Below the pieces are notes generated by a model. That model was given only the letters and a program-made list of their open reading frames with translations, was not told where the DNA came from and made no database searches. Shown one piece after another: positions 1-64,000 of a stretch of DNA of 64,000 nucleotides. Numbering within the stretch: the stretch's first letter is position 1; every line of letters starts with the position of its first letter. Source of the stretch: Escherichia phage vB_vPM_PD06; the sequence record NC_052653.1; one strand, written 5' to 3'. The translations under genes were made by a program, and so were the position numbers.

Positions 1-9777: not shown

Positions 9778-9854
9778 ATAATAAGTACACCACTGTAAGA
9801 AGCCTCAATGTGCTATTGACAGTTAACCAAGTCTACTCCTTGGATGGTGTTATT

Positions 9855-9929
9855 TGGTGCAGAGAGATGGTAACGATCCATCCTTTCTACCTTTTCAGGG
9901 TAGCACTAATCCGTCTCAGCTATCTCTGC
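9855..9929 (-). tRNA. tRNA-Phe (anticodon GAA)
   Basis: Acceptor GCAGAGA/TCTCTGC, anticodon arm CTACC-CTGAAAA-GGTAG, non-canonical T-loop ATCGTTA, CCA encoded. Confidence 0.65.
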
Positions 9930-9934
9930 AAATT

Positions 9935-10010
9935 TGGTCAGTGCGGCAGGACTCGAACCTGCGACCTGAAGCGTCCAAGGCTCCCACGCTACCAACTGCG
10001 CTACGCACTG
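9935..10010 (-). tRNA. tRNA-Pro (anticodon TGG)
   Basis: Acceptor CAGTGCG/CGCACTG, anticodon loop CTTGGAC, T-arm GCAGG-TTCGAGT-CCTGC, CCA encoded. Confidence 0.8.
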
Positions 10011-10017
10011 TAAATCT

Positions 10018-10092
10018 TGGCTGGAGATCTAGGAATCGAACCTAGTCATCACGACTTCAAAGGCCGTTGCCTTCCCACTAGGCTAATCTCCA
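10018..10092 (-). tRNA. tRNA-Gln (anticodon TTG)
   Basis: Acceptor TGGAGAT/ATCTCCA, anticodon arm ACGGC-CTTTGAA-GTCGT, T-arm CTAGG-TTCGATT-CCTAG, CCA encoded. Confidence 0.8.
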
Positions 10093-10523
10093 ATAAATTA
10101 CTTCAGTGTTACCACAAAGTGACGAACTGCTTTTCGTGCAGCAGAAGCCAGAGGCTTAGCATACTTAAGTTCATCTTTTTCCATTATAAATTCTCTTTTA
10201 AATGAAAATGCAGGACTTATTGGCATTGCCTGCGCAAGCCCTCAAGGGGAACATAGGTTTTTGGATATTTAACGACCAGGATAACCATAAACCCGTCATC
10301 ATTCACATTCAAGAGGTACACCATAAAACTGCCGGGGTCTTAAAACTATAATGATTCGCAAATCATTAATCAGACAGTTCGATGGCTCCTCGATTTTAGC
10401 TCACACTAAGGCAGTGAATCTCCAATAAACTAAAAAATCACTTAAAAAGAACCGCTAGAGTTTGAAGGAGAAAACCATGAGCGAAAAGAGAAATTTTCTC
10501 TAGCGATTCCATTTAAATAATCT

Positions 10524-10598
10524 TGGAGCGAGTAACAGGACTTGAACCTGCACCTGGAGGGTGGAAACCTCATATGCTACCATTAACACTATACCCGC
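10524..10598 (-). tRNA. tRNA-Gly (anticodon TCC)
   Basis: Acceptor GCGGGTA/TACTCGC, anticodon loop TTTCCAC, T-arm GCAGG-TTCAAGT-CCTGT, CCA encoded. Confidence 0.75.
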
Positions 10599-10653
10599 TT
10601 AACAATATTACTCTAACATACTATTAGCCCCTTTGTCAAGAGGCTTTTGATAC

Positions 10654-10983
10654 TTATTTTAAAATAGTAGATGCACCACGTCTGTTTAGATATGCAATAG
10701 TAAAGTCCAAATCACCTATTTCTTCAGGTTCCCACTGACCTTCTAAGCCATAACAAGAACAATGATATGCGTGTACTTCATAAAACAAAGATGTTTTCAT
10801 ATCATAAAAATAAACGTGAGATTCACCTTCATAATATGCACAATCATAAGTGGCAGAAAGAATTACAATGTTATCCTTATCTAACTCTACTTCATAATAT
10901 CTTTCAACATCTTCAATATCATCAAAACCATCGAAAACATTGATATTAAAATATTTCTCTAACTCTTTTTCTGTCACATACAC
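10654..10983 (-). CDS. Hypothetical protein embedded in tRNA array
   Basis: 109-aa ORF between tRNA-Gly and tRNA-Thr; Cys/Tyr-rich; no motif recognised. Confidence 0.5.
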   Translation of the reverse strand: MYVTEKELEKYFNINVFDGFDDIEDVERYYEVELDKDNIVILSATYDCAYYEGESHVYFYDMKTSLFYEVHAYHCSCYGLEGQWEPEEIGDLDFTIAYLNRRGASTILK

Positions 10984-10990
10984 TCCTTTA

Positions 10991-11065
10991 GAGTTAAAAT
11001 TGGTGCTCCCACAAGGACTCGAACCCTGATAAGTTGCTTACAAGGCAACCGTAATAGCCGTTATA
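10991..11065 (-). tRNA. tRNA-Thr (anticodon TGT)
   Basis: Acceptor GCTCCTA/TGGGAGC, anticodon arm GTTGC-CTTGTAA-GCAAC, T-loop TTCGAGT, CCA encoded. Confidence 0.8.
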
Positions 11066-11071
11066 CGATAG

Positions 11072-11148
11072 GAGCAATACTTGGACTCGGCAGGATTCGA
11101 TACCTGCAATTCCAGAAGCCTCTTGGCGACTGGGGGTTTACCTTAACT
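11072..11148 (-). tRNA. tRNA-like element, identity undetermined
   Basis: Acceptor GGACTTG/CGAGTCC pairs well; T-arm-like GCAGG-TATCGAAT-CCTGC with 8-nt loop; no canonical anticodon arm found by hand; CCA not encoded. Confidence 0.3.
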
Positions 11149-11155
11149 CTACAAG

Positions 11156-11240
11156 TCCATAATTCTGGCGATGGATCAAGGATTTGAACCTTGCTAGAAC
11201 TTTCGTTCACGGATTAACAGTCCGTCGCCCAACCACTAGG
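11156..11240 (-). tRNA. tRNA with anticodon GTT (Asn-type) and long extra arm
   Basis: Acceptor GATGGAT/ATCCATC, anticodon arm ACGGA-CTGTTAA-TCCGT, 15-nt variable region containing hairpin GAAC-GAAA-GTTC, T-loop TTCAAAT, CCA encoded. Confidence 0.55.
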
Positions 11241-11247
11241 CCAATCC

Positions 11248-11334
11248 ATCTTTAATTTGGTGCAGGTAGTTGGACTCGAACCAACGAAGCCCCGAAGGGC
11301 AAGAGATTTACAGTCTCCAGCAATTGCCGCTATG
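11248..11334 (-). tRNA. tRNA-Tyr (anticodon GTA)
   Basis: Acceptor GTAGGTA/TACCTGC, anticodon arm GGAGA-CTGTAAA-TCTCT, long variable arm, T-loop TTCGAGT, CCA encoded. Confidence 0.8.
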
Positions 11335-11339
11335 CGATA

Positions 11340-11415
11340 CCTACGTGTTTGGTACATCGTGAAGGATTCGAACCTTCGACCTTGGAGTTAAAAGCACCTT
11401 GCTCTACCAACTAAG
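11340..11415 (-). tRNA. tRNA-Lys (anticodon TTT)
   Basis: Perfect acceptor ACATCGT/ACGATGT, D-arm GCTT-AGTTGGTA-GAGC, anticodon loop CTTTTAA (stem has two mismatches), T-arm GAAGG-TTCGAAT-CCTTC, CCA encoded. Confidence 0.6.
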
Positions 11416-11559
11416 CTAACGATGTATAAATTATCTTTAAAATAGCCAGTGTTTGCGGCACTTAGCTATGAAGTATTGGGGTATCGGTAAAGTGGTTACC
11501 GCCACTTGCCGAAAGTTTACTCTGCTAAAGTAAGATTACAAGCTACATTAAAGATAACT

Positions 11560-11645
11560 TGGCGGTAGATGTAGGACTTGAACCTACACGCCGTTTCCGA
11601 CGACAGTTTAGCAAACTGTTGTGGCTACCATTTCACCAATCTACC
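11560..11645 (-). tRNA. tRNA-Ser (anticodon GCT)
   Basis: Acceptor GGTAGAT/ATCTACC, anticodon arm ACAGT-TTGCTAA-ACTGT, long variable arm, T-loop TTCAAGT, CCA encoded. Confidence 0.8.
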
Positions 11646-11653
11646 GTTCTTAA

Positions 11654-11806
11654 TTATTCAAAACAACCGGAATCTTTTTGTTCTGCTTTTACCATACGAA
11701 TATTTTTACCATCTTCAGATTGTTGAAGATTAGAATACTCATAAACAACTTTATTATCTACAATCTTAACTCCGGTAACAACCTGTCCAATAGTTTTATA
11801 ATTCAT
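11654..11806 (-). CDS. Small hypothetical protein
   Basis: About 50-aa ORF from ATG (MNYKTIG...) with AGGAG upstream; the longer track ORF would overlap tRNA-Ser. Confidence 0.35.
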   Translation of the reverse strand: MNYKTIGQVVTGVKIVDNKVVYEYSNLQQSEDGKNIRMVKAEQKDSGCFE

Positions 11807-11824
11807 AAAGCTCCTAGTTGAATT

Positions 11825-11914
11825 TGGAGGAAGATAATGGAGTCGAACCATCACCGTATCGCTACAATGGGCCAGGGTTCAAACCTGGTTGCGCACCGCT
11901 GCGCCCTACCTTCC
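11825..11914 (-). tRNA. tRNA-Ser (anticodon TGA)
   Basis: Acceptor GGAAGGT/ATCTTCC, anticodon arm CCAGG-TTTGAAC-CCTGG, long variable arm, T-arm GATGG-TTCGACT-CCATT, CCA encoded. Confidence 0.7.
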
Positions 11915-11975
11915 CGTTATCATACTTTAAATCTAACATAAAACTATCTTGCTTGTCAAGTAGTTTTTAAAACTT

Positions 11976-12057
11976 TTTGGTCGGGGTGACAGGATTCGAA
12001 CCTGCATACTCCAATTACTCGGTTAACGCCTGATTAGAAGTCAGGTGAGATACACCC
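11976..12057 (-). tRNA. Atypical tRNA-like gene, possibly Arg (TCT)
   Basis: Perfect acceptor CGGGGTG/CACCCCG, T-arm GCAGG-TTCGAAT-CCTGT, CCA encoded, hairpin CCTGA-CTTCTAA-TCAGG; no room for a normal D-arm. Confidence 0.4.
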
Positions 12058-12239
12058 CGTTTTCACAGTAACTATAACAAAAAACTAAGTGAATGTCAAG
12101 ATATTTTTACTAAAATTATTATTTAAATTGAAGCCTAGTTATGGAATCGAACCATATTTCGTATTTAGTTAGACAAAGCGGTCTAACATATTTTTCAGGC
12201 TTTGATGGCCTCGGAATTACCAAATACCCTACTAGGCGT

Positions 12240-12325
12240 TGGTGCAAGTGGAGGGATTCGAACCCTCAATCATTTAAGCGTTGCGTTTTAAGCACAATGT
12301 GTATCACCAATTCCACCACACTTGC
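12240..12325 (-). tRNA. tRNA-Leu (anticodon TAA)
   Basis: Perfect acceptor GCAAGTG/CACTTGC, anticodon arm TTGTG-CTTAAAA-CGCAA, long variable arm, T-arm GAGGG-TTCGAAT-CCCTC, CCA encoded. Confidence 0.75.
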
Positions 12326-12356
12326 ATATAGGAGATGCATAGCATCTCCTTTTAAA

Positions 12357-12432
12357 TGGTGGTTCCCCAGGGTTACAATCCCTGCCCTCGACACTTATGA
12401 GGTGTGCGCTCTCGTCAGTGAGCTATGGAACC
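12357..12432 (-). tRNA. tRNA with CAT anticodon (Met or Ile2), non-canonical T-loop
   Basis: D-arm GCTC-ACTGACGA-GAGC, anticodon loop CTCATAA, T-arm CAGGG-ATTGTAA-CCCTG, acceptor GGTTCCA/GGGAACC, CCA encoded. Confidence 0.65.
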
Positions 12433-12439
12433 TTGAATA

Positions 12440-12706
12440 TTAAGCATACTGGGTCATTTCACCAGCTTCGCGTTTCTCCAGAAGAACTGTAATCAAAGCA
12501 ATAGCTGCTTCTTCTTCGTGAGGAAGCCCCATTTCATCCAGAAGAGCAAGGAAGTCAATTACCAAACTTTCTGTTTTAAGGCTAACGCTACCATTTTCGT
12601 TTTCAGTAAGAACTGATTCAGGTTCAAAAATAAAGATTGCTCCACCTTTATTATCAATCAATACGTGCTTCTCAATCAGTTCTTTACCATAAGTACGTTC
12701 TGTCAT
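12440..12706 (-). CDS. Hypothetical protein
   Basis: 88-aa ORF directly upstream of tRNA array on same strand. Confidence 0.5.
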   Translation of the reverse strand: MTERTYGKELIEKHVLIDNKGGAIFIFEPESVLTENENGSVSLKTESLVIDFLALLDEMGLPHEEEAAIALITVLLEKREAGEMTQYA

Positions 12707-12886
12707 AGTTTTCTCCTTTTTGTTTAACTTGGGCTTATCTTAGCAAATAACTAGCTATGTTGTCAACTAGTTTTTACAATATTTTTTCTTGATCTGTAAC
12801 CTAGTGTATAACCGCATACAAAGGATACAATAGCAATAAAAACAGATAAGCCAAAAATAATTTCTGTAGACATACTGTTTCCTTAA

Positions 12887-13108
12887 TTATGTGAAATCTA
12901 ATTCCTCCTCTGGTGCTGTGTAATTTAGAAGAAGATCAGTTACACTTTGATGTTGATAAACCCTTTCGGGACTGTCATCGAATGCCAAACTTGTACAAAT
13001 CGAGCATAGATCCGACTCTTGAATATTACCATTCCTGTCTCTACGGGAATGATTAGTCAAGTGTCTGTTACAGGCTCGGCAACGAAAATAAAAATTATGT
13101 TGTTTCAT
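12887..13108 (-). CDS. Small zinc-ribbon-like protein
   Basis: 73 aa with paired CxxC motifs (CRACN ... CSIC). Confidence 0.45.
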   Translation of the reverse strand: MKQHNFYFRCRACNRHLTNHSRRDRNGNIQESDLCSICTSLAFDDSPERVYQHQSVTDLLLNYTAPEEELDFT

Positions 13109-13179
13109 AAATCCTTCGTGAAGCCCATCCAGGGCAGTTGTAGGCTCTCCTTACCTTAATCTTATCACGAAGTTTTTAT

Positions 13180-14913
13180 TTAGTCAACCTGGATGGTTCC
13201 CATAGTACGAAGAACCTCTACATCAACACGGTTGCGGATATCAGTGAATGTTTCATCACGACCTTCTACTTGTGGTGTAATAACCTTACCATTCTTGAAG
13301 ATAACTTGTAACTCATTGTCTTCATCCTGGATATCTTTAAAAGAAAGATTATCTACAAGAGAAAGATTACCATTGGTATCATTAACAACCTTAATAAAAC
13401 CTTTTGCAGAGCGTTTACCAGGATCAGTTTTAGGCTCCTTACTTACCAAAATTTCGTGTTCACCGATGATACTACCTGTTGCTTTAACAGCAAAACCAAA
13501 AGTATCTCGTGTATTGAACTGATAAGTATAACTACCAACACCAAATACAATATTGGAAGCTGCAAAACCTTTCTTCTTCAGTCGGCGTAAGATCTCGTGT
13601 TCTCGTTCAACAGTAATAGAATCACCATAAATCATACCGATATGCTGATCAAGAACCTTGTAGCCTTTTCGGTTGATAGTACCACCAAACACTTCCCAAA
13701 GGATTTGAATAGAACCTACTGCTTCACAATAAGGAATCTCATAAGTTTCATCAATACAGTCAGCAACACTGCAATCCTGAAGAACATTGTAATACTTATT
13801 AACATCAGCCAAATGAACTACTTCAGTGGCTGTCGCAATACCATTATTTAAGAGGTCTTGATAGTTATCAAAAGATTCAACATTGTATCCTGCAACAACT
13901 TTAACCGGATCTCCTGAATCTGGACGAATAACAAGACGACCATTTCGTGACATAATGGAATCTTTCAATTCTACCAGAATGCGAGTCAATACAGCCCAAT
14001 AGTCATAAGAGTCTGCTACATATGAACAAAAACCTTCTGGAACAATTTCTTCGATATAACGACGAAGAAACTCTTTTTCTGCTACATAACGAAGCCCATC
14101 TACATCATCTTTAAGATGTGGGAAATGTTTCTTCAGATCTTCAACAATAGATCCAATGTTAGTCGTTGCTACTGAATGTTCTGTTGCCGGAATCGAACCT
14201 GCAACAAACTGATCATAATCAATACCATAATAGTCATGCACAGTTTCAATAGCCAGAATATTATCTGTTCCTGTGAACGATGCCAAGTGAGCGATACCAC
14301 TCTTATAACCATCTTCGATATTACTTAAACCACGTAGGCTAAAATCATGACACTGGAAGTTAACGTGATCAATATTATCACACGTTGCCATCGCATATGC
14401 CATAGCGATACGCTTATACTGAAAAGCTGCTGTGGCATTAGTCATTGTCTTCCAAGTTTCATCTGACAACAGTGTTTCCACATAGTTAGTTAACCAAAAG
14501 AATTTTTCTAAAGTATTATGCACAGTAAACACAGGAACACCAATAGGACACAAAACACCTTCTGGCAGAGATCGAACTTCCAGCGGAAGATAACCTAAAT
14601 CGTGCAATTCTCCCCAACATTCCGCAGAAGGAGCAGAAGCACCTAACGCATTTTTAGACATACGATAAAATTTATTTACTGCTGCACTACGAGACATTTT
14701 AAAGAAGCTATCCCACATAGTTACAAGAGCATCAGTGACTGCTCGACGAATACCTAAAACAATCACACCACGTGCTTCACGATCTGCATAGTGTGCAAAG
14801 TTTTTATCATTACGAGGAGTTAAATTAGAGAAAATAAGTTTTGTATTTTGGTTGTACATCTGCTTGTGACCAGGTTTGTACCAATCAGTAGCAAAAGGTG
14901 CAAAAATATTCAT
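13180..14913 (-). CDS. nadV: Nicotinamide phosphoribosyltransferase (NAMPT)
   Basis: 577 aa; N-terminal MNIFAPFATDWYKPGHKQMY and overall length typical of NAMPT family. Confidence 0.85.
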   Translation of the reverse strand: MNIFAPFATDWYKPGHKQMYNQNTKLIFSNLTPRNDKNFAHYADREARGVIVLGIRRAVTDALVTMWDSFFKMSRSAAVNKFYRMSKNALGASAPSAECWGELHDLGYLPLEVRSLPEGVLCPIGVPVFTVHNTLEKFFWLTNYVETLLSDETWKTMTNATAAFQYKRIAMAYAMATCDNIDHVNFQCHDFSLRGLSNIEDGYKSGIAHLASFTGTDNILAIETVHDYYGIDYDQFVAGSIPATEHSVATTNIGSIVEDLKKHFPHLKDDVDGLRYVAEKEFLRRYIEEIVPEGFCSYVADSYDYWAVLTRILVELKDSIMSRNGRLVIRPDSGDPVKVVAGYNVESFDNYQDLLNNGIATATEVVHLADVNKYYNVLQDCSVADCIDETYEIPYCEAVGSIQILWEVFGGTINRKGYKVLDQHIGMIYGDSITVEREHEILRRLKKKGFAASNIVFGVGSYTYQFNTRDTFGFAVKATGSIIGEHEILVSKEPKTDPGKRSAKGFIKVVNDTNGNLSLVDNLSFKDIQDEDNELQVIFKNGKVITPQVEGRDETFTDIRNRVDVEVLRTMGTIQVD

Positions 14914-14984
14914 AGTTATGTCTCCTTGTTTGTTAATGTGGGAGTATCTTACTAAGCATACTCCCTATTGTCAACACTTATTAT

Positions 14985-15878
14985 TTAAAAATTCCACACG
15001 TATGGAGATACAATTTGTTGTTGCAAATCTGACTGATTCTTAACAAGAACACCAGAATCTTCTTGGATGTTATCTTCCCACACATTAAGAGAATGAATGC
15101 AGTCAAAGTGCTCACTTAACTCTTTAAGACCTTTAGAAAAGATACCGTGTGTAACATATAGCTCAATCTTACCTGCGTTACGAGCACGTAGCACTTTAGC
15201 CAATTCGATAAAAGTTCTACCACCATCACAGATATCATCTACGATCATCAGGTTACGCTTATTGAAATCCTGTACAGAAATGTCTGTACGAACAATAGCA
15301 CCTGTTGCGGTATCTCTAACCTTCTCTGCACAGAACACATCTAAAGACATTTTCTTAGATAATTTAAATATTTTCTTAAGAGCACCACCATCAGGGCTAA
15401 CAAGAGCAAAATTCTCCATACGTAACTTCCACTTTAAAGTTTCGTAAGCAATCTCTTCTTGAGGCATTACACAGAGTCTGTCAAACACTGCTGGAGTAAC
15501 ATCACTATGCGGATCAGCAACGATAACACGTGAGAAATTTAATGAATTAATTATAGAAGCAAATGCTTTAACTCCGAATGCTTCCCCAGGCTCACACACT
15601 CTGTCTTGTCGTGCATACGGCACATACAACATGAGTAAATCAACACAATATGGTTTATGATATAGCATATTGTCCAATGCATTCTTAGTCATAACCAAAG
15701 TCATCAAGTCTTTAGCAGATCTTACTTCTAAAGTGAGTAAGATTCTGTCTGTAGCATGATTGAAACCTGATAGATTCGTATCTAATTGAACATGTTGTTC
15801 TCCACCAGAGAATGTAAACACTTTAACGTCTACATCAGTAACATAACAGTCAACACCATGCAGAATACTAACTTTCAT
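14985..15878 (-). CDS. prs: Ribose-phosphate pyrophosphokinase (PRPP synthetase)-like
   Basis: YARQDR motif, SPDGG, and PRPP-binding loop MIVDDICDGGRT. Confidence 0.8.
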   Translation of the reverse strand: MKVSILHGVDCYVTDVDVKVFTFSGGEQHVQLDTNLSGFNHATDRILLTLEVRSAKDLMTLVMTKNALDNMLYHKPYCVDLLMLYVPYARQDRVCEPGEAFGVKAFASIINSLNFSRVIVADPHSDVTPAVFDRLCVMPQEEIAYETLKWKLRMENFALVSPDGGALKKIFKLSKKMSLDVFCAEKVRDTATGAIVRTDISVQDFNKRNLMIVDDICDGGRTFIELAKVLRARNAGKIELYVTHGIFSKGLKELSEHFDCIHSLNVWEDNIQEDSGVLVKNQSDLQQQIVSPYVWNF

Positions 15879-15879
15879 T

Positions 15880-16298
15880 CTTTATCTCCTTAGTTGCGTT
15901 AGGACTTTATGTTCTCTACTCTACATACAGATAGATCTAAAGTCAATAGATATTTATTATTTAATTAATAATAAAATTAATAAATAATTAATAAATAATC
16001 TATTGTTAGTATAGAGCATGTATGTTAGTATTATAGATATAACATAGTGCTATATGTAGACTACTCAGTTGTCTGTTAGATCATGTATCACAAGATTAGA
16101 TAACACCCCCTCGCTGCGCTCGGCGTTTTTCGGGGGTTAGGGTAGCATACTTTTTTGCGTTTGTCAACACCTTTTTGGATTATTTTTAAGTACAACCTGA
16201 ACCTCCTAAAAACGATTGTAACGAGTTTTACTGTGAGGTAAGGTGATTGCATATCTTAGAGGCTATTAGCTCGTTACAGAGCCATACAGGAGGGAATA
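15880..16298. promoter_or_regulatory. Divergent intergenic control region
   Basis: 419-bp non-coding gap between diverging gene blocks; 50-bp pure A/T tract with reiterated TAATTAATAA units (15951-16000) and a GC-rich hairpin near 16105-16135. Confidence 0.45.
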
Positions 16299-16667
16299 AT
16301 GAGGGTCACACGTTACGTTAGAAGTGAAACAATAGATGGAGGCATAATGTATGCTTTCTACGATGATAAAACTTTTTGTTCTGCATTCTATGAAGAAGAC
16401 TTGTCTACGGAATGGCAACAAATCATCTTCTTACTTGACATTTTGAAAAGAAGAGATAACTTTGAAGGTATTGAGTGGACAGTGGGAGGCAAAGTTATCG
16501 TTGCAGGTTTAAGCAAACATGAGTTGCTTGACTTAGACTGTAAACTTTGTAATTATCAATTCTCAAAACGTTTACCATTAGAAAGACAGTTAGGAGTTGA
16601 GATTCATGTTGACTTGGGCGATGGAGTATCCTATACTCTCAACAATCATAGTGCTGACGTTAATTAG
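16299..16667 (+). CDS. Hypothetical protein
   Basis: 122-aa ORF, first gene of plus-strand block, GGAGGG upstream. Confidence 0.5.
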   Translation: MRVTRYVRSETIDGGIMYAFYDDKTFCSAFYEEDLSTEWQQIIFLLDILKRRDNFEGIEWTVGGKVIVAGLSKHELLDLDCKLCNYQFSKRLPLERQLGVEIHVDLGDGVSYTLNNHSADVN

Positions 16668-16733
16668 TGGGATCACAAAGTGCGTAACAAGCATTTGCGA
16701 TTGTTTAACACATTTTAAACAAAGGAAAAATAA

Positions 16734-16931
16734 ATGAATCAAACTATGCAAACAATCTATAGAGTAATCCTTGGTGAGTTCCATGTTGTTAAGTCAACAT
16801 TGAATTATGAAGAAGCTAAAGAGAATTTCTTGCTATGGGTTGAAGCATTCTCTGAAGTTGAAAAGGTAAGTTACAATTGTGTAACTTTAACTGCTGATCA
16901 CGTACCTGTATTGGAGTTTATTAAGAAATGA
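16734..16931 (+). CDS. Hypothetical protein
   Basis: 65-aa ORF in compact co-directional array. Confidence 0.45.
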   Translation: MNQTMQTIYRVILGEFHVVKSTLNYEEAKENFLLWVEAFSEVEKVSYNCVTLTADHVPVLEFIKK

Positions 16932-17167
16932 AAAAAGAAATTTTAACTGATGTAACATATTCTTGTATTAGCAAAGGCGGTTTATATCGTGTAGTTGGCT
17001 TTCCTAAACCAGCGGGTGTATCTAAAGTATTTGATCCTGTTGTGATCTACGAAGATGTAAGGACTGGTCAACAGTATTGGCGATTCCAGCAAGATTTCTT
17101 ACACCGCATGGAGGTTGTTGATGGCGAAAACACCGAAGAAGCGATCCGTAACAAAGCGCGCATCTAA
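16928..17167 (+). CDS. Hypothetical protein
   Basis: 79-aa ORF overlapping upstream stop (ATGA). Confidence 0.45.
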   Translation: MKKEILTDVTYSCISKGGLYRVVGFPKPAGVSKVFDPVVIYEDVRTGQQYWRFQQDFLHRMEVVDGENTEEAIRNKARI

Positions 17168-17456
17168 AGATGGGGCGGCAAAAGCCGCTCCTAAGAAACA
17201 AAAATTTGACACAGAGGCTTTTGTCTTTGATACTCCAATAGAAAAGATAGAAGAAGCTCTTGCTAAATTTGAAGAACGGGATGCAGATCCTATGGCAGAT
17301 CCTTTCACAGAAGATGAATTGTACTGGTTTGGCTGGTGGGTTTTGAATCTACCAGAAGCTAAAAAACGAGGAATGAAGTCAGTTCCTATTTGCGCAAAAG
17401 AATCGGCTGTGTTAGGTTTATACGAGAAGCCTAAAAGAAGGAGCAAAAAGAAATGA
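17121..17456 (+). CDS. Highly basic Lys/Ala-rich protein (possible DNA-binding protein)
   Basis: ATG at 17121 with GGAGG 6 nt upstream; N-terminus MAKTPKKRSVTKRASKDGAAKAAPKKQK, C-terminus KPKRRSKKK. Confidence 0.45.
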   Translation: MAKTPKKRSVTKRASKDGAAKAAPKKQKFDTEAFVFDTPIEKIEEALAKFEERDADPMADPFTEDELYWFGWWVLNLPEAKKRGMKSVPICAKESAVLGLYEKPKRRSKKK

Positions 17457-17731
17457 GAAAAACTTATCTGAAGTGTTTGTCTGTTGTGCAAAATGAATGG
17501 TATTCAGGTTTGCTGACAGCAGGTAAGAAATATGAAGTGCTCAATAAACCAGGGGCAAGATTTTCATTAATTAAGAACGACAAAGGCACTGAAATGCTTA
17601 TTTCAGTTGCAGATTCTATGTATGGTACTTTTGAGTTGGTCTATGAATATGTACCAATTATTCTTGAATACAGCGGTACAAACAAACCTTACACAGCTTT
17701 AGATGTGATCAACAACAAAAGGAATAAGTAA
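17453..17731 (+). CDS. Hypothetical protein
   Basis: 92-aa ORF, start overlaps upstream stop. Confidence 0.5.
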   Translation: MRKTYLKCLSVVQNEWYSGLLTAGKKYEVLNKPGARFSLIKNDKGTEMLISVADSMYGTFELVYEYVPIILEYSGTNKPYTALDVINNKRNK

Positions 17732-17922
17732 TGTTCCTTATTTATTCAGGTAAAGCCAAATACATGCAAGGTGTGAAGCGTGTAAAAGTAGTAGATACTG
17801 TAACTATAGGAAAATCCTTTATTCTTTATTTGTTTTATATCAATGGAGAAAGATTTGCTGTTTCTAAGAAGTTGGTAGATAATGGTAAAACTTGGAAAGA
17901 AGAGAAACAGGAAGGGGGTTGA
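17731..17922 (+). CDS. Hypothetical protein
   Basis: 63-aa ORF. Confidence 0.4.
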   Translation: MFLIYSGKAKYMQGVKRVKVVDTVTIGKSFILYLFYINGERFAVSKKLVDNGKTWKEEKQEGG

Positions 17923-17924
17923 TA

Positions 17925-18266
17925 GTGGCTAAAATTCTTTGGTTAGACGATTTAAGAGATCCTAAAGATTATGGTTATGAGGATGCCATTTGGTTAAAAT
18001 CTTTTGAGGATTGGTTATCTTTTGTTTCAGATGAAGATAATTTCAATAATATCTCAGAGATACACTTCGATAATGATCTTGGAGAAGATCAAGAAGGATA
18101 TCATGCGTTCTTAGACGTAGAATGTATGTTGTACGCGGGTGAATGGGATGCTCTTAAAACTATCTATGTTCATACATCAAATCCTTCTGCTGCTGGTAAA
18201 TATATGTTAGCCAAGGAAAATTTTATTTCATCCTATGGTGTTGAAATTAAACGTGTTAACTATTAA
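17925..18266 (+). CDS. Hypothetical protein
   Basis: GTG start preceded by GGAAGGGGG; about 113 aa. Confidence 0.45.
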   Translation: MAKILWLDDLRDPKDYGYEDAIWLKSFEDWLSFVSDEDNFNNISEIHFDNDLGEDQEGYHAFLDVECMLYAGEWDALKTIYVHTSNPSAAGKYMLAKENFISSYGVEIKRVNY

Positions 18267-18421
18267 GGAGGTGTTATGCTTTATGTTATTTGGGTAGATG
18301 AAGGGGATGGGTTTTATATATACAAACACACTAACCATTGGCCCGATGTAGAAAAAGCACTTGCAACTTTTGAAGATTGCTTTTACGATATACATACAGA
18401 CGAAGAGTATGTAGAAAATTG

Positions 18422-18781
18422 ATGTGCGCTACTAATCAACATGATATTTGTTACCAACCTCTTACTTGGATTGGTGAGGATCACTATGCTCAACGTGTTA
18501 TAGTCTGCGCTGCGAATAAGTATATTCTCAACAATGGCGAAGAGTTAATTATTCCTTGTGTTAGGCATGCAAATCCTGTACTATCTGCACAACTTAATGT
18601 TTTAAAAGATGCAGGATTGATCGATAAACTGTTTTGCTTACCTGATAATCAAGGGTTTATTGATCAATATTATAATTGGTGGAGTCGCAAAGATGCTTAT
18701 ATCATTGCAGATAACGCCAAACAAATTAACTATGAAAGAAATGGTCACGACAGTGAACTATTCAGCGAGGGATTATACTAA
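18422..18781 (+). CDS. Hypothetical protein
   Basis: ATG at 18422 (MCATNQHD...), about 119 aa. Confidence 0.45.
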   Translation: MCATNQHDICYQPLTWIGEDHYAQRVIVCAANKYILNNGEELIIPCVRHANPVLSAQLNVLKDAGLIDKLFCLPDNQGFIDQYYNWWSRKDAYIIADNAKQINYERNGHDSELFSEGLY

Positions 18782-19332
18782 TGTTTATTACAAGTGATTT
18801 GCATTTTATGCACAAACGTATTCGAGAGTTTGCTCCTGAATATCGCCCGTGGGAAGATATGGAGCATATGACAGAAGCACTGATTGAAGCATGGAATAAA
18901 TGTGCTACGAGTCCTGGTGTCAAGATGTGGCATTTGGGCGACTTCTGTTTCGGGACTGAAGAAGATACCCGTAAAATTGCTTCACGTCTTCAAGGTGATA
19001 TCACTTACTGTGTTGGGAACCATGATTACAGCAAACACCGAGAAGTGCTTGCAGAATATGGCGAGGTGGTGTATTATGACGAAGTGAAATATCAGAAACT
19101 GTTCTTCGTCTTAAGTCATTACCCTATGGCTGCTTGGAATAAACAAGGGCATGGATCAATCATGCTACACGGGCACTCTCACGGATCATTCCCTGATCAT
19201 TTGTATGGGAAAATGTTGGATGTTGGTTGGGATGCACACGGAAAAATCTTGCATTTTGACGAAATCATCTCTATTATGGATAAGCGTGATATTGTTGTTG
19301 TAGACCATCATAAGATAATCAAAGGAGATTAA
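18781..19332 (+). CDS. Calcineurin-like metallophosphoesterase
   Basis: Motifs SDLHFMH, GDFCFG, GNHD, then His-rich HGHSHG. Confidence 0.7.
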   Translation: MFITSDLHFMHKRIREFAPEYRPWEDMEHMTEALIEAWNKCATSPGVKMWHLGDFCFGTEEDTRKIASRLQGDITYCVGNHDYSKHREVLAEYGEVVYYDEVKYQKLFFVLSHYPMAAWNKQGHGSIMLHGHSHGSFPDHLYGKMLDVGWDAHGKILHFDEIISIMDKRDIVVVDHHKIIKGD

Positions 19333-19333
19333 G

Positions 19334-20266
19334 GTGGCTAAGTTCAATTGTGATGACCTGATTGCAAAAGGTTTAGTGCATAAAAAAGAAGTTAAATCTG
19401 GAGAGTATGCTGGTCTTGCTGTACTTAAATACAAAAACAATGTATTCTGGGATAACTTGTGGAACGTTGACAAACGACTCCTAGATTGTCGTGGGTTGGT
19501 TGTTGACTCAGAAGACAATGTTGTTATCTGGCCTTTTACTAAAATCTTTAATCGTTTTGAGAATGGTACAGATCTTCCAGCAGACCAGCTTGTAGATGCT
19601 GTCCGTAAAGTAAACGGTTTTATGGCATCTGTAGGTGTGTACAAAGGGCAACTTATTGTATCAACAACAGGGAGCCTAGAGTCAGATTTTGCAACTCTTG
19701 CCAAGAACCATATTGTTTCCGAGTGTGATGACATAGAATATTTCATTAAGTGGACAGAAAGTGCAAAAGCAACTTTCCTTTTTGAAATCTGTGATCCTTC
19801 TGATCCACATATTGTCGAAGAAGAACCAGGCGCATACTTAATTGGAGCAAGAATTCAAAATCTTGATGGGACAAGTTTCATGCTACCCGAAGGTGTGCTT
19901 GATGGGATTGCATCTATTACAAAATTTAAACGTCCTGAAGTTTATCCGATGATTAAATTTTCAGATGTTGTTGAAATGTCTAAACATTGTAAGCACGAAG
20001 GGTTTGTTGTTCGGGAAACAAACTATCCGTTTAACTTGCTGTTAAAGATTAAGTCACCATATTATCTTGCTAAGAAATTCCTTATGCGTGGTGGCAATAA
20101 GAAGTGGGATATGATTTGGGACAACCCAAAAAATGCTAAACAAATTGTTGACGAAGAATATTATACTTTGCTAGAATGGCTTCGAAACAACTTTACTAAG
20201 ACTCAATGGGCTGCTTTAGATCCACAAGAGCGACGTAAAGAAATAGAAAACTTCTTTGGAGGCTAA
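19334..20266 (+). CDS. Polynucleotide ligase, RNA-ligase-like
   Basis: Nucleotidyltransferase motifs: I VRKVNGF (KxNG), IV HEGFVVRE, V LLKIKSPYY; GTG start with GGAG upstream. Confidence 0.6.
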   Translation: MAKFNCDDLIAKGLVHKKEVKSGEYAGLAVLKYKNNVFWDNLWNVDKRLLDCRGLVVDSEDNVVIWPFTKIFNRFENGTDLPADQLVDAVRKVNGFMASVGVYKGQLIVSTTGSLESDFATLAKNHIVSECDDIEYFIKWTESAKATFLFEICDPSDPHIVEEEPGAYLIGARIQNLDGTSFMLPEGVLDGIASITKFKRPEVYPMIKFSDVVEMSKHCKHEGFVVRETNYPFNLLLKIKSPYYLAKKFLMRGGNKKWDMIWDNPKNAKQIVDEEYYTLLEWLRNNFTKTQWAALDPQERRKEIENFFGG

Positions 20267-20671
20267 ATGAAACAACTTATCATTTTACGTGGTGTTTCAG
20301 GTGCAGGTAAATCTACAGTAGCAGAAATTATTTCTGAAGGTTATTGGCCTATCTGTGAGGCAGATCAATATCATTACACAGAAAGTGGTGTTTACGATTG
20401 GAAGCCAGAGAATGTAGGTAAAGCACACGCATGGTGTCAGAGTATTGTTCGTGATGCTATGGTATCTAATATTAAAAAGATTATTGTCTCTAACACTTCA
20501 ACCACAGAGAAAGAACTTAAACCTTATTTAACTCTTGCTGAAGAGTTTGGTTATCAAGTTATCTCCTTAGTTGTTGAAAATAGGCACGGTAACGACTCAA
20601 TTCATGAGGTTCCACAACATACTCGTGATCAGCAAGAGAAACGTCTTCGCAGTTCACTTAAGCTACAATAA
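20267..20671 (+). CDS. P-loop kinase, polynucleotide-kinase-like
   Basis: Walker A GVSGAGKST near N-terminus; 134 aa; start abuts ligase stop. Confidence 0.6.
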   Translation: MKQLIILRGVSGAGKSTVAEIISEGYWPICEADQYHYTESGVYDWKPENVGKAHAWCQSIVRDAMVSNIKKIIVSNTSTTEKELKPYLTLAEEFGYQVISLVVENRHGNDSIHEVPQHTRDQQEKRLRSSLKLQ

Positions 20672-20680
20672 GGAGAGTGT

Positions 20681-21001
20681 ATGGAAATTTATTCTGGTGA
20701 AGGTAAGTATTTTACAGTAGTCGATAATGGTGAAATTATTATTTATCGCTACGGAAGTGAGTGGAGGAACGAGACAGGAGACGGTTATATCTTATCTTTG
20801 CTCCGTTTGATTAATGATCTTACGGAAGAACTTGAAGAAACAAAACGTTCATATGATGATCAAGTAGATTCATTAGAAAACATTATTTCAGATCTAAATG
20901 AAGAAGTTTGTTATTTGAGTGGACAAGTTTCAGAGTTAACACTGGAATGTGAAGATTTAGGTGATGTTATTGCAGATTTAAATGAACGTCTTAAGGATTA
21001 A
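20681..21001 (+). CDS. Hypothetical protein
   Basis: 106-aa ORF, acidic C-terminal half. Confidence 0.45.
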   Translation: MEIYSGEGKYFTVVDNGEIIIYRYGSEWRNETGDGYILSLLRLINDLTEELEETKRSYDDQVDSLENIISDLNEEVCYLSGQVSELTLECEDLGDVIADLNERLKD

Positions 21002-21004
21002 TAT

Positions 21005-21229
21005 ATGAGTACAGCTATCTATGTTAAAGGTGTAAGCGAAGATCAACAAATGTTATTCTCATTTGGTGAGAATACTGAAATGGAAGATATGTTTAATGAT
21101 ATCCTTGATGCCCTTTCTTCGGAAGGGTTCACAATGATTACATACTTTATGGCAACATCTTCTGAATACGTTGATACAGATCTTGAAGACTTGATGGAAG
21201 AGATTCAAACTCTTGTGTATAATTGGTAA
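21005..21229 (+). CDS. Hypothetical acidic protein
   Basis: 74-aa ORF. Confidence 0.45.
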   Translation: MSTAIYVKGVSEDQQMLFSFGENTEMEDMFNDILDALSSEGFTMITYFMATSSEYVDTDLEDLMEEIQTLVYNW

Positions 21230-21426
21230 GGGTAACTATGACATTTATTGAAGAACTAACGAGAATTGCAAACGCACCTAACAGTAGCGAAGATCCTTAC
21301 TTTATGGTGGATGATTACACTGGTGGTAATATTGATGATGCCTATGAACTAGGCAGACTACACGGTGAAATTGAAATGGCTAAATGGGTTCTTTCGCAAC
21401 TGGAGGTTAAAGATGAAACAAACTAA
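21223..21426 (+). CDS. Hypothetical protein
   Basis: 67-aa ORF. Confidence 0.4.
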   Translation: MVRVTMTFIEELTRIANAPNSSEDPYFMVDDYTGGNIDDAYELGRLHGEIEMAKWVLSQLEVKDETN

Positions 21427-22528
21427 TCCTACACTATATGGTAAAACTTCTACAGGTAAAATTAAACAGTGGTCAGTCTATACCGAAGGTAGTGTTGTAA
21501 CTGTTGCTCATGGTCAATTAGGTGGAAAGATTACTAGCAAATCTTATACAGCAGAACCTAAAAATATTGGTCGCTCAAATGAAACAACAGCAGAAGAACA
21601 AGCTGAAATAGAAGCTCTTGCCAAATGGACAAAGCAACTTAAGAATGGGTATTATAAAACAAAAGAGGAAGCTGAAAACCATGTTCCTTCCACACCCATG
21701 AAATGTCAGGATTATAAAGATTATGCTGATCGTGTTTTGTTCCCAGGTTATGCACAGTATAAATTGAATGGTCTACGTTCAATGATTAACATGCAAGGTG
21801 AATGTTTATCTAAAGCTGGGGAAGTATATAAACTTCCACCTCACTGGAAAGAAATTCCAACCTTCATTAAAGAAGTAGTTGGTCATCCTCTTGATGGTGA
21901 AGTTTTTGCTGGTTTGGGTGTTCTTAGCCTTCAGCAAATTAATAGTGCGTGGAAAAAGCATAATGCTAACACTCCGCTTCTTAAATACTATGTATATGAT
22001 GTTCCTGTGCCATCTGTACCATTTGAGAAGAGGGTTGAAGTTTTGGCTGCTCTAAAAGAAGTTGTTGAAGATAAAGGTTTAGATGAACTTATTTGTGTAG
22101 TGCATACAGAGTACATTGAAAACCAAGAGCAGTTTGATGAATTCTATGCAAAAGCTCTGCGTGAGAAAGCGGAAGGTGTGGTGTATCGTAATGCACAAGG
22201 TGTTTACGAGTTTGATAAACGTTCTTATGATGTTATTAAACGTAAACCACGGCAGACGCTTGAAGTTAAGGTGGTAAGTGCAAAACGTGATAAAAATGGT
22301 GACGGGGTATTGACAGGCGAGATGGAAAATGGTAAAGTAGTCGAATTCCTGATGCGTAAGGATTCAGATGAAACCATTAACTATCGTAAAGCAGAAAATG
22401 CCGAAATGTTAATTGGTAAATTTGTTGAGATTGAGTATGAAGAGTTTTCCGATGGTGGAATACCTACTAAACCAACAGGTGTACGTGTACGTAAGATGAT
22501 TCCAGGTACTTGGGAACCAGCAGAATAA
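21413..22528 (+). CDS. ATP-dependent polynucleotide ligase (DNA or RNA ligase)
   Basis: ATG at 21413 with GGAGG upstream; motifs I YKLNGLR, III HPLDGEVF, IV AEGVVYRN, V VIKRKP, then OB-like tail. Confidence 0.6.
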   Translation: MKQTNPTLYGKTSTGKIKQWSVYTEGSVVTVAHGQLGGKITSKSYTAEPKNIGRSNETTAEEQAEIEALAKWTKQLKNGYYKTKEEAENHVPSTPMKCQDYKDYADRVLFPGYAQYKLNGLRSMINMQGECLSKAGEVYKLPPHWKEIPTFIKEVVGHPLDGEVFAGLGVLSLQQINSAWKKHNANTPLLKYYVYDVPVPSVPFEKRVEVLAALKEVVEDKGLDELICVVHTEYIENQEQFDEFYAKALREKAEGVVYRNAQGVYEFDKRSYDVIKRKPRQTLEVKVVSAKRDKNGDGVLTGEMENGKVVEFLMRKDSDETINYRKAENAEMLIGKFVEIEYEEFSDGGIPTKPTGVRVRKMIPGTWEPAE

Positions 22529-22537
22529 GAGGTAAAT

Positions 22538-22716
22538 ATGGTATTAGCAACAGTTCTTATGATGTTAATTGCTATTGCAATTATAATGTTAGCCTCGTTT
22601 CCAGTGAACAAATGGTACTGCAATTTTTGTAGATTTGTTGTTTTCCTCTGTGCTGGGGCGTATATGGGCGAATCGGTAGTTCGCATTAGTGTTTTGTTAG
22701 AACAATATTTTAAATA
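22538..22716 (+). CDS. Small membrane protein
   Basis: 59-aa ORF with GAGG upstream; hydrophobic MVLATVLMMLIAIAIIMLASF. Confidence 0.35.
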
Positions 22717-22726
22717 AGGAGAAACA

Positions 22727-23449
22727 ATGATCGAGAATTTTTTCAAACAAGTAAAAGTGGACAATAGCTTCTTTATCAAAGCTGCCGATCAAATTGTTGC
22801 TTGGAATGCTAAGGCACGTGGTGGCGTAACTCCAGAGTTTACTCAAGAGATGTTTGAAGCTCAACTTTCTTTTGTACGAGAAGAACTAAAAGAGTTCCAA
22901 GCAGCAGCACAGGAAAATGATCACGTTGAATTACTTGATGCAGCAGCAGATATTTTTGTGGTAGCATCCTATCTGGCGTTTATGTTCTTTGGTAAAGAAG
23001 GTGTTGATAAAGCTCTGGAAATGCCGACAGGAGATGTTCTGGCAGAAAACATCTACGATGTTATCATTGAATTTGATAAAATGGTAGAAAATGACTTGCA
23101 ATTTGCCCTAATGTCTCTTACACTTACACGTATGGCACGAGATACTTTGGTGCGTTCTGTTTATAACGAGAAGAAGGTTATGCGTGAAGTGTTGAATAGC
23201 AATGAGTCCAAGTATCCTACCAAGAAGCAACTCCTGGCTATTTGGGAAACTAAGGATATTGTTGAAGCTCTTGAAAAAGAGTGTGATGCTATCGAGATGA
23301 GAAGCAAAGATCGTGCAGAAGGTTCTTATACTGGAGTACATGCTGTATATAACGAAGTTCAAAAGGTATACGTATTCTTTGATGACAAAGGTAAAATTAT
23401 GAAGCCATCTACCTTTGTTAAACCTAATATCGCAGCAATCATTGCTTAA
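22727..23449 (+). CDS. MazG-like all-alpha NTP pyrophosphohydrolase (tentative)
   Basis: Acidic helix pattern EELKEFQAAAQENDHVELLDAAADIF. Confidence 0.4.
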   Translation: MIENFFKQVKVDNSFFIKAADQIVAWNAKARGGVTPEFTQEMFEAQLSFVREELKEFQAAAQENDHVELLDAAADIFVVASYLAFMFFGKEGVDKALEMPTGDVLAENIYDVIIEFDKMVENDLQFALMSLTLTRMARDTLVRSVYNEKKVMREVLNSNESKYPTKKQLLAIWETKDIVEALEKECDAIEMRSKDRAEGSYTGVHAVYNEVQKVYVFFDDKGKIMKPSTFVKPNIAAIIA

Positions 23450-23455
23450 GAAATA

Positions 23456-23478
23456 AAGCCCCTTCGGGGGCTTATTGG
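23456..23478 (+). terminator. Rho-independent terminator (weak U-tract)
   Basis: AAGCCCC-TTCG-GGGGCTT hairpin right after stop. Confidence 0.5.
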
Positions 23479-23485
23479 AGGTATT

Positions 23486-23764
23486 ATGTTAACAGCAGAA
23501 GATATCTTTAAACACGGTTTGCGTCAGGTAATCAAATCCTTGAAGAATGCAGGTATTGAAGATATCACACAGGAAATTGTTGGTTTAGAAAAAGAAGGTA
23601 AGAGAACAGAATTTAAGTTTTACACAGAAGAACAGTGGTTGAGTAATCCGCAAAACAAAGCTAATGAGGCTGTTAGTCTGTTTGGTAAATCTTATAAAGG
23701 ATTTAAATATCCTGATCATATTGTCGAATATGATGGTGTAAAATATTTTGTAGTTGTTATTTGA
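23486..23764 (+). CDS. Hypothetical protein
   Basis: 92-aa ORF with GGAGG upstream. Confidence 0.45.
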   Translation: MLTAEDIFKHGLRQVIKSLKNAGIEDITQEIVGLEKEGKRTEFKFYTEEQWLSNPQNKANEAVSLFGKSYKGFKYPDHIVEYDGVKYFVVVI

Positions 23765-23774
23765 GGAGAAAATT

Positions 23775-24659
23775 ATGTTTGCTAAAAATTTCAAATCTTG
23801 CGTAACCCTGATTTCTGGTGATGGTCTGTCTATTTCAGCACTGAACACAGTAACAGACAAACCGCTGGATTTTGTTGTGGCACAGGGGCAACAAGCACAT
23901 ACCATTGGTCTTGTTCGTTTTGAAGATGATGGTTCCTATGTAAAAGTGTTCTCTGGTTTAGAGGTTATTAAAGTAGGGCAGTCTGTTAAGAAAGTTAACA
24001 AGAAGAAAGTTAAACGCATTCTTAATGAAAAACTCCAGGAGATGGAACAAGAGTTTATTACTGCAAATCCTACTAAAGAGTTCTTCTTGGACAAAGAAAG
24101 CAAAAAAGCAATTGAGGCTGATATTGTGTTTTCTCTGCTCCCAGAAACAGAGGCAGATGATTTCTATAACTATGTTGTTGTAGACACTGAAAACAGTATT
24201 ACCTATGTTCTTAATGGTACTAAGAAAATTAGTGAAGATATTGCTGTATTTCTTCGTGAGGTGTTGGGTACTTTCCCAGTTCTGCCGTTTAGTGTACACG
24301 AAGAAGCCATTATTAAAGGTTTTGATACCATCTTAGAAGAACATGAAGCTGAACGACTGACCCTGGGTAATTATATTAAACTTGAAGATTCGGAAGGTGT
24401 GGTTGTATGGAGTAAAGAGTCCCTTTATGAATCTCGTGCAGTAGAACTTATGGAAGATGGTAAGCACGTTGTTGCCATTGGCCTGGAATATGACGGCTTC
24501 GTTAACTTTATTGTTGATAAAGAATTTAAGTTGAGTGGTATTAAATTCCCTAAATACTTTAATGATGAAGAAGGATCTTTTGAAGCATCTGTCCTTCTGT
24601 GCTTTAACGAAATCCGTGGTATTATGCAAGACCTTATCAAGTCAACTATTCAAAAATAA
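23775..24659 (+). CDS. Hypothetical protein
   Basis: ATG at 23775 (MFAKNF...) with GAGGAG upstream; about 294 aa. Confidence 0.5.
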   Translation: MFAKNFKSCVTLISGDGLSISALNTVTDKPLDFVVAQGQQAHTIGLVRFEDDGSYVKVFSGLEVIKVGQSVKKVNKKKVKRILNEKLQEMEQEFITANPTKEFFLDKESKKAIEADIVFSLLPETEADDFYNYVVVDTENSITYVLNGTKKISEDIAVFLREVLGTFPVLPFSVHEEAIIKGFDTILEEHEAERLTLGNYIKLEDSEGVVVWSKESLYESRAVELMEDGKHVVAIGLEYDGFVNFIVDKEFKLSGIKFPKYFNDEEGSFEASVLLCFNEIRGIMQDLIKSTIQK

Positions 24660-24662
24660 TAC

Positions 24663-24692
24663 TTGACTTACTAATTTAATATGTGTTAATAT
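24663..24692 (+). promoter_or_regulatory. Sigma70-like promoter candidate
   Basis: TTGACT, 17-nt spacer, TTAATA/TAATAT. Confidence 0.4.
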
Positions 24693-24719
24693 GCCTACCT
24701 ACTTAGTTAGGTGGGCTTT
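24693..24719 (+). terminator. Hairpin plus U-tract (terminator or attenuator)
   Basis: CCTACCTA-CTTAGT-TAGGTGGG followed by CTTTT. Confidence 0.5.
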
Positions 24720-24733
24720 TAAGGAGACACACC

Positions 24734-24946
24734 ATGAAAAAACTTCTTGTCGGTTTACTTCTAGTAATCAGTTCTTATTCTTATGCTGGTCAAATAACTT
24801 TAATTAATTCTGGAGAACAAGTTTCTGGAAGTACAAAATACTGTTTTTACTCTAACGGTATGTACGACAAGGTTATAGAGGTTTCTGCAAGTCGTCAGTG
24901 TCCCTACACACGAACATTCTCAACAGAGAGTTCAGATGATGAATAG
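24734..24946 (+). CDS. Small secreted protein
   Basis: N-terminal signal peptide MKKLLVGLLLVISSYSYAG; 70 aa; two Cys; acidic C-terminus. Confidence 0.5.
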   Translation: MKKLLVGLLLVISSYSYAGQITLINSGEQVSGSTKYCFYSNGMYDKVIEVSASRQCPYTRTFSTESSDDE

Positions 24947-25038
24947 GAGGTAATATTAGCGGTTACATTTTAATCCAACCGGAAGACCTGCACAAATATG
25001 TTGACGAGAACACAATTCTTGCAATAGACTACGATCAA

Positions 25039-26073
25039 GTGGCGTTCCAAGCATCTTCGGCTTTAGAACAAAGAAAAATCCACGCTGTACACAAGGCTTC
25101 CGGTAATGTAAAAGAGTTTGAAACAAGAACAGATTTTTGGGGTAAATCTTCAAAAAATATTGGAGGATGGTTAGGAGCACTTAACGCGCAACGCGAAGCT
25201 GCTGGTAAGAAGTTGTTCTCTAGAGAAGATTTTGAAATAAAAGATGTTCAAATAGTCCCAGATAATATTTCTTTTACGTTTCAAGCTGCAAAGACAAAAA
25301 TAACCCAGATGATGGATCACCTAAAACTTCAAAAGTATTGCGGTGTCATCGGGGTAGGAAAAACCTTCCGGCATTCTTTCAAAATGCCAAAAGAATATAA
25401 ATCAGAACGATCAGATTTAAGACCAATCCATTTATCAGATACTAAAGATTATCTAGTTGAAAAACATAACGGTGACGTTGTTACTGGTATTGAGGCAGAT
25501 GATGCTTTAGAAATCTATGGATATGCAGGGTATAAAGCCTACAAGGAAACTGGTAAGTTTTCTCATATTGTAGCATCTATCGACAAAGATAGCTTGCACA
25601 CACCAAGTTTACTCTTTAACTTTTATAAAGAGGATGGTGTTTATAAAAATCCTTGTATTATTCTGATTGATGAATCTATTGGTGATATCTGGATCGTAGA
25701 AAAAGGTAAGAAAAAAGAAATTAAGGGTTGGGGTAGTTACTGGTTAGCTTATCAAATGCTAATGGGTGATAAGACAGATAGTATTCGACCTTACCAAGAT
25801 TTCGATGTTAAGTTTGGAGATATTACTTGCTTTAATCTTATTTCCAAATGTAAAACACAGGCTGAACTTTTTCAGACAGTTAAAGATCAGTATTATGAAT
25901 GGTTCCCAGATGGCGTTAAATTTACTTCTTGGGATGGTGAAGAAGTAGAGATGACAACTGACGAATGGATAGAGACAATTTTTCAGTTGGTATATATGAA
26001 ACGTTGGGCGAATGATGAAACAACTTTTGAAAGTATGCTACAAGCATATATTTCAGAGCAGGAGGAACATTGA
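25039..26073 (+). CDS. 5'-3' exonuclease / flap endonuclease
   Basis: Motifs GIEADDALEIYG and SIDKD; upstream frame stays open back to 24943 with no ATG, so true start is probably a non-ATG codon near 24955 just after AGGAGG. Confidence 0.6.
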   Translation: MAFQASSALEQRKIHAVHKASGNVKEFETRTDFWGKSSKNIGGWLGALNAQREAAGKKLFSREDFEIKDVQIVPDNISFTFQAAKTKITQMMDHLKLQKYCGVIGVGKTFRHSFKMPKEYKSERSDLRPIHLSDTKDYLVEKHNGDVVTGIEADDALEIYGYAGYKAYKETGKFSHIVASIDKDSLHTPSLLFNFYKEDGVYKNPCIILIDESIGDIWIVEKGKKKEIKGWGSYWLAYQMLMGDKTDSIRPYQDFDVKFGDITCFNLISKCKTQAELFQTVKDQYYEWFPDGVKFTSWDGEEVEMTTDEWIETIFQLVYMKRWANDETTFESMLQAYISEQEEH

Positions 26074-27032
26074 GTAAATTAACAGACGAACAGAAAGCCT
26101 TGATTGTATCTATGAAAGCACAAGGTTATTCTTCGCGTAAGATTGCACAAGAGGTGTTGGGAAGTTCTACTAAGAAGAGCACAGTAAATGATTACTTAGC
26201 TCGTGTAAATTCACCACATCGCGGTGCTCCGCAAGATAAAGGTGGGCCAGTAATTAAAATTATTGACGTAGAGACAGCACCTGAGATTGTGTATAGCTTC
26301 TCACGTTTCAAAGCCTTTATTGCACCTGAACAAGTTATTCGTCGAGGTTACTTGCTTTCCTATTCATCTGCTGATTTAGAAACAGGAGAAGTAGAAGGTA
26401 AGAACCTTAGCAATTACCCTCTGTTTGACATAGATCATACAGATGATTGGGAATTATGTCAAGATCTGTGGCACTTGCTTGACGATGCAGATATTGTGAT
26501 CGCGCACAACGGTATTAAGTTTGATAAGGCTTATATTAACCAACGTTTTGCTTTTCACGGTATGGAGCCACCATCACACTATGTTGTAATTGATACACTC
26601 AAGGTAGCTAAGAAGCAGTTTGCACTACCTTCTAATGCGCTTAAAGAAATGTGTTTGTATTTTGATACAGAAAACTTTAAACTTGATAATGAAGGTTTTC
26701 CTTTGTGGAAAGCATGTTGTGAAGGAGACAGACACGCCTTCTTCCGTATGCAAACATACAACGATGGTGATGTTGTTTCTCTCAGAGATCTTTACATCAA
26801 ACTTCGTGCGTGGATTCCACAACATCCTAACGTATCTGCATTCTATGACGATGAAAAACTTCGTTGTCCTCGTTGCGGTAAAGAGCACCTTGAAGTTGTT
26901 CCTGGTAAGGTTTACACAACAGCGGTTAGTACATTCCAAGTGCTAAGATGCACATCATGTAATAGCCTGTCTCGTGGACGTGTTAATTTGCGTAGCAAAG
27001 AGAAGCGTGTAAACACTGTTATTGGAATTTAA
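26070..27032 (+). CDS. HTH domain fused to DnaQ-like 3'-5' exonuclease with C-terminal zinc ribbon
   Basis: N-terminal HTH-like SSRKIAQEV; exonuclease motifs IDVETAPE and IAHNGIKFD; C-terminal CPRCG...CTSCN. Confidence 0.5.
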   Translation: MSKLTDEQKALIVSMKAQGYSSRKIAQEVLGSSTKKSTVNDYLARVNSPHRGAPQDKGGPVIKIIDVETAPEIVYSFSRFKAFIAPEQVIRRGYLLSYSSADLETGEVEGKNLSNYPLFDIDHTDDWELCQDLWHLLDDADIVIAHNGIKFDKAYINQRFAFHGMEPPSHYVVIDTLKVAKKQFALPSNALKEMCLYFDTENFKLDNEGFPLWKACCEGDRHAFFRMQTYNDGDVVSLRDLYIKLRAWIPQHPNVSAFYDDEKLRCPRCGKEHLEVVPGKVYTTAVSTFQVLRCTSCNSLSRGRVNLRSKEKRVNTVIGI

Positions 27033-27035
27033 TAA

Positions 27036-27062
27036 AAAGGGGCGAAAGCCCCTTTATTTTTG
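27036..27062 (+). terminator. Rho-independent terminator
   Basis: AAAGGGGC-GAAA-GCCCCTTT followed by ATTTTT. Confidence 0.7.
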
Positions 27063-27070
27063 GAGGATTT

Positions 27071-27472
27071 ATGACTACAGCACTGGATATTCAAATTGAT
27101 GGTGATCACTACAAACGTATGCGTATGCAACCTTTGGAACTTGCATATCTAATTGGTGCAACTCCTTGTTTCACTAAGTTAGCTAAGTATGCTTGTCGAA
27201 ACAAAGGTGATCGTGTGATCAACCTAAACAAAGCGATTCACGTTATTCATATTGAAAAAGAATTGAGTGATAAATATTACAATATGTTGTATGAAGCCTA
27301 CCCTAACTTAAAAAATCCTGTAAAAATTGAGTTAGCTAATCAGCTAATTGATTTATACACAGACGATGATCTTGTTCGTAAGGCTTTAAAAGCAATGTAT
27401 AAAGGTAAGTATATTGAAGCAGCAGATGCTATTGAACAATTGAAGGAGAGTGTAGATGGCTTCTCACGGTAA
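27071..27472 (+). CDS. Hypothetical protein
   Basis: 133-aa ORF. Confidence 0.5.
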   Translation: MTTALDIQIDGDHYKRMRMQPLELAYLIGATPCFTKLAKYACRNKGDRVINLNKAIHVIHIEKELSDKYYNMLYEAYPNLKNPVKIELANQLIDLYTDDDLVRKALKAMYKGKYIEAADAIEQLKESVDGFSR

Positions 27473-27650
27473 ACAATACGGAGAGGGTGAAGTATATAAA
27501 ATATACAATAAACGTGGAGATAAACTCCTATATACAATCACAATCCCAGAAAACATGTGTAAGGCTGGTTTAGACCGTATGCTTTTCTTTAAATATAACA
27601 TTCCACCTGGAGATTATGTAGCTAAAAAGGTGAGCACTATTGGAAAATAA
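27456..27650 (+). CDS. Hypothetical protein
   Basis: 64-aa ORF. Confidence 0.4.
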   Translation: MASHGKQYGEGEVYKIYNKRGDKLLYTITIPENMCKAGLDRMLFFKYNIPPGDYVAKKVSTIGK

Positions 27651-28215
27651 AGAACCTAAAGTTATTTGGGGAGATGGAACACCTTGGAAAACTCAAGCAG
27701 CCTTTTATACATATTTAAGGGGTTGCTTAAGGAAAGCATGGGTGAGACACCCGAATAAGATAAAAAAGATCCAATCTGTACGATTTAAAGCCGATAGATT
27801 GGATAAAGACGGCAATGTAGTTTTAGATAAGAAAACAGGCAAACCGAAACAGGTTTGGAATTGTCAATGTGAATTGTGTGGACATACAGGAGGTATGAAA
27901 GACTTTCAAGTAGACCATATTAATGCAGCAGGTACATTAACCTGTTATGAAGATATCCCAAGTTTTGTTTTACGCCTATTGTATGTAACAGAAGACGACC
28001 TGCGTGTAGTTTGTAAGCAGTGTAACGCTATCCTAGCTTATGCTGACAAGCACGATATGACATTCAGGGAAGCAAAAGCGGAGAAGGAAGCGATAGCTTT
28101 ATGCCAGTCTAAAAAGGATAAAAATTGGCTAACGAAGCGCGGAATTTCACCAGAAAGTACAGTAAGTAAGCGAAGAAAACAAATAGTAAAAATTCTTCTT
28201 GACGAAGAGAAATAA
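27640..28215 (+). CDS. HNH endonuclease-like protein
   Basis: CQCELCGH ... DHINAAG ... CKQCN arrangement. Confidence 0.5.
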   Translation: MENKEPKVIWGDGTPWKTQAAFYTYLRGCLRKAWVRHPNKIKKIQSVRFKADRLDKDGNVVLDKKTGKPKQVWNCQCELCGHTGGMKDFQVDHINAAGTLTCYEDIPSFVLRLLYVTEDDLRVVCKQCNAILAYADKHDMTFREAKAEKEAIALCQSKKDKNWLTKRGISPESTVSKRRKQIVKILLDEEK

Positions 28216-28260
28216 TAAAATATTATCGCTCCCACAAACGGGAGCGTTAGAGGAGAAAAT

Positions 28261-28824
28261 ATGGCTAAACTTTATTTCCGATATAGTCCGATGAACAGTG
28301 GTAAAAGCACACATCTTCTACAAACAGCTTGGAACTATAAAGAAAGAAATATGAAAGTTCTTCTTTTAACTTCAGCTTTAGATACCAGATCTGGTGGTGC
28401 TATTGCTTCTAGGATAGGTATTAAAGAGGAAGCAAAACCAGTTAAAACAAAAGAAGATATGCTGGAAATTTATACACAACTTAAAGAGAATCCAGTAGAT
28501 GCAGTATTTGTGGATGAATCACAATTCCTAACTAAAGATATGGTTGACATTCTTGGAGATGTGGTAGACAATTACGATATTCCTGTATTCTGCTATGGAC
28601 TTAAAACAGATTTTGCTACAGAATTGTTTGAAGGTTCTGAACGGTTATTAGCCATAGCAGATTCAATTACAGAATTGAAAAGCATTTGTAAATGTGGAAG
28701 AAAAGCTATTTTCAATGCTAGACTTATCGACTCTAAAGAACAGATTGTTATTGGAGGAGAAGACATTTACGAAACAATGTGTAGAAAATGTTATAACAGG
28801 AGAAATAATGCGTCTAGTATGTGA
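28261..28824 (+). CDS. tdk: Thymidine kinase
   Basis: P-loop YSPMNSGKSTHLLQTA, VFVDESQFL, C-terminal zinc site CKCGRKA ... CRKCY. Confidence 0.9.
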   Translation: MAKLYFRYSPMNSGKSTHLLQTAWNYKERNMKVLLLTSALDTRSGGAIASRIGIKEEAKPVKTKEDMLEIYTQLKENPVDAVFVDESQFLTKDMVDILGDVVDNYDIPVFCYGLKTDFATELFEGSERLLAIADSITELKSICKCGRKAIFNARLIDSKEQIVIGGEDIYETMCRKCYNRRNNASSM

Positions 28825-29398
28825 TTGGGATTTAGTAATAGCTCCAGCGGATATAGAATGGTTAAATTGGTTAAATGCGGTAAGTAGATCTAATATCAAA
28901 TTTGATAAGACACATAAAACTGTGCACTATGATATTACGAAATATTTCCCTGATTTTAAAAAGCAATTTGGTGTAGATCCTTACTCTTTTTGGGATAACC
29001 AACATCTATATGATACTATGGGAGTAGTACCTAATAGTACAGATGTTGTTCATCGTATAATTGCAAATGGATCTAATATATCTATAGCGAGCCACACTAA
29101 AGGTGGACACCTTAGTTCTAAATATAGACACGTAACACGATCTTTAGATAAAGTGGATTTTAGTAGAACATCTGGTAATGGTTTTTTCGCAACAAAAGAA
29201 AAATACTTATTACCTTGCGATGTAACTATTGACGATAGGGCTGAAAATCTTGTCCTGTTTCCAGATGAAACGTTGAAAATATATTTCAACACTATTTACG
29301 AAGATCCATATTTGGAAGAGTTAAAGAAACTTCCTAATGTAATTATCACTGGTTTAGACAATCAGTGGGAAGAAATTGAAAGTATTTTACTACCTTAA
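28808..29398 (+). CDS. HAD-like phosphatase, possible deoxyribonucleotidase
   Basis: ATG at 28808 with AGGAG upstream; N-terminal DxD-type motif VCDWDLVI; sits between tdk and thyX. Confidence 0.4.
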   Translation: MRLVCDWDLVIAPADIEWLNWLNAVSRSNIKFDKTHKTVHYDITKYFPDFKKQFGVDPYSFWDNQHLYDTMGVVPNSTDVVHRIIANGSNISIASHTKGGHLSSKYRHVTRSLDKVDFSRTSGNGFFATKEKYLLPCDVTIDDRAENLVLFPDETLKIYFNTIYEDPYLEELKKLPNVIITGLDNQWEEIESILLP

Positions 29399-29407
29399 GG
29401 AGAAATA

Positions 29408-30379
29408 ATGACAAATTCTATTTCAGCAAAAATTATTGCACACTCTCAAACATCCGAAGGTAAGGATATTGTTACCTTTGAACTTGAATATCCTCGAATC
29501 ATTCACTCTGAATTGATGACGCATCGTTTGTTTTCTCGTAATGCAGCATCAAGTCGAGCTATCCCTGTTAAAACTCTAATTGAAATGGTACGGCAATCTC
29601 CAGCACGTCCTTATCGTTTTGGTGCTAACCAACCAGGTATGCAAGATAAAGGCACAGATCACGATGCCCTGATTGATGCAGGTTACACTGCAAAAGAATG
29701 GTGGGACTTGGCTGCTCTAAGTGCTGCACGTTTTGCAGAAGAGTTTGCCCTTGCTGGTTATCATAAACAGGTTGCAAACCGCCTACTAGAACCATTTCAG
29801 CGTATGAAGACTGTAGTAACCACTACAGAACTAGAAAACTTCTTGTGGTTGCGCGTAGATGCTGATGCAGATCCTACTATTGAGGCTCTTGCTAAAGAAA
29901 TTAAAAAACTGTATGAATCTTCTGAACCATATCTTCTTTTCCCAGGAGAATGGCATACACCTTACGTTAATCGTGATCGAGATCCAGAAACTGGTATGAT
30001 CCGTTATTTCTTGGGTGAAACCTTCTCCAACGAGAAAATGTTGACAGAAGACGAAGCAAAAGCTATTTCAGCTTCTTGTTGCGCTCAGGTAAGTTATCGT
30101 AAGTTGAATGATACTAAAGATAAAGCATTGGATATCTATTCTCGTTTGCTGTCTGGACAAAAGGTACATGCATCTCCGTTTGAACACCAGGCAACGCCAA
30201 TGAAAGAAATGGATTTGTCAGGATTAAAACAACAGAAAGGTGGTATTAATATTCCTCCGTTCCCTTCCTCTTGGGAAGAAGGTATTACACACATGGATCG
30301 TAAACATCGTTTGTGGAGTGGAAACTTCTGTGGTTGGATTCAACATCGTCAACTTTTGACAAACCATACAAAATGGTGA
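29408..30379 (+). CDS. thyX: Flavin-dependent thymidylate synthase ThyX
   Basis: ThyX signature RHRLFSRNAASSRA; 323 aa. Confidence 0.9.
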   Translation: MTNSISAKIIAHSQTSEGKDIVTFELEYPRIIHSELMTHRLFSRNAASSRAIPVKTLIEMVRQSPARPYRFGANQPGMQDKGTDHDALIDAGYTAKEWWDLAALSAARFAEEFALAGYHKQVANRLLEPFQRMKTVVTTTELENFLWLRVDADADPTIEALAKEIKKLYESSEPYLLFPGEWHTPYVNRDRDPETGMIRYFLGETFSNEKMLTEDEAKAISASCCAQVSYRKLNDTKDKALDIYSRLLSGQKVHASPFEHQATPMKEMDLSGLKQQKGGINIPPFPSSWEEGITHMDRKHRLWSGNFCGWIQHRQLLTNHTKW

Positions 30380-30396
30380 TCAACTTAAAATTATAG

Positions 30397-30425
30397 TTGA
30401 CTTTTAATTGAGATTCGTGTAGTAT
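30397..30425 (+). promoter_or_regulatory. Sigma70-like promoter candidate
   Basis: TTGACT, 17-nt spacer, TAGTAT; followed by hairpin GGAGAGC-TAT-GCTCTCC in leader. Confidence 0.4.
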
Positions 30426-30476
30426 AGGCTAACGTTAGGAGAGCTATGCTCTCCTTAAAAGAGAGAAGGAGAATTT

Positions 30477-30887
30477 ATGTCACTAATTAATACAACCATT
30501 TGGGCGACCGTAAGTATGTCTACCATTAAGGCTACACCGATCTGGAAAGAAATGGCTAAAAAGCACGGAGGAAAAATTCCTCACGAGTATCATAACACTA
30601 CATTGCGAGCAGCATTAGTAATGCTTGGTATGTCTACCGATGGACATTATACAGTAGAACGTGGTGTTAATATTCGTAGTAACAACAATCGACGTGTGGT
30701 GTTTGCAAATACTACATTGTATACTTTCCCAGTTCGACAAGACTATAAATATAAGCGAATCTATCAAGGTGTAGATATTTTGCACTTTGGAGAAGAAGAT
30801 TTTACAGGTTGGGGTAGCTCTCATATCAAAATGGAAGACTTCGGAAATGAACATGATCCATCACGAGATGATGATTCTGAATTCTAA
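30477..30887 (+). CDS. Hypothetical protein
   Basis: 136-aa ORF with AAGGAG upstream. Confidence 0.5.
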   Translation: MSLINTTIWATVSMSTIKATPIWKEMAKKHGGKIPHEYHNTTLRAALVMLGMSTDGHYTVERGVNIRSNNNRRVVFANTTLYTFPVRQDYKYKRIYQGVDILHFGEEDFTGWGSSHIKMEDFGNEHDPSRDDDSEF

Positions 30888-30899
30888 TTGAGAGGCTAA

Positions 30900-31148
30900 A
30901 TGACAGAAAGTAATAAATATGAAGGCTGTGAAATTGAAGTCTATTTTGATGAAACATTAGGTTGCAATGTAACAGTTATCCTTGATACATCTAAAAGATT
31001 ATCCCCAAAAAGACAAGAAGCAGACCGCAAAGCAAAGGCAAAAGGTTTTGAAGGTATAGATCATTTTGAAGGTTTTCTATACGCAAATGGCTTATATAAT
31101 GAGATGCGTGGCGGTTATGATGTAGATGTTCTAAACATGCACAATTAA
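30900..31148 (+). CDS. Hypothetical protein
   Basis: 82-aa ORF. Confidence 0.45.
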   Translation: MTESNKYEGCEIEVYFDETLGCNVTVILDTSKRLSPKRQEADRKAKAKGFEGIDHFEGFLYANGLYNEMRGGYDVDVLNMHN

Positions 31149-31159
31149 TAGGAGAGGAA

Positions 31160-33421
31160 GTGACTCAGTATCTAAGCAAATCTATCCGTTATGTAACAAA
31201 AACAAACGGCAAGAAAGAAGAATTTAATCCAGAAAAACTTCGTAAATGGTCAGAGTTTGCTGCTGGTAAATTAAATTGGTCTGAAATTGAACTTGAAGCT
31301 GTTAAACGTTGTTACGACGGTGTGCCTACTCGTGATTTACATAAAGCTATGATAGCAGCATGTATTGATAAGAAAGATCAGGCATACAGTGATATGGCAG
31401 GTCGGTTACTTCTTGGTATGATTTATAAACAGGCTCATGGGGGATATCACAATATCCCCTCCCTCCTGGATTTCTACAATATGTCTGTAAGTAAAGGCTA
31501 TTGGGGAAAAATGGATTATACAGAAGAAGAAATTATTGAGATTGGTAAGATTGTCAATCACGATAAAAACCTAACTTATGGTTATTCCGTACTGCGCCAG
31601 ATGGTTGATAAGTATCTTGTGAAAGATGCGATCAATGATGTTGTTTTTGAATCACCACAGTTTTTATTTATTGGTGTAGCAATGAAGGTAATGGAAATCC
31701 AACCAAAAGATCGCAGAGTAGAAGACATTAAACGTCTATATACCTACGTAAGTGATCTTAAGATTAATTTACCATCGCCTTATTTAACAACTTTGCGTAC
31801 TAAGATTAAAGGTAGTGCTTCTTGTTGTCTGTTTAGAGCAGATGATACAGCAGAATCTTTAGCAATTGCTAACTATCTTGCGCATGAATATACATTGAAT
31901 AATGCAGGTATTGGTGTTAACCTTCAAACCCGTGCCACAGGACAAGGTGTTAAGAACAACCGTATCGTTCACGGTGGTCTTTTACCATATCTGAAATGGA
32001 TGGAGACAAGTGTTGGAGCATCAAAACAAGCAAGTCGTGGTGGAAGTGCAACAGTAACGTTTACAATACTAGAACCTGATTTTGAAGATCTGGTACGTTT
32101 GAAAAACCCAACTACTGTTAGTGAAAAACGAGTAGATAAACTTGATTACTCTATCGTAGTAAACAATGCTTTCCTGCGCCGTGCAGCAAAAGGTAAAGAT
32201 TGGATGCTAGTTAGTTATGACGAAGCACCAGAACTCTATGAGGCGCTTTATAAAAGCGAGGAAGAGTTTGAAGAAGTATATGAAAAAGTTAGTCGCAAAC
32301 GTATTAAGAAGAAGTTTGTAAAAGCACGAGATCTTCTGGCAGAAATTATTACACAAAGAGCAGAGACAGGACGTATTTATATGTTCTTTGCGGATAATGC
32401 TAATAGGCATACTCCGTTTAAGGATGTTATTTATCAGTCAAACTTGTGCCAAGAAATTTTCTTACCTACGAAAGCATTTCACAATATGACTGATCTTTTC
32501 ACAGGTGAGAATACAGAAGATCAAGAATTGGCATTATGCTTCCTGTCTTCTATTGTAGCTGGTCGTGTTACACCAGAAGAATATGAAGATGTTGCATATT
32601 ATACAGTTCTAACTATTGATAATGTTATTGAAACAATGCAGTATCCGTTTAAACATAACGAAATCACTGCTAAAGCACGTAGGTCTATCGGTGTAGGTAT
32701 TACAAACCTTGCACATTATCTGGCAAGTAATTTTGTTACTTATTCAGATCCTTACGGCAAAAAACTAATTCACGAATTAGCAGAAAGGCATTATTACTGG
32801 TTAGCAAGAGCTTCTCTTCGTTTGGCAAAAGAGAAGGGTAATGCACAATGGATGCATAAAACCAAATGGCCTGAAGGATGGTTGCCTATTGACACCTACG
32901 CTAAAGCTGTAGACGATATTGGCAATTTTAAACTTAAAATGGATTGGGAAGGTTTACGACAAGATATCATTGCACAAGGTGGTATCCGAAATAGTGTATT
33001 AGCAGCTATTGCTCCAAATGAGTCCAGTAGTCTTGTAAGTAATACGACTAACTCTGTGTATCCTGTACGTGATACTATAGTTTATAAACAAAGCCAAAAA
33101 GGTAATGTTCTGTTTATTGTGCCAGATTACGATAAACTAAAAGATATTTACCAATCGGCTTGGGATACACCAGATAAAGATATGGCTGAAGCATATGGAC
33201 TGTTGACTAAATTCTTAGATCAAGGTGCATCATGTGATAAGTGGATTGACTATTCTAAGATGGAAGGTGGTCGTTTATCCATTAAATCAGAAATGCAATA
33301 TATTCTTCAGTTTGCAAAACTTGGTGGTAAATCTTTGTACTATCTAAATAGCAGAACAAAATCGGCAACCTCACTCGCTCAAGAGGATGAAGAATCCGGT
33401 TGTGAGTCTTGTAAGATGTAA
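31160..33421 (+). CDS. nrdA: Ribonucleotide reductase large subunit (class I, NrdA-type)
   Basis: Active-site NLCQEI, C-terminal CESCKM redox pair, 753 aa; GTG start with GGAGAGG upstream. Confidence 0.9.
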   Translation: MTQYLSKSIRYVTKTNGKKEEFNPEKLRKWSEFAAGKLNWSEIELEAVKRCYDGVPTRDLHKAMIAACIDKKDQAYSDMAGRLLLGMIYKQAHGGYHNIPSLLDFYNMSVSKGYWGKMDYTEEEIIEIGKIVNHDKNLTYGYSVLRQMVDKYLVKDAINDVVFESPQFLFIGVAMKVMEIQPKDRRVEDIKRLYTYVSDLKINLPSPYLTTLRTKIKGSASCCLFRADDTAESLAIANYLAHEYTLNNAGIGVNLQTRATGQGVKNNRIVHGGLLPYLKWMETSVGASKQASRGGSATVTFTILEPDFEDLVRLKNPTTVSEKRVDKLDYSIVVNNAFLRRAAKGKDWMLVSYDEAPELYEALYKSEEEFEEVYEKVSRKRIKKKFVKARDLLAEIITQRAETGRIYMFFADNANRHTPFKDVIYQSNLCQEIFLPTKAFHNMTDLFTGENTEDQELALCFLSSIVAGRVTPEEYEDVAYYTVLTIDNVIETMQYPFKHNEITAKARRSIGVGITNLAHYLASNFVTYSDPYGKKLIHELAERHYYWLARASLRLAKEKGNAQWMHKTKWPEGWLPIDTYAKAVDDIGNFKLKMDWEGLRQDIIAQGGIRNSVLAAIAPNESSSLVSNTTNSVYPVRDTIVYKQSQKGNVLFIVPDYDKLKDIYQSAWDTPDKDMAEAYGLLTKFLDQGASCDKWIDYSKMEGGRLSIKSEMQYILQFAKLGGKSLYYLNSRTKSATSLAQEDEESGCESCKM

Positions 33422-33429
33422 TGAAACTA

Positions 33430-33450
33430 GGGGGCTTTGTCCCCCTTTCT
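33430..33450 (+). terminator. Rho-independent terminator
   Basis: GGGGG-CTTTGT-CCCCC followed by TTTCTT. Confidence 0.65.
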
Positions 33451-33461
33451 TAAGGAGGAAT

Positions 33462-33797
33462 ATGCCTACATTAGTTGTATTACCTGGGGCAACACCACAA
33501 AGACGCTGGGGAAATTATACACTGGTAGATAGTAAAGATTTTACATTCGATTGGTGTTGTCATTATATTGCAGGTTTTCAATTTTCCAGTGTTGAAATAT
33601 GGGCTTCCAATGATCCCATAGCTACCTGGTATGCTTTAACCAGAGCAAGGTATGAGGGAGAGGTTACTATACTACTCACAAAGAGTGTATGGGACGCATT
33701 AGAGAAGGCTTACATAGAGAATGGTATGGAGAGAAAACACATTGATACAATAAAAGCAATGTGTGATATCGTGGAGGATTTAAATGGCAGCGATTAA
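33462..33797 (+). CDS. Hypothetical protein
   Basis: ATG at 33462 with AGGAGG upstream; about 111 aa. Confidence 0.4.
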   Translation: MPTLVVLPGATPQRRWGNYTLVDSKDFTFDWCCHYIAGFQFSSVEIWASNDPIATWYALTRARYEGEVTILLTKSVWDALEKAYIENGMERKHIDTIKAMCDIVEDLNGSD

Positions 33798-34869
33798 TTT
33801 ATACAACGACACTTACAAAGAAGGTTTCTACCCTGTATTTTTGGGAGAACAGTTAGGTATTTTTGATTCTATTAATGTAACATACCCAGAAATGCATCGT
33901 CTGTACAAACTACAAAAACAGCAAGATTGGGATGAAAACGAAGTAAACTTAGATCAGACACGAAAAGATTTCGTAGCTTGTTCTAAAAGCAACTACGATG
34001 TTATGATCAAAAACCTATCCTTCCAATGGGAAAATGATTCACTTGCTAAATCAATCATCACTTTGTTTGCACCATTTTTAAGCAACAACGAAGCATGTGC
34101 AATGATGATGAAGCAATCAGAAATGGAAGTTCTACACGCTTTGACATATTCTGAAATTATTCGTCAGTGTATCCCTAATCCAAATGAAGTTATCGATCAG
34201 ATTATGGAGAACGAAAGAATCTTCCAGAGGATGGGTATAGTTGAAGAGGTAATGAGTGATCTGGCAGAGGCAGGACATAAATATGCTCTAGGTCTGATTG
34301 AGAAGGATGATAACCTTCGTCTACTGATCCTGAAAGGAATGATTGCACTTATCGGTCTGGAAGGCATTCAATTCATATCCTCTTTTGCTGCAACATTTGC
34401 CTTAGCAGAGCAGCAACTGTTTGTAGGTGCAGCTAAACTCATTCAAAAAATTATGTTGGATGAACTATTGCACGTTAAAATGGATTATGCTATTATTGAT
34501 GCACTGCTGAAAGATCCTGTTTGGAGAAAAGTATACGAAGATAATATCGACGTTCTGACAGAAATTCTTGACACGGTAGTTGGACAAGAGGAAGATTGGT
34601 GTGACTATCTGTTTAGTGAAGGAAGGGTTATCGTTGGTGGTAACGCAGAGTTGTTCAAACTTTGGGTTTACTTCAATGCTGCGCCTATCTATCGCAGACT
34701 GAAAATGAAACACAAATTCCGTGCACCGAAGAAAAGTCCACTGCCTTGGATGGATGTTTGGTTAAATCCAGATCAAATTCAAGCAGCAGCACAGGAGATC
34801 CAAATTACAGCTTACAAACTGAATTCAGCAAATAAAGATGTAAGTGATGACGAGGAGTTAGACTTCTAA
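33784..34869 (+). CDS. nrdB: Ribonucleotide reductase small subunit (NrdB-type)
   Basis: Di-iron ligand segments EMEVLHALTYSE and GLEGIQFISSFA; acidic C-terminal tail DDEELDF. Confidence 0.85.
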   Translation: MAAINLYNDTYKEGFYPVFLGEQLGIFDSINVTYPEMHRLYKLQKQQDWDENEVNLDQTRKDFVACSKSNYDVMIKNLSFQWENDSLAKSIITLFAPFLSNNEACAMMMKQSEMEVLHALTYSEIIRQCIPNPNEVIDQIMENERIFQRMGIVEEVMSDLAEAGHKYALGLIEKDDNLRLLILKGMIALIGLEGIQFISSFAATFALAEQQLFVGAAKLIQKIMLDELLHVKMDYAIIDALLKDPVWRKVYEDNIDVLTEILDTVVGQEEDWCDYLFSEGRVIVGGNAELFKLWVYFNAAPIYRRLKMKHKFRAPKKSPLPWMDVWLNPDQIQAAAQEIQITAYKLNSANKDVSDDEELDF

Positions 34870-35087
34870 TGAAACTACTTTGTGTTGGATTAATTTCTGA
34901 CTTCAAAGACGTTTTCGAAAAGGGAGCCTCTTACGAGGCTTCCGAATTACAGAATGGTTTCTGTGATGTTTACGGCAAACGTTTAAAAAAGAATGGTGAT
35001 CATTGGCTAGGAGTTATGTCTTGCGGTCATATTATAGTTAATGGTGTAGCCAAGTTTGAAATTATCAAAGGAGAAAAAGATGATTGA
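34869..35087 (+). CDS. Hypothetical protein
   Basis: 72-aa ORF abutting nrdB stop. Confidence 0.4.
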   Translation: MKLLCVGLISDFKDVFEKGASYEASELQNGFCDVYGKRLKKNGDHWLGVMSCGHIIVNGVAKFEIIKGEKDD

Positions 35088-35262
35088 TTTTGTTGATGTA
35101 GATATTAATTCTGACTTAACAGAAGATGAAGGTGGTGCTTTTGTATGTTCAGATGGAGAGAAATGTTTTACTCTGATGGTAGAGACTTATGATGGTATCA
35201 CAGAAATTCTATTAACAGAGAATGAGTTAAAACAGATGTTAGAAAAGATTGAGGAGCTTTAA
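35080..35262 (+). CDS. Hypothetical acidic protein
   Basis: ATG at 35080 with AAAGGAG upstream. Confidence 0.4.
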   Translation: MIDFVDVDINSDLTEDEGGAFVCSDGEKCFTLMVETYDGITEILLTENELKQMLEKIEEL

Positions 35263-35265
35263 TAA

Positions 35266-35409
35266 TGGACGATGTAAGTATTTGTCCTATCTGCGGTGGT
35301 ACTGGGAATTTTATTGTTAGTATGGAACAATTTATTCCTTGTTGGAATTGTAACGGCTTAGGTTTCGTTCATACAGAAGAAAAAGAAGAGGAGGAAGATA
35401 GTGGGGGTT
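35266..35409 (+). CDS. Small zinc-finger protein
   Basis: 47 aa with CPICGGTG and CWNCNGLG repeats. Confidence 0.35.
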
Positions 35410-35727
35410 GATATTGCATGGCGTATGTTACAGGGTGCACCTTTTAATAAATGGGAAGAGGCTGTAGGAGAAGATCCTAGAATTGAAGAAGAATTTGATG
35501 GAGATTTTAATTGGTTCTTACAAGAAGGTCTTGATTTAAGCCGTATCTCTCCTTTCTATGATGCTGATGAATCTTATTGCATATATGGCATTTATTTAGA
35601 AGGTGGCGAAGGAAGTGTAGCTGTAGATCTTGAGCAACTAAATAAGAATGCAAAAGAAGCCTATGCACAACTTCTTGAAAAATATAACATTGAAACGGAA
35701 ACTATTATTTCTCAACACGTTTGGTAA
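35401..35727 (+). CDS. Hypothetical protein
   Basis: GTG start after GAGGAGGAAG; 108 aa. Confidence 0.45.
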   Translation: MGVDIAWRMLQGAPFNKWEEAVGEDPRIEEEFDGDFNWFLQEGLDLSRISPFYDADESYCIYGIYLEGGEGSVAVDLEQLNKNAKEAYAQLLEKYNIETETIISQHVW

Positions 35728-35740
35728 GGAGGATAGTAGA

Positions 35741-35938
35741 ATGATGCTAGATCAACTGATCAATGCTCCTCGCGTAACAGTAAGTCCAAAAACATTTGCA
35801 TCACTTTTAGAAGATGCTAGAGAGGTTTATAACTTTACTGAAGAAGAGCTTCCTGTTCCTGTTGAAAAAGGTTCCAGATGGTTGTTTTATGAAGGTATTA
35901 TTTTTACTGAAGGGAATAATTGGAAGGAGACTAAATGA
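35741..35938 (+). CDS. Hypothetical protein
   Basis: ATG at 35741 with GGAGGA upstream; 65 aa. Confidence 0.4.
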   Translation: MMLDQLINAPRVTVSPKTFASLLEDAREVYNFTEEELPVPVEKGSRWLFYEGIIFTEGNNWKETK

Positions 35939-36924
35939 AATACTTAGTAACAGGTGGTTTAGGCTTTATTGGAAGTGCGGTAGTTCGTTTCCTAGCTAAA
36001 AATACTAAGAATGATATTTACGTTATAGATAAATGGGGTTACGCTTCAGACCCTAGAAATTTATCAGAAACACCTAATGTAAAGTTTTGTCGTGTTGACT
36101 TGACAAATGCTCAGTTAACTGCTAAGATTGTGGCAGATGTTAACCCAGATTATATAATGCATCTTGCAGCAGAAAGTCACGTAGATAATTCAATAGCATC
36201 ACCGAGTGTTTTTATAAATTCAAATATTGTTGGAACATTTAATCTTCTAGAAGCTGTTCGTTTAATGGGAGATAAATCAAATCTTAAAATGTTTCATCAT
36301 ATTTCAACAGATGAAGTGTATGGTGATATGGAAGAAGGGGATTATCCGTTTACAGAACAGAATCCTTATAAACCAAGTAGTCCATATGCTGCATCTAAAG
36401 CTGCAAGCGATCATTTGGTAAGAGCGTGGCATCGTACTTATGGTATTCCGACAGTTATAACAAATTGTTCAAATAATTTTGGAGCGTATCATCATCCAGA
36501 AAAACTAATACCTAAAACGATAACAAATATCTTGATGCATAAACCAATCCCTGTTTATGGCAATGGTCTTCAAGTAAGAGACTGGCTATACGTTGACGAT
36601 CACGCAGAAGCATTACACCTAGTAGTAACTAAAGGCAAATCTGGAGAAACATATAATATTGGGAGCAGAAACCCTAGAACTAATATTGATGTAATCTATA
36701 TGATTTGTGATTATATGGATGCGGTATATCCATCTGAAACAGATGCTTGTAGCCTCATTGAGATGGTTACAGATAGGCCTGGGCATGATCTAAGATATGA
36801 AGTGAATCCTTATAAGATTGAAAAGGAATTAGGGTGGAAAGCTAAAGGCACATTTGAAGAAAAACTTTATTCAACCATTGATTGGTATGTAGATAACAAA
36901 GAGTGGTGGGAAAATAAAGTTTAA
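35935..36924 (+). CDS. rmlB: dTDP-glucose 4,6-dehydratase
   Basis: N-terminal TGGLGFIGS Rossmann motif, catalytic YAASK, STDEVYG. Confidence 0.85.
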
Positions 36925-36932
36925 GGAGGAGT

Positions 36933-37802
36933 ATGAAAGGTATTATCTTAGCAGGTGGTAGTGGAACAAGACTTTACCCAGTTACTAAAGGGGTTAGTAA
37001 ACAACTATTACCAATTTATGATAAGCCTATGATTTATTATCCACTCTCTGTCCTAATGCTTTCTGGAATTAGGGAAATACTAATAATTACAACACCAGAA
37101 GATCAAATTAATTTTGTAAATCTTCTAGGTGATGGTTCTTCTTTTGGTATTTCCCTACAGTATGCAATACAGGATAGTCCAAGAGGTTTAGCAGAAGCGT
37201 TTATTATTGGTGAGAACTTTATTGGTGAAGATTCTGTAGCACTTGTGCTAGGTGATAATTTATTCTTTGGTCAGAGTTTTGGTAGCATTTTAGATTCTGC
37301 TAAAGAACATATTGAAAAGAATGGTGGAGCTAATATTTTTGGGTATCACGTAAATGATCCTGAAAGATTTGGTGTTGTTGAGTTTGATTCTGAAGGTACA
37401 GTGGTAAGTATTGAAGAAAAACCAAAAGCACCAAAAAGCAACTATGCAATTACAGGCTTGTACTTTTACGATAATTCTGTTATACAGAAAGCTAAAAGCG
37501 TTAAGCCTTCTGCTAGAGGGGAGTTAGAGATTACAGATATAAATGAGATGTACTGGAAAGAAAAGGCTTTACGTGTCTGTAAGCTAGGAAGAGGTTTCAC
37601 TTGGCTGGATACAGGAACACATGAAAGTCTTATGGAAGCATCTCAATTTGTTCATGCAATAGAAAAGCAACAAGGTATGAAGGTTGCATGCCTAGAAGAG
37701 ATTGCTTTTAAAAATGAATGGATTACTTTAGATTCTGTAAAAAGTTCTGGAGAGGTTTTAAGTAAAACAGACTACGGCAAGTATTTACTTAAATTAAAAT
37801 AA
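36933..37802 (+). CDS. rmlA: Glucose-1-phosphate thymidylyltransferase
   Basis: N-terminal [16 protein letters not shown] and [18 protein letters not shown]. Confidence 0.9.
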
Positions 37803-37814
37803 GGGGGAGATTAA

Positions 37815-38369
37815 ATGATTCAAGCAACAAAAATCGAAGATTTGTTGATCATTCAACCTGACGTTTACGGGGATGAACGTGGTTTTTTCTTAGAAAGTTT
37901 TAATCAGGCTTTATATGATCAATACATAGGTAAACAAAACTTTGTCCAAGATAACCATTCACGTTCTATTCGAGGAGTTCTACGTGGGCTTCATTTTCAA
38001 AAGAAAAACCCACAAGGGAAGTTAGTACGTTGTGTTCGTGGTGAAGTTTATGATGTTGCTGTAGATATTAGGGTTGGTAGTCCAACATTTGGAGAATGGG
38101 TAGGTGTTCTTTTATCTGAAAAGAATAAAACACAATTTTGGATTCCTCCTGGTTTCGCTCATGGCTTTGTTGTGATTAGCGACATTGCTGATTTTGAATA
38201 TAAATGTACAGAATATTACGATCCGACTTCAGAGTGTAGTCTTGCGTGGAATGATCCAGATATCAATATAGATTGGGGTTTTGATTTAATCTTTAATGAT
38301 ATTAATTTTAAACCTATCTTGTCACAAAAAGATCAGGAAGCCAAAACACTAAAGGAGATCATATTTTGA
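37815..38369 (+). CDS. rmlC: dTDP-4-dehydrorhamnose 3,5-epimerase
   Basis: DERGFFLESF, RGLHFQ, WIPPGFAHGF cupin motifs; 184 aa. Confidence 0.85.
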   Translation: MIQATKIEDLLIIQPDVYGDERGFFLESFNQALYDQYIGKQNFVQDNHSRSIRGVLRGLHFQKKNPQGKLVRCVRGEVYDVAVDIRVGSPTFGEWVGVLLSEKNKTQFWIPPGFAHGFVVISDIADFEYKCTEYYDPTSECSLAWNDPDINIDWGFDLIFNDINFKPILSQKDQEAKTLKEIIF

Positions 38370-39196
38370 CAAAATTTTTAATCTTTGGTTCAAAAGGTCA
38401 ATTAGGACAATCTTTGGCAAAAGTTGCACCAGAAGATGTTATTTTGATTGAAGCAAGTGATATAGACATTACCAACTTTAAAGATGTTATGAATAGTCTT
38501 GTACAGCACGTGCCTGATGTTGTTGTGAATTGTGCGGCTTACACGGCAGTAGATAAAGCTGAAGAAGATGTTAACACCTGTATAAATGTTAATGCATACG
38601 GTGCAACAAACATTGCCAAAGCATGTAATGATTTACTGATACAGTTTGTACATATTTCAACAGACTATGTTTTTGATGGACATGTTGCTGGCACAGAAGA
38701 GAGTAAAACAAACCCCTTGAACACCTACGGTTACAGTAAACAATTAGGTGAAACTTTAGTACAAGCAGTTTGTCCTACAGCACTTATTATCAGAACAGCT
38801 TCTGTTTATAGTGAATTTGGACATAACTTTTTGAAAACTATGTTGGAACGCTACAACGGTGGTCAAAAAGAATTTAATGTAGTATGTGATCATTTATCAT
38901 GTCCTACTTATGCACCTGATCTTGCAGAAACAATTTTTAAACTTGTAAAAGATGGTGTAAATAGTAAAATTGTACACTATGCAGGTGCAGATTATATTTC
39001 TTGGTATGATTTTGCACGTAAGATATTTCTTGTTATAGATTTGTCTGTTACAGTTAATCCTGTATCTGCTTCAACCTATAATTCTAAAGCAGTCAGACCA
39101 GCAACATCTTATTTAAAAACAGATCCTACTTTAAATCCGCGAAGTGTTGATAGCGGTATTGTAAGAACTTTAACTATACTTTTAAACAAGGAGTGA
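38366..39196 (+). CDS. rmlD: dTDP-4-dehydrorhamnose reductase
   Basis: N-terminal LIFGSKGQLGQ, NCAAYTAVDKAE, STDYVFDG; TTG start overlapping rmlC stop. Confidence 0.8.
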   Translation: MTKFLIFGSKGQLGQSLAKVAPEDVILIEASDIDITNFKDVMNSLVQHVPDVVVNCAAYTAVDKAEEDVNTCINVNAYGATNIAKACNDLLIQFVHISTDYVFDGHVAGTEESKTNPLNTYGYSKQLGETLVQAVCPTALIIRTASVYSEFGHNFLKTMLERYNGGQKEFNVVCDHLSCPTYAPDLAETIFKLVKDGVNSKIVHYAGADYISWYDFARKIFLVIDLSVTVNPVSASTYNSKAVRPATSYLKTDPTLNPRSVDSGIVRTLTILLNKE

Positions 39197-39198
39197 AA

Positions 39199-39459
39199 AT
39201 GAATTTTATTATCTACGGTAAACCAAATTGTCCTTTCTGCACTAACGCTAAGACTCTACTGGAACAGCGTGAACAGGATTTTAAATATCTTACCTTAGAT
39301 GAAGACTATTCTTTAGATCAGATTCAGAATCTGGTTTTAGAGAAAACAGGTGTTCTGCCACGTACCTTTCCTCAAATTTTTGTGGAAGATGGTGAACATC
39401 TAACCCACGTAGGAGGTTTTTCTGAACTACGTGAATTCATGGCTCAGATTGCGGAGTAA
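39199..39459 (+). CDS. Glutaredoxin-like protein (NrdH/Grx-type)
   Basis: CPFC active site in MNFIIYGKPNCPFCTNAK; AAGGAG 5 nt upstream. Confidence 0.75.
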   Translation: MNFIIYGKPNCPFCTNAKTLLEQREQDFKYLTLDEDYSLDQIQNLVLEKTGVLPRTFPQIFVEDGEHLTHVGGFSELREFMAQIAE

Positions 39460-39473
39460 CAATATGAAAGGTA

Positions 39474-39608
39474 AACAGAAACGTAAGATCTTTTCTCGTG
39501 CTTTGGCAACAGAGCTTAAGTCCCAAACTAAAAAGACGAAGCCTAAACGTGAAATGTCTCCTGAACACCTACTGTTTCAAGAGCTAGATCATGGGGAGGG
39601 CGACTAAT
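39474..39608 (+). CDS. Small basic protein
   Basis: 45-aa Lys/Arg-rich ORF; weak RBS. Confidence 0.3.
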
Positions 39609-39619
39609 ATAAGGAAAAC

Positions 39620-40120
39620 ATGGCTAAAGTAGTTGATGTGTTTGATATGTTACGTTTTGATGAAGGACTAAAGCTAACTGTATATACTGATACCGAAGGG
39701 TATTGGACAGTTGGTATTGGACACCTTCTGACAAAACTCAAAGATAAAGCAGAAGCTATACGCATTCTTGATAACTTAGTAGGTAGAAAAACCAATGGGG
39801 TTATTACTGAAGCGGAAGCTAGAAGAATCTTTGAGAGTGACGTAAAGAAAGCGATACAACAAATCCATTCAAGCACCATATTATCTCCTATTTACGATAA
39901 AGTAAGCCCTAATCGTAAAATGGCTATTATTAATATGGTATTTCAAATGGGATTGAAAGGTGCAGAATCTTTCAAAAATAGCTTAACTTTAGTGAGTAAT
40001 TCATATTATACTCAAGCCTCTATAAATTTACGTAAAAGTAAATGGTATCGCCAAACGCCTAATCGCGCAGAGCGTGTAATTCAGGTGCTTAAAACTGGAA
40101 CATTAGACGCTTATAACTAA
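39620..40120 (+). CDS. Endolysin, T4 lysozyme (e)-type
   Basis: MLRFDEGLKLTVYTDTEGYWTVGIGHLLT matches T4 lysozyme catalytic Glu/Asp/Thr region; C-terminal SKWYRQTPNRAERVI. Confidence 0.9.
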   Translation: MAKVVDVFDMLRFDEGLKLTVYTDTEGYWTVGIGHLLTKLKDKAEAIRILDNLVGRKTNGVITEAEARRIFESDVKKAIQQIHSSTILSPIYDKVSPNRKMAIINMVFQMGLKGAESFKNSLTLVSNSYYTQASINLRKSKWYRQTPNRAERVIQVLKTGTLDAYN

Positions 40121-40122
40121 AC

Positions 40123-40146
40123 AAAGGGGCGAAAGCCCCTTTTATA
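40123..40146 (+). terminator. Rho-independent terminator
   Basis: AAAGGGGC-GAAA-GCCCCTTT followed by TA-rich U tract. Confidence 0.7.
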
Positions 40147-40158
40147 AGGAGTGCAAAC

Positions 40159-40911
40159 ATGGGAAATAAAACCGCAAAGGCTCGTCGTCAATCAGCAGCC
40201 AATGATGACAAACGTGCCAGTCGTTATGCGGCTAAAGCAGTAGGAAATGATGATTACCGTCTTGATGAATTTACCCCTGTTGGGAATCAAGAAGCTATTG
40301 TAAGAAGCATGGTTTGGAATGATTTAACCATTGTTAATGCCCCAGCAGGAACAGGAAAAACGACAACAGCACTATGGAAAGCATTGCAAATGCTTAAAGC
40401 TGGTGACTTCAGAAAGTTGATTTTCCTTAAAAACCCGACAGAAGTAGGTGATGACCAAATTGGTTTCTTATCTGGAGATAAGACTGATAAACTAGCAGCA
40501 CACTACGAGTCAACTAAAAGAATTTTCCAACAGTTTATGACTGCAAATAAATTGGAAAACGATATTGCAAGTGGCAAAATTGAACTTAATATTCCGAACT
40601 ATGCACTAGGTGCTACGTGGGATAACAGCATTATTCTTATTGATGAAGTTCAACTTATGTCACCAAACACAGTAAAACTTCTCCTTGAGCGAGCAGGTCT
40701 TAATACACGTATTGTCATTATGGGCGATGTTAATCAAACATATGCAATTAAACGAAGAGCTAACGGGTTAGGTGATTTGTTAGATCGTGTTGTTCCTATT
40801 AACGAAGAAGGAGAAAGGGAAGCTATTGTAGATTTTATTGGTTATGTTGAAATGACAACTGCTGATAACCAACGTTCCCGTTTGTCTCAGTTCATCACGG
40901 AAGTATATTAA
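40159..40911 (+). CDS. phoH: PhoH-like ATPase
   Basis: Walker A NAPAGTGKTTTAL; 250 aa. Confidence 0.85.
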   Translation: MGNKTAKARRQSAANDDKRASRYAAKAVGNDDYRLDEFTPVGNQEAIVRSMVWNDLTIVNAPAGTGKTTTALWKALQMLKAGDFRKLIFLKNPTEVGDDQIGFLSGDKTDKLAAHYESTKRIFQQFMTANKLENDIASGKIELNIPNYALGATWDNSIILIDEVQLMSPNTVKLLLERAGLNTRIVIMGDVNQTYAIKRRANGLGDLLDRVVPINEEGEREAIVDFIGYVEMTTADNQRSRLSQFITEVY

Positions 40912-40947
40912 TAATTACAAGGCAAGGATGCCTATTATGGAGGTTAA

Positions 40948-41442
40948 ATGACGCTAATTGAGATTGATCGCAATGGTATTGATGAATGCTATCAAGCTGG
41001 CTTAGTTAAGCCGAATGAGTTTAGACAGATTTATATTGACAAGATTGAAAAAGAAATATCTCTTCGTTTAGAGAACATGACAACTTTGCAAAAAGTTCAG
41101 ATGTTTTTTAGTTGGTTAAAAGGAGAGGATTGGCTAACTAAATATTACCAGGAATTATCTGATAGTCAAGAAGGCTTGTTTGAGTGTATAATAAATGTAG
41201 CTGGGTCTAATTCAGAATTACTCCTGATTGATGAAGAAGATTCTAAACTTCTTTTTCTTAGCAGTATCTTTCACAAGAAATCTATGTTAGTAAGAAATTG
41301 CAGTGATTTACTAAATCATCCACTAACAAGAACCAATAAAATTCTTGTGGATAAAGAAACACTAAGAGCTATTGATTACCTACGTAAGTATGTAAGCGGT
41401 GGTAAAGCAGTCCTTAAAACACTACAGGAGGAAGTACAATGA
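40948..41442 (+). CDS. Hypothetical protein, translationally coupled to HslV-like gene
   Basis: 164-aa ORF; stop overlaps downstream start (ATGA). Confidence 0.5.
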   Translation: MTLIEIDRNGIDECYQAGLVKPNEFRQIYIDKIEKEISLRLENMTTLQKVQMFFSWLKGEDWLTKYYQELSDSQEGLFECIINVAGSNSELLLIDEEDSKLLFLSSIFHKKSMLVRNCSDLLNHPLTRTNKILVDKETLRAIDYLRKYVSGGKAVLKTLQEEVQ

Positions 41443-42092
41443 CAACAATTATTGCAACACATAACAAAATTCTATCTGACGGTAAAGTAACAGTAGGTAA
41501 TCGAGTAGACACTTTAAATTTCAAGAAAGTGCGTAAAATTGGGGATTACCTTGTTGGTGGTGCAGGACGTCTGTCTTCTATCCTGACTTTCTTTTCTTGG
41601 TTTGAACAAAACTTACAGTGCCAGGCAGCACAAGAGACAATCCCAGGTTTGGTGATCCAATCAGACCCTGATAAAGAAGATGAAGAGTTTGTGGCATTGG
41701 TTGTTCACCCAGACGGTAAAATTTATATGCACGAGGGTAATAATCCAACGCGAGCATATCCTTTAACTGAAGATTACTATGCTGTTGGTAGTGGGGCAGA
41801 TTTTGCTTTAGCAGCTTTAGACGCTGGGGCAACCCCAGAAGAAGCGATGGAAGTTGCAAAACTACGAGATGCTTTTTCAGGCGGTGAAACTTTTGTTGAA
41901 GAGATCGAAGAACAACTGGAGCTAACAGCGGAAGATATTCTGAACTTCAGCAAGGAGCAACTAATTAGTATGCTGTTGACTGGTGATCCTGATAGTGATG
42001 AAGCTGAAAGTATTTTAGCAGAAATGAAAGAATCACAAGAAAAAGTATTGACAGTCTCTGAAAAACTTGATAAAGTATCCTCTGATAATTAA
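41439..42092 (+). CDS. HslV / proteasome beta-subunit-like Ntn peptidase
   Basis: N-terminus MTTIIATHN with Thr at position 2; GGAGRLS; GSGADFALAALDAG matches HslV GSG motif; acidic C-terminal extension. Confidence 0.65.
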   Translation: MTTIIATHNKILSDGKVTVGNRVDTLNFKKVRKIGDYLVGGAGRLSSILTFFSWFEQNLQCQAAQETIPGLVIQSDPDKEDEEFVALVVHPDGKIYMHEGNNPTRAYPLTEDYYAVGSGADFALAALDAGATPEEAMEVAKLRDAFSGGETFVEEIEEQLELTAEDILNFSKEQLISMLLTGDPDSDEAESILAEMKESQEKVLTVSEKLDKVSSDN

Positions 42093-42102
42093 TCTAACAT
42101 AA

Positions 42103-42123
42103 ACCCCCTCACGGGGGTTATTA
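42103..42123 (+). terminator. Rho-independent terminator (weak U-tract)
   Basis: AACCCCC-TCAC-GGGGGTT hairpin. Confidence 0.5.
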
Positions 42124-42132
42124 GGAGGAGAT

Positions 42133-42564
42133 ATGTTACCAGTACCTGTAATCTTTGTAGAAAAAGCCTACTACTACTCTTTAGAACAAAACTGTAAAAG
42201 GGCTAAAAATTTTATTGAAAGTTTAGCAGAACAGCGTTACACTGTATCTAAAAAGGGATGGTTCAGAACTTCAAAATATCTAGTCAACCCTTTCGGAGAA
42301 GTTCGTGTGTTGTACGGCAACACAGAAAATATCTTAGAAAGAATGTTAGAACTAGATAGGATCTCCTCCTGTGATTATCAACTGTTGAAATTTTACGATG
42401 TGTCAGAAAGCGTTAAAAACTTTCTTGACGACTTATGTAAACGAAAAACAGAAGAAGATACAATACCAGTATCTATGGAAGAATTAACGTTCTTAAGAGA
42501 TATTATGGTTTTTGAAGAAAACCCTGAAATCACAAAAGAGGAGATTTTAAGTAGTGGCAAATAA
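42133..42564 (+). CDS. Hypothetical protein
   Basis: 143-aa ORF. Confidence 0.5.
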   Translation: MLPVPVIFVEKAYYYSLEQNCKRAKNFIESLAEQRYTVSKKGWFRTSKYLVNPFGEVRVLYGNTENILERMLELDRISSCDYQLLKFYDVSESVKNFLDDLCKRKTEEDTIPVSMEELTFLRDIMVFEENPEITKEEILSSGK

Positions 42565-43063
42565 GTATGATCGTCCACCAACTGATTACTATCCTACTCC
42601 ACAAAAATGTATAAATGCATTATTTAGTGTAATAGATTTTAATAACCTTAAAGAAGAAGGTTTTATTTTTGCAGAACCGTGTAAAGGCGCTGCTGCTGCA
42701 ATTTATCAACACTTTCCAGAAGGATCAGAATATTGTGAGTTAGAAGAAGGGAAGGATTATTTTAACCACGAATGGCATACTAAGCCGGATATTATAATCA
42801 CAAATCCACCATTCAGACTTGCACTTGAGTTCTTGCAAAAGAGCTTAAAAGAAGCAGACGTTTGCATATACTTGTTGCGTCTTGGGTTCCTAGAGTCTAT
42901 TAAACGAAGGGAATTCCATAAACAGAATCCACCAACAAATTTGATTGTTCTTTCTGAACGACCATCTTTTGTTGCAGGTGGTACTGATAAGACAGCATAT
43001 GCTTGGTACGTCTACGACCCAAAAAACAGGCTGGGTTTAACTCAACCTTTCTATTTTGTTTAA
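42554..43063 (+). CDS. Minimal N6-adenine methyltransferase-like protein
   Basis: Motif order YYPTP, FAEPCKGAAAA, IIITNPPF; only 169 aa so no target-recognition domain. Confidence 0.45.
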   Translation: MANKYDRPPTDYYPTPQKCINALFSVIDFNNLKEEGFIFAEPCKGAAAAIYQHFPEGSEYCELEEGKDYFNHEWHTKPDIIITNPPFRLALEFLQKSLKEADVCIYLLRLGFLESIKRREFHKQNPPTNLIVLSERPSFVAGGTDKTAYAWYVYDPKNRLGLTQPFYFV

Positions 43064-43076
43064 GAGGAGCATTTTT

Positions 43077-43307
43077 ATGACCGAGAAATTTATTGTTACT
43101 ATGGAACTCACCTTTGATGAAGAAGATTTTGATCTTCACGTATCAACTAAAGCAGATAACATTCACACGACACAGAGTGTTGCAATCGCTATGTTCTTTA
43201 AGCAAGCAATTGCAAAACAAGCTGAAGTGTGTGCTGGTTTAGCTGTAGAGTACGCAGAAGTTGTCAAGGTTCTTGAAAGTGCTCGCAACAACGATTGGGA
43301 TGAATAA
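43077..43307 (+). CDS. Hypothetical protein
   Basis: ATG at 43077 with GAGGAG upstream. Confidence 0.4.
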   Translation: MTEKFIVTMELTFDEEDFDLHVSTKADNIHTTQSVAIAMFFKQAIAKQAEVCAGLAVEYAEVVKVLESARNNDWDE

Positions 43308-43510
43308 TGGCATACAATTACTATCTGGTATATTTTAACGAAACTAAGAAAAAAGACACAGGAACTAATGTTTATGCGGAATCCGAAGAACACGCAAAAG
43401 CTATTGGTTCAGTGCTTCTTTCTAGAATAGCAGGTGAAGAAATTCCTGTAGAGGCTATCTTTGCAGAAGTTGACCCTGGTATTCAAGAAGATGATATTAC
43501 CACTACTTAA
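43307..43510 (+). CDS. Hypothetical protein
   Basis: 67-aa ORF. Confidence 0.4.
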   Translation: MAYNYYLVYFNETKKKDTGTNVYAESEEHAKAIGSVLLSRIAGEEIPVEAIFAEVDPGIQEDDITTT

Positions 43511-43567
43511 CTGTTGACTTTAACATTAAGGTAGTGCATACTTCCTGCAACAGAACAGGAGGGTATT

Positions 43568-44230
43568 ATGAAGTTTGTACTGTATCATCGACTTTCTAAG
43601 AAGAAACAACAAGGCAACCAGTATGGTATAGAATCACAGGAAGCAGATATCCAACGCTTCCTGGATTCACAAGAAAACTATACTATTGTAGGTAGCTTTG
43701 CAGAGTTTTATTCTGGTAAAGGCGATTGGAAGCAACGTAGAGAGCTTGTAAAAGCTGTTAATCTTTGCAAAGAAACAGGTGCTACACTTGTTGTTGCTAA
43801 GGTTGACCGTCTTGGACGTAACACAGCTTCTGTTGCAACCTTGTTAGAGATGATTAATGTACGGATAGCAACTATGCCCTCCGCTGAAAATATGATAATA
43901 AATATTTTAGCAGTTCTGGCAGAAGAAGAGGCTCGTGCAATATCTGATCGTGTTAAGAAGAGCCTTAAGGTAGCAAAAGCGAAGGGAACGCTTCTTGGTG
44001 CAGCAAACCCTAAATACAAAAGAACAGATTATACGAAAACGGAAGAAGCAAAACGCTCAAAAGAGTTTGCGCTTTCTTTAAAAGATTCTTTAGTTGCATA
44101 CAGAGCTTGTAAAACGCCATATATGACGATTGCAAAGCATCTGAATGAATCAGGAAAGAGAACTATTCGTGGGAGTTTGTTCGATGCCAAAGCGGTACAA
44201 CGTCTTTGTGCAAAATTGAATATTAAATAA
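43568..44230 (+). CDS. Serine recombinase (resolvase/invertase family)
   Basis: Catalytic region YHRLSKKKQQGNQYGIESQ, LVVAKVDRLGRN, C-terminal HTH-like tail; 220 aa. Confidence 0.75.
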   Translation: MKFVLYHRLSKKKQQGNQYGIESQEADIQRFLDSQENYTIVGSFAEFYSGKGDWKQRRELVKAVNLCKETGATLVVAKVDRLGRNTASVATLLEMINVRIATMPSAENMIINILAVLAEEEARAISDRVKKSLKVAKAKGTLLGAANPKYKRTDYTKTEEAKRSKEFALSLKDSLVAYRACKTPYMTIAKHLNESGKRTIRGSLFDAKAVQRLCAKLNIK

Positions 44231-44239
44231 GGAGGAAAC

Positions 44240-44443
44240 ATGGCAGTTCAATCTTTTGAGGAGACTGTTAAAAAACAATTCCTATCGAAGCGAGCGATGG
44301 TTGAATTTTTGCATTTTCTCGAAGTAGATAGGGTACTTATTGAGACTACACCAGATGGTAACTGGCAAGTCTCGTATATTGCCACCAGGCATATCGTAGA
44401 CAGTACGAAAGAAGAAAGTTCGGAAGTTACGGTTGCTAGTTAA
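44240..44443 (+). CDS. Hypothetical protein
   Basis: 67-aa ORF with GGAGGA upstream. Confidence 0.4.
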   Translation: MAVQSFEETVKKQFLSKRAMVEFLHFLEVDRVLIETTPDGNWQVSYIATRHIVDSTKEESSEVTVAS

Positions 44444-44454
44444 AGGAGTTAAAT

Positions 44455-45027
44455 ATGCGTTTAGCTTTTAACGGGAAGATAAGCACAGCAAACATATTGT
44501 CAGCAGTAGGATTATTAGGTAAAAAATTTACACCTTTCAGTTTACCAGTTTGTGTAGATTTTGATCATGTGTTCGATATTAATAATCCTTCACGTTGTAT
44601 CGCCAGAAGTAATATTGATAACCCAAGTGAAAATCTGTTTTATATTACTAAACCATCCCAGGCAATTTTGAATCAATGGGAAGCAGGTCTGATTAAACCA
44701 GGTAAATATTTTGCATTACTACCTTGTAAATCATTGGCTATAGAGGACAGTCTAAACTATGCAAACAATCTTGTTGTTACAGCATTCATTGTCTCAGAAA
44801 AAGAAGAAACTGCGGCACTTGCAAATACTGTTAAATCTTTGTATGATGCTTTGGGTGTTACTTACACTACATTCGTTTGTGAAGATATTCCACATTGCGT
44901 TGAATTTGTAGTAAATGGTGTAACTGTATGTCGTGTAGAAACAACGCAAGATGAGGACGTTTTTATTACTGTAGCCGATGTAATATCTGAACCTGTGTTT
45001 AGTTACGCAGTTTCATTAACACATTAA
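44455..45027 (+). CDS. Hypothetical protein
   Basis: 190-aa ORF. Confidence 0.5.
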   Translation: MRLAFNGKISTANILSAVGLLGKKFTPFSLPVCVDFDHVFDINNPSRCIARSNIDNPSENLFYITKPSQAILNQWEAGLIKPGKYFALLPCKSLAIEDSLNYANNLVVTAFIVSEKEETAALANTVKSLYDALGVTYTTFVCEDIPHCVEFVVNGVTVCRVETTQDEDVFITVADVISEPVFSYAVSLTH

Positions 45028-45037
45028 GGAGAAGGGG

Positions 45038-45364
45038 ATGAAAATAACGACAGAACAGGCTTTAATAGACAAAGGAAGGGAAATCTTAGAAAGTCATTTG
45101 GAGGATATTCAAAGGACTCCAGGGTATCTCGGCTGGCGTATACAAGAAGCCGTCGATTTTCTACCCCGCAAAAATAAAGAGATTGAGGTAAGATCTCTAT
45201 TCCTCCTTGTTAAAGTAGATGGTGACGCTATATATAAAGATGTAGCGTCTCACATTGAACAAATAGAAGAAAAAGCCTACAAAGAATTTGCAGATCTTGT
45301 TGTAGAACATAATATAGAAGGTAAAGTTAATATCTTTATACTTATGGATTTTGAGGAGATTTGA
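45038..45364 (+). CDS. Hypothetical protein
   Basis: 108-aa ORF. Confidence 0.45.
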   Translation: MKITTEQALIDKGREILESHLEDIQRTPGYLGWRIQEAVDFLPRKNKEIEVRSLFLLVKVDGDAIYKDVASHIEQIEEKAYKEFADLVVEHNIEGKVNIFILMDFEEI

Positions 45365-46107
45365 TGCTAGTATATCAAGAAATTAGTGTAAAAGATGATC
45401 AAGACCTGTTTATTATTGGTGATTTACATGGTTGCTTTGATTTATACCAGAAAGGTGTTAATACTTTAGGTATCCGAGATCAAGATGTTGTTGTATCTTT
45501 AGGAGATCTTACAGATCGCGGCAAGCAGAATTTTCGTTGTACCGTTGAATTCACCAGAAAACTAAATCGCTATGCTATTCGTGGAAATCACGAAGATATG
45601 ATGATTAAAGGGTTGCTAGAAGGTGATAGGCGATATTACGAATGTTGGTTTCAGAACGGAGGCCATACAGTTCTAAACGAGTGTGGAGAAGAAGGTGCAA
45701 CTGCTCTTGCTTTGATGCTAGAAGACTTACCTGTTGTACTTGTTGTCAATTATCGTAATATGAAACTAGGCTTTATTCACGGTGGATATCCTTCAGTTTT
45801 GGAACATTTACCAGTGACAGAAGTTTTGCCATTTTGTTTGAATATGGATAAAGAGCAAGTTTCTCGATTCACAGAATCTTTAATGTGGGATCGTGATATG
45901 ATAGATTGCGCACTTGAAGGGATTCTTCTTCCTAGAGTTTCAGGAGTAGATTATGTATTTCACGGGCATTCTTATGTTCCTAAACCTGTAATTAGCAGTA
46001 ATAGGGTATATATGGATACTGGGTCTGTGTTCAATGGTAATTTAACCTTTGCATATTTTGATGATTCAAATACGTTACAATTTTATTCTACTTTAGAGGA
46101 GGACTAA
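45364..46107 (+). CDS. Ser/Thr protein phosphatase-type metallophosphatase
   Basis: GDLHGCFD, GDLTDRG, RGNHE motifs. Confidence 0.7.
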   Translation: MLVYQEISVKDDQDLFIIGDLHGCFDLYQKGVNTLGIRDQDVVVSLGDLTDRGKQNFRCTVEFTRKLNRYAIRGNHEDMMIKGLLEGDRRYYECWFQNGGHTVLNECGEEGATALALMLEDLPVVLVVNYRNMKLGFIHGGYPSVLEHLPVTEVLPFCLNMDKEQVSRFTESLMWDRDMIDCALEGILLPRVSGVDYVFHGHSYVPKPVISSNRVYMDTGSVFNGNLTFAYFDDSNTLQFYSTLEED

Positions 46108-46415
46108 TGTATAAAGTCACAATTAAAGAGACGGTAGGGAATATTACGAAAGAAACTACTATTGAAACGGAAGACGTTGAGTTAGTCAAAGAGCTTTTAT
46201 TTCCAAAATCAGAAATAAAAGATAATGACGAACAGTTGGATGAAGATAACGATACAGCAAGGGATAAATGGAAGAAACAACTAGCGGAGATTTGGAAAAA
46301 GCCTCAAGTAACGCCTCCATTTGATCCTCGTACACCTTATAACCCTTGGGAAATTGGAAGCCCTTGGTATACGTATCCTATTAATCCAATTGTTACTCCC
46401 AGTATTACTTGTTAA
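46107..46415 (+). CDS. Hypothetical protein
   Basis: 102-aa ORF. Confidence 0.4.
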   Translation: MYKVTIKETVGNITKETTIETEDVELVKELLFPKSEIKDNDEQLDEDNDTARDKWKKQLAEIWKKPQVTPPFDPRTPYNPWEIGSPWYTYPINPIVTPSITC

Positions 46416-46425
46416 GGAGAAAACC

Positions 46426-47004
46426 ATGAGCGATTTATTCTACACAGGTGTTGGTAGCAGAGATATTACAGACGAAGAATGGGACACTATGGTAGCTGTT
46501 GCAAAATGGTTATCTACATGGTTCATTTTGCGATCTGGTAAAGCAGAAGGTGCAGATTCCGCATTTGAATGCGGGGTATATGATAGTGGAAATAATACAA
46601 AGAAAGAAATATACATTCCTTGGCCTTCGTTTAAAGGTAATGAGATAGAGGGAGAGGTTATTGTTCTTGACAGACCAGATAGTGTAAACTATGCTCTAAC
46701 CTTGCAATATGCAAAAGAATTGCATCCGGCTTGGGACAGATTATCTCAAGGTGCTAAAAAATTACATCAAAGGAATATCCACCAAGTTCTTGGCAAAGAT
46801 CTTGAGAATCCAAAACCGTCTTGTTTTCTTTTAGCTTGTGCAAATACAGATAAAAATGGAGATCCTTTGGGTGGTACAAGAACAGCTTGGATGTTGGCTA
46901 AAAAGTTTAATGTTCCTTGTTTTAATATTCGAGGTAAAAGTAAAAAACAAATCTTTGAATTTATTAAACCTATTTTAGAGGAGAATGGTCTTGTCCAGAA
47001 ATAA
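46426..47004 (+). CDS. DprA/Smf-like (SLOG superfamily) protein, tentative
   Basis: ATG at 46426 with AAGGAG upstream; YTGVGSRD and RSGKAEGADSAFECG resemble DprA/LOG nucleotide-binding motifs. Confidence 0.4.
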   Translation: MSDLFYTGVGSRDITDEEWDTMVAVAKWLSTWFILRSGKAEGADSAFECGVYDSGNNTKKEIYIPWPSFKGNEIEGEVIVLDRPDSVNYALTLQYAKELHPAWDRLSQGAKKLHQRNIHQVLGKDLENPKPSCFLLACANTDKNGDPLGGTRTAWMLAKKFNVPCFNIRGKSKKQIFEFIKPILEENGLVQK

Positions 47005-47509
47005 TATAAGCGTCATCAAAGATAGCTTTATTGATGTAACAAACGATATTGTACCTACAATACAATATATAGTGGAGGCACAAGGTTTAAACTTCATACG
47101 TGATAAAGTTAAGATTGTTTTTCATAACACTCCAGGTTTTGTAACAGTAGGTTCAACAAAAACGCCGTGCACTACAGATCTGATTACTTTAGACAAAAAC
47201 TTAACACAAGAAGAAGTAGAAATTCTTAACCTCTATTGGTTAGGTTTTAAAAGATACGAGGATACAGCTTTATCCCGAATGTCAACTATTTTAGCTAATA
47301 TTCTGGTTCGGAAAATTTCTAAAATATGGGATGAAGAAAACCCAGATGAAATAGTTTTACACTTTGCTAAACCGGAAGATGGGGCATACGATATAGACAC
47401 ATCTGAAATGGCTTATGGGTTTATTATTTCTGGTAATGTCTTACAGATGGAATCTTTATTGTATGTTGAGACAGTAAAACACAATAACAATTACGAGGAG
47501 GTTGTATGA
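46985..47509 (+). CDS. Hypothetical protein
   Basis: 174-aa ORF. Confidence 0.45.
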   Translation: MVLSRNNISVIKDSFIDVTNDIVPTIQYIVEAQGLNFIRDKVKIVFHNTPGFVTVGSTKTPCTTDLITLDKNLTQEEVEILNLYWLGFKRYEDTALSRMSTILANILVRKISKIWDEENPDEIVLHFAKPEDGAYDIDTSEMAYGFIISGNVLQMESLLYVETVKHNNNYEEVV

Positions 47510-47763
47510 AAGGTTTAGAGTTTAACTTTGTAGATGCGTGGGAAGGATGGGATGAACTAGGAGTAGGGGATTTATGTTTTTATGATGTTACCTTGAAGGA
47601 AGAATACAAACATCTGGCTCCTAGTGAAGATTGCGATGTGATTCTATCTATTCTATTAAGTCAGTCTATAGTGCAATTCGATTTCTTAAAAGGTAGTGAA
47701 TGTATTGAAAGTAAAGCATTCCGTTTGGAAGTTTCTCTTGGTGAAGAAATTCCTGTAGAATAA
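47506..47763 (+). CDS. Hypothetical protein
   Basis: 85-aa ORF. Confidence 0.4.
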   Translation: MKGLEFNFVDAWEGWDELGVGDLCFYDVTLKEEYKHLAPSEDCDVILSILLSQSIVQFDFLKGSECIESKAFRLEVSLGEEIPVE

Positions 47764-47767
47764 TATA

Positions 47768-47790
47768 AACCCGCTTCGGCGGGTTTTTTG
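47768..47790 (+). terminator. Rho-independent terminator
   Basis: AAACCCGC-TTCG-GCGGGTTT followed by TTTTG. Confidence 0.8.
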
Positions 47791-47846
47791 TTGACAACAC
47801 CAGTTTTTTTCGAATAAACTACACAAAAACAGAAGAGGAGATTAGC

Positions 47847-48260
47847 ATGTATTATAGTGACTATTTTGTAAACCCAACAAAAGAACAACTTCAATCAGCA
47901 GTGGATAAGATGCAGATTGTAGTTAAAGAATGTGAGAAAATAAAAAAACAACTACAAGAAGAGACTGTTGTTGTTAGTAAATGGTTTGGTCTTAGAAAGA
48001 AGGTTGTTAGTAAACACAATATCATCCTGGAAAAAGCAAAAACGACAGGAACTAGTTACGCCTTACAAGGTTGGTTGCTAAATTACATTGATATAGAACA
48101 ACATTCTCTTCTGCACTGTTGGCTTCACAGTCCTAGTATTGAGGATCTCTTGTTCTGGTTATCGTGTGAATCTGTACTTTTAAATGAAAATGAGGCTTAC
48201 CGTTTAAACTTCTGCCTCAAGGCAGAATTACCAGCTAGTGTTAAGGAGAAGAAGCAATAA
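47847..48260 (+). CDS. Hypothetical protein
   Basis: 137-aa ORF with GGAG upstream. Confidence 0.45.
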   Translation: MYYSDYFVNPTKEQLQSAVDKMQIVVKECEKIKKQLQEETVVVSKWFGLRKKVVSKHNIILEKAKTTGTSYALQGWLLNYIDIEQHSLLHCWLHSPSIEDLLFWLSCESVLLNENEAYRLNFCLKAELPASVKEKKQ

Positions 48261-49249
48261 TGAAAGTTTTAAGTCTTTTTGATGGTATGTCAGGAGGAAT
48301 GCTTGCGCTAAAAAGTGCAGGTATTGAAGTAGATACATATTATGCTTCAGAATTAGACAAATTCGCCATAGCTGAAAGCCAAGCAAATTTTCCAGATATT
48401 ATTCAGTTAGGTGATGTTACAAAATGGAGAGAATGGGATATTCCGTGGGGAGAAATTGATCTTTTGTTAGGTGGTAGTCCGTGTCAAGGCTTCTCTTCTT
48501 CTGGTAAGGGTTTGAACTTTCAAGATCCGCGATCTAAACTGTTCTTTGAATATGTTGAAATTCTTGAACATATTAAAAAGTTTAACCCTAATGTTAAGTT
48601 CATGCTTGAAAACGTTAAGATGAAGGTGGAGTGGGAAAACGTGATCACAAGTTACTTAGGTGTTGATCCCGTATTCATTAACTCCGCAGATTTCACGGCA
48701 CAGAATAGACAACGTTTATACTGGTGCAATTGGGAAATAAAACCCTGGGCTATTACCAATGAAGTATTGCAAGATATTATCGAAGATGATAGTATTGTAG
48801 ACAGAGATAAGGCGTATTGCATAGATGCAAATTATGCTAAAGGTGGTAATATAGAACAGTATTTTGAAAAGAGTCGTAGACAACTAGCTTTTTATCCGGC
48901 AGCAATATATGGGCGTAGAATTAATGAAAATGGCAAACGTAGTACATCTAAAGCTGATCGTTTGGTACATTGCTTGGAAGTTCAGGACAGTGAAAAAACT
49001 CGTTGCCTCACGACTGTGCCGAAAGACGTACTATTAGCTTACATTCCACCTGGAAGATATCTGGATGCCTTTGAAAAATTGAGTGAAGGTGTGCATTATA
49101 GAAAGTTAACGGTTAAAGAGTGTTGCCGCTTACAAGGTGTTCCAGATGATTACTTTAAAGTGAGTAGTAACACACAAGCCTATAAGATGTTAGGTAATGG
49201 TTGGACTATACCTGTCATTGCACATATTCTTAAGTGTATGGAGGAATGA
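48260..49249 (+). CDS. dcm: DNA cytosine-5 methyltransferase
   Basis: Motif I LFDGMSGG, motif IV GGSPCQGFS, motif VI ENV; 329 aa. Confidence 0.8.
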   Translation: MKVLSLFDGMSGGMLALKSAGIEVDTYYASELDKFAIAESQANFPDIIQLGDVTKWREWDIPWGEIDLLLGGSPCQGFSSSGKGLNFQDPRSKLFFEYVEILEHIKKFNPNVKFMLENVKMKVEWENVITSYLGVDPVFINSADFTAQNRQRLYWCNWEIKPWAITNEVLQDIIEDDSIVDRDKAYCIDANYAKGGNIEQYFEKSRRQLAFYPAAIYGRRINENGKRSTSKADRLVHCLEVQDSEKTRCLTTVPKDVLLAYIPPGRYLDAFEKLSEGVHYRKLTVKECCRLQGVPDDYFKVSSNTQAYKMLGNGWTIPVIAHILKCMEE

Positions 49250-49372
49250 TGGAAACATTGTGGAAAGGCTGGAAGACTGCTCTGATAGCTTTTATAATTC
49301 CATTAACTTTTCTTGGTTGGTGTTTTTGGGAATTTATCTTTTGGTTAATTTCCCATATACATTGGGGGTAAT
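49247..49372 (+). CDS. Small membrane protein
   Basis: 41-aa hydrophobic ORF with GGAGGAA upstream. Confidence 0.35.
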
Positions 49373-49984
49373 ATGACTCAAAAAGTTGCATATCAAGTAG
49401 ATCGTGAAGATGGTGAAGGTAGTGTTGTAGTTTTTGATACACATGGTCTTGCAGCAAGACGCAAAGGCGCTTGTATGCTGGACATTGGTGGTGAAGATGA
49501 ATACTGCACTGTACGTAGAGTAAAAGAATTTGATCAATACGCTGAAAAAGGTTTTGTACCTGCGAAAGCACTATTAGAAGCTGGATGGTGGATACCTAGC
49601 GCACATGATTATGATATTTTGGAATCAGATACAGACGATTTTAACAGTGAGAATTTTGTTTTTTCTCTGGATGAAAAATGCGTTTGGAAAGATTGGGATG
49701 AAATGGAACGCCATGCTTATTTTATAAACGAAGCATTAGATCGTAAAACTTGGTTTGAGAATACAGTTAAAGCAGCGTATCCTCAATTTACTTTTACAGA
49801 ATTTTGGGGTGGCCCACACCATATTACTCATGTGGCATACTTCGAGTTCCCAGGCTCACGCTATAAAGGTACTGTCTATTGGGATTGGGACGAGGACAAA
49901 GAACCTTCTGCTCAAGACTTCCGTTGCTATGTTTGTCAAGGTGATCAAGAAGCCCTTGACAAGTACCTTAAAAGTCTGGTATAA
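49373..49984 (+). CDS. Hypothetical protein
   Basis: 203-aa ORF. Confidence 0.5.
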   Translation: MTQKVAYQVDREDGEGSVVVFDTHGLAARRKGACMLDIGGEDEYCTVRRVKEFDQYAEKGFVPAKALLEAGWWIPSAHDYDILESDTDDFNSENFVFSLDEKCVWKDWDEMERHAYFINEALDRKTWFENTVKAAYPQFTFTEFWGGPHHITHVAYFEFPGSRYKGTVYWDWDEDKEPSAQDFRCYVCQGDQEALDKYLKSLV

Positions 49985-50001
49985 TCCGTAAAACTTAACC
50001 A

Positions 50002-50026
50002 AAGCCCCAAGCAGGGGCTTTATTTG
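50002..50026 (+). terminator. Rho-independent terminator
   Basis: AAGCCCC-AAGC-AGGGGCTT followed by TATTTG. Confidence 0.65.
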
Positions 50027-50038
50027 TCTGGAGGATAT

Positions 50039-50569
50039 ATGGGTTTTGATGACATGTTATTATATGAGGAGGCTTGTGTGAAAGAAGCTATGGCTTTACC
50101 AGTTTTATCTATTGATATTACAACAGTAGACACTTTTTCAGATTGTGAAACGTGTGGATCGTATTCGTCTATTGTACATGAAGTTAGTGGGGATTTAGGC
50201 ACTTACGAAGATGGAGATTATGCAAGTTGTTTAGGTGATAATCGAGATGGTGAAGTGGCGAATGTTGCAAACTGGATTGCTTCTAAGTTAAAAGAAAGAA
50301 ATCGTCCGTTCCCTAATCTTCTTACACCAGAAGCTATGCTTAAAGCTGAACAAGAGATGTATGATTATGGTCATAAAGTAGATTATGACTATAATGATCC
50401 TAAATATAAAAAATTGAGTGACAAGTATTGGGAACTAGCTAATGCTTATGATAAATACTACTCTACAGAAAACATTGTTAAATTGTTTTTAGATTTTGGA
50501 GTAGAAATTAATTGGGATTTCGAAGAGGAAGAGCGTTACGACGCATCTTCTTGGGATGATGATTACTAA
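50039..50569 (+). CDS. Hypothetical acidic protein
   Basis: ATG at 50039 with GGAGGA upstream; Asp/Glu/Tyr-rich. Confidence 0.45.
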   Translation: MGFDDMLLYEEACVKEAMALPVLSIDITTVDTFSDCETCGSYSSIVHEVSGDLGTYEDGDYASCLGDNRDGEVANVANWIASKLKERNRPFPNLLTPEAMLKAEQEMYDYGHKVDYDYNDPKYKKLSDKYWELANAYDKYYSTENIVKLFLDFGVEINWDFEEEERYDASSWDDDY

Positions 50570-50580
50570 GAGGATATTGA

Positions 50581-51393
50581 ATGCGAAGAGTAATTTTTGT
50601 TAGTGGCGCAGGTTTAAGTGCAGACAGTGGGATTCGAACGTTCCGAACAGACACAGATAGTGGTCGTGCCTTATGGGAAGAATATGACTTAGAAGAGGTC
50701 TGCGATATTGGAGCTTTCCAAGCAGGTTATCGTGTGAGAACATCTCCAGATCTTCCAGTGGTCGGTGGTGTAGACGAGAACGGTATGGACTTATATGCCA
50801 AAACACACGAATTTTATAACAAAAGACGTGTTGAGCTTAAAGATGTACAACCTAATGCTGCACATATTCAAATAGCAAAGTGGTTTAAGGAATATCCTAA
50901 CCAAGTAGTAAACTTGACAACAAACGTCGATGATCTACTAGAGCGAGCAGGTGTGGACAGGGATTCTGTTATTCACGTGCACGGGTATCTCCCTGAAGTA
51001 GTTTACCGTATGCATCCTGGAGATTACAAAACACTGGTAGACATTGGTTACAATAGTATAAACATAGATGATTATAACTGGGTGAAGCCTAATGTTGTAT
51101 TTTTTGGTGAGGCTGCACCTTTGTATGCAGATATGGCTCACTTGTTTGATACTTTGACCATGCAAGATTTGGTTGTTGTAGTAGGATGTTCAAACCAAGT
51201 TATCAATTTTAATTGGGAATTATTCCCTGCACTTACTATGGGTACAAAAATGATTGTTGTTAACCCAGGAATTAATTACGAAGAAACTCTTCTTTACGAA
51301 GATAGAGGAGTCTTTGTTTATAGAGAAAAGGCAGCAGATGCTTTTAGCAATCCTGCTTTCATAAAAATGATAGAAGATCATTTGACTAAGTAA
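50581..51393 (+). CDS. Sir2 (sirtuin) family NAD+-dependent enzyme
   Basis: VIFVSGAGLSADSGIRTFR, TTNVDDLLERAG, HVHG, VVFFGE, VVVVGCS; no CxxC zinc module seen. Confidence 0.8.
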   Translation: MRRVIFVSGAGLSADSGIRTFRTDTDSGRALWEEYDLEEVCDIGAFQAGYRVRTSPDLPVVGGVDENGMDLYAKTHEFYNKRRVELKDVQPNAAHIQIAKWFKEYPNQVVNLTTNVDDLLERAGVDRDSVIHVHGYLPEVVYRMHPGDYKTLVDIGYNSINIDDYNWVKPNVVFFGEAAPLYADMAHLFDTLTMQDLVVVVGCSNQVINFNWELFPALTMGTKMIVVNPGINYEETLLYEDRGVFVYREKAADAFSNPAFIKMIEDHLTK

Positions 51394-51400
51394 CTTGACC

Positions 51401-51423
51401 AAGGGGCGAAAGCCCCTTTTCTT
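51401..51423 (+). terminator. Rho-independent terminator
   Basis: AAGGGGC-GAAA-GCCCCTTTT. Confidence 0.7.
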
Positions 51424-51436
51424 ATAGGAGAATATT

Positions 51437-51694
51437 ATGACCACAGAACAAATCGTTAAAGACCATTTTATGATGCACTACGTTTATTACTTCAATAATA
51501 ATCAACAGAAAGGTGAGGGATTTTGTTATCTATCCGCACAACAAGGTTTTGGTATCCGTCAAGCAGATATTAACGGAGCAGTGGCTGGAATTACAAAAGG
51601 CTTGGTTGCAAACCTTAAAGATAATGTTGTTGTTGTCCCAACGTGCATCTCTTATCTCTCAACCTGCCCTGAAGAAGATTTTATGCATTCCTAA
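51437..51694 (+). CDS. Hypothetical protein
   Basis: 85-aa ORF, last gene of plus-strand block. Confidence 0.4.
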   Translation: MTTEQIVKDHFMMHYVYYFNNNQQKGEGFCYLSAQQGFGIRQADINGAVAGITKGLVANLKDNVVVVPTCISYLSTCPEEDFMHS

Positions 51695-51760
51695 AACCTC
51701 CTGTAACGCATTCTAACGCACTTTTTATTTTAGTAATACGTTTCCCTATCTAATGCAAAC

Positions 51761-51797
51761 AAAAGCCCCTAGAAGTGATTCTAGGGGCTTTATTTTA
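51761..51797. terminator. Bidirectional rho-independent terminator between convergent blocks
   Basis: AGCCCCTAG-AAGTGATT-CTAGGGGCT flanked by A-run upstream and T-run downstream. Confidence 0.7.
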
Positions 51798-51869
51798 GTC
51801 TTCTGTAAAATATCCTATGACAACAATGATAAAGATGATTAACACTACGATACTCTCTAGTAAAGTCAT

Positions 51870-52091
51870 CTATAGATCTCGTTCATATAGTTCAATTATC
51901 AATTCATCCTCTGCTGTTATCGTACCAATTTGCCAAGTGTGAAGATAAACCTCTGTATAAGAGTGTATCTTACTATCTAACAAACACAGCCACGTATTGT
52001 TGCTTACCTTTTCTTGAATATGAACCTTAACCACGAAAGGGTGAGGGTTATCTACTAAGAAACCAATACTACCTTCTACAACTACAGACAT
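51870..52091 (-). CDS. Hypothetical protein
   Basis: 73-aa ORF, last gene of minus-strand early array. Confidence 0.4.
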   Translation of the reverse strand: MSVVVEGSIGFLVDNPHPFVVKVHIQEKVSNNTWLCLLDSKIHSYTEVYLHTWQIGTITAEDELIIELYERDL

Positions 52092-52144
52092 AATACCTCC
52101 TATTGTTTATGGTAAAAGTGTTTATAACAGATAAAGAGCGTATA

Positions 52145-52171
52145 TACAAGAAAACCCGCCGAAGCGGGTTT
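52145..52171 (-). terminator. Rho-independent terminator
   Basis: AAACCCGC-CGAA-GCGGGTTT hairpin with T-run following in minus sense. Confidence 0.65.
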
Positions 52172-52176
52172 ATGTG

Positions 52177-52500
52177 TTACACAATGTGTTTTGTTTTAAC
52201 GTGCGAAGATTTAAAAATCTTATTATGTGATGAAATACAACTATCACGGAACACATAATAGTTAACAACATCGGGCTTATCAACACAGAGTGTAACCACA
52301 ACTTTCATAGGTATAGATACATTCTCACGAAGAGTAACACTACCTTTCAAACGTTCAGATGAAATGTGAATCAAACCTTCTTTTTCATCAATGATAACTT
52401 CTTTAACATTTTTGAAATTATAACAAGAGTTATCAACATAAGATACCCTTGCTTTTGTTTGCTTCTGTTTAGGACGAGAACCAGTATTTATTTTTTGCAT
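52177..52500 (-). CDS. Hypothetical protein
   Basis: 107-aa ORF. Confidence 0.45.
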   Translation of the reverse strand: MQKINTGSRPKQKQTKARVSYVDNSCYNFKNVKEVIIDEKEGLIHISSERLKGSVTLRENVSIPMKVVVTLCVDKPDVVNYYVFRDSCISSHNKIFKSSHVKTKHIV

Positions 52501-52508
52501 AGTTTTCC

Positions 52509-52796
52509 TTATTTGCTTTCACGAGCAAAATAATAATTTTCATATTCATTACGTGTAACGATTTCTGGATGATCAGGTTCACCGTAACTAAGTTTAACTT
52601 CAGGATACACTTTGGTGTTGAACAGACACGTAACACCTCTCATATAATATCCTGTAGGACTTAAAACAACATCGTCTTCACTTACACTTGAGAATTTTAT
52701 TTCACCATTAGTATCTTTGACGACAATAAGAGCATGTTCAGGCCAATCAAGATTCTCTTCTTTTAGTTTTTCATAAACTTCTTGTACTAGTTCCAT
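52509..52796 (-). CDS. Hypothetical protein
   Basis: 95-aa ORF. Confidence 0.45.
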   Translation of the reverse strand: MELVQEVYEKLKEENLDWPEHALIVVKDTNGEIKFSSVSEDDVVLSPTGYYMRGVTCLFNTKVYPEVKLSYGEPDHPEIVTRNEYENYYFARESK

Positions 52797-52805
52797 ATTG
52801 CCTCC

Positions 52806-52979
52806 TCAGATTACAAATTTTTCTTCTTCTGGTTTCTCGTAGTTGGGAGAATAAACGTGGGATGGATTAAAACCTTTAAAGCTACCTCGCCCTTTTCGTG
52901 GACAATTGAACGTCTTAGCTTGGTGATCACCAAAAGATTTACCACAATGTACACATTTATAATTGGTATCTTTGAACAT
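52806..52979 (-). CDS. Small zinc-ribbon protein
   Basis: 57-aa ORF MFKDTNYKCVHCGKSF...FNCPRKGRG with GGAGAG upstream; chosen over the track ORF 52811-53008, which lies in another frame. Confidence 0.4.
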   Translation of the reverse strand: MFKDTNYKCVHCGKSFGDHQAKTFNCPRKGRGSFKGFNPSHVYSPNYEKPEEEKFVI

Positions 52980-53135
52980 TTTACTCTCCTTTGAAAGATA
53001 GGCTGCACAATAGTACAGCCTTTTAGAAAATTAGTGTTTAAATTTTTCGATTACTTCGTCAACTTTAGCGATGATAACATCCTGATACTTGTGACCAAAA
53101 TAACCAACAACAACACCAACAATAAACGTCATCAT

Positions 53136-53735
53136 TTACTTCTCCTTTTTAACTATAATGGCTTCTTCATTCAGAGTAAACAGCAAGGAAGATGTATCAC
53201 CAACACACCTTGCACCTGGAATGAGTTCTAAAATTTTAGAGGATATAGCAATAGTATCTTCATCCAGTACGTATTCCCCAGGTAACAATCTTAATGTTAT
53301 TGGAAAATCTACAGATGCCAAACCAGAGAACATCCCATCATTCAGAAGAATAACTTCTAAACTGCTATCTTCTTGTTGTGCATTATGCACTTTTTCAGGT
53401 AAGAAGTCAATACATTGATTTAAAATTTCTACATCTAATTCTACACCAGTCCTAGCCTTATAAACTCTAGCCAAATCTATGATCCGAGAATCAATGCTGG
53501 CGTAAGGAGATTCCAAGTGTTTTGGGTCAATAGGAGCAACGCGCAATTTACTATCGAGAGATATCCACGTTACAATCCACATTTCACCAACCCCAGGTTG
53601 ATCTCGCGCAGTAAGGAATTCTACTAATGCTCCAGGATTAGGCATTATGTAATCTTGTGTGATCAACATGTTCTTTACTCGCAAAAGCATTCCTGGCTTT
53701 AGCAAGCCCTTCTCACCACTCCAATATTCTTTCAT
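53136..53735 (-). CDS. Hypothetical protein
   Basis: 199-aa ORF. Confidence 0.5.
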   Translation of the reverse strand: MKEYWSGEKGLLKPGMLLRVKNMLITQDYIMPNPGALVEFLTARDQPGVGEMWIVTWISLDSKLRVAPIDPKHLESPYASIDSRIIDLARVYKARTGVELDVEILNQCIDFLPEKVHNAQQEDSSLEVILLNDGMFSGLASVDFPITLRLLPGEYVLDEDTIAISSKILELIPGARCVGDTSSLLFTLNEEAIIVKKEK

Positions 53736-53749
53736 TTTTACTCCTGATT

Positions 53750-54022
53750 TTAATGTCGTAGTTCACTAAACTTACAAACAAAGTGAACGTTAAGAAAAGT
53801 TAGTTTTCGATCTGGTGTAAACTCTGTTACTGTTTTATACACCTGGGCAATACCGAACCTGTTGACAGCAGGTACTGACAATTGGCTTATACATTTCATA
53901 GCTGATAGTTTTGCCTCTTCTTCAGATGCAAAATAAGTAAACATACCTTCTTCGTCAACTATAATTTCTTGTGTAACACAATCTACAAAACAAAAGAAAA
54001 CATTAGGTAAGTTTTCCGACAT
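53750..54022 (-). CDS. Hypothetical protein
   Basis: 90-aa ORF. Confidence 0.45.
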   Translation of the reverse strand: MSENLPNVFFCFVDCVTQEIIVDEEGMFTYFASEEEAKLSAMKCISQLSVPAVNRFGIAQVYKTVTEFTPDRKLTFLNVHFVCKFSELRH

Positions 54023-54023
54023 A

Positions 54024-54236
54024 TTAGTTGTTCCTGTACTTAGAGAACAAAGTATTGATTAACCAATCAGCAAACAATAGTCCAAGTGTACCAATACCGT
54101 AACCGATAAGCATAATGTAAGGCACTGCCTTATTTTCATTACCTGTCATCACTTCAGGAAAAATCAAAAATACAATACCGTTACCAACGATAATCCAGAA
54201 CATAAGAAACACAAAAACACGAAGCAACATTCCCAT
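54024..54236 (-). CDS. Small membrane protein
   Basis: 70 aa with two hydrophobic segments. Confidence 0.45.
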   Translation of the reverse strand: MGMLLRVFVFLMFWIIVGNGIVFLIFPEVMTGNENKAVPYIMLIGYGIGTLGLLFADWLINTLFSKYRNN

Positions 54237-54237
54237 A

Positions 54238-54420
54238 TTATTCTTCCTCCTTCACTTCTTCAACTTTACGAAGCATACGTTTATCAAATGTAGCTTTCTG
54301 TAGTTGCTCATTAACATCAAACCACACCACTTCGCAAGTATCGTAAGTAGATACCATTACAGTCATTAACATTTCTTCGCTGGCAAGACGTACAATATCA
54401 CCTGTTTTAATATTTACCAT
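54238..54420 (-). CDS. Hypothetical protein
   Basis: 60-aa ORF. Confidence 0.4.
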   Translation of the reverse strand: MVNIKTGDIVRLASEEMLMTVMVSTYDTCEVVWFDVNEQLQKATFDKRMLRKVEEVKEEE

Positions 54421-54824
54421 AACTCCTCCAGAAGTTTACCAAGTTTAGTTTTAAATTCATTATCCCACGCTATGCTAACTATGTCAAGATCACCTTGTGA
54501 ATTACGTTTTGTCTCTAAATAGTAGCCACCACGCTCATATCGGTGTTTTATATGCTCGATCAGACGTTCTTTATCACTCTTAGATAAATAATCATCAAAC
54601 TCCCCATTGAAAAGATCTAAGATTGTTTGTCTATTATCTCCTAATTGAGTGATTCTAAAGCTAATCAGACACCCCTGTAAACCTATATCTGTTTGTTTAA
54701 GAGAAAACCCATGACCAAAGCCGCCTGTGACTATAACAAGCGGTTTTCCTGTGATAGAGCTTTTAATAACATCTTGCTTAGGTTCTGCCAAAGATGTTAG
54801 AAACCCTTTTAACCATTTGAACAT
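54414..54824 (-). CDS. Hypothetical protein
   Basis: 136-aa ORF. Confidence 0.5.
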   Translation of the reverse strand: MFKWLKGFLTSLAEPKQDVIKSSITGKPLVIVTGGFGHGFSLKQTDIGLQGCLISFRITQLGDNRQTILDLFNGEFDDYLSKSDKERLIEHIKHRYERGGYYLETKRNSQGDLDIVSIAWDNEFKTKLGKLLEELW

Positions 54825-54929
54825 AAACCCTCCTGTGTGGCGTGGCTTTGCCTAAGCGCCGAAGGCGCGGATCAAATATAAGCTGAATTTATTACGCCCA
54901 GGTAGCCAGGGCGCATAAATATCAGAAAT

Positions 54930-55178
54930 TTACCATCGAATAACTATTCGAGTAAAGTTTTCATCGTAATGAGATGTTTCTGTATCAATAAAAGTTGAAA
55001 AACCTTCAGCATCCAAGTTAACTTTTACAAAAGTTGGATAAAGCGTGTATATAGCAACTTCTCTGTCTCCATCTTTAGCTGCTCTCTCAATATACGAGTA
55101 GATATTTTGTAGACTATCCTTTGCTTTGTTAAGTTCTGCGTTTTCTGCCAGTTCTCTCATTTTATCTGCTACAGTCAT
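54930..55178 (-). CDS. Hypothetical protein
   Basis: 82-aa ORF. Confidence 0.45.
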   Translation of the reverse strand: MTVADKMRELAENAELNKAKDSLQNIYSYIERAAKDGDREVAIYTLYPTFVKVNLDAEGFSTFIDTETSHYDENFTRIVIRW

Positions 55179-55447
55179 TTGTCAGTATCCTTTTCAATAA
55201 ATCCTGTGGTTTTACAAGGCACACATTCGTACATTTGCCCAACATCTGCAACCACCCAACCCATTCCACTGCAATAAGGGCAGATTGTTTTGTTCTCTTT
55301 AGCATACACAGCCAGAAGTCTTTCTTCTAGCTTATTGTAATCAGCAAGAAGAACATAATCCCCTTCTGGATCTGGTACAATATCACATTGACCAGCAGCA
55401 CCTTGGCTGTACACCTCTAAGTCATATCGTGTAACCATTATTCCCAC
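55175..55447 (-). CDS. Small zinc-ribbon-like protein
   Basis: CPYCSGMG ... CVPCKTTG paired CxxC motifs. Confidence 0.45.
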   Translation of the reverse strand: MGIMVTRYDLEVYSQGAAGQCDIVPDPEGDYVLLADYNKLEERLLAVYAKENKTICPYCSGMGWVVADVGQMYECVPCKTTGFIEKDTDK

Positions 55448-55656
55448 TCCGCAATCAGTTTTGGATTTTCTGCACGAGAATAGAATGTTGTAATGTCACC
55501 GTAAGTGTACTCTTGTTCCGACAGTTTTACAAGAGAGATCATTTCACGATCTGGAGTACCGGAGATCCAATCGAACACAGCAACACCACGAGGTGTTACA
55601 TAGAAACCAGATGTATTACCAGTAAACTTATCTTTTGCTTTATATAATTTGTACAC
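55438..55656 (-). CDS. Hypothetical protein
   Basis: 72-aa ORF. Confidence 0.4.
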   Translation of the reverse strand: MYKLYKAKDKFTGNTSGFYVTPRGVAVFDWISGTPDREMISLVKLSEQEYTYGDITTFYSRAENPKLIAEWE

Positions 55657-55863
55657 TTTCTACTCCTCATAGATAAAATCTATTAAAAACCTGCTATCAA
55701 TCGGTACAAACAGTTTTACTTTTCGTAAAAAACATGCTACCCTAATCTTATATACCGAGCGATAGCGAGGTAGAGAATATTCCATGTTATACATGGAAAG
55801 AGTATATGTAATGTTACTAACTCTATAACTAACTATATACTCTTTATATCTTACTTACTACTC

Positions 55864-56127
55864 TTATTGAAGTTCAAAGATATCTCCATCTCCATCATAT
55901 CCATACTCTAACTCTCCTGTATCATATAATACAATAAAGTCTGTATCATCTTCAATAAAAGATTTAGCATAATCTGCTAACTCTTCATTATCTTCATAAC
56001 CTTCCAGGTACTCAATACGACCATTGATACACTTAGCTGCAACAACTCCTGGGCCATTGCTTGGAGTCCACTCACTGTATACTCGCATGCCTAATTCTTT
56101 AATCATTGTTTGTCTCCTCATAATCAA
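55864..56127 (-). CDS. Hypothetical acidic protein
   Basis: 87-aa ORF. Confidence 0.45.
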   Translation of the reverse strand: MIMRRQTMIKELGMRVYSEWTPSNGPGVVAAKCINGRIEYLEGYEDNEELADYAKSFIEDDTDFIVLYDTGELEYGYDGDGDIFELQ

Positions 56128-56323
56128 TGTAGTTGTAACATTTATTCTTTAAGAAATCTTCTGCTTGTTTATTGTGTTTTAGAATGGTGCACTTCTCTAT
56201 ATTATGTTCTACATTGTTGTGTAGATTGTATAAATTAGATGCACCATACAGGATACCAATTAACAAAAGCAAAAAGATTGCTGTTGATAACAAAAATTGT
56301 TGCAACTTGTTTACAGACTTCAT
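56099..56323 (-). CDS. Small membrane protein, paralog of 61109-61348
   Basis: N-terminal TM segment; shares C..KH...AE.FL...C..Y..Y pattern with 61109-61348. Confidence 0.45.
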   Translation of the reverse strand: MKSVNKLQQFLLSTAIFLLLLIGILYGASNLYNLHNNVEHNIEKCTILKHNKQAEDFLKNKCYNYIDYEETNND

Positions 56324-56376
56324 AAACCCTCCTTATCGTTAGTACACATTGATACTAACAAGAAGTTAAGATCGTG

Positions 56377-56550
56377 TCAACATCTTTGTGTTAATTTTAT
56401 CCACTGTTCACATTCTTCTTTTGTGTCATACTCTACAGGCTTTCCTGTATCATTTCCACAACCATCTCCGAATGTAGCCCACCAGGAGAATAGAAAACAA
56501 GTTTCTCTTACTCTCCACTTATTGGCATAAGGTACAACATAATAACTCAT
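56377..56550 (-). CDS. Small Cys/Trp-rich protein
   Basis: 57-aa ORF not in track; fills gap in gene array. Confidence 0.3.
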   Translation of the reverse strand: MSYYVVPYANKWRVRETCFLFSWWATFGDGCGNDTGKPVEYDTKEECEQWIKLTQRC

Positions 56551-56798
56551 AGGATTGTGATCCTTAGTTCATTTTCTAAAGTATGTCTCACACATTCTTT
56601 GAAATTGTTATCAATATAAACCACACGTACCCCATGAGGTGTTTCTTTACATTCAAACACATTATATACAGTGTCAGATAAGACATGTTGTACGTTTACT
56701 TGTCCAATACCATTTTTAACCACAACCATTACTTTCAGTAAACTTGTATGGTTTTTAACTTCATCTTCTACGTATGCGACAACATCTTTGATATTCAT
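56547..56798 (-). CDS. Hypothetical protein, paralog of N-terminal domain of 62832-63293
   Basis: VKNHTSLLKV...GIGQVNVQHVLSDTVYNVFECK aligns with VKEHSSLLDV...VGIVCVRHILSETRYEVFRAK. Confidence 0.5.
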   Translation of the reverse strand: MNIKDVVAYVEDEVKNHTSLLKVMVVVKNGIGQVNVQHVLSDTVYNVFECKETPHGVRVVYIDNNFKECVRHTLENELRITIL

Positions 56799-57094
56799 CG
56801 TTTCTCCTGTTTAAGTACGATATAAGATTGACGAGATTTCCATCTCCCTATCTTAACAAGGCAAATAATGCCCCTCTTTAACAGATATTTCATATCTTCG
56901 TCATAAGCTGTTTGCAATTGCCACTTACTGTTAACAGGAAGCGAACCATGTACCCTTAAATGAGCTAACAAATACTTTCTTCGCTCCTTTCCATAAGGCA
57001 GGTATTGCCATTCTTTCTTTGATACAGGTTCATGTACTTTACGATGCCAGTAAGTAAGGTGTCTTCTTTTATGTAAACCCCTGTTCCTTACCAT
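56795..57094 (-). CDS. Hypothetical basic protein
   Basis: 99-aa ORF, Arg/Lys-rich. Confidence 0.45.
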   Translation of the reverse strand: MVRNRGLHKRRHLTYWHRKVHEPVSKKEWQYLPYGKERRKYLLAHLRVHGSLPVNSKWQLQTAYDEDMKYLLKRGIICLVKIGRWKSRQSYIVLKQEKR

Positions 57095-57333
57095 TGTACC
57101 TCTACCTCCGTTACCCCAGGATCTCTAGTCCAGGTGTAGTAGAGCACACCATCTTCTTTCAGTGCAATGCGATCACTTTCGTCTCGAAGATATAGGTCAC
57201 ATACTACGCGCAGTTGCGGATCTGATCCTAGTAGTTCTGAAACAATAAAGTCATCATCACTCATACGAGCAACAATCACTGCATATTGACCAGTATCTTC
57301 ATCAAAAATTGGTTGTCCGATGTTTAATTGCAT
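57088..57333 (-). CDS. Hypothetical protein
   Basis: 81-aa ORF. Confidence 0.45.
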   Translation of the reverse strand: MQLNIGQPIFDEDTGQYAVIVARMSDDDFIVSELLGSDPQLRVVCDLYLRDESDRIALKEDGVLYYTWTRDPGVTEVEVQW

Positions 57334-57518
57334 TGTGTTGTCTCCTTATTCAGTACGTTGTTTTGTGCTGCGCACCAGCACTCATAAAAACCTTGGGTTA
57401 ATGGCATAGTGTAGTTTCCAGAAGGATCTCTTTCGAGATCCCCGTCTGCATAACAACCACTACCTAAGAACCATTTTTCAAAATCGGATAAATCATCCCA
57501 GTATACGCTATTTTTCAT
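57324..57518 (-). CDS. Hypothetical protein
   Basis: ATG at 57518 two nt after upstream stop; about 64 aa. Confidence 0.4.
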   Translation of the reverse strand: MKNSVYWDDLSDFEKWFLGSGCYADGDLERDPSGNYTMPLTQGFYECWCAAQNNVLNKETTQCN

Positions 57519-57519
57519 A

Positions 57520-58011
57520 TTATACCGTCTTATACCCGACAATAGCAACCTGATTCGTAGGCTTCCAACGACCAATAATCTCACCAGAAATCTCTGTGCT
57601 ACTGTTTATGTATTGGTAATGGGTATCATCATGATTAACCCACGCCATAACGTCAAGGGTAGGGGTTTTGACGTGTACCAGTAGTGTAGCCCATTCTGGA
57701 GCTTCTTTAATATCCACAGAATCTTGCCAATCTTCTTCGATGTGCCAAGTAGGTTCACCATCAACATCTGTAACGAAGAAACGAGCTTTCATACGTTTAA
57801 AGAACATTGGTGTATACCCATGATCGCACTCTGGGATAAAATCATCCATCGTTTCGTCATAGGTGAAATATTGTCCATCTTTATAATGAAAAGATGCACA
57901 AAACAGTTCATTACGAGCAGGAACATGCCATACAGCTACAAAACTACGACCATGTGGATAATGTTTAACCTCTTGCATAGTTTTCTCCTTATTTTTCTTC
58001 AAAAGAATCAA
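57520..58011 (-). CDS. Hypothetical protein
   Basis: 163-aa ORF. Confidence 0.5.
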   Translation of the reverse strand: MILLKKNKEKTMQEVKHYPHGRSFVAVWHVPARNELFCASFHYKDGQYFTYDETMDDFIPECDHGYTPMFFKRMKARFFVTDVDGEPTWHIEEDWQDSVDIKEAPEWATLLVHVKTPTLDVMAWVNHDDTHYQYINSSTEISGEIIGRWKPTNQVAIVGYKTV

Positions 58012-58341
58012 TTCTGTTTTGTTCTATGTCAATTGCAGCATCTAGAATAAGTTTTAATGCTTCCAATTGCAAGTCTTCTTCTAAAGAGAAGACATATAAA
58101 ACAACGGACTCCAAGTAAGACAGCACCCCAAGACTAAGAGTTGCAATCTCTACTCCTGCATCGGAGAAGCCTGTTTGCAAAACTTCTTTGAAGAAACGTT
58201 GTTTATCAACAATAGCAGATAAAATAAGCGTTTTACGCTCCTCTGCTGATCGCACTGTGCAGTATATGTTGCTAAAAGAATCCAGCCACATCTTGATCAT
58301 ACCTTGTCGGTACATAAGGATTTCAATATCAGCCAACATAT
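57989..58341 (-). CDS. Hypothetical protein
   Basis: ATG at 58339-58341 (MLADIEIL...) with GAGGAG upstream. Confidence 0.45.
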
Positions 58342-58507
58342 TATTTCTCCTCTGGAGAGAGATTTGGATTAATTTGATAGTAAAAATCAAAATCCTTGTG
58401 TTGATCGCACCATTCTTGAGCCTCTTTAAATGACGCAAATTGCATAGTGAATGTTGCCATCCACGTGTTCATATTTTTGTTGAACTTGTCGATAAAAAAT
58501 GTTTGCA
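58341..58507 (-). CDS. Small hypothetical protein
   Basis: ATG (MQTFFIDKF...) with GGGAGGAG upstream; about 55 aa. Confidence 0.35.
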
Positions 58508-58741
58508 TTACTCCTCCCATTTTATCCAAAGGCAGTATTCTGGAACATAAACCTCCTTCCCTTTGTTATTCACAAAGGTGTACTCCACAAATTCTGCTTT
58601 ATATGTTTTGTTATATTCCTGTGCTGCTGGCACAGGACATTTTGTAATGCGCGTTTCAGTCCAACGGCGGTGTATAACCGCCTTGTTCTTTGGATCAAAC
58701 GGATGTATAAAGTGCGTTTTACTCATGTGCCATTTCCACAA
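58508..58741 (-). CDS. Hypothetical protein
   Basis: 77-aa ORF. Confidence 0.4.
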   Translation of the reverse strand: MWKWHMSKTHFIHPFDPKNKAVIHRRWTETRITKCPVPAAQEYNKTYKAEFVEYTFVNNKGKEVYVPEYCLWIKWEE

Positions 58742-59123
58742 GATTTTTAATCATAGTTTCTCGACAGAGATTCCACATATCTGAAGCAACCATAGAAGCA
58801 TATTCATCGGGGTTGGATTCTGGTAAAATCTCTTTAACTGCTTCTGGTGTCGGGTTGCACATAGCAGGTAGTGCTTTAAGTGCATCTTCAATAGAGAGCT
58901 TCTTACCTTCACTGTAAATAACTTCGTAACCATAGTCATTTACATCTTCTGGAATATCCCGATCCAGGAAACGCACAGTAGAATTATGCATTTTGTTCAT
59001 AGCTTCACTAACACCAGCGCCACAAAGCTGTGCAACTTCTTTAGAGATACAGTCACAAATAACAACTTCGTAAGGTTTTCCACCATAATACTGCGCATTA
59101 TATTTGATTTTAACAGACCACAT
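58719..59123 (-). CDS. Hypothetical protein
   Basis: 134-aa ORF. Confidence 0.5.
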   Translation of the reverse strand: MWSVKIKYNAQYYGGKPYEVVICDCISKEVAQLCGAGVSEAMNKMHNSTVRFLDRDIPEDVNDYGYEVIYSEGKKLSIEDALKALPAMCNPTPEAVKEILPESNPDEYASMVASDMWNLCRETMIKNLVEMAHE

Positions 59124-59133
59124 CTTACTCTCC

Positions 59134-59817
59134 TTATTTAACGTGTTTTAGCAATTCAATGTTAGCAGAATAGTTTTCACCACAATTAGTAACGCTCAAC
59201 AGTGACCATTTGCAAGAGAATACACCTTTTAGATGATCTGGAACACACATTAGCGGAACATAAACTGTTTCTGAATCTTCTGTTTGCTCTGTTTTGTTAA
59301 CATTGCAACAGAATGGCAATACATCATCATGAATCATTTTACATTCACTCAAATTATCTAACATATGTGAAACTTGCTCTGAAGTTTCAAACATTTGTGC
59401 TTCACAAGCCAGTGCACCAACCACTTGATAAGCCTCTCCACACAAATCTTCTAGTTCTAAAATACGTTCAGACATAGCTTCAATGATTGCTGATCGTGCT
59501 TTCACCTTAGTTTCTGCTTCTTTAATTTTCTTCTCAAGTTCTGCAATGTACTTCAGTAGTGCACTAACAACATCTGGAGTATTTTCTTCATTATCTTGGG
59601 AAATTTTTACCAAAGAAGAAGCTGCTCTGCAACGGACTTTAGGTTCTACGTAGCCAAAAGTCATATTTTCAGAAGAAGATTGTTGTGAAAACCAATGTTT
59701 GTTCGAAAACACAGGTTCATCTTCAAACCAGAACACATCTCCAGTGATGTCACGAGCCATAAAATTTGCATTGTCTGGAACTTCGTAACGATGACCTTCA
59801 AACATAGTCTCTTTCAT
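59134..59817 (-). CDS. Hypothetical protein
   Basis: 227-aa ORF with central coiled-coil-like segment. Confidence 0.5.
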   Translation of the reverse strand: MKETMFEGHRYEVPDNANFMARDITGDVFWFEDEPVFSNKHWFSQQSSSENMTFGYVEPKVRCRAASSLVKISQDNEENTPDVVSALLKYIAELEKKIKEAETKVKARSAIIEAMSERILELEDLCGEAYQVVGALACEAQMFETSEQVSHMLDNLSECKMIHDDVLPFCCNVNKTEQTEDSETVYVPLMCVPDHLKGVFSCKWSLLSVTNCGENYSANIELLKHVK

Positions 59818-60401
59818 TACACATCCTCCATTTGGAACATCTCTTTGTGGTTAGAATAGATCTGTTTGAAAATCTTGTCAAGACGTTCATATGATTCTTT
59901 ATGCTCTTGTTTCCATCCTTGATTTCGGATTTTATCTGCCAGATCATAAACCTCGCATAAAACTTTGGCAAAGTTGGTATTATCTATAGCACAAGCCTCA
60001 AAACCTTGAACTAAACCCTCTACATCGTACCACGTATAGTCAGAGTCACTAGGAGTCTTTCCTGCATCGGCTAAACGTTGCCTTACCCATTCAATACGTT
60101 TTTCATTCAAATGGCACTTACCTTCTCTACACTCTTGTTCTAATTCTTCTTTAGATTCGTTGAATGGGTGAAGGACAGGAAGTTCTGCTTTTTGCAATTG
60201 CTCCAGGTATTCACCTACAATGCGCATAGCTTCACTGTGTGTACACTTTCTGCCTGTGTGCCAATAACGGAAGATACTTTCCGTTAAACAGATGCTTTTA
60301 CTAAACATCGCATTGTCTTTAACATTCGATCTAGTAACCCAGTCTAAGTAATATACATAAAACTGCAATAATTCATAACTGCTTGGTATAATTTTACTCA
60401 T
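59817..60401 (-). CDS. Hypothetical protein, paralog of 61311-61679
   Basis: Shares LLQFY, LHPFN and HLN(E/K)(K/E)R..WV..R blocks with 61311-61679. Confidence 0.5.
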   Translation of the reverse strand: MSKIIPSSYELLQFYVYYLDWVTRSNVKDNAMFSKSICLTESIFRYWHTGRKCTHSEAMRIVGEYLEQLQKAELPVLHPFNESKEELEQECREGKCHLNEKRIEWVRQRLADAGKTPSDSDYTWYDVEGLVQGFEACAIDNTNFAKVLCEVYDLADKIRNQGWKQEHKESYERLDKIFKQIYSNHKEMFQMEDV

Positions 60402-60579
60402 AACCTCTCCTTAATTGTGAAAAATGTTATCAATCAATATGACTAATAATACAAGGATAGAAGGGAGTAGGAACAGAAATCTTAACATTATGTGATGCGT
60501 GTGAGAAGCGGCTTTAGCGCCAGCCGCCAATAAGCCTACTAGTCCTACAATAAAGAGCAGTTGTTCAGGGACACCCATA

Positions 60580-60804
60580 TTATGGAACACTTGGATACTC
60601 CGTAAGTTCGGCTAACAATTGAATATGTGGACACGTGAATTGTTGTCCTGGATAGCGTGAGCTAATATCCTCCAGCAAAGCAATCACAGCATTATGCAAT
60701 GCTTCGTAATCTTCATAATACACCATTTCTCCATTAGGATCTTCCACAATATCGCAGTGGCAAGCGTGAGCAGTACACGCATCCCATTCCAGACGTTTTA
60801 CCAT
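60580..60804 (-). CDS. Hypothetical protein
   Basis: 74-aa ORF, Cys/His-rich. Confidence 0.45.
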   Translation of the reverse strand: MVKRLEWDACTAHACHCDIVEDPNGEMVYYEDYEALHNAVIALLEDISSRYPGQQFTCPHIQLLAELTEYPSVP

Positions 60805-60850
60805 AAACCCTCCTATTTATATATCAAGAAACACAAAAGAATAACATCTA

Positions 60851-61099
60851 TCACCAAACCGTTACTACTCCGGTACGTAGCGTCTCTTCATGTCCCCAAA
60901 TATCCGCTTCAATTGTAATTACAACCCACTCCGTGCTCCACTGAATACCAGTGATCTCTGTGAGATGTGCAGCTTCACGTTGTAGTGAGGCTGTGTCTGT
61001 AAGAGACGCACGTAAAGCATCCAATTCTTGTTCAATTTTGGTACGTTCTTCTTCGGTAATCGGTGTACCAACACGATCAAAGGTAAAAATATCTAACAT
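60851..61099 (-). CDS. Hypothetical protein
   Basis: 82-aa ORF. Confidence 0.45.
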   Translation of the reverse strand: MLDIFTFDRVGTPITEEERTKIEQELDALRASLTDTASLQREAAHLTEITGIQWSTEWVVITIEADIWGHEETLRTGVVTVW

Positions 61100-61108
61100 A
61101 CTTCCCTC

Positions 61109-61348
61109 CTAATTATAATTCACATAGCGCCCACAATCCTGTTCAAGAAATTTTTCAGCATCCCTTTGATGCTTGAACACAATACACTGTTCTTTTTTAG
61201 CTTCACTTTCACGAGCTTCTCTTGCCATATAATCACCTAAACGAATGATACCAGAGAATAACACGTATGCAAGAATAAGACAAACAGAGATTGCACAGAA
61301 AGTTTTAAACTTAACCATTGTATTCCTCCATATCACGAATACGATCAA
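61109..61348 (-). CDS. Small membrane protein, paralog of 56099-56323
   Basis: TM segment plus conserved C-terminal Cys/His pattern shared with 56099-56323. Confidence 0.4.
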   Translation of the reverse strand: MIVFVIWRNTMVKFKTFCAISVCLILAYVLFSGIIRLGDYMAREARESEAKKEQCIVFKHQRDAEKFLEQDCGRYVNYN

Positions 61349-61679
61349 TCACCCATTGTACACGTTCTTTGTTAAGGTGTGCAATGCCTAACTCTGTCTC
61401 CGTAAAGTAGTGTGAGAAATCTGTATTAAATGGATGTAAATGGTTCAAACCCGCTTTCTTAAACTGTTCCTTCATTTCCTCTCGTACAGAGGCTTGAAGG
61501 TTTGCTACATTCTCAACGTCTTTTATCCAAGCAATATTGTATAAGAAGTCTACAAGACACGTGCAAAGACCATAATGCTTTTTGCTAAAGTTTGTATCTT
61601 CTTGTTCTAACCACCACTCATAAAATTGTAGCAAATAGGGGCTGCTTTTCATGTTACACACTTTATTATTCTCTTGCAT
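61311..61679 (-). CDS. Hypothetical protein, paralog of 59817-60401
   Basis: Shared sequence blocks with 59817-60401. Confidence 0.45.
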   Translation of the reverse strand: MQENNKVCNMKSSPYLLQFYEWWLEQEDTNFSKKHYGLCTCLVDFLYNIAWIKDVENVANLQASVREEMKEQFKKAGLNHLHPFNTDFSHYFTETELGIAHLNKERVQWVIDRIRDMEEYNG

Positions 61680-61688
61680 GATCTATCC

Positions 61689-61988
61689 TTAATGCCAGTC
61701 TACGATCACTGAATCTACAAAACCCTCTTTGGTATTTAAAGCATACACCTTACTAAGACCACGCTCTCGCAGTGCTTCCATAGCAAGATCAATCAAATCC
61801 ACTTGGCGTTTCCTTGCTTGTTCATTTGTCGGATAGTCATCCAAACCGAAAACAGATGGTTTAAATGCTTTGGAGTATTTGCCAGTTTTTGCCTGATCAT
61901 AACAGTCCTGAATAACTTCATCAATAGGAAACCACAAGCCTTCTCCACTTTGCTTTGCAATACAGCGCAGTTTTTCTGTAACAGTCAT
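61689..61988 (-). CDS. Hypothetical protein
   Basis: 99-aa ORF. Confidence 0.45.
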   Translation of the reverse strand: MTVTEKLRCIAKQSGEGLWFPIDEVIQDCYDQAKTGKYSKAFKPSVFGLDDYPTNEQARKRQVDLIDLAMEALRERGLSKVYALNTKEGFVDSVIVDWH

Positions 61989-62206
61989 TCTTCCTCTCCT
62001 TTCAATTTACACTCAAAGATACCATTCTTAATGTTATCTGTCAAATAAAGACTATCTTCTATCTCTTCTTTTGTATACACATAAGCCTCCTTTTCCACGT
62101 CTGTCAGACCTTGCATCGGAGCTAGTAGCCACCAGCCCCGCCAGTCAAACATTGGAGACTTATCAGATACACGAAGAATGTATCTATCATTACACATATT
62201 ATACAA
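61985..62206 (-). CDS. Hypothetical protein
   Basis: 73-aa ORF. Confidence 0.4.
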   Translation of the reverse strand: MYNMCNDRYILRVSDKSPMFDWRGWWLLAPMQGLTDVEKEAYVYTKEEIEDSLYLTDNIKNGIFECKLKGEEE

Positions 62207-62651
62207 TGTTCACATGAATATCTGCAACACCAATAAGAGAATATACTTCAACTACACTCTGTGTACGATCCAGTTTGTAACGTTTTGCCTCTTTTTCAAC
62301 TTCCTCACGGTAGATGGTTTCCACGATTGGAACTCCGTCCACTACTAGCAGGTATTTCTCTTCACGTTTACTTTTTGGTGCTTCCTCTAATACTTCTACA
62401 AAGTATTCAAACTCACTTTTTGCAAGCAACGTGTAACACTGAAGAAAGTCTCCTTCATTTTGAGCGATAATTTCTTGTTCTCCTGCTAAGGATTGCAAAG
62501 CAGTGACACCATACCAGTCATCCACATCTAATACACGAAAATAGGAATCACCTAAGAAAGAAGCAATCTTGCTATTGCACTCAGACACATTAGCAAACTT
62601 ACGGATATAAGATGCGTTCTTAAAACGATATACTTTACCAATTTCAAACAT
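62199..62651 (-). CDS. Hypothetical protein
   Basis: 150-aa ORF. Confidence 0.5.
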   Translation of the reverse strand: MFEIGKVYRFKNASYIRKFANVSECNSKIASFLGDSYFRVLDVDDWYGVTALQSLAGEQEIIAQNEGDFLQCYTLLAKSEFEYFVEVLEEAPKSKREEKYLLVVDGVPIVETIYREEVEKEAKRYKLDRTQSVVEVYSLIGVADIHVNIV

Positions 62652-62659
62652 TACACAAC

Positions 62660-62839
62660 TCCTTATTGTTCAAGAGTAAAAGGAATGATCTCACCATAGC
62701 TGTATTGCATGGCATTCACTTCTGCTTCTGCACGTTGTGCTAGTTCTAATGTTGCACAGATCTTATAAGGAACAGTGCTGCATTGGCTCCAGCCTGGGGT
62801 ATTCTTTGTTACTAAGTACACAGTAGTTTCTTTATTCAT
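62660..62839 (-). CDS. Small hypothetical protein
   Basis: 59-aa ORF from ATG with GGAGAGG upstream; not in track. Confidence 0.3.
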
Positions 62840-63293
62840 AACTTTCCTCTCCTAGTTCATCATACCATTTCAAAGCATCTTTTGGAAGCATACCAAAATC
62901 TTCTTTCAGTTCTTTTTCAATCTCTTCTTTCAGTTCATTCAACACTTGCAGTTGGCGTATTTTCTTCCGTAACAAAGTTTCCCGCTCATTGTTGCTTGGT
63001 GTTACTTCATTTGCTGCTATCATCACATATCCGGTCGGAGAGCAAGGAAGATAATCATCAATATTTTCTAAAGCATAACGAAAATTGGAATCCAAGAAGT
63101 TTACATGCACTTGATCACATCCAAACAACTTGGCACGAAATACTTCATAACGAGTTTCAGATAAGATATGTCGCACACAGACAATACCTACATCATTTTG
63201 CACTGCACAGGTTACATCTAACAAACTTGAGTGTTCTTTGACATAATCTGCAACACATTGCACATGTGCTTCCAGTATAGATAGTTGTCTCAT
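62832..63293 (-). CDS. Hypothetical protein, first gene of minus-strand early array
   Basis: 153-aa ORF; N-terminal domain paralogous to 56547-56798; acidic coiled-coil-like C-terminus. Confidence 0.5.
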   Translation of the reverse strand: MRQLSILEAHVQCVADYVKEHSSLLDVTCAVQNDVGIVCVRHILSETRYEVFRAKLFGCDQVHVNFLDSNFRYALENIDDYLPCSPTGYVMIAANEVTPSNNERETLLRKKIRQLQVLNELKEEIEKELKEDFGMLPKDALKWYDELGEESYE

Positions 63294-63360
63294 TTTCTAC
63301 CTCCTCATAATGCTAACATTTTATTGAAAATGGAAACGCGTCGTGCGCGGTATGCAAACC

Positions 63361-63388
63361 ACTATACAGACATTTTTATTCAATGCAA
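63361..63388 (-). promoter_or_regulatory. Sigma70-like promoter candidate for minus-strand early array
   Basis: In minus sense TTGCAT, 16-nt spacer, TATAGT, about 70 nt upstream of ATG at 63293. Confidence 0.4.
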
Positions 63389-63720
63389 GCATTATTTGCA
63401 TCTTCGATTCTGTCTTTCACCCGCTGCAATAATGAAGGATTTAGTATAGGAATTAGTATAGGTATTCCCTATCAATTATTCTATATATACCTATTATTTT
63501 TAACACACCCTTTGTACATAATATAGACAAATAAATATCTATGCCACAAAAATTTTCCGGTATACCCGATTTATTTCGACACACCCCGTTTTCATAAGCG
63601 TAAAGTCAATAATATCAATAACTTGCCGCAAAATACTGCTCGCTTGCGAGAGGTGCTTAACGCGATTTTCAGCGCCCCCCGATTTCTGCCGACCGTCCCC
63701 CTCAAATATCAATGAGAATT

Positions 63721-63734
63721 ATTATCATTTGCAT
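63721..63734. repeat. 14-mer ATTATCATTTGCAT, copy 1
   Basis: Exact 14-nt match to 63916-63929; related ATTATTTGCAT at 63391-63401. Confidence 0.6.
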
Positions 63735-63915
63735 TATCATTCAATGACTTATAAGATTTTTGATTATTTTCTGAGCAAGAAAGGCATTACTCACAACAAA
63801 ACAGATAAATTCTAAGTAAATCAATGGCTTGGCATTTCTAAACATCTATATACACCTTGCCAAATGAAATGATCCTGCGTGAAATAGTGCCACCCGTGGA
63901 AGATAGCTGATAATG

Positions 63916-63929
63916 ATTATCATTTGCAT
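63916..63929. repeat. 14-mer ATTATCATTTGCAT, copy 2
   Basis: Exact 14-nt match to 63721-63734. Confidence 0.6.
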
Positions 63930-64000
63930 ATTTTCTATACTATAAAACGCCCTAAAAATCAAGATAATTCTGATTTATTGCGCTTTTAAGAAAGTAGGCT

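What the first reader, a model, noticed from the sequence alone, without database searches (positions are those of the whole stretch)
50039..51393. Sir2 (sirtuin) homolog with an acidic upstream partner, in a genome that also carries NAD+ salvage genes
The 50581-51393 ORF has the hallmark sirtuin NAD+-binding and catalytic motifs (GAGLSADSGIRTFR, TNVDDLLERAG, HVHG, VVFFGE, VVVVGCS) but no obvious CxxC zinc module. Sir2 domains are best known in bacteria as NAD+-depleting defence effectors; a phage-borne copy could modify proteins, or dampen host Sir2/TIR signalling. The preceding gene (50039-50569) is strongly acidic, which may indicate a DNA-mimic or partner protein.
Basis: partly seen in the sequence, partly recalled or inferred. 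Interest (0 to 1): 0.7.

Follow-up and report, generated by a model that had tools for sequence, protein, structure and literature searches.

The report
Zinc-less phage sirtuin with acidic partner
This is a real, apparently active NAD+-using sirtuin enzyme gene from a family already annotated in about a thousand lytic phage genomes (including T5 and phi92), co-transcribed here with a lineage-specific acidic protein of unknown fold; its presence is not new, but nobody has yet shown what it does.

Summary
ORF 50581-51393 encodes a 270-aa sirtuin (Pfam SIR2, E 1e-22) with every NAD+-binding and catalytic residue intact and no zinc cysteines. ORF 50039-50569 is the most acidic sizeable protein in the window (pI 4.1, net charge -25).

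The window is a phi92/Justusliebigvirus-type E. coli phage. The Sir2 is 99-100% identical to already annotated genes. It belongs to a phage-only clade (PHROG 2162, the T5.102 family; 981 phage records; none found in 185,579 cellular genomes). The clade is marked by zinc-module loss plus a Gln-to-Thr change in the QNxD motif. By sequence and fold it is closest to CobB/SIRT5-type deacylases, not to ThsA, DSR or SIR2-HerA defence NADases, but it fails every curated CobB cut-off.

The "NAD+ salvage genes" are the NARP1 counter-defence operon type. The acidic protein has three invariant cysteines and no known fold. It shares a conserved promoter-to-terminator unit with the Sir2, but only in Stephanstirmvirinae.

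Function is untested. Most likely it is a protein deacylase (about 0.4). The main rival is a published prediction of RNA 2'-phosphate removal (about 0.3). The family and its zinc loss are already described. Interest is moderate.

The parts
49956..49985 (+). Sigma-70-type promoter TTGACA-18-TATAAT (12/12, with TG extension), embedded in the 3' end of the preceding ORF; drives the acidic gene and the Sir2
   Evidence: Both hexamers are conserved in EmilieFrey, phAPEC8, KKP 3954 and Citrobacter Tr1.
50001..50021 (+). GC-rich hairpin (terminator-like) between the promoter and the acidic gene. It is either the terminator of the upstream genes or a 5'-UTR stem-loop.
   Evidence: The hairpin is kept with different stem sequences in other genera.
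50039..50569 (+). Acidic protein of 176 aa (pI 4.1, net -25) with invariant C36-x2-C39 and C64. PHROG 9509, function unknown. Confidently folded alpha/beta protein with no known fold relative.
50570..50593 (+). Remnant of the conserved acidic C-terminal tail (EDIECEE). It is cut off here by TAA 50567-50569. In the 184-aa variant it is translated and overlaps the Sir2 start codon.
   Evidence: compare P0121
50581..51393 (+). Zinc-less sirtuin (270 aa) of the phage-specific Thr-for-Gln clade, with an intact active site. Key residues: G9-A-G, F21, R22, Y79/R82, N115, D117, H134, F175-G-E, N228.
51401..51418 (+). Intrinsic terminator 8 nt after the Sir2 stop codon; closes the two-gene unit
   Evidence: conserved in Phapecoctavirus
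13180..15878 (-). Context only, not part of the unit: NARP1-type operon (Prs-like Adps at 14985-15878 and Nampt-family Namat at 13180-14913). These are the 'NAD+ salvage genes' of the finding.
   Evidence: Osterman et al. bioRxiv 10.1101/2024.02.11.579819

Best explanation
Shown: ORF 50581-51393 encodes a single-domain sirtuin of a phage-restricted clade that has lost the Cys4 zinc site but keeps the fold of the small domain and every residue needed to bind NAD+, release nicotinamide and complete a sirtuin reaction. That includes the Tyr-x-x-Arg pair that, in class III sirtuins (CobB, SIRT5), recognises negatively charged acyl groups. It is transcribed from its own strong host-type promoter as a two-gene unit with an acidic, cysteine-triad protein.

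Inferred: early in infection the enzyme uses NAD+ to remove acyl groups (acetyl, or more likely succinyl/malonyl-type) from lysines of host or phage proteins, giving nicotinamide and O-acyl-ADP-ribose. This would reset host protein acylation in the phage's favour. The acidic protein is probably a lineage-specific regulator, targeting subunit or substrate of the enzyme. The phage's NARP1 operon could offset the NAD+ cost, but it is not functionally tied to the Sir2.
For: All catalytic and NAD+-binding positions align with CobB and Sir2Tm and are invariant in 58 clade members, Y79 and R82 included. The best sequence matches among solved structures are CobB, Sir2Af, Sir2Tm and SIRT5. The AF2 model has pLDDT 91, and its top structural matches are CobB (TM 0.84), Sir2Af1/2, SIRT5 and SIRT2, all deacylases. 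NCBIfam hits are only deacylase models. No defence-Sir2 model matches. Every biochemically characterised PF02146 sirtuin with His plus YxxR that I know of is a lysine deacylase (established knowledge). The promoter-gene-gene-terminator module is conserved across genera, and the two genes overlap in Phapecoctavirus.
Against: No member of this clade has been assayed. The substrate cleft is remodelled: the zinc module has no metal, the canonical V-Y-P loop is V-I-N-F-N-W, and the near-universal Gln of QNxD is Thr. All of this could mean a non-peptide acceptor. In several other lineages the gene sits among RNA-end-processing genes (PMC9503650). All CobB models score far below their cut-offs. The partner role rests only on operon structure within one subfamily.
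Confidence: 0.4

Rival explanations
1. RNA-repair enzyme, as predicted by Iyer, Burroughs, Anantharaman and Aravind (2022). The sirtuin would transfer ADP-ribose from NAD+ to a 2'-phosphate on cleaved or religated RNA, as Tpt1/KptA does, and so help the phage repair tRNAs cut by host anticodon nucleases.
For: In rV5-like phages the orthologue lies between an Rnl1-type RNA ligase plus a cREC-like gene and faces a polynucleotide kinase and a phosphoesterase. T5 has a HAD-type phosphatase three genes downstream. Divergent clade members sit next to cREC + Metallophos, RlaP + NADAR + HD and PTH2 + RNase T-like. The remodelled cleft and the invariant Tyr/Arg anion-binding pair are compatible with a phosphate acceptor (inference). 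This phage encodes the ligase, kinase and phosphoesterase trio at 18781-20671.
Against: In this window the Sir2 is about 30 kb from the RNA-repair trio, in a separate transcription unit. Rnl1-type ligase is found in only 15 Salmonella phage records against 289 with this Sir2, so most T5-like carriers lack it. Clustering of early auxiliary genes in lytic phages is weak evidence. No sirtuin has ever been shown to act on RNA.
Confidence: 0.3
2. NAD+ hydrolase or interference with host NAD+-based immunity. The phage Sir2 would deplete or reroute NAD+, or blunt host Sir2/TIR signalling.
For: Sirtuin chemistry always begins with nicotinamide cleavage. The phage carries NARP1, which rebuilds NAD+ from ADPR and nicotinamide.
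Against: There is no similarity to defence NADase Sir2 families by HMM or by fold. A lytic phage that needs NAD+ and invests in NARP1 gains nothing obvious from destroying it. Namat/Nampt genes occur in 2028 phage records, many in taxa without this Sir2, so the two are not coupled. No sensor or effector domain is attached.
Confidence: 0.08
3. The acidic protein is not a Sir2 partner. It would be an independent early anti-defence protein (for example a DNA mimic or other decoy) that merely shares a promoter with the Sir2.
For: It has the lowest pI in the window. It evolves much faster than the Sir2: 35-39% against 65-69% identity between genera. Its family is confined to 134 records. In Erwinia jumbo phage pEa_SNUABM_12 its homologue is not within 4 kb of any Sir2. 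The unit has an early-type promoter.
Confidence: 0.3

Closest known systems
Phage sirtuin clade: PHROG 2162, T5 gene T5.102, phi92 gp038, rV5/Mydo/KVP40-type 'Sir2-like protein'
   Same: Direct membership: PHROG E 2e-105; 100% identical to phage Nernie, 98.9% to phi92 gp038, 52% to T5, 48% to rV5-like. It shares the zinc-less small domain noted for KVP40 and phiSt2 (PMC5107563) and falls in the 'distinct clade' of viral sirtuins of Iyer et al. (PMC9503650).
   Different: Here the gene is not in an RNA-repair neighbourhood. It is paired with an acidic cysteine-triad protein found only in Stephanstirmvirinae and a few jumbo phages, and it carries an insert of about 26 aa (residues ~46-72) that many clade members lack.
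E. coli CobB / human SIRT5 (class III sirtuin lysine deacylases)
   Same: Best match among solved structures by sequence (E 1e-18) and by fold (TM 0.84). Same GAG...SGIxxFR, PNAAH, NxD, HG and FGE motifs, and the class III Tyr-x-x-Arg pair.
   Different: About 26% identity. Scores are 86-106 bits against NCBIfam cut-offs of 243-320. No zinc cysteines, Thr for Gln in QNxD, VIN for VYP. Phage-only distribution. CobB joins the tree only at a deep node.
Defence-associated SIR2 NADases (ThsA, DSR1/DSR2, SIR2-HerA/Nezha, SIR2-APAZ/pAgo)
   Same: Rossmann-type Sir2 superfamily, uses NAD+, and lacks a zinc module.
   Different: No PADLOC or Pfam SIR2_2 match. No fused or adjacent sensor (SLOG, HerA, pAgo, large C-terminal domain). 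None appear among the top 50 structural matches.
Tpt1/KptA RNA 2'-phosphotransferase
   Same: Proposed functional analogue (Iyer et al. 2022): NAD+-dependent ADP-ribosyl transfer to an anionic oxygen, and linkage to RNA ligase and kinase genes in some phages.
   Different: Unrelated fold. The analogy is a prediction only, and the linkage is absent in this window.
NARP1 (Adps + Namat) of phage Bas63 and relatives
   Same: The window's Prs-like + Nampt-like pair has the NARP1 architecture and is 97-98% identical in DNA to the operons of BASEL phages Bas60-62.
   Different: It lies 35 kb away on the opposite strand and is far more widely distributed than the Sir2. It is context, not part of the Sir2 unit.

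Membership tests
Sirtuin / Pfam SIR2 (PF02146) | Profile match above the curated gathering score | tested here: met
   81 bits against a cut-off of 24, E 1.3e-22
Sirtuin / Pfam SIR2 (PF02146) | NAD+-binding and catalytic residues: GAG, SGIxxFR, N and D of QNxD, catalytic His of HG, FGE, GxS, C-terminal Asn | tested here: met
   All align with CobB and Sir2Tm and are invariant in 58 clade members. The only departure is Gln to Thr at position 114.
Sirtuin / Pfam SIR2 (PF02146) | Cys4 zinc-binding module in the small domain | tested here: not met
   0 Cys in the 40-residue segment where CobB and Sir2Tm have 4. The AF2 model keeps the beta-hairpin without metal ligands.
Sirtuin / Pfam SIR2 (PF02146) | Two-domain sirtuin fold | tested here: met
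   AF2 pLDDT 91, pTM 0.88. Foldseek E 2e-16 and TM 0.84 to CobB 1S5P.
CobB (NCBIfam equivalogs and subfamily for NAD-dependent protein deacylase) | Score at or above the curated cut-off | tested here: not met
   Best scores are 106 against 243 (NF001753) and 86 against 320 (NF040867)
CobB (NCBIfam equivalogs and subfamily for NAD-dependent protein deacylase) | Class III Tyr-x-x-Arg acyl-recognition pair | tested here: met
   Y79 and R82 align with the CobB YNARR motif and are invariant in the clade
CobB (NCBIfam equivalogs and subfamily for NAD-dependent protein deacylase) | Lysine deacylase activity | not testable with these tools
   Needs enzyme assays. No published assay of any clade member was found.
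Defence-associated SIR2 (ThsA, DSR, SIR2-HerA, SIR2-APAZ) | Match to defence SIR2 profiles (PADLOC; Pfam SIR2_2) | tested here: not met
   The only PADLOC hit is a 37-residue stretch to PDC-S65 at 13.8 bits. No SIR2_2 hit.
Defence-associated SIR2 (ThsA, DSR, SIR2-HerA, SIR2-APAZ) | Fused or adjacent sensor/partner domain (SLOG, HerA, pAgo, C-terminal sensor) | tested here: not met
   Single-domain 270-aa protein. Neither neighbour matches any such family.
SirTM (macrodomain-linked ADP-ribosylating sirtuins) | Operon with a macrodomain gene | tested here: not met
   No macro domain in the flanking ORFs
Phage 'RNA-repair' sirtuin clade (Iyer et al. 2022) / PHROG 2162 | Sequence membership with the rV5, Mydo and T5-like prototypes | tested here: met
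   PHROG 2162 E 2e-105. 48-56% identity to rV5-like, Mydo and T5. Inside the zinc-less/Thr clade.
Phage 'RNA-repair' sirtuin clade (Iyer et al. 2022) / PHROG 2162 | Neighbourhood of RNA ligase, kinase, cREC, HAD, 2H or Nudix genes | tested here: not met
   In this window the ligase, kinase and phosphoesterase genes lie at 18781-20671, about 30 kb away. The feature is met in rV5-like, P0128 and P0132 contexts.
Phage 'RNA-repair' sirtuin clade (Iyer et al. 2022) / PHROG 2162 | 2'-phosphotransferase-like activity on RNA | not testable with these tools
   This is a prediction only (PMC9503650, section 3.7.3)
DNA-mimic anti-restriction proteins (Ocr, ArdA type), for the acidic ORF | Very high negative charge | tested here: met
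   pI 4.10, net -25 over 176 aa
DNA-mimic anti-restriction proteins (Ocr, ArdA type), for the acidic ORF | Fold or sequence similarity to a known mimic | tested here: not met
NARP1 (context genes 13180-15878) | Adjacent Prs-family and Nampt-family genes | tested here: met
   PF14572/PF00156 and PF04095. 97-98% DNA identity to the operons of BASEL phages EmilieFrey, JohannJBalmer and PaulScherrer. Architecture as defined.

The most novel reading that the evidence does not exclude
The zinc-less phage sirtuin works as a two-subunit ('split') enzyme. The co-transcribed acidic protein, with its invariant CxxC...C triad, would be a metal-binding subunit that gates, targets or structurally complements a Sir2 that lost its own zinc module. 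This would give the phage a switchable NAD+-dependent modifier of host proteins or RNA. One hint of recurrence: in an unrelated phage contig a 57-aa Zn-ribbon gene sits 10 nt upstream of another zinc-less clade member.
Probability: 0.1. Interest if true: 0.65.

Novelty: already known. Interest (0 to 1): 0.38.

Why it matters
Hosts use NAD+ depletion, often through Sir2 domains, to stop phages, and phages answer with NAD+-rebuilding pathways. Yet about a thousand sequenced lytic phages, including T5, phi92, rV5 and KVP40 relatives, carry their own NAD+-consuming sirtuin whose substrate is unknown. Finding that substrate would show one of two things: that phages rewrite host protein acylation, or that sirtuins can act on nucleic acids. 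The question is directly testable because near-identical phages (BASEL Bas60-62, phi92, T5) are genetically tractable. The finding itself adds no new family. What it adds is a sharper definition of the clade (zinc loss plus Gln-to-Thr, phage-only) and a lineage-specific operon partner.

Tried and rejected
1. The label 'putative aminoacyl-tRNA synthetase' for the acidic ORF (EmilieFrey annotation). It rests on a sub-threshold PhetRS_B1 hit (14.8 bits against 26.8, E 0.034), and the other ORF with that label (44455-45027) is unrelated. Rejected.
2. Hidden homology between the acidic protein and the Sir2 neighbours in T5 (T5.100) or the rV5-like phage (bas53_0210, bas53_0208). hhalign probabilities were below 3%.
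3. A cREC-like gene next to the kinase in this window. None was found.
4. A PADLOC hit to PDC-S65 (E 0.0066, 37 residues). Dismissed as noise.
5. Relatives in cellular genomes. A scan of 185,579 species genomes with the clade motifs found none.
6. Obligate coupling to Nampt/Namat. Rejected, because Namat is in 2028 records, many in taxa without this Sir2.
7. Obligate coupling to Rnl1. Weakened by the Salmonella and T5-like phages.
8. AFDB fold search. The library was unavailable, so BFVD was used instead.
9. A guessed accession for Bas63 (MZ501085) was the wrong record.
Full report
**Observation.** The two ORFs are real and lie where stated. It matches Pfam SIR2 at E 1.3e-22 (81 bits, cut-off 24) and PHROG 2162 'Sir2' at E 2e-105. 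It also matches the solved structure of E. coli CobB at E 1e-18. ORF 50039-50569 (+) encodes 176 aa with pI 4.10 and net charge -25. That is the lowest pI among 57 ORFs of at least 120 aa in the window. ATG 50039 follows a GGAGGA ribosome-binding site and is the likely start.

**Source genome.** The window is 98% identical to Justusliebigvirus phages of E. coli such as AV123, EmilieFrey (BASEL Bas61) and phi92 (Stephanstirmvirinae, about 146 kb). In these records the gene is already annotated as a Sir2/sirtuin. The protein is 100% identical to that of phage Nernie and 98.9% to phi92 gp038.

**Is the enzyme intact?** I aligned it with 142 relatives plus CobB and Sir2Tm. Every NAD+-binding and catalytic position is conserved:
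- G9-A-G, S13, S16-G-I, F21-R22
- P91-N92 and H95
- N115 and D117
- the catalytic H134-G135
- F175-G-E177, G202-x-S204 and N228

The class III Tyr-x-x-Arg pair (Y79, R82; CobB YNARR) is also present. All of these are invariant across 58 clade members, which indicates purifying selection on catalysis.

**What differs from canonical sirtuins.**
- The 40 residues between HG and KPNVVF contain no cysteine, whereas CobB and Sir2Tm have four.
- The Gln of the near-universal QN[IV]D motif is Thr.
- The V-Y-P substrate loop reads V-I-N-F-N-W.
- There is an insert of about 26 residues in the small domain.

Among the representatives, zinc loss and the Thr substitution go together: 41 of 59 zinc-less sequences carry Thr, against 8 of 84 zinc-containing ones (Fisher p 5e-14; the sequences are related, so this is not an independent sample). 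The AF2 model (pLDDT 91, pTM 0.88) keeps the beta-hairpin of the former zinc module.

**Placement.**
- A neighbour-joining tree puts the protein inside a 48-member clade. That clade is entirely zinc-less and has no Gln at position 114.
- The nearest sisters still have zinc but already carry Thr. E. coli CobB joins only at a deep node.
- Clade members whose contigs are informative are all phage-like: this window, T5, rV5-like, and representatives P0128, P0129, P0132 and P0136.
- Two zinc-containing Gln relatives lie among housekeeping genes such as FolD/PurE/PurC/PurD and IMPDH/SmpB.
- A scan of one genome from each of 185,579 bacterial and archaeal species with the clade's signature motifs found no relative. 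tblastn finds the gene in 981 phage records, mainly Escherichia, Salmonella, Klebsiella and Vibrio phages.
- NCBIfam matches only deacylase models, all far below their curated cut-offs: 106 against 243 bits, and 86 against 320.
- No PADLOC defence-Sir2 model and no Pfam SIR2_2 model match.
- The 50 best structural matches are all deacylases: CobB (TM 0.84), Sir2Af1/2, SIRT5, SIRT2 and Sir2Tm.

So this is a phage-specific offshoot on the CobB/class III side of the family. It is neither housekeeping CobB nor a defence NADase.

**Prior knowledge.**
- T5.102 has been annotated as Sir2 in the T5 genome record.
- Skliros et al. 2016 (PMC5107563) noted in silico that the KVP40 and phiSt2 phage Sir2 proteins lack the zinc site, and proposed deacetylation of acetyl-CoA synthetase.
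- Iyer et al. 2022 (PMC9503650) described most viral sirtuins as a distinct clade. From neighbourhoods in phages BF, rV5/Mydo and SP15 they predicted a Tpt1/KptA-like role in removing RNA 2'-phosphates.
- I found no biochemical or genetic test of any member.

**Testing the RNA-repair context.**
- In favour: the rV5-like orthologue sits between an Rnl1-type ligase with a cREC-like gene and a DNA ligase, facing a kinase and a phosphoesterase. T5 has a HAD-type phosphatase (DIDGVLN motif) nearby. Divergent members neighbour cREC + Metallophos, RlaP + NADAR + HD, or PTH2 + RNase T-like genes.
- Against: in this window the metallophosphoesterase, Rnl1-like ligase and kinase are at 18781-20671, about 30 kb away in another unit.
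- Also against: Rnl1-type ligases occur in only 15 Salmonella phage records, against 289 carrying this Sir2. The large T5-like group therefore lacks that ligase.

The hypothesis remains a serious rival but is not established.

**NAD+ genes.** The genes at 13180-14913 (Nampt family) and 14985-15878 (Prs-like), both on the - strand, have the NARP1 architecture. Osterman et al. showed that such pairs are ADPR-pyrophosphate synthetase (Adps) plus nicotinamide ADPR-transferase (Namat). Together they rebuild NAD+ from ADPR and nicotinamide to defeat NAD+-depleting defences. The window's pair is 97-98% identical to the operons of three BASEL phages. Namat/Nampt genes occur in 2028 phage records, many from Staphylococcus, Mycobacterium and Listeria phages that lack this Sir2. 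The co-presence is therefore not a specific coupling, although NARP1 could recycle the Sir2's by-products.

**The acidic neighbour.**
- It belongs to PHROG 9509 (function unknown).
- The family is small: 134 phage records, and 19 clusters among 5.8 billion proteins. It is confined to Stephanstirmvirinae and some jumbo phages (Erwinia/Serratia BF-like, RaK2).
- C36-x2-C39 and C64 are invariant. Most homologues end in an EEEECQ[DE][DE] tail.
- In this window a TAA at 50567-50569 removes that tail. In the 184-aa variant the tail's codons overlap the Sir2 ATG.
- AF2 predicts a compact alpha/beta protein (pLDDT 87.5, pTM 0.76), with the CxxC at a beta-hairpin turn.
- It is not related to the Sir2 neighbours in T5 or rV5-like phages.

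**Operon structure.**
- A perfect TTGACA-18-TATAAT promoter lies at 49956-49985, followed by a hairpin at 50001-50021.
- A terminator at 51401-51418 begins 8 nt after the Sir2 stop.
- Promoter hexamers, hairpin and terminator are conserved in Phapecoctavirus and Citrobacter phage Tr1.
- In those phages the two genes abut or overlap: by 16 nt in phAPEC8 and by 1 nt in KKP 3954.
- This supports co-expression and probably translational coupling within the subfamily.
- In Erwinia phage pEa_SNUABM_12, however, the family member has no Sir2 within 4 kb.
- The acidic protein also diverges far faster than the Sir2: 35-39% against 65-69% identity between genera.

**Mechanism and confidence.**
- It is near certain that this is an expressed, catalytically competent NAD+-consuming sirtuin of a phage-only clade.
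- The acceptor is unresolved. I commit to lysine deacylation of host or phage proteins as most likely (about 0.4). The reasons are the intact deacylase residue set, the class III Tyr/Arg pair and the closest structural relatives.
- RNA 2'-phosphate ADP-ribosyl transfer follows at about 0.3, and NADase or signalling interference at about 0.08.
- The acidic protein is either a lineage-specific regulator or subunit, or an unrelated early anti-defence protein. I cannot separate these two.

**Verdict.** The gene family, its zinc loss and its phage specificity are already in the literature and the databases, so novelty is low. What remains interesting is the untested function of a very widespread phage enzyme, together with the uncharacterised cysteine-triad partner.

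Noticed in passing
window 13180-15878 (- strand): A Prs-like plus Nampt-family gene pair with the architecture of the NARP1 (Adps + Namat) NAD+-reconstitution counter-defence operon. It is 97-98% identical to the operons in BASEL phages Bas60-62.
   Followed up: partly
window 18781-20671 (+ strand): RNA-repair trio: calcineurin-like phosphoesterase (18781-19332), T4 Rnl1-like RNA ligase (19334-20266) and a kinase-only PNK-like protein (20267-20671). It lies about 30 kb from the Sir2.
   Followed up: partly
window 9377-12432 (- strand): Cluster of 15 tRNA genes, including two tRNA-Met(cat), two Leu and two Ser.
   Followed up: no
window 45361-47004 (+ strand): A calcineurin-like metallophosphoesterase (45361-46107) lies two genes upstream of a DprA/SLOG-like protein (46426-47004; PHROG 768). 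SLOG-type domains are linked to nucleotide and ADPr-signal processing, so this could be a counter-signalling pair.
   Followed up: no
window 48260-49249 and 43568-44230 (+ strand): A Dcm-like C5 cytosine methyltransferase (Pfam E 1e-43) and a serine resolvase-family protein (Pfam E 8e-22), both in a lytic phage.
   Followed up: no
window ~35900-39200 (+ strand), by synteny with EmilieFrey bas61_0211-0214: A full rmlABCD-like dTDP-rhamnose synthesis set is annotated in the near-identical phage. This is unusual cargo and might serve DNA or surface modification. I did not verify it in the window itself.
   Followed up: no
window 47767-47786 (+), 52152-52171 (-) and 51762-51791: An identical 20-nt hairpin, AAACCCGCTTCGGCGGGTTT, occurs twice on opposite strands. 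A 13-bp bidirectional terminator marks the point where the + and - gene blocks converge, where the GC skew flips near 52 kb.
   Followed up: no
window 50567-50593: The acidic ORF ends at a TAA that is a sense codon in the 184-aa variant. The downstream 24 nt still encode the conserved acidic tail EDIECEE and overlap the Sir2 start codon.
   Followed up: yes
L011:4818-4991 and L010:6732-7181 (metagenomic phage contigs): In other zinc-less clade members a 57-aa Zn-ribbon (FmdB-like) gene sits 10 nt upstream of the Sir2 (P0129). In another (P0132) a NADAR-domain gene follows the Sir2 directly, with an RlaP gene upstream.
   Followed up: partly
GenBank records MG065639, MG065645, MG065656 and MG065689: Records labelled 'Campylobacter phage' are about 98% identical to these E. 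coli phages, so the host labels look doubtful.
   Followed up: no
L003:3340-3720 (phage T5 gene T5.100): T5 also has a very acidic protein (pI 4.09, net -17) with four Cys at the head of the operon that contains its Sir2. It shows no detectable homology to the acidic protein here.
   Followed up: partly

What the first reader, a model, noticed from the sequence alone, without database searches (positions are those of the whole stretch)
54835..54929. GC-rich structured intergenic element in an AT-rich gene array
The gap between genes ending at 54824 and 54930 contains two strong hairpins (GCGCC-GAA-GGCGC and CGCCC-AGGTAGCCA-GGGCG) without the U-tract of a simple terminator. It could be a small RNA, an RNase processing site or a protein-binding site.
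Basis: seen in the sequence. Interest (0 to 1): 0.4.

Follow-up and report, generated by a model that had tools for sequence, protein, structure and literature searches.

The report
Conserved hairpin spacer between phage genes
This is a genus-conserved, hairpin-rich 105-base spacer between two early genes of a phi92-like E. coli phage, most likely an ordinary mRNA processing and stability signal, not a terminator, promoter or known RNA family.

Summary
The window is a phi92-like phage (Justusliebigvirus). The gap 54825-54929 lies between the homologues of phi92 gp026 and gp027, both on the minus strand. Both hairpins exist.

- **Hairpin 1:**
- **Linker:** a 14-nt AU-rich single-stranded stretch follows.
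- **Hairpin 2:** a 5-bp GC hairpin lies at 54856-54868, ahead of the gp027 ribosome-binding site.

No sigma-70 promoter, intrinsic terminator, Rfam family, tRNA or repeat fits the gap.

Across 27 sequenced relatives, only 7 of 105 positions vary. None breaks a stem pair, and one turns G.U into A-U. Relatives are too similar for covariation, and no intermediate relatives were found.

The gap sits at a synteny break. More distant phages carry either no gap or a terminator-plus-promoter cassette at this position.

My best reading (confidence about 0.45) is an intercistronic mRNA "punctuation" element. A 3' barrier hairpin, an RNase-accessible AU linker and a 5' stabiliser hairpin would uncouple the fates of two gene modules. 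The function is inferred, not shown.

Interest is low to moderate. It is a new member of a known kind.

The parts
54930..55178 (-). Upstream cistron, the homologue of phi92 gp026 (82 aa, function unknown). It is found only in Justusliebigvirus.
   Evidence: ORF; phi92 annotation; tblastn finds it in 53 records, all of this genus; PHROG of unknown function.
54883..54925 (-). HP1ext, a 43-nt imperfect hairpin on the mRNA strand with 18 bp. The lower stem is CUGA/UCAG plus AUUUAU/AUAAAU. The top is (G)CGCCC-U-GG / CC-U-GGGCG(U) with a CUA loop. Energy is -18.6 kcal/mol.
   Evidence: Fold. z = -4.6 with 0 of 1000 shuffles as stable. All 18 pairs are kept in 10 haplotypes.
54895..54913 (-). In the fold the 9-nt 'loop' closes further by two G-C pairs around a U.U mismatch, leaving a 3-nt loop.
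   Evidence: -9.9 kcal/mol; -11.9 with the G.U pair.
54869..54882 (-). AU-rich linker CUUAUAUUUGAUCC between the two hairpins. It is predicted to be partly single-stranded and contains UAUUUG and AU|AUU, which resemble RNase E sites.
   Evidence: Unpaired-probability profile; sequence. The match to RNase E motifs is by eye, from recalled literature, and carries little information.
54856..54868 (-). HP2: GCGCC-UUC-GGCGC, 5 G-C pairs and a 3-nt loop, -7.1 kcal/mol. Its centre lies about 38 nt upstream of the gp027 AUG.
   Evidence: Invariant in all 27 sequences.
54844..54852 (-). Weak mini-hairpin GGC-AAA-GCC (-3 kcal/mol). It can instead form GGCG..CGCC together with the 3' arm of HP2 (-6.6 kcal/mol; -8.3 with four flanking bases).
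   Evidence: Invariant, but too short to be significant alone.
54828..54833 (-). Shine-Dalgarno sequence GGAGGG of gp027. It reads GGAGAG in 20 of 27 relatives.
   Evidence: (annotated RBS in phi92).
54414..54824 (-). Downstream cistron, the homologue of phi92 gp027 (136 aa, function unknown). It has distant homologues (41-50% identity) in other Stephanstirmvirinae.

Best explanation
The gap is a structured intercistronic segment of the early, minus-strand polycistronic mRNA of a phi92-like phage. It acts as mRNA "punctuation", not as a transcription start or an efficient stop.

Proposed mechanism:
1. RNA polymerase reads through from gp024-026 into gp027 and beyond.
2. The 43-nt hairpin HP1ext forms just after the gp026 stop. 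It serves as a 3' barrier against 3'-to-5' exonucleases and may also cause pausing or weak termination.
3. The 14-nt AU-rich linker is the accessible site for endonucleolytic cleavage. RNase E is the most likely enzyme. RNase III cutting within the 18-bp HP1ext is the alternative.
4. HP2 then sits near the new 5' end of the gp027-and-downstream message and slows 5'-end-dependent decay.

The net effect would be that two gene modules joined at this point get independent half-lives and expression levels.

Shown: the structure, its statistical excess, its conservation, the absence of promoter and terminator signals, and the synteny break.

Inferred: cleavage, stabilisation and the enzymes involved.
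For: 1. Both hairpins are predicted with near-certainty on the mRNA strand, and the linker is partly unpaired. HP1ext has z = -4.6.
2. The minus-strand RNA folds better than the plus-strand RNA. HP1ext is -18.6 against -15.4 kcal/mol. The whole gap has z = -2.1 against -1.3. A G.U pair exists only on the minus strand.
3. The gap is constrained. In 15 genomes, 5 of 105 positions are polymorphic against 62 of 308 third-codon positions of the flanking genes (Fisher p = 1e-4). That rate matches codon positions 1+2.
4. In 27 sequences, the 7 variable sites are a bulge (54921), the HP1 loop (54905), the base just 3' of HP1ext (54882), a linker insertion, two sites near the SD, and one G.U to A-U change (54914). 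All 26 pairs are kept in all haplotypes.
5. It is not an intrinsic terminator: d-scores are -33 to -54 against +10 to +30 for the phage's U-tract terminators. It is not a sigma-70 promoter.
6. GC hairpins in intercistronic gaps are the rule in this phage: 22 loci against 1.2 expected. Several others also have only a UU(A) tail just before an SD.
7. The gap sits at a module junction. gp026 is genus-specific. In phAPEC8 the gp024 and gp025 homologues lie downstream of the gp027 homologue. In phiWec179 and PsgM04F a terminator-like C(UUCG)G hairpin overlapping TTGACA-N17-TATTGT precedes the gp027 homologue.
Against: - There are no expression, 5'/3'-end or half-life data for any Justusliebigvirus.
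- There is no compensatory double substitution; 25 of 26 pairs never vary. The structure is therefore supported only by thermodynamics and by where polymorphisms fall (about p = 0.02 by a rough count).
- The non-hairpin parts of the gap are conserved as strongly as the stems. A simple barrier-hairpin model does not require that.
- The RNase E motif carries very little information.
- HP1ext has 18 bp with bulges, which is at the short end for RNase III substrates.
- The gp027 homologues of phAPEC8, Tr1 and 05F01 do without any such spacer.
Confidence: 0.45

Rival explanations
1. Leaky terminator, pause site or attenuator. HP1ext, followed by the U-rich CUUAUAUUUGAU, stops a fraction of polymerases. 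This would separate an upstream (immediate-early) unit from a downstream (delayed-early) unit.
For: The tail after the extended stem has 7 U in 12 nt. At the equivalent place, phiWec179 and PsgM04F have a canonical terminator-like hairpin with the tail UAUUGUUUGU. The phage uses many hairpins of graded terminator quality.
Against: The d-score is -44 (extended stem) or -54 (core), against +10 to +30 for the phage's U-tract terminators. The base of the stem is A-U rich and the U-run is interrupted. The scan finds no terminator in the gap.
Confidence: 0.15
2. Translational operator or regulatory leader of gp027. HP2, the downstream C-rich leader and the SD would be bound by a phage RNA-binding protein, possibly gp026 or gp027 itself. 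Alternatively they switch between competing pairings to set gp027 translation.
For: HP2 lies about 38 nt upstream of the AUG. This matches the layout of the T4 gene 43 operator, which is a hairpin about 40 nt upstream plus RBS sequence (PMC3014915). The leader between HP2 and the SD is invariant apart from one C/U site. The 3' arm of HP2 can alternatively pair with the downstream CGCC: -6.6 to -8.3 kcal/mol against -7.1 to -8.5 for HP2.
Against: No RNA-binding domain was detected in gp026 or gp027, and the AF2 models are uninformative. The predicted SD-sequestering helix is weakened by the GGAGAG variant carried by 20 of 27 genomes.
Confidence: 0.12
3. DNA-level site. The two palindromes would be operators for a dimeric phage or host protein. 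For example, an activator-dependent promoter could use the -10-like TATATT (54879-54874 on the minus strand), with the HP1 palindrome centred near -36.
For: TATATT is a 5/6 match to the -10 consensus, and the HP1 core is an inverted repeat overlapping the -35 position (sequence). The phi92 and BASEL annotations call gp026 and gp027 'potential transcription regulators'. The whole gap is conserved, not only the stems.
Against: There is no -35 match and no extended -10, and the scan finds no promoter on either strand. The palindromes are unique in the window and in each genome, so they are not a promoter class. The G.U pair and the better minus-strand fold favour RNA. The 'regulator' labels have no detectable domain support.
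Confidence: 0.12
4. Processive antitermination site, like lambda nut or HK022 put. The hairpins in the nascent RNA would load a factor onto RNA polymerase, or modify it directly, so that it reads through downstream terminators.
For: Short GC-stem hairpins sit in an early operon just after a stop codon, with a weak boxA-like AGCUUAUA 8 nt upstream of HP2 (by eye). There are two adjacent hairpins, as in put. A very basic arginine-rich early protein is encoded nearby (56795-57094).
Against: The boxA match is only 5 of 8. The HP2 loop is UUC, not a GNRA-like pentaloop. No N-like or Q-like protein was identified. Nothing in Rfam matches. All of this rests on recalled consensus sequences.
Confidence: 0.05
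5. Independent small RNA gene, or a stable RNA processed out of the gap.
For: The RNA is compact, stable and conserved.
Against: There is no promoter or terminator on either strand and no Rfam match. The element is on the sense strand, 12 nt after a stop codon and directly upstream of an SD.
Confidence: 0.04
6. Evolutionary relic. The hairpins would be decayed terminator or junction sequences left by the recombination that joined two modules. They appear conserved only because the genus is young.
For: The gap lies at a synteny break. Pairwise divergence from phi92 is ordinary: 2.9% in the gap against 0.7-5.8% in the genes. Other subfamily members lack any spacer.
Against: Polymorphism density is four-fold lower than at third-codon positions of the flanking genes (p = 1e-4). 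No variable site breaks a stem.
Confidence: 0.07

Closest known systems
Intercistronic stabiliser hairpins in polycistronic mRNAs, such as E. coli REP/BIME elements in malEFG (Newbury et al. 1987, recalled)
   Same: A GC-rich imperfect palindrome of about 35-45 nt lies between two cistrons of one operon. It has no U-tract and is not a terminator. The proposed role is a barrier to 3' exonucleases that gives the upstream segment its own half-life.
   Different: There is no sequence similarity to any E. coli genome. It is single-copy, not a dispersed repeat. A second hairpin and a conserved leader follow it.
Phage T7 and T3 early-region RNase III processing sites, and RNase E sites flanked by stem-loops (T4 mRNAs, reviewed in PMC3014915)
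   Same: It lies between early cistrons. It combines an irregular hairpin carrying bulges with an AU-rich single-stranded segment. The expected outcome is mature mRNAs ending in a 3' hairpin.
   Different: HP1ext has only 18 bp, without the internal-loop architecture of T7 R sites. No cleavage data exist. There is no sequence similarity.
PeSL composite terminator/promoter cassettes of T4-like phages (PMC2839356, PMC4122927)
   Same: A stem-loop-containing intergenic cassette sits at a junction of variable gene modules. The relatives phiWec179 and PsgM04F carry a true hairpin plus TTGACA-N17-TATTGT composite at the same place. The window's own terminators (AAAGGGGC-GAAA-GCCCCTTT, three copies) resemble PeSL stem-loops.
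   Different: This gap has no sigma-70 promoter and no U-tract, and its sequence is not repeated elsewhere in the genome.
T4 intercistronic C(UUCG)G hairpins (Tuerk et al. 1988, recalled)
   Same: HP2 contains the hexamer CUUCGG within a GC stem, in a phage intercistronic region.
   Different: The stem register makes a UUC triloop with 5 G-C pairs. The tetraloop register would leave a C.C mismatch next to the closing pair.
T4 gene 43 translational operator (PMC3014915)
   Same: A short hairpin lies about 40 nt upstream of the start codon and is followed by a conserved leader up to the RBS.
   Different: No repressor is known. The loop and stem are unrelated. A second, larger hairpin lies upstream.

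Membership tests
Intrinsic (Rho-independent) terminator | GC-rich stem-loop | tested here: met
   HP1 core is -9.9 to -11.9 kcal/mol and HP2 is -7.1 kcal/mol.
Intrinsic (Rho-independent) terminator | Run of U directly 3' of the stem, giving a positive d-score (d'Aubenton-Carafa formula, recalled from memory) | tested here: not met
   T-tail scores are 0.46-1.71 and d = -33 to -54. The phage's U-tract terminators score T about 3.5-4.8 and d = +10 to +30. The scan finds no site in the gap.
Sigma-70 promoter | -35 and -10 hexamers (at least 9 of 12 matches) spaced 16-18 bp apart | tested here: not met
   No site on either strand within 54825-54929. By eye, TTGATC-N17-GGCAAA and a -35-less TATATT are the best candidates.
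Any Rfam 15 RNA family | Covariance-model match at or above the gathering score | tested here: not met
   The only hit in the gap is a 13.7-bit partial match with E = 9.3 (Acido-Lenti-1, gathering score 37). The whole window at gathering threshold gives only tRNAs.
RNase III processing site (T7 R-site type) | Irregular double-stranded helix of about two turns (about 20 bp) | tested here: inconclusive
   HP1ext has 18 bp plus one U.U mismatch and two 1-nt bulges.
RNase III processing site (T7 R-site type) | RNase III-dependent cleavage | not testable with these tools
   No RNA-end data exist for this genus.
RNase E site flanked by stem-loops | AU-rich single-stranded segment next to stable hairpins | tested here: met
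   The linker CUUAUAUUUGAUCC lies between HP1ext and HP2, with unpaired probability of about 0.3-0.8. The motif carries little information.
RNase E site flanked by stem-loops | 5'-monophosphate ends generated in an rne-dependent way | not testable with these tools
   Needs infection experiments.
REP/BIME elements | Similarity to the E. coli REP consensus, and dispersed repetition | tested here: not met
   No blastn match in 5,426 E. coli genomes at E <= 10. Single copy in the window and in each phage genome.
PeSL terminator/promoter cassette | Stem-loop directly combined with an early sigma-70-type promoter, repeated at several module junctions | tested here: not met
   No promoter and the sequence is unique. 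The feature is met in the relatives phiWec179 and PsgM04F.
Lambda-type nut site | boxA consensus followed by a boxB hairpin with a GNRA-like pentaloop | tested here: not met
   By eye, AGCUUAUA against CGCUCUUA matches at 5 of 8 positions. The HP2 loop is UUC. The consensus sequences are recalled from memory.
Conserved structured RNA (covariation-supported) | Compensatory base-pair changes across relatives | tested here: inconclusive
   There are 26 pairs. 25 never vary, one varies on one side (G.U to A-U), and none shows a double change. Relatives are at least 97% identical.
Small RNA gene | Own promoter and terminator delimiting a discrete transcript | tested here: not met
   Expression itself is not testable here.

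The most novel reading that the evidence does not exclude
The whole 105-nt spacer, not just its stems, would be a cis-acting regulatory RNA specific to Justusliebigvirus. One possibility is a put/nut-like element that makes RNA polymerase terminator-resistant. Another is a leader that switches between the competing GCGCC/GGCGC/CGCC pairings on binding a phage early protein, and so times expression of the gp027-and-downstream module.
Probability: 0.08. Interest if true: 0.55.

Novelty: new member of a known kind. Interest (0 to 1): 0.25.

Why it matters
If correct, it defines a transcript boundary in the otherwise unannotated early region of phi92-like phages. These phages have a broad host range and are being explored for therapy. 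Such a boundary would show how two recombined gene modules are given separate mRNA fates.

It is also a compact natural candidate for an insulator or stabiliser part.

It would not change any general concept. Intercistronic hairpins that shape mRNA decay have been known since the 1980s.

Tried and rejected
- **Rfam:** a permissive search and a gathering-threshold search both gave nothing. tRNA/tmRNA search found none in the gap.
- **Covariation:** impossible, because there are only 10 haplotypes and 25 of 26 pairs are invariant.
- **Intermediate relatives:** searches returned only sequences with at least 93% protein identity or chance hits.
  - IMG/VR by protein and by DNA pattern.
  - Metagenome contigs by DNA pattern.
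  - The 5.8-billion-protein search.
- **Repeat family:** both hairpins are unique in the window at up to 3 mismatches. There is one place per phage genome.
- **Host origin or REP element:** no E. coli match.
- **Dcm/EcoRII idea** (two CCWGG sites in HP1): CCWGG is not avoided in the window, with 74 found against 48 expected.
- **Leader peptide:** a 14-codon ORF (54916-54872) exists. Its AUG is lost in SD2 and PHB05, and it is frameshifted in UAB_1.
- **SD-sequestering helix:** weakened by the majority SD variant GGAGAG.
- **T4 MotA-box middle promoter, T4 late promoter and lambda boxA/boxB:** checked by eye, with no convincing match.
- **Function of gp026 and gp027:**
  - Pfam, PHROGs and PDB sequence searches were uninformative.
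  - AF2 models had pLDDT 36.8 and 55.5, so no fold search was run.
- **Literature:** no transcriptome or end-mapping study of this genus or subfamily was found.

Full report
**Identity and orientation.** The window is 95-99% identical to 53 records over the 1.2 kb around the finding (window 54300-55500). Nearly all of these are Justusliebigvirus (Stephanstirmvirinae), the phi92-like E. coli myoviruses. In phi92 the gap corresponds to 8781-8885, between gp026 and gp027, and carries no annotated feature apart from the gp027 RBS. All genes from about 51870 to the right end of the window are on the minus strand. The gap is therefore read 54929 to 54825. It follows the gp026 stop (54930-54932) and precedes the gp027 SD (54828-54833) and AUG (54822-54824).

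**Observation.** Both hairpins are present at the stated coordinates. The gap is 48% G+C in a 37% genome.

- CUGA / UCAG
- a bulged U
- AUUUAU / AUAAAU
- a G.U pair with a bulged A on its 3' side
- CGCCC / GGGCG
- a U.U mismatch
- GG / CC closing a CUA loop

This gives 18 pairs, -18.6 kcal/mol and z = -4.6, with 0 of 1000 shuffles as stable. HP2 (54868 to 54856) is GCGCC-UUC-GGCGC at -7.1 kcal/mol. Between the two lies a 14-nt AU-rich linker, CUUAUAUUUGAUCC, which is partly unpaired in the ensemble. Downstream come a weak GGC-AAA-GCC hairpin, a C-rich stretch and the SD.

Perfect GC-rich hairpins are about 18-fold enriched in this window (22 loci against 1.2 +/- 1.0 in shuffles). Two of them in one 105-nt gap is not chance.

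**What it is not.**
- The sigma-70 scan and the terminator scan report nothing in the gap on either strand.
- I applied a d'Aubenton-Carafa-type score, using the formula from memory. HP1 core, HP1ext and HP2 score -54, -44 and -33.
- The phage's other intergenic hairpins score -23 to +30. Those with clear U-tracts, such as GGGGC-GAAA-GCCCC+UUUU and CCCGC-UUCG-GCGGG+UUUU, score +10 to +30. The low end belongs to hairpins with short UU(A) tails just before an SD.
- Rfam gives no credible hit, and there is no tRNA in the gap.
- The hairpin sequences are unique in the window and occur once per relative genome.
- There is no similarity to E. coli genomes, so the element is not REP-derived.
- A 14-codon ORF in the gap is not conserved.

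**Conservation.** In a 15-genome alignment of 1.55 kb, 5 of 105 gap positions are polymorphic, plus one indel. This compares with 62 of 308 third-codon positions in gp025-027 (Fisher p = 1e-4) and 28 of 616 first and second positions. Of the 53 records, 30 are identical over the gap and the rest differ at 1-3 positions.

After fetching the variants (27 sequences, 10 haplotypes), the variable sites are as follows:

| Position | Change | Location |
|---|---|---|
| 54921 | U/C | bulge in HP1ext |
| 54914 | G/A | G.U becomes A-U |
| 54905 | C/U | HP1 loop |
| 54882 | C/U | first base 3' of HP1ext |
| after 54879 | +U | linker |
| 54835 | C/U | leader |
| 54829 | G/A | SD |

All 26 proposed pairs are kept in every haplotype. 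However, 25 never vary and none shows a double change, so this is no covariation evidence. Against phi92 alone the gap is no more conserved than the genes. The constraint is therefore real but modest, and it extends to the unpaired parts.

**Relatives.** gp026 exists only in this genus. gp027 has homologues at 41-50% identity in other Stephanstirmvirinae.
- In phAPEC8, Tr1 and 05F01 the gp027 homologue abuts the preceding gene with no spacer.
- In phiWec179 and PsgM04F a 61-nt spacer holds ACACCCUC-UUCG-GAGGGUGU followed by UAUUGUUUGU. This overlaps TTGACA-N17-TATTGT, giving a composite terminator/promoter.
- In phAPEC8 the gp024 and gp025 homologues lie downstream of the gp027 homologue, so the gap marks a synteny break.
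- No intermediate relatives were found in IMG/VR, in metagenome contigs or in the 5.8-billion-protein collection.

**Interpretation.** The anatomy has four parts in order:
- a long 3'-barrier-type hairpin right after a stop codon
- an accessible AU-rich linker
- a short GC hairpin
- a conserved leader with the SD

There are no start or stop signals for transcription. This best fits an intercistronic mRNA processing and stability element. Its function would be analogous to REP stabilisers and to the hairpin-flanked RNase sites of T7 and T4 early mRNAs (PMC3014915; other references are recalled from memory).

The better fold and the G.U pair on the minus strand favour an RNA-level role. The module-junction position recalls the PeSL cassettes of T4-like phages (PMC4122927), but the defining promoter and the repetition are missing here.

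The rivals cannot be excluded without RNA-end mapping. They are a leaky terminator or pause site, a translational operator, a DNA operator or activator-dependent promoter, an antitermination site, a small RNA, and a relic.

**Flanking proteins.** The flanking proteins give no help. Pfam, PHROGs and PDB sequence searches were uninformative, and the AF2 models have low confidence.

**Verdict.** The feature is real, conserved and structured. It is an unannotated but unsurprising member of the class of intercistronic mRNA hairpin elements. Its function is inferred, not shown.

Noticed in passing
window 54459-54487 (minus strand): A near-consensus sigma-70 promoter lies inside the gp027 coding sequence: TTGACA-N17-GATAAT with an upstream TG, 11 of 12 matches. 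It sits about 35 nt upstream of the gp028 start. Both hexamers are invariant in 15 genomes, while the spacer varies.
   Followed up: partly
window 27036-27055, 40123-40142, 51401-51418; 47767-47786 and 52152-52171: The same terminator hairpins recur in several gaps. AAAGGGGC-GAAA-GCCCCTTT occurs three times. AAACCCGC-TTCG-GCGGGTTT occurs twice, once on each strand. Some are followed by sigma-70-like promoters, which resembles the PeSL cassettes of T4-like phages.
   Followed up: partly
phage records MG065639, MG065645, MG065656, MG065689: Four unannotated records named 'Campylobacter phage' (host C. jejuni) are 98.5-99.7% identical to this E. coli Justusliebigvirus locus. The host labels look doubtful.
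   Followed up: no
L003 (Pseudomonas phage PsgM04F) and L004 (E. coli phage phiWec179), positions 1440-1500: A phage listed with a Pseudomonas host is almost identical at this locus to an E. coli Phapecoctavirus. Both carry a composite in which a C(UUCG)G or C(UUUG)G hairpin fills the 17-bp spacer of a TTGACA...TATTGT promoter.
   Followed up: partly
window 58617-58637 and 58666-58682: Two GC-rich hairpins lie 49 nt apart, with T-rich tails on the + strand. They sit inside a minus-strand ORF (58508-58741), so they look like terminators facing against the gene array.
   Followed up: partly
window 55657-55863: A 207-nt AT-rich gap (30% G+C) between the gp023 and gp024 homologues contains a long inverted repeat (AAAGAGTATAT...ATATACTCTTT) and a second hairpin (TTCCATGTATAACATGGAA). 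It differs from phi92 at only 3 of 207 positions.
   Followed up: no
window 56795-57094 (minus strand): The gp019 homologue (99 aa) has a very basic, arginine-rich N-terminus (MVRNRGLHKRRHLTYWHRKVH). It could be a nucleic-acid-binding early protein. It belongs to a PHROG of unknown function.
   Followed up: no
window 9377-12432 (minus strand): This is a tRNA cluster. ARAGORN finds 15 tRNA genes. Rfam finds 14, including one at 11981-12059 that ARAGORN does not list, and it misses three that ARAGORN reports (11825-11914, 12357-12432 and one more).
   Followed up: no
L005 (phAPEC8) 2499-3107 compared with window 55175-55656: The gp024 and gp025 homologues lie downstream of the gp027 homologue in phAPEC8 but upstream of it in Justusliebigvirus. 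This is a module rearrangement whose junction coincides with the gap.
   Followed up: partly

What the first reader, a model, noticed from the sequence alone, without database searches (positions are those of the whole stretch)
56099..63293. Three paralogous gene families dispersed through the minus-strand early array
Pairs 56547-56798 / 62832-63293, 56099-56323 / 61109-61348 and 59817-60401 / 61311-61679 share clear sequence blocks but are in different relative order, so this is not one tandem duplication. Diversified paralogs among early genes are typical of host-takeover or anti-defence proteins under arms-race selection.
Basis: seen in the sequence. Interest (0 to 1): 0.5.

Follow-up and report, generated by a model that had tools for sequence, protein, structure and literature searches.

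The report
Old paralog families in phage early genes
The first genes of this phi92-like E. coli phage include four (not three) pairs of anciently duplicated small genes of unknown function, one of which belongs to a very large uncharacterised phage family that includes phage N4 gp3; this is a real but fairly ordinary feature of big lytic phages.

Summary
All three claimed pairs are homologous at protein level (E 1e-13, 4e-9 and 7e-12; none of 2000 shuffles reached the observed score). I found a fourth pair, D: 55175-55447 / 60580-60804. The window is a phi92-like Justusliebigvirus, and the array corresponds to phi92 gp001-gp03x, next to the left terminal repeat.

The copies share no DNA similarity. 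B and D copies have positional counterparts in the sister genus Phapecoctavirus, so those duplications predate the genus split.

Ortholog dN/dS is 0.10-0.12 for family genes and 0.12-0.13 for the other array genes. This indicates purifying selection, not a point-mutation arms race. Variation comes instead from cassette gain, loss and swapping: A2 is present or absent, family C has 2-4 copies within the genus and at least 7 in ESCO13, and an 82-aa gene is an indel.

- **Family C:** a ~110-aa all-alpha domain (PHROG 2510/6418, no Pfam). It has 1,813 50%-identity cluster representatives, includes coliphage N4 gp3, and carries near-invariant Cys39, His101, Asn103, Arg106 and Trp109.
- **Family B:** a membrane-anchored protein with a two-Cys tail predicted to be periplasmic.
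- **Family A:** a small alpha+beta domain.
- **Family D:** a shared N-terminal module.

No known function, fold or anti-defence homology was found. An early accessory role is plausible. An anti-defence role is untested.

The parts
52177..63293 (-). Whole co-directional array of about 36 small genes (phi92 gp001 to about gp03x). It ends at terminator-like hairpins at 52171-52152 (-) and 51762-51791 (bidirectional).
   Evidence: ORF list; phi92 annotation; gene set and overlaps; terminator scan; pooled ortholog dN/dS 0.12-0.13.
62832..63293 (-). A2 (phi92 gp001, 153 aa). It is the first gene after the leader. It has an N-terminal alpha+beta domain (res ~5-80) shared with A1 and a C-terminal long-helix extension.
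   Evidence: AF2 pLDDT 78.5; N-domain 85-93. Present or absent among Justusliebigvirus genomes, with ~91% and ~56% alleles in Phapecoctavirus. Strong SD AGGAGG.
56547..56798 (-). A1 (phi92 gp020, 83 aa). It consists of the family-A domain only.
   Evidence: dN/dS 0.06-0.13. No A1-type copy in ESCO13 or TSP7_1.
61109..61318 (-). B2 (phi92 gp007, 69 aa from the ATG at 61318; the longest ORF runs to 61348). It has an N-terminal TM helix (res 7-25) and a C-terminal tail with Cys45 and Cys62. It overlaps the end of C2 by 8 nt.
   Evidence: Two 3'-end allele types that track the neighbouring indel.
56099..56323 (-). B1 (phi92 gp022, 74 aa). It has a TM helix at res 10-28 and Cys45 and Cys62. A promoter-like TTGACA-17-TAGTAT lies in the gap upstream (56380-56352).
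   Evidence: phi92 annotation gives a SignalP signal peptide. Positional ortholog ESCO13 12317-12523.
61311..61679 (-). C2 (phi92 gp006, 122 aa). It is a canonical member of the N4-gp3-like all-alpha family and carries the full conserved set G37-L38-C39, Q72, P83-F84, H101, N103, R106, W109.
   Evidence: (AF2: 6 helices, pLDDT 78, pTM 0.75).
59817..60401 (-). C1 (phi92 gp010, 194 aa). It is a divergent family-C domain (C-L-T in place of G-L-C) plus a 70-aa C-terminal extension. In ESCO13 that extension is a separate ORF (9884-10111).
60580..60804 (-). D2 (phi92 gp008, 74 aa). It has the N-terminal D module (C.CDIV.DP.G..V...DY..L) and a short tail.
55175..55447 (-). D1 (phi92 gp025; likely start ATG 55438). 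It has the N-terminal D module and a C-terminal double CxxCxGxG zinc-finger motif.
60851..61099 (-). Accessory 82-aa gene (phrog_17168) between B2 and D2. It is absent from phi92, and its presence tracks the B2 3'-end allele.
63294..64000 (-). Non-coding leader between the terminal repeat and A2. It is 95% conserved in EmilieFrey and contains a Fur-box-like site at 63909-63927.

Best explanation
SHOWN:
- The region is the leftmost small-gene array of a phi92-like (Justusliebigvirus) E. coli myovirus, adjacent to the terminal repeat.
- It holds four two-member protein families: A (gp001/gp020), B (gp007/gp022), C (gp006/gp010) and D (gp008/gp025).
- The copies are old. No DNA similarity remains, and amino-acid identity is 30-46%.
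- The B and D copies have positional counterparts in the sister genus Phapecoctavirus.
- Each copy is a real gene under purifying selection.
- Differences between related phages arise by gain, loss and swapping of whole gene cassettes, not by rapid point substitution.
- Families A and B are confined to this phage subfamily. D's module and especially C are widespread.
- C is a ~110-aa all-alpha domain with about 1,800 cluster representatives. It includes N4 gp3 and repeatedly expands in unrelated phages.

INFERRED mechanism:
- These are non-essential early accessory proteins, made as soon as the left genome end enters the cell, and each paralog has a distinct target.
- C-family proteins are cytoplasmic. 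They use a conserved pocket (Cys39, Gln72, His101, Asn/Asp103, Arg106, Trp109, Pro83-Phe84) to bind or chemically act on a ligand or host protein. C1 has lost the canonical G-L-C motif and gained a tail, so it has diverged in function.
- B proteins are bitopic inner-membrane proteins. Their ~35-residue periplasmic tail probably carries a disulfide and acts on the envelope, for example in superinfection exclusion or control of a periplasmic factor.
- A proteins are small alpha+beta binding modules. A2 probably oligomerises through its helical tail.
For: Homology of the pairs.

Source and position next to the terminal repeat.

Real genes: Shine-Dalgarno sequences and dN/dS 0.02-0.29 per family, pooled 0.10-0.12, against 0.12-0.13 for other array genes.

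Age: no nucleotide similarity. The array is collinear with ESCO13, with B2~6607, D2~7982, B1~12317 and D1~17016.

Cassette flux:
- A2 is present or absent and occurs in two Phapecoctavirus allele classes.
- The A2+gp002 segment is 90-95% DNA-identical in some Phapecoctavirus genomes while the rest of the array is not.
- EmilieFrey carries two tandem C genes plus two other genes in the A2 slot.
- The 82-aa indel is linked to the B2 3' allele.

Family C:
- Alignment and motifs; AF2 all-alpha model, pLDDT 78.
- 1,813 representatives at E<=1e-3 and 808 at E<=1e-10.
- At least 7 copies in ESCO13 and 4 tandem copies in T4-like JC221.
- N4 gp3 scores 61.5 bits.
- Near-invariant polar residues in 122 representatives; state of the window copies.

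Family B: TM helix plus Cys45 and Cys62 in both copies, and a conserved KEQCIV.KH...AEKFL..C motif. It is restricted to Stephanstirmvirinae.
Against: - No expression data exist for this phage group, so 'early' rests on position and on the analogy with N4 gp3. The sigma-70 promoter scan was not above the shuffle expectation (50 against 43 +/- 8).
- No functional homolog, fold match or anti-defence match was found for any family, so every functional statement is inference.
- The conserved residues of C were measured only on the top ~8% of hits.
- The C-family tree is star-like, so in-genome duplication and independent acquisition cannot be separated for C.
- The C-to-B adjacency is not seen outside Stephanstirmvirinae.
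Confidence: 0.6

Rival explanations
1. Ongoing arms race. The paralogs are anti-defence or host-takeover proteins kept diverse by positive selection on their sequences.
For: They sit in the first-entering accessory array. A2 is variable and exchanged between genera. Family C expands repeatedly in different phages. B genes have the highest dN/dS in the array, 0.26-0.29.
Confidence: 0.2
2. A single ancient segmental duplication of a block A-C-B-D, followed by differential loss and insertion. Justusliebigvirus lost the C gene upstream of B1. Phapecoctavirus lost the second A.
For: A, B and D are collinear in the two sets. A family-C gene immediately precedes and overlaps a B gene in the window (C2 to B2) and at both B genes of ESCO13 (6338-6652 to 6643-6843; 11994-12320 to 12317-12523). 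Families A and B are restricted to this subfamily, so they most likely duplicated within the lineage.
Against: Collinearity of three items has a 1 in 6 chance. The intervening genes show no homology between the two sets. The C tree does not pair the two B-linked C genes. C1 lies outside both sets. No A1-type gene is found in Phapecoctavirus.
Confidence: 0.3
3. Independent horizontal acquisition. The two members of a family, especially C, D and A2, entered the genome separately from the shared phage gene pool and did not arise by duplication in place.
For: Window C1 and C2 are as distant from each other as from copies in N4-like, T4-like and siphovirus genomes. The A2+gp002 segment is 90-95% DNA-identical in some Phapecoctavirus genomes while its flanks are not. 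The first-gene slot swaps cassettes. D's module occurs in unrelated phages.
Against: A and B have no known donors outside the subfamily. The positions of B and D copies are conserved across genera. Tandem, monophyletic expansions do occur elsewhere: four copies in JC221 and ESCO13 1466/1800.
Confidence: 0.3
4. Chance similarity between short proteins, or ORFs that are not genes.
For: The proteins are short (69-194 aa), and B contains a hydrophobic segment that could inflate scores.
Against: None of 2000 shuffles reached the observed score for any of the four pairs, and B holds without its TM segment. Whole-window E-values are 5e-11 to 3e-4. Profile cross-hits agree. Shine-Dalgarno sequences and dN/dS well below 1 show the ORFs are coding.
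Confidence: 0.01

Closest known systems
Coliphage N4 gp3 and PHROG families 2510 / 6418 / 27059 (all 'unknown function')
   Same: Window C2 and C1 match the same profile as N4 gp3 (61.5 bits) and these PHROGs. They share the ~100-120 aa size and the motifs FY..W, GLC, PF and H.N..R..WV. N4 gp3 lies near N4's left end (pos 1214-1528).
   Different: N4 has one copy. The window has two, relatives have 4 to at least 7, and a T4-like phage has four in tandem. N4's early genes are transcribed by its virion RNA polymerase; I found no evidence of such an enzyme here and assume host polymerase. No function is known for gp3 either, so the link gives context, not mechanism.
T4 superinfection-exclusion and lysis-inhibition membrane proteins (Imm, Sp, RI). 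This is a functional analogy from my own knowledge.
   Same: Family B proteins are also small proteins from the phage's early-region accessory array with one N-terminal membrane anchor and a short extracytoplasmic domain.
   Different: No sequence or profile similarity was detected. B has a conserved two-Cys motif and is confined to Stephanstirmvirinae. No structure model was made and no function was tested.
DnaJ-type CxxCxGxG zinc finger / anti-TRAP (Pfam PF00684, PF15777)
   Same: The D1 C-terminus contains CPYCSGMG...CVPCKTTG, two CxxCxGxG units. phi92 gp025 is annotated the same way.
   Different: Scores are far below the Pfam cut-offs (14.9 against 32.7 bits). D2 lacks this part, and the module shared by the paralogs is the N-terminal one, which has no named relative.
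XisI-like alpha+beta fold (PDB 3d7q, 2nvm)
T7 gp0.3 (Ocr) type 'first gene in, anti-restriction'. This is a positional analogy from my own knowledge.
   Same: A2 is the first gene after the terminal repeat, is acidic (pI 4.8), and is variable between strains.

Membership tests
N4 gp3-like family (PHROG 2510/6418) | Significant profile match over the whole ~100-110 aa domain | tested here: met
   C2 against phrog_2510 E 1.6e-25; C1 E 4.5e-18. N4 gp3 against the window-derived HMM 61.5 bits. 1,813 relatives found with the profile.
N4 gp3-like family (PHROG 2510/6418) | Conserved residues G37-L38-C39, Q72, P83-F84, H101, N103, R106, W109 | tested here: met
   C2 has all of them. C1 has all except the G-L-C motif, where it reads C-L-T.
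N4 gp3-like family (PHROG 2510/6418) | Early expression | not testable with these tools
   There is only positional evidence. No transcript data were found.
Recent tandem or segmental duplication | Residual nucleotide similarity between copies | tested here: not met
   The best blastn match between any pair is 19 nt at 89%.
Recent tandem or segmental duplication | Same gene order in the two copies of the block | tested here: inconclusive
   A, B and D are collinear, C is not, and the intervening genes are unrelated.
Genes under diversifying (arms-race) selection | dN/dS raised above neighbouring genes or above 1 | tested here: not met
   0.10-0.12 against 0.12-0.13. The excess in B2 is explained by a recombinant 3' end. 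Power is limited to three genomes and pairwise NG86.
Known anti-defence or defence-related protein families | Sequence or fold similarity to a characterised member | tested here: not met
Lar-like restriction alleviation (phrog_3592 / Pfam PF14354) | Profile match including the zinc-ribbon | tested here: not met
   D2 matches phrog_3592 only at E 8.6e-4 over residues 2-48. There is no Pfam hit, and the longer ESCO13 relative does not hit it.
DnaJ CxxCxGxG zinc finger | Two CxxCxGxG repeats and a score above the Pfam gathering threshold | tested here: inconclusive
   The motif is visible in D1, but the Pfam score is 14.9 against a cut-off of 32.7.
Bitopic membrane protein with a periplasmic disulfide (family B) | One N-terminal TM helix, basic residues before it, and paired Cys in the C-terminal tail | tested here: met
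   Kyte-Doolittle 19-residue maxima are 2.41 and 2.56. Cys45 and Cys62 are present in both copies and in all five aligned members. phi92 annotation gives a SignalP prediction. Topology and the disulfide themselves were not tested.
Sigma-factor-binding protein Crl | Profile match above cut-off and an alpha/beta Crl fold | tested here: not met

The most novel reading that the evidence does not exclude
Family C (N4 gp3-like) could be a pan-phage, copy-number-expandable family of early effectors. In this reading each paralog uses the same conserved Cys-His-Asn-Arg-Trp pocket to bind or modify a different host molecule, such as an immune signal or a defence or housekeeping protein. In Stephanstirmvirinae one C lineage would work as a translationally coupled pair with the membrane protein B. 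That would make these arrays a 'library' of counter-host specificities that is reshuffled by cassette exchange at the first-entering genome end.
Probability: 0.15. Interest if true: 0.7.

Novelty: new member of a known kind. Interest (0 to 1): 0.35.

Why it matters
Large lytic phages carry dozens of small early genes of unknown function, and this set is where host-takeover and counter-defence factors are usually found. This work does not reveal a new mechanism. It does four things:
- It turns a vague 'hypothetical protein' block into four defined families with exact members, starts and domain limits.
- It shows the copies are old, selectively maintained and exchanged as cassettes, so paralogs probably have distinct jobs.
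- It links two of the genes to a very large family without a Pfam entry that includes gp3 of the model phage N4. The family has a strikingly conserved Cys/His/Asn/Arg/Trp set, which gives a tractable entry point through N4 or BASEL-phage genetics and point mutants.
- It flags a membrane protein family (B) that is tightly linked to C genes.

Tried and rejected
- **A fifth pair, 54930-55178 / 61689-61988.** Both begin MTV..K.R..A and both are annotated as 'transcription regulator' in phi92. Rejected: E 0.015 over 14 aa and z 1.8.
- **Word-indexed homolog searches.** These found only near-identical relatives without names or Pfam domains.
- **AFDB50 fold library.** Not available.
- **BFVD.** Returned only uncharacterised family members.
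- **PDB profile searches.** Nothing found.
- **NCBIfam and PADLOC.** Nothing meaningful.
- **Weak Crl and Lar-like hits.** Considered and rejected; see the membership tests.
- **C-to-B as a general two-gene cassette.** Not seen outside Stephanstirmvirinae: the genes downstream of C are unrelated in Ea9-2 and SeSz-2, and in JC221 the C copies follow one another in tandem.
Not computable because synonymous sites are saturated.
- **Literature.** No description of these genes, of N4 gp3 function, or of temporal transcription in phi92-like phages was found. The phi92 genome paper is not held.

Full report
**Source and setting.**
The window is a phi92-like E. coli myovirus (Justusliebigvirus, Stephanstirmvirinae). 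Window 56000-63400 is 98.4% identical to phage PD114 and 96.5% identical to phi92 positions 592-7710.

In phi92 these genes are gp001 to about gp03x. They are read inward from the 343-bp left terminal repeat, and gp001 starts at position 699.

In the window the array occupies 52177-63293 on the minus strand. It holds about 36 tightly packed or overlapping small genes. It ends at terminator-like hairpins at 52171-52152 and 51762-51791.

**Checking the observation.**
All three pairs are homologous at protein level:
- A: 46% identity over 68 aa, E 1e-13.
- B: 30% over 50 aa, E 4e-9.
- C: 31% over 114 aa, E 7e-12.

They remain the only hits, plus one more pair, in an all-vs-all of all 381 ORFs of the window. 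The same holds in a lenient search (E<1) among the 36 array genes.

Smith-Waterman scores exceed every one of 2000 shuffles, with z = 19.9, 12.3 and 15.8. For B this is also true without its hydrophobic segment. Reciprocal PHROG hits agree.

The additional pair, D (55175-55447 / 60580-60804), shares an N-terminal ~45-aa module: 36% identity, E 6e-7, z 9.6. A tempting fifth pair (54930-55178 / 61689-61988) is not real.

All eight genes have Shine-Dalgarno sequences. B2 most likely starts at the ATG at 61318, not the TTG at 61348, and D1 probably starts at 55438.

**Order.**
In transcription order the genes run A2, (3 genes), gp005, C2, B2, (82-aa gene), D2, gp009, C1, (9 genes), A1, gp021, B1, (3 ORFs), D1.

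However, A, B and D are collinear, and only C breaks the pattern.

**Age and selection.**
The copies share no nucleotide similarity; the best match is 19 nt. dN/dS between paralogs therefore cannot be computed.

The array is collinear with that of Phapecoctavirus ESCO13. The anchors are:
- A2~2908
- gp003~3833
- gp005~5093
- B2~6607
- D2~7982
- B1~12317
- gp024~16575
- D1~17016
- gp028~17652, and further genes beyond it.

Each B and D copy therefore has a positional counterpart in the other genus, which places those duplications before the genus split. C has several copies in both arrays, but its orthology is unresolved. A1 has no counterpart in Phapecoctavirus.

NG86 dN/dS between the window and phi92, and between the window and EmilieFrey, gave these values:
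- The eight family genes pooled: 0.12 and 0.10.
- All other array genes: 0.12 and 0.13.
- Family A: 0.13 and 0.06.
- Family B: 0.26 and 0.29.
- Family C: 0.11 and 0.13.
- Family D: 0.04 and 0.02.

These are coding genes under ordinary purifying selection. B2's extra amino-acid changes are concentrated in its last ~12 codons, which come in two allele types. The types track the presence or absence of the neighbouring 82-aa gene 60851-61099. This is a recombination junction.

**Variation by cassette exchange.**
- A2 is present in phi92, ESCO9, PaulScherrer and VEcB but absent from many other Justusliebigvirus genomes, which keep only A1. Phapecoctavirus genomes carry ~91% or ~56% alleles.
- Only the A2+gp002 segment (window 62659-63300) is 90-95% DNA-identical in some Phapecoctavirus genomes.
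- In EmilieFrey the slot between the conserved leader and gp002 holds two tandem family-C genes plus two other genes instead of A2. A 58-nt junction sequence is re-used there.
- Family-C copy number therefore runs from 2 (window, phi92) to 4 within the genus, and to at least 7 in ESCO13.

**Family C.**
An alignment of 12 members defines a ~110-aa domain with the motifs LL.FY..WL, GLC.CL, AGL..PF and H.N..R..WV.

An exhaustive profile search found 1,813 50%-identity cluster representatives at E<=1e-3 and 808 at E<=1e-10. Most are stand-alone 100-120 aa proteins, and some are two- or three-domain fusions.

None of the ten representatives scanned at E<=0.01 carries a Pfam domain. Two members of one prophage cluster (P0184, P0190) carry DUF551 (PF04448). 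The family corresponds to PHROGs 2510, 6418 and 27059, all of unknown function.

Members occur in:
- N4-like phages, including N4 gp3 itself (61.5 bits) and Ea9-2 gene 07.
- Siphoviruses.
- Rhizobium phages.
- The jumbo phage BcepSaruman.
- A T4-like Yersinia phage, as four tandem monophyletic copies.

A neighbour-joining tree is star-like. Window C1 and C2 are as far from each other as from copies in unrelated phages.

In 122 diverse single-domain representatives, conservation is as follows:
- C39 99%
- G37 and L38 98% each
- Q72 91%
- P83 and F84 100% each
- H101 86%
- N103 87%, with D a further 9%
- R106 and W109 100% each

That pattern goes beyond a hydrophobic core. It suggests a ligand, metal or catalytic pocket. 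I could not check spatial clustering, and the sample is the top ~8% of hits.

Window C2 has the full set. Window C1 has C-L-T instead of G-L-C and a 70-aa tail that is a separate ORF in ESCO13.

**Family B.**
Both copies and three Phapecoctavirus members have the same layout. A basic N-terminus is followed by one TM helix and then a conserved tail, KEQCIV.KH...AEKFL..C, with Cys at positions 45 and 62. phi92's annotation gives a signal peptide for gp022.

The family is confined to Stephanstirmvirinae.

A family-C gene immediately precedes and overlaps a B gene in the window (C2 to B2, 8-nt overlap) and at both B genes of ESCO13. By my rough estimate, chance adjacency of both ESCO13 pairs is about (7/54)(6/53), or roughly 0.015. 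This suggests either a duplicated C-B unit or functional coupling. The adjacency is not seen outside the subfamily.

**Family A.**
A2's model (pLDDT 78.5) has a confident N-terminal helix plus four-stranded antiparallel sheet (res ~5-80), which is the part shared with A1. It also has long C-terminal helices.

**Family D.**
The shared part is an N-terminal module. D1 adds two CxxCxGxG units, which score below the Pfam threshold. That zinc-finger part is also present in a 48-aa plus-strand ORF at 35265-35411 and in an ESCO13 gene annotated as 'DNA ligase'.

D2's relative in ESCO13 is 148 aa and has a different tail. The D2 module also occurs in unrelated siphoviruses. A weak 'Lar-like' PHROG hit (E 8.6e-4) is not supported elsewhere.

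**Interpretation.**
Shown:
- There are four old, selectively maintained two-copy families in the terminal accessory array.
- Change occurs through cassette flux rather than fast substitution.
- Family C is part of a very large, recurrently expanding phage family that includes N4 gp3.

Inferred:
- The genes are expressed early.
- The paralogs have distinct targets.
- C uses a conserved pocket.
- B acts at the envelope.

The arms-race reading is not supported at the level of substitutions. The anti-defence idea remains open but has no positive evidence. BASEL phenotyping found phi92-like phages exceptionally sensitive to restriction-modification systems (PMC8594841).

Whether the pairs arose by one block duplication (A-C-B-D) or separately is unresolved.

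**Comparison and novelty.**
Dispersed paralog families among small early genes are a known feature of large lytic phages. I found no description of these particular families in the held literature.

I rate this a new member of a known kind, of modest interest. The most useful lead is the N4 gp3-like family and its conserved polar residues.

Noticed in passing
window 63909-63927 (minus strand), with a second look-alike at about 63716-63747: Fur-box-like sequence GCAAATGATAATCATTATC in the leader upstream of the array. It has 2 mismatches to the E. coli Fur consensus, and 0.09 matches are expected per window. A near-identical site lies in phi92 at record positions ~74-92, inside the 343-bp terminal repeat. 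This may indicate iron- or Fur-dependent control of the first transcripts.
   Followed up: partly
window 60851-61099 (-): An 82-aa gene (phrog_17168) is present here and in EmilieFrey and ZYD but absent from phi92, 92CQ, AV123 and KKE7M. Its presence goes with a different 3' end of the neighbouring B2 gene.
   Followed up: yes
window 63294-63293 boundary (first-gene slot); L015 2074-3557: In phage EmilieFrey the slot that holds A2 in the window contains two tandem family-C genes plus two other small genes. It is flanked by the same leader (95% identical) and by gp002, so this slot is a cassette-swap hotspot at the first-entering genome end.
   Followed up: yes
window 62199-62651 (-); L002 3362-5065: The single 150-aa gene gp003 has three tandem relatives in ESCO13 (3362-3820, 3833-4618, 4628-5065). 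This is another expandable family in the same array.
   Followed up: partly
window 35935-36924 and 38366-39196 (+): Two plus-strand ORFs share 28% identity over 163 aa (E 7e-8). They lie outside the finding and were not examined.
   Followed up: no
window 35265-35411 (+): A 48-aa ORF in the plus-strand block shares the CxxCxGxG zinc-finger with the C-terminus of D1 and matches phrog_8027.
   Followed up: partly
window 54825-54929 and 55795-55863 (minus strand intergenic gaps): The two largest gaps inside the array contain GC-rich hairpins (GCGCCC...GGGCG and GCGCCTTCGGCGC) that are not followed by a T-run, and an 11-bp inverted repeat (AAAGAGTATAT...ATATACTCTTT). These may be RNA processing or regulatory elements.
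   Followed up: no
window 56380-56352 (-): A promoter-like TTGACA-17 nt-TAGTAT with an extended -10 TG sits in the 53-nt gap just upstream of B1. Overall, the promoter scan of the array was not above shuffle expectation.
   Followed up: no
L006 1856-3170 (Yersinia phage JC221): Four tandem, mutually closest family-C genes lie next to the DNA ligase gene of a T4-like phage. This is an independent lineage-specific expansion of the same family.
   Followed up: partly
phage records MG065656, MG065645, MG065689 and others: Several records labelled 'Campylobacter phage' with host C. jejuni are ~97% identical to this E. coli phage group. The host labels look doubtful.
   Followed up: no

What the first reader, a model, noticed from the sequence alone, without database searches (positions are those of the whole stretch)
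63300..64000. 700-bp non-coding region with repeated ATTATCATTTGCAT motif
No credible ORF is present. The 14-mer ATTATCATTTGCAT occurs twice exactly (63721, 63916) with a related copy near 63391, alongside promoter-like elements and a GC-richer patch (63640-63700). This may be the early promoter/operator region, a replication origin or a region near a genome terminus.
Basis: seen in the sequence. Interest (0 to 1): 0.4.

Follow-up and report, generated by a model that had tools for sequence, protein, structure and literature searches.

The report
Phage genome end with Fur-like boxes
This 700-bp gene-free stretch is the left physical end of a phi92-type E. coli phage genome, an already known 343-bp terminal repeat plus the leader of the first gene, and the repeated 14-mer is part of two conserved sites that look just like binding sites for the host iron regulator Fur, which has not been reported for such phages.

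Summary
ATTATCATTTGCAT occurs exactly twice (63721, 63916) and nowhere else, in the window or in a complete 148.9-kb relative. The "third copy" is at chance level. The GC-rich patch is real and nothing codes.

The window is a phi92-like myovirus, and base 64000 is phi92 genome position 1. Window 63658-64000 is the known 343-bp direct terminal repeat (DTR); 63294-63657 is the leader of the first gene. The GC patch straddles the inner DTR boundary. Both boundaries share a conserved core, (G/T)GCT|YAAC, the likely terminase cut sites.

The 14-mer is two hexamers (ATTATC ATTTGC) of Fur-box arrays. 63908-63922 is a perfect 7-1-7 Fur box (17/19 to the E. coli consensus, better than the entC operator). 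63708-63744 is a six-hexamer array. Such sites are conserved in three phage clades despite diverged flanks. They cluster in three gene-free regions within 11 kb of the terminus.

Best reading: a known type of DTR terminus carrying probable host-Fur sites of unknown role. The main rival is a phage-encoded initiator or repressor. No strong promoter overlaps the boxes. Fur binding is inferred, not shown.

The parts
62832..63293 (-). First gene of the genome (homologue of phi92 gp001), transcribed away from the terminus.
   Evidence: ORF listed. phi92 annotation. Matches phrog_14944 of unknown function; no Pfam domain.
63300..63304 (-). Ribosome-binding site GGAGG of the first gene.
   Evidence: Sequence. 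The homologous RBS is annotated in phi92.
63361..63388 (-). Weak candidate sigma-70 promoter for the first gene: TTGCAT, 16 nt, TATAGT.
   Evidence: 7.4 bits in my matrix at the homologous ESCO9 position. Present only in relatives that share this leader. Inference only.
63294..63657 (.). Unique, non-repeated leader between the terminal repeat and the first gene.
   Evidence: Mapping to phi92 positions 344-698. No CDS in curated records.
63466..63501 (.). Block conserved across clades (CCTATCAATTATTCTATATATACC..TTATTTTT); function unknown.
   Evidence: Three-clade footprint.
63640..63699 (.). GC-rich patch (61.7% GC) straddling the inner DTR boundary. It includes the small palindrome CTCGCTTGCGAG (63639-63650) and the third copy of a C-rich repeat (CCGATTT..CGAC..CCCC; copies at about 63489, 63565 and 63678).
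   Evidence: Composition. Repeat family. No significant DNA folding.
63653..63661 (.). Inner DTR boundary core GTGCT|TAAC. The inferred right-end cut lies between 63657 and 63658.
   Evidence: phi92 DTR mapping. The block is conserved in 9 genomes. It is the only G[GT]GCT[CT]AAC in the window. It predicted the WPEC4 repeat length to within 1 nt.
63658..64000 (.). Direct terminal repeat (343 bp), left copy. Base 64000 is the physical left end of the genome.
   Evidence: Homology to the phi92 DTR-L annotation. The phi92 left and right copies are identical. A UAB_1 annotation exists. Literature reports 342-bp DTRs in the subfamily.
63708..63744 (.). Fur-like site A1: hexamer array ATCAAT GAGAAT T ATTATC ATTTGC ATTATC ATTCAA. 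The 7-1-7 core TGAGAATTATTATCA at 63713-63727 has 1 mismatch.
   Evidence: It is the top-scoring position for this layout in the whole window, 27/36 against 10.5 +/- 2.9. Conserved in three clades with permuted hexamers.
63721..63734 (+).
63908..63927 (.). Fur-like site A2: a perfect 7-1-7 box TGATAATGATTATCA (63908-63922). The 19-mer GATAATGATTATCATTTGC (63909-63927) matches the consensus at 17/19.
   Evidence: It resembles the E. coli entC-fepB Fur operator. Conserved in the Phapecoctavirus clade; a shifted equivalent exists in the Klebsiella-phage clade.
63916..63929 (+).
63954..63972 (.). Conserved block AAAAATCAAGATAATTCT about 30-45 nt from the end; function unknown, possibly terminase recognition.
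   Evidence: Footprint.
63983..64000 (.). Conserved terminal block TTTTAAGAAAGTAGGCT. The outer cut lies after GCT; in concatemers the next bases are CAACA.
   Evidence: GCTCAACA is invariant in 9 genomes. Independent linear records begin exactly here.

Best explanation
The region is the left physical end of a phi92-like (Stephanstirmvirinae, Justusliebigvirus) virulent E. coli myovirus. Window 63658-64000 is the left copy of a short, non-permuted 343-bp direct terminal repeat (DTR). Window 63294-63657 is the unique leader of the first gene. In replicating concatemers one DTR copy joins two genomes. The terminase most likely cuts at the two boundaries, which share the core (G/T)GCT|YAAC, and the repeat is duplicated during packaging, as in T7-type 'short DTR' phages. 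That last step is inferred by analogy. The GC-rich patch is the conserved sequence around the inner cut. The repeated 14-mer is not a promoter. It is the hexamer pair ATTATC-ATTTGC within two arrays of GATAAT/ATTATC hexamers, which is the architecture of E. coli Fur boxes. The most likely binder is host Fur-Fe2+. Fur would also occupy a second pair of sites about 0.9 kb beyond the terminus and a four-box array about 11 kb away. This would tie the terminal and early part of the genome to host iron status, or titrate Fur. Shown here: the identity and coordinates of the DTR, the conservation of the boundary motif, and the sequence match, enrichment, clustering and cross-clade conservation of the Fur-like boxes. 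Inferred: that Fur binds, and any physiological consequence.
For: Terminus and DTR. The last 2 kb of the window equals the reverse complement of phi92 positions 1-1994 (96.4% identity), ending exactly at position 1. The phi92 record annotates DTR-L at 1-343 and DTR-R. The two copies are identical, and the repeat maps to window 63658-64000. UAB_1 also annotates a 343-bp left repeat. BME3 has a 342-bp DTR by PhageTerm, and DTRs are described as general in the subfamily. Two Phapecoctavirus linear records start exactly after the homologous GTGCT. The motif predicted a 329-bp repeat in WPEC4, and the record carries an exact 328-bp terminal repeat. Both boundary blocks are conserved across three clades. 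Fur-like boxes. The 19-bp consensus GATAATGATWATCATTATC hits 63909-63927 with 2 mismatches; it is the only hit at <=3 mismatches in 64 kb, against 0.03 expected. The 7-1-7 pattern gives 0 and 1 mismatches only at the two DTR sites. The consensus was confirmed in PMC11353095. Array A1 is the best position for its hexamer layout in the window, 27/36 against 10.5 +/- 2.9, and the 6-nt register is kept while hexamers are permuted between clades. Each of 10 relatives has 2-3 sites in its gene-free stretch, a count reached by 0 of 200 shuffles. Genome-wide there are 4 sites at <=1 mismatch against 0.20 expected, all within 11.1 kb (P about 1.5e-3). All three clusters are conserved in Phapecoctavirus and in a Klebsiella phage. 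An unbiased BLAST of A2 against E. coli genomes returns the entC-fepB Fur operator, which matches the consensus less well than the phage site. The ten adjacent genes show no recognisable DNA-binding domain, and the phage has no Fur homologue. The phage encodes a di-iron class I ribonucleotide reductase.
Against: No Fur binding or iron response was measured; everything about Fur rests on sequence. Classical Fur boxes overlap the -35/-10 of a promoter, and no strong sigma-70 promoter overlaps A1 or A2 on either strand. The best candidates score about 8 bits and are not conserved. No iron-related gene is adjacent. The A1 conserved block extends a little beyond the hexamer array (flanking TCAATGA repeats). 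The four-box cluster next to AT-rich repeats looks like an iteron-type origin, which would fit a phage-encoded binder. The more distant rV5-like phage LL12 has only a degenerate version in its DTR. The second DTR copy of this particular phage is outside the window. The original paper on the phi92 termini could not be read.
Confidence: 0.55

Rival explanations
1. The boxes are binding sites for a phage-encoded protein, either a replication initiator or an early-gene repressor. The four-box array 11 kb away would be the origin, laid out like oriLambda with palindromic iterons next to AT-rich repeats. The DTR and spacer pairs would be secondary sites. The likeness to the Fur box would be incidental, or deliberate mimicry.
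For: The tandem array of four palindromes is spaced 23-29 bp apart, beside three AT-rich repeats of about 70 bp and a conserved GC-rich element. The boxes head or punctuate one long block of small co-directional genes. No promoter overlaps the DTR boxes. Other annotators called gp001 and gp005 putative DNA-binding or regulatory proteins.
Against: The 7-nt half-site TGA(T/G)AAT and its spacing equal those of Fur. One site is a perfect 7-1-7 box and matches the consensus better than the host entC operator, which is unlikely by coincidence. Sites of that quality would be expected to bind the abundant host Fur regardless (established knowledge of Fur, my inference). Pfam and PHROGs find no DNA-binding domain in the ten neighbouring genes.
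Confidence: 0.25
2. The repeated boxes are packaging signals. The small terminase subunit would bind the two DTR copies to position the cuts, as repeated sites do in lambda cosB.
For: Both exact 14-mers lie inside the DTR, 64 and 259 nt from the inner cut. Both are conserved together with the boundary blocks.
Against: The same boxes occur in two further clusters 0.9 and 11 kb away from any cut site. The blocks best conserved next to the cuts are different sequences (GTGCT|TAACGCGA, AAATCAAGA..TTCT, TTTAAGAGA..GCT|CAACA). The Fur match would remain unexplained.
Confidence: 0.08
3. The motif has no function. It would be an AT-rich chance resemblance, or the relic of a small internal duplication in fast-evolving terminal DNA.
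For: The region is AT-rich (23-30% GC around the boxes). The two copies sit in a 37-nt repeat of 76% identity.
Against: Dinucleotide-preserving shuffles do not reproduce the sites. The boxes are conserved islands in flanks too diverged for BLAST to align. The hexamer register survives hexamer permutation.
Confidence: 0.04

Closest known systems
Left direct terminal repeat of phage phi92 (NC_023693, positions 1-343) and the DTRs of other Stephanstirmvirinae (UAB_1, BME3, WPEC4)
   Same: Homologous sequence at about 95% identity, the same 343-bp length, the same position before the first gene, and the same end nucleotide (35 of hit list).
   Different: None of substance; the window is another member. 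The published records annotate only the repeat, not the shared boundary core or the Fur-like boxes.
T7/T3-type short direct terminal repeats ('DTR short' class of PhageTerm)
   Same: A short, non-permuted repeat of a few hundred bp in non-coding DNA at fixed ends, with one copy per concatemer junction (the junction is seen in the collapsed assemblies).
   Different: The sequence and the phage family are unrelated. The large terminase here has a T4-type N-terminal domain. The duplication mechanism is assumed by analogy and was not tested.
E. coli Fur boxes, e.g. the entC-fepB divergent operator
   Same: A 19-bp palindrome, 7-1-7 inverted repeats and arrays of GATAAT/ATTATC hexamers. A2 shares ATAATGATTATCATTT..ATATTTTC with the entC operator.
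   Different: Host boxes overlap the -35/-10 of iron-regulated promoters. Here no convincing promoter or iron gene is adjacent, and the sites lie in a virulent phage's terminal repeat.
Fur boxes carried by temperate phages (upstream of sitABCD on lambdoid phages, PMC6969025; stx1, from my own knowledge)
   Same: A host Fur operator carried on phage DNA.
   Different: Those boxes regulate a cargo (moron) gene from a prophage. The sites here are in non-coding terminal and origin-like DNA of a strictly lytic phage, in three clusters.
Iteron-type origins such as oriLambda (four palindromic O-protein sites beside an AT-rich region; my own knowledge)
   Same: The related four-box array beside AT-rich repeats, outside the window, has this layout.
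   Different: The stretch under study has only two boxes, 195 bp apart, with no AT-rich unwinding element between them. No initiator gene was identified.

Membership tests
Short direct terminal repeat (non-permuted DTR) genome end | The same sequence is present at both ends of the linear virion genome. | tested here: met
   Met in homologues: phi92 DTR-L equals DTR-R over 343 bp, and WPEC4 has an exact 328-bp terminal repeat. For the window's own phage the right end is not in the window, so this rests on 95-98% homology.
Short direct terminal repeat (non-permuted DTR) genome end | Fixed, sequence-specific termini. | tested here: met
   phi92, PHB05, VEcB, UAB_1, W22, PD114, 10C3 and WPEC4 records all begin at the homologous nucleotide after (G/T)GCT. 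The boundary blocks are conserved in three clades.
Short direct terminal repeat (non-permuted DTR) genome end | Read pile-up or doubled coverage at the termini in virion DNA sequencing. | not testable with these tools
   No reads are available. The literature reports a 342-bp DTR by PhageTerm for BME3.
E. coli Fur box (Fur operator) | Match to the 19-bp consensus GATAATGATAATCATTATC. | tested here: met
   63909-63927 matches 17/19 and 63714-63732 matches 15/19. The bona fide entC operator matches 15/19.
E. coli Fur box (Fur operator) | 7-1-7 inverted repeat and arrays of hexamers in 6-nt register. | tested here: met
   TGATAATGATTATCA is a perfect match and TGAGAATTATTATCA has 1 mismatch. The six-hexamer array scores 27/36, the best position in the window.
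E. coli Fur box (Fur operator) | Overlap with the -35/-10 region of a Fur-repressed promoter. | tested here: not met
   No conserved or strong sigma-70 candidate overlaps A1 or A2 on either strand. My matrix is approximate and phage-specific promoters are not covered, so 'not met' applies to canonical promoters only.
E. coli Fur box (Fur operator) | Binding by Fur-Fe2+ and iron-responsive regulation. | not testable with these tools
   This needs gel shift or footprinting, a Fur titration assay, ChIP, and infections of delta-fur and iron-limited cells.
Iteron-type replication origin | Three or more closely spaced initiator sites beside an AT-rich unwinding element. | tested here: not met
   The studied stretch has two boxes 195 bp apart. 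The layout is met only by the related array outside the window.
Structured non-coding RNA (Rfam families) | Match to a curated covariance model. | tested here: not met
   The only match is a chance-level snoRNA hit (21 bits against a gathering score of 40; E = 0.29).

The most novel reading that the evidence does not exclude
A strictly virulent myovirus has placed about ten high-affinity host Fur operators in its terminal repeat, in the adjacent spacer and in an origin-like region at the head of its early-gene block. Either early development, replication or packaging is gated by host iron status. Or the amplifying phage DNA acts as a multicopy Fur decoy that de-represses host iron uptake, feeding the phage's own di-iron ribonucleotide reductase.
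Probability: 0.3. Interest if true: 0.7.

Novelty: new member of a known kind. Interest (0 to 1): 0.42.

Why it matters
The terminus itself is ordinary. It gives exact ends for this genome and a compact candidate cut-site motif for a therapeutically popular, broad-host-range phage group, which helps with assembly, annotation and engineering. The Fur-like boxes are the interesting part. If host Fur really binds them, this would be a case of a lytic phage reading, or manipulating, the host iron regulon through non-coding DNA. Iron limitation is the normal state in the gut and in infection, where these phages are meant to work. It is cheap to test with gel shifts, a Fur titration assay and infections of delta-fur cells.

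Tried and rejected
- Rfam scan of 62800-64000: only a chance-level hit.
- Consensus promoter and terminator scans, plus my own sigma-70 matrix on both strands: no strong or conserved promoter and no terminator in the region. I therefore dropped the idea that the 14-mer is an early promoter element.
- DNA folding of the boundary, A1 and A2: no folding beyond shuffled sequence.
- Extended similarity between the two DTR boundaries: not above background over 34 nt. Only the core of about 7-9 nt is shared.
- Pfam and PHROGs on the ten adjacent genes: no DNA-binding domain.
- rV5-like phage LL12 as a distant test: no good Fur box and different boundaries, so the pattern does not extend to Vequintavirinae.
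- IMG/VR scan with the inner-boundary motif: 17 of 20 loci were unrelated chance matches and only 3 were useful.
- Literature searches for Fur boxes in lytic, phi92-like or Phapecoctavirus phages: nothing found.
- The original phi92 genome paper (PMC3457257) is not held.
- GC skew follows gene orientation and says nothing about an origin.

Full report
**Observation.** The sequence is as described. ATTATCATTTGCAT occurs exactly at 63721 and 63916 and nowhere else in the window. The proposed third copy (63388, AGCATTATTTGCAT) has 3 mismatches. Matches of that quality are at chance level (20 found, 17.2 expected). The two exact copies sit in a 37-nt repeat of 76% identity. The GC-rich patch is real: 63640-63699 is 61.7% GC. 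Promoter-like hits are not enriched (8 against 5.1 +/- 2.2). Nothing codes. ORFs are at most 57 aa, and close relatives differ by frame-breaking indels. Curated records annotate no CDS, and Rfam finds nothing.

**What the window is.** It carries 15 tRNA genes, a T4-type large terminase, portal and capsid genes, NrdA/NrdB, a ligase and NAD-salvage genes. Its last 2 kb is 96-98% identical to phi92-like E. coli myoviruses (Stephanstirmvirinae, Justusliebigvirus). It aligns to the reverse complement of phi92 positions 1-1994, so window base 64000 is phi92 genome position 1.

**The terminus.** The phi92 record annotates a left direct terminal repeat at 1-343 and a right one at 148270-148612. The two are identical, and the repeat maps to window 63658-64000. 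Salmonella phage UAB_1 carries the same annotation. BME3 has a 342-bp DTR by PhageTerm, and DTRs are described as general in the subfamily. So 63658-64000 is the left DTR, and 63294-63657 is the unique leader of the first gene (62832-63293, minus strand, RBS at 63300-63304). In assemblies that run through the junction, the gene-free stretch is 1.5-1.8 kb and lies between co-directional genes.

**Boundaries.** I aligned nine junctions from three clades: Justusliebigvirus, Phapecoctavirus and a Klebsiella-phage group. Conserved islands stand out in otherwise diverged DNA. Two of them are the DTR boundaries themselves.
- The inner boundary is GTGCT|TAACGCGAWTTT (window 63653-63670).
- The outer boundary is TTTAAGAGA..(G/T)GCT|CAACA (window 63983-64000 and beyond).

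Both share the core (G/T)GCT|YAAC in the same register. Over a 34-nt frame the similarity is not above background, so I claim only the short core. The motif has predictive value. Two Phapecoctavirus linear records begin exactly after the homologous GTGCT. From the motif I predicted a 329-bp repeat for WPEC4, and its record carries an exact 328-bp terminal repeat. I infer that these are the terminase cut sites. Duplication of the repeat during packaging is assumed by analogy with T7-type short-DTR phages.

**The 14-mer.** Read with its left flank, copy 2 is TGATAATGATTATCA (63908-63922). This is a perfect match to the 7-1-7 Fur box. The 19-mer at 63909-63927 matches the E. coli Fur consensus at 17/19. 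It is the only hit at <=3 mismatches in 64 kb, against 0.03 expected. The consensus was confirmed in PMC11353095. Copy 1 lies in a six-hexamer array, ATCAAT GAGAAT T ATTATC ATTTGC ATTATC ATTCAA (63708-63744). This array is the best position for that layout in the whole window on either strand (27/36 against 10.5 +/- 2.9).

**Conservation and distribution.**
- Each of ten relatives has 2-3 Fur-like sites in its gene-free stretch, a count reached by 0 of 200 shuffles.
- Phapecoctavirus and the Klebsiella-type phages have terminal DNA too diverged for BLAST to align. They still keep two such sites inside their DTRs.
- In A1 the individual hexamers are swapped, gained or lost between clades while the 6-nt register is kept.
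- A whole-genome scan of a complete relative (VEcB, 148,885 bp) finds the 14-mer only at the two DTR sites. It finds 4 Fur boxes at <=1 mismatch against 0.20 expected, all within 11.1 kb (P about 1.5e-3).
- The boxes form three clusters: the DTR pair, a pair 58 bp apart about 0.9 kb beyond the terminus, and a tandem array of four boxes in another gene-free stretch (phi92 136551-138014). That stretch lies at the head of the small-gene block that runs across the terminus into gene 001.
- All three clusters are present in the other two clades.

**Calibration against the host.** An unbiased BLAST of the A2 neighbourhood against 5,426 E. coli genomes returned the entC-fepB intergenic region. From my own knowledge this is the classical Fur-repressed enterobactin promoter pair. 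Its entC operator matches the consensus less well than the phage site does.

**What argues against a simple Fur-operator reading.** No strong or conserved sigma-70 promoter overlaps A1 or A2. The best candidates score about 8 bits, while candidates in the tRNA/early region of the same window reach 12-15 bits. No iron gene is adjacent, and the neighbouring genes are small ORFs of unknown function. The four-box array beside AT-rich repeats has the look of an iteron origin, which keeps a phage-encoded binder in play. The phage has no Fur homologue. The more distant rV5-like phage LL12 has a 459-bp DTR with only a degenerate version of A1.

**Mechanism I commit to.**
- Probability about 0.97: this is the left genome end with the known short DTR.
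- Probability about 0.7-0.8: sites of this quality bind host Fur-Fe2+ in vitro. This is an inference from the known specificity of Fur.
- Probability about 0.5: the binding matters in infection. It could act as an iron-dependent brake or architectural element on the terminal, early and origin regions, or as a Fur decoy.

The phage-encoded di-iron ribonucleotide reductase gives a rationale for the decoy idea, but that idea is speculation.

**Novelty.** The DTR is already known. Within what could be searched, the literature describes Fur boxes only on temperate-phage cargo genes. The shared boundary core and the conserved Fur-like arrays appear to be new descriptions of known kinds of element in an unusual place.

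Noticed in passing
outside the window: L017 30900-31130 (VEcB 80900-81130); phi92 136551-138014; KP2025 L044 3680-4090; ukendt L045 5480-5870: A second large gene-free stretch holds three AT-rich repeats of about 70 bp (TTATTTAAAGTTTTT...AAAATGAAAAGTTCAA) and then four tandem Fur-like palindromes (AATGAGAATCATT). A GC-rich element conserved in three clades follows (GGTGTTTGTCTCGCG..CCCGT..CCCCTCGCCAT). It could be a replication origin or a structured RNA.
   Followed up: partly
outside the window: L002 5790-5866 (ESCO9); phi92 L003 1805-1881; KP2025 L006 3589-3665: A pair of Fur-like boxes sits exactly 58 bp apart, about 250 bp downstream of the terminator of the last gene. A conserved TATTGCATA lies between them. 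The spacing is kept in the Klebsiella phage.
   Followed up: partly
outside the window, just beyond base 64000: L009 3055-3141, L008 3247-3277, phi92 L003 (reverse complement) 344-374: The DNA immediately after the outer cut carries 1 to 5 copies of YAACAAATA(G), which repeats the right half of the cut site. Copy number varies between close relatives (ESCO9 1, phi92 2, VEcB 3, pEC-M2929 5). This could be terminase recognition or slippage. It is specific to Justusliebigvirus.
   Followed up: partly
L035 (IMG/VR Klebsiella-type relative), +346 and +412 from the inner boundary: There are two copies of the outer boundary motif 66 bp apart (GGTGCT|CGAC and AGTGCT|CAAC), suggesting a duplicated cut site.
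   Followed up: no
window 63436-63459: A 12-nt tandem duplication (AGGATTTAGTAT AGGAATTAGTAT) is present in the window but as a single copy in phi92 and ESCO9.
   Followed up: partly
window 63613-63625: TATCAATAACTTG fits the IHF consensus WATCAANNNNTTR, 33-45 nt from the inner cut. It is kept in the Klebsiella-phage clade (TATCAATATGTTG) but not in ukendt. Read by eye and not tested statistically.
   Followed up: no
window 63466-63501 and 63954-63972: Two further blocks are conserved across clades (CCTATCAATTATTCTATATATACC..TTATTTTT and AAAAATCAAGATAATTCT). They have no assigned function.
   Followed up: no
window 9377-12432: A cluster of 15 tRNA genes lies on the minus strand.
   Followed up: no
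window 4078-16167, minus strand: A dozen near-consensus sigma-70 promoter candidates (TTGACA, 17-18 nt, TAnnnT; 12-15 bits) have A/T-rich upstream tracts. They are concentrated around the tRNA and NAD-salvage region, in contrast to the promoter-poor terminal region.
   Followed up: partly
window 31160-33421 and 33784-34869; 13180-14913 and 14985-15878: The phage encodes class I ribonucleotide reductase subunits NrdA and NrdB (the di-iron subunit). It also encodes a NAPRTase and a PRPP-synthetase-like protein (NAD salvage).
   Followed up: partly
L042 2501-2522 (E. coli SY033 chromosome): There is a 22-nt exact match to TGATAATGATTATCATTTGCAT in an IS-disrupted prophage remnant next to an Rz spanin gene. 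It may be the Fur box of a lost prophage cargo operon.
   Followed up: no
hit lists: Several records labelled Campylobacter, Pseudomonas or Acinetobacter phages are near-identical to these E. coli phages. The host labels are probably wrong, or the samples were contaminated.
   Followed up: no
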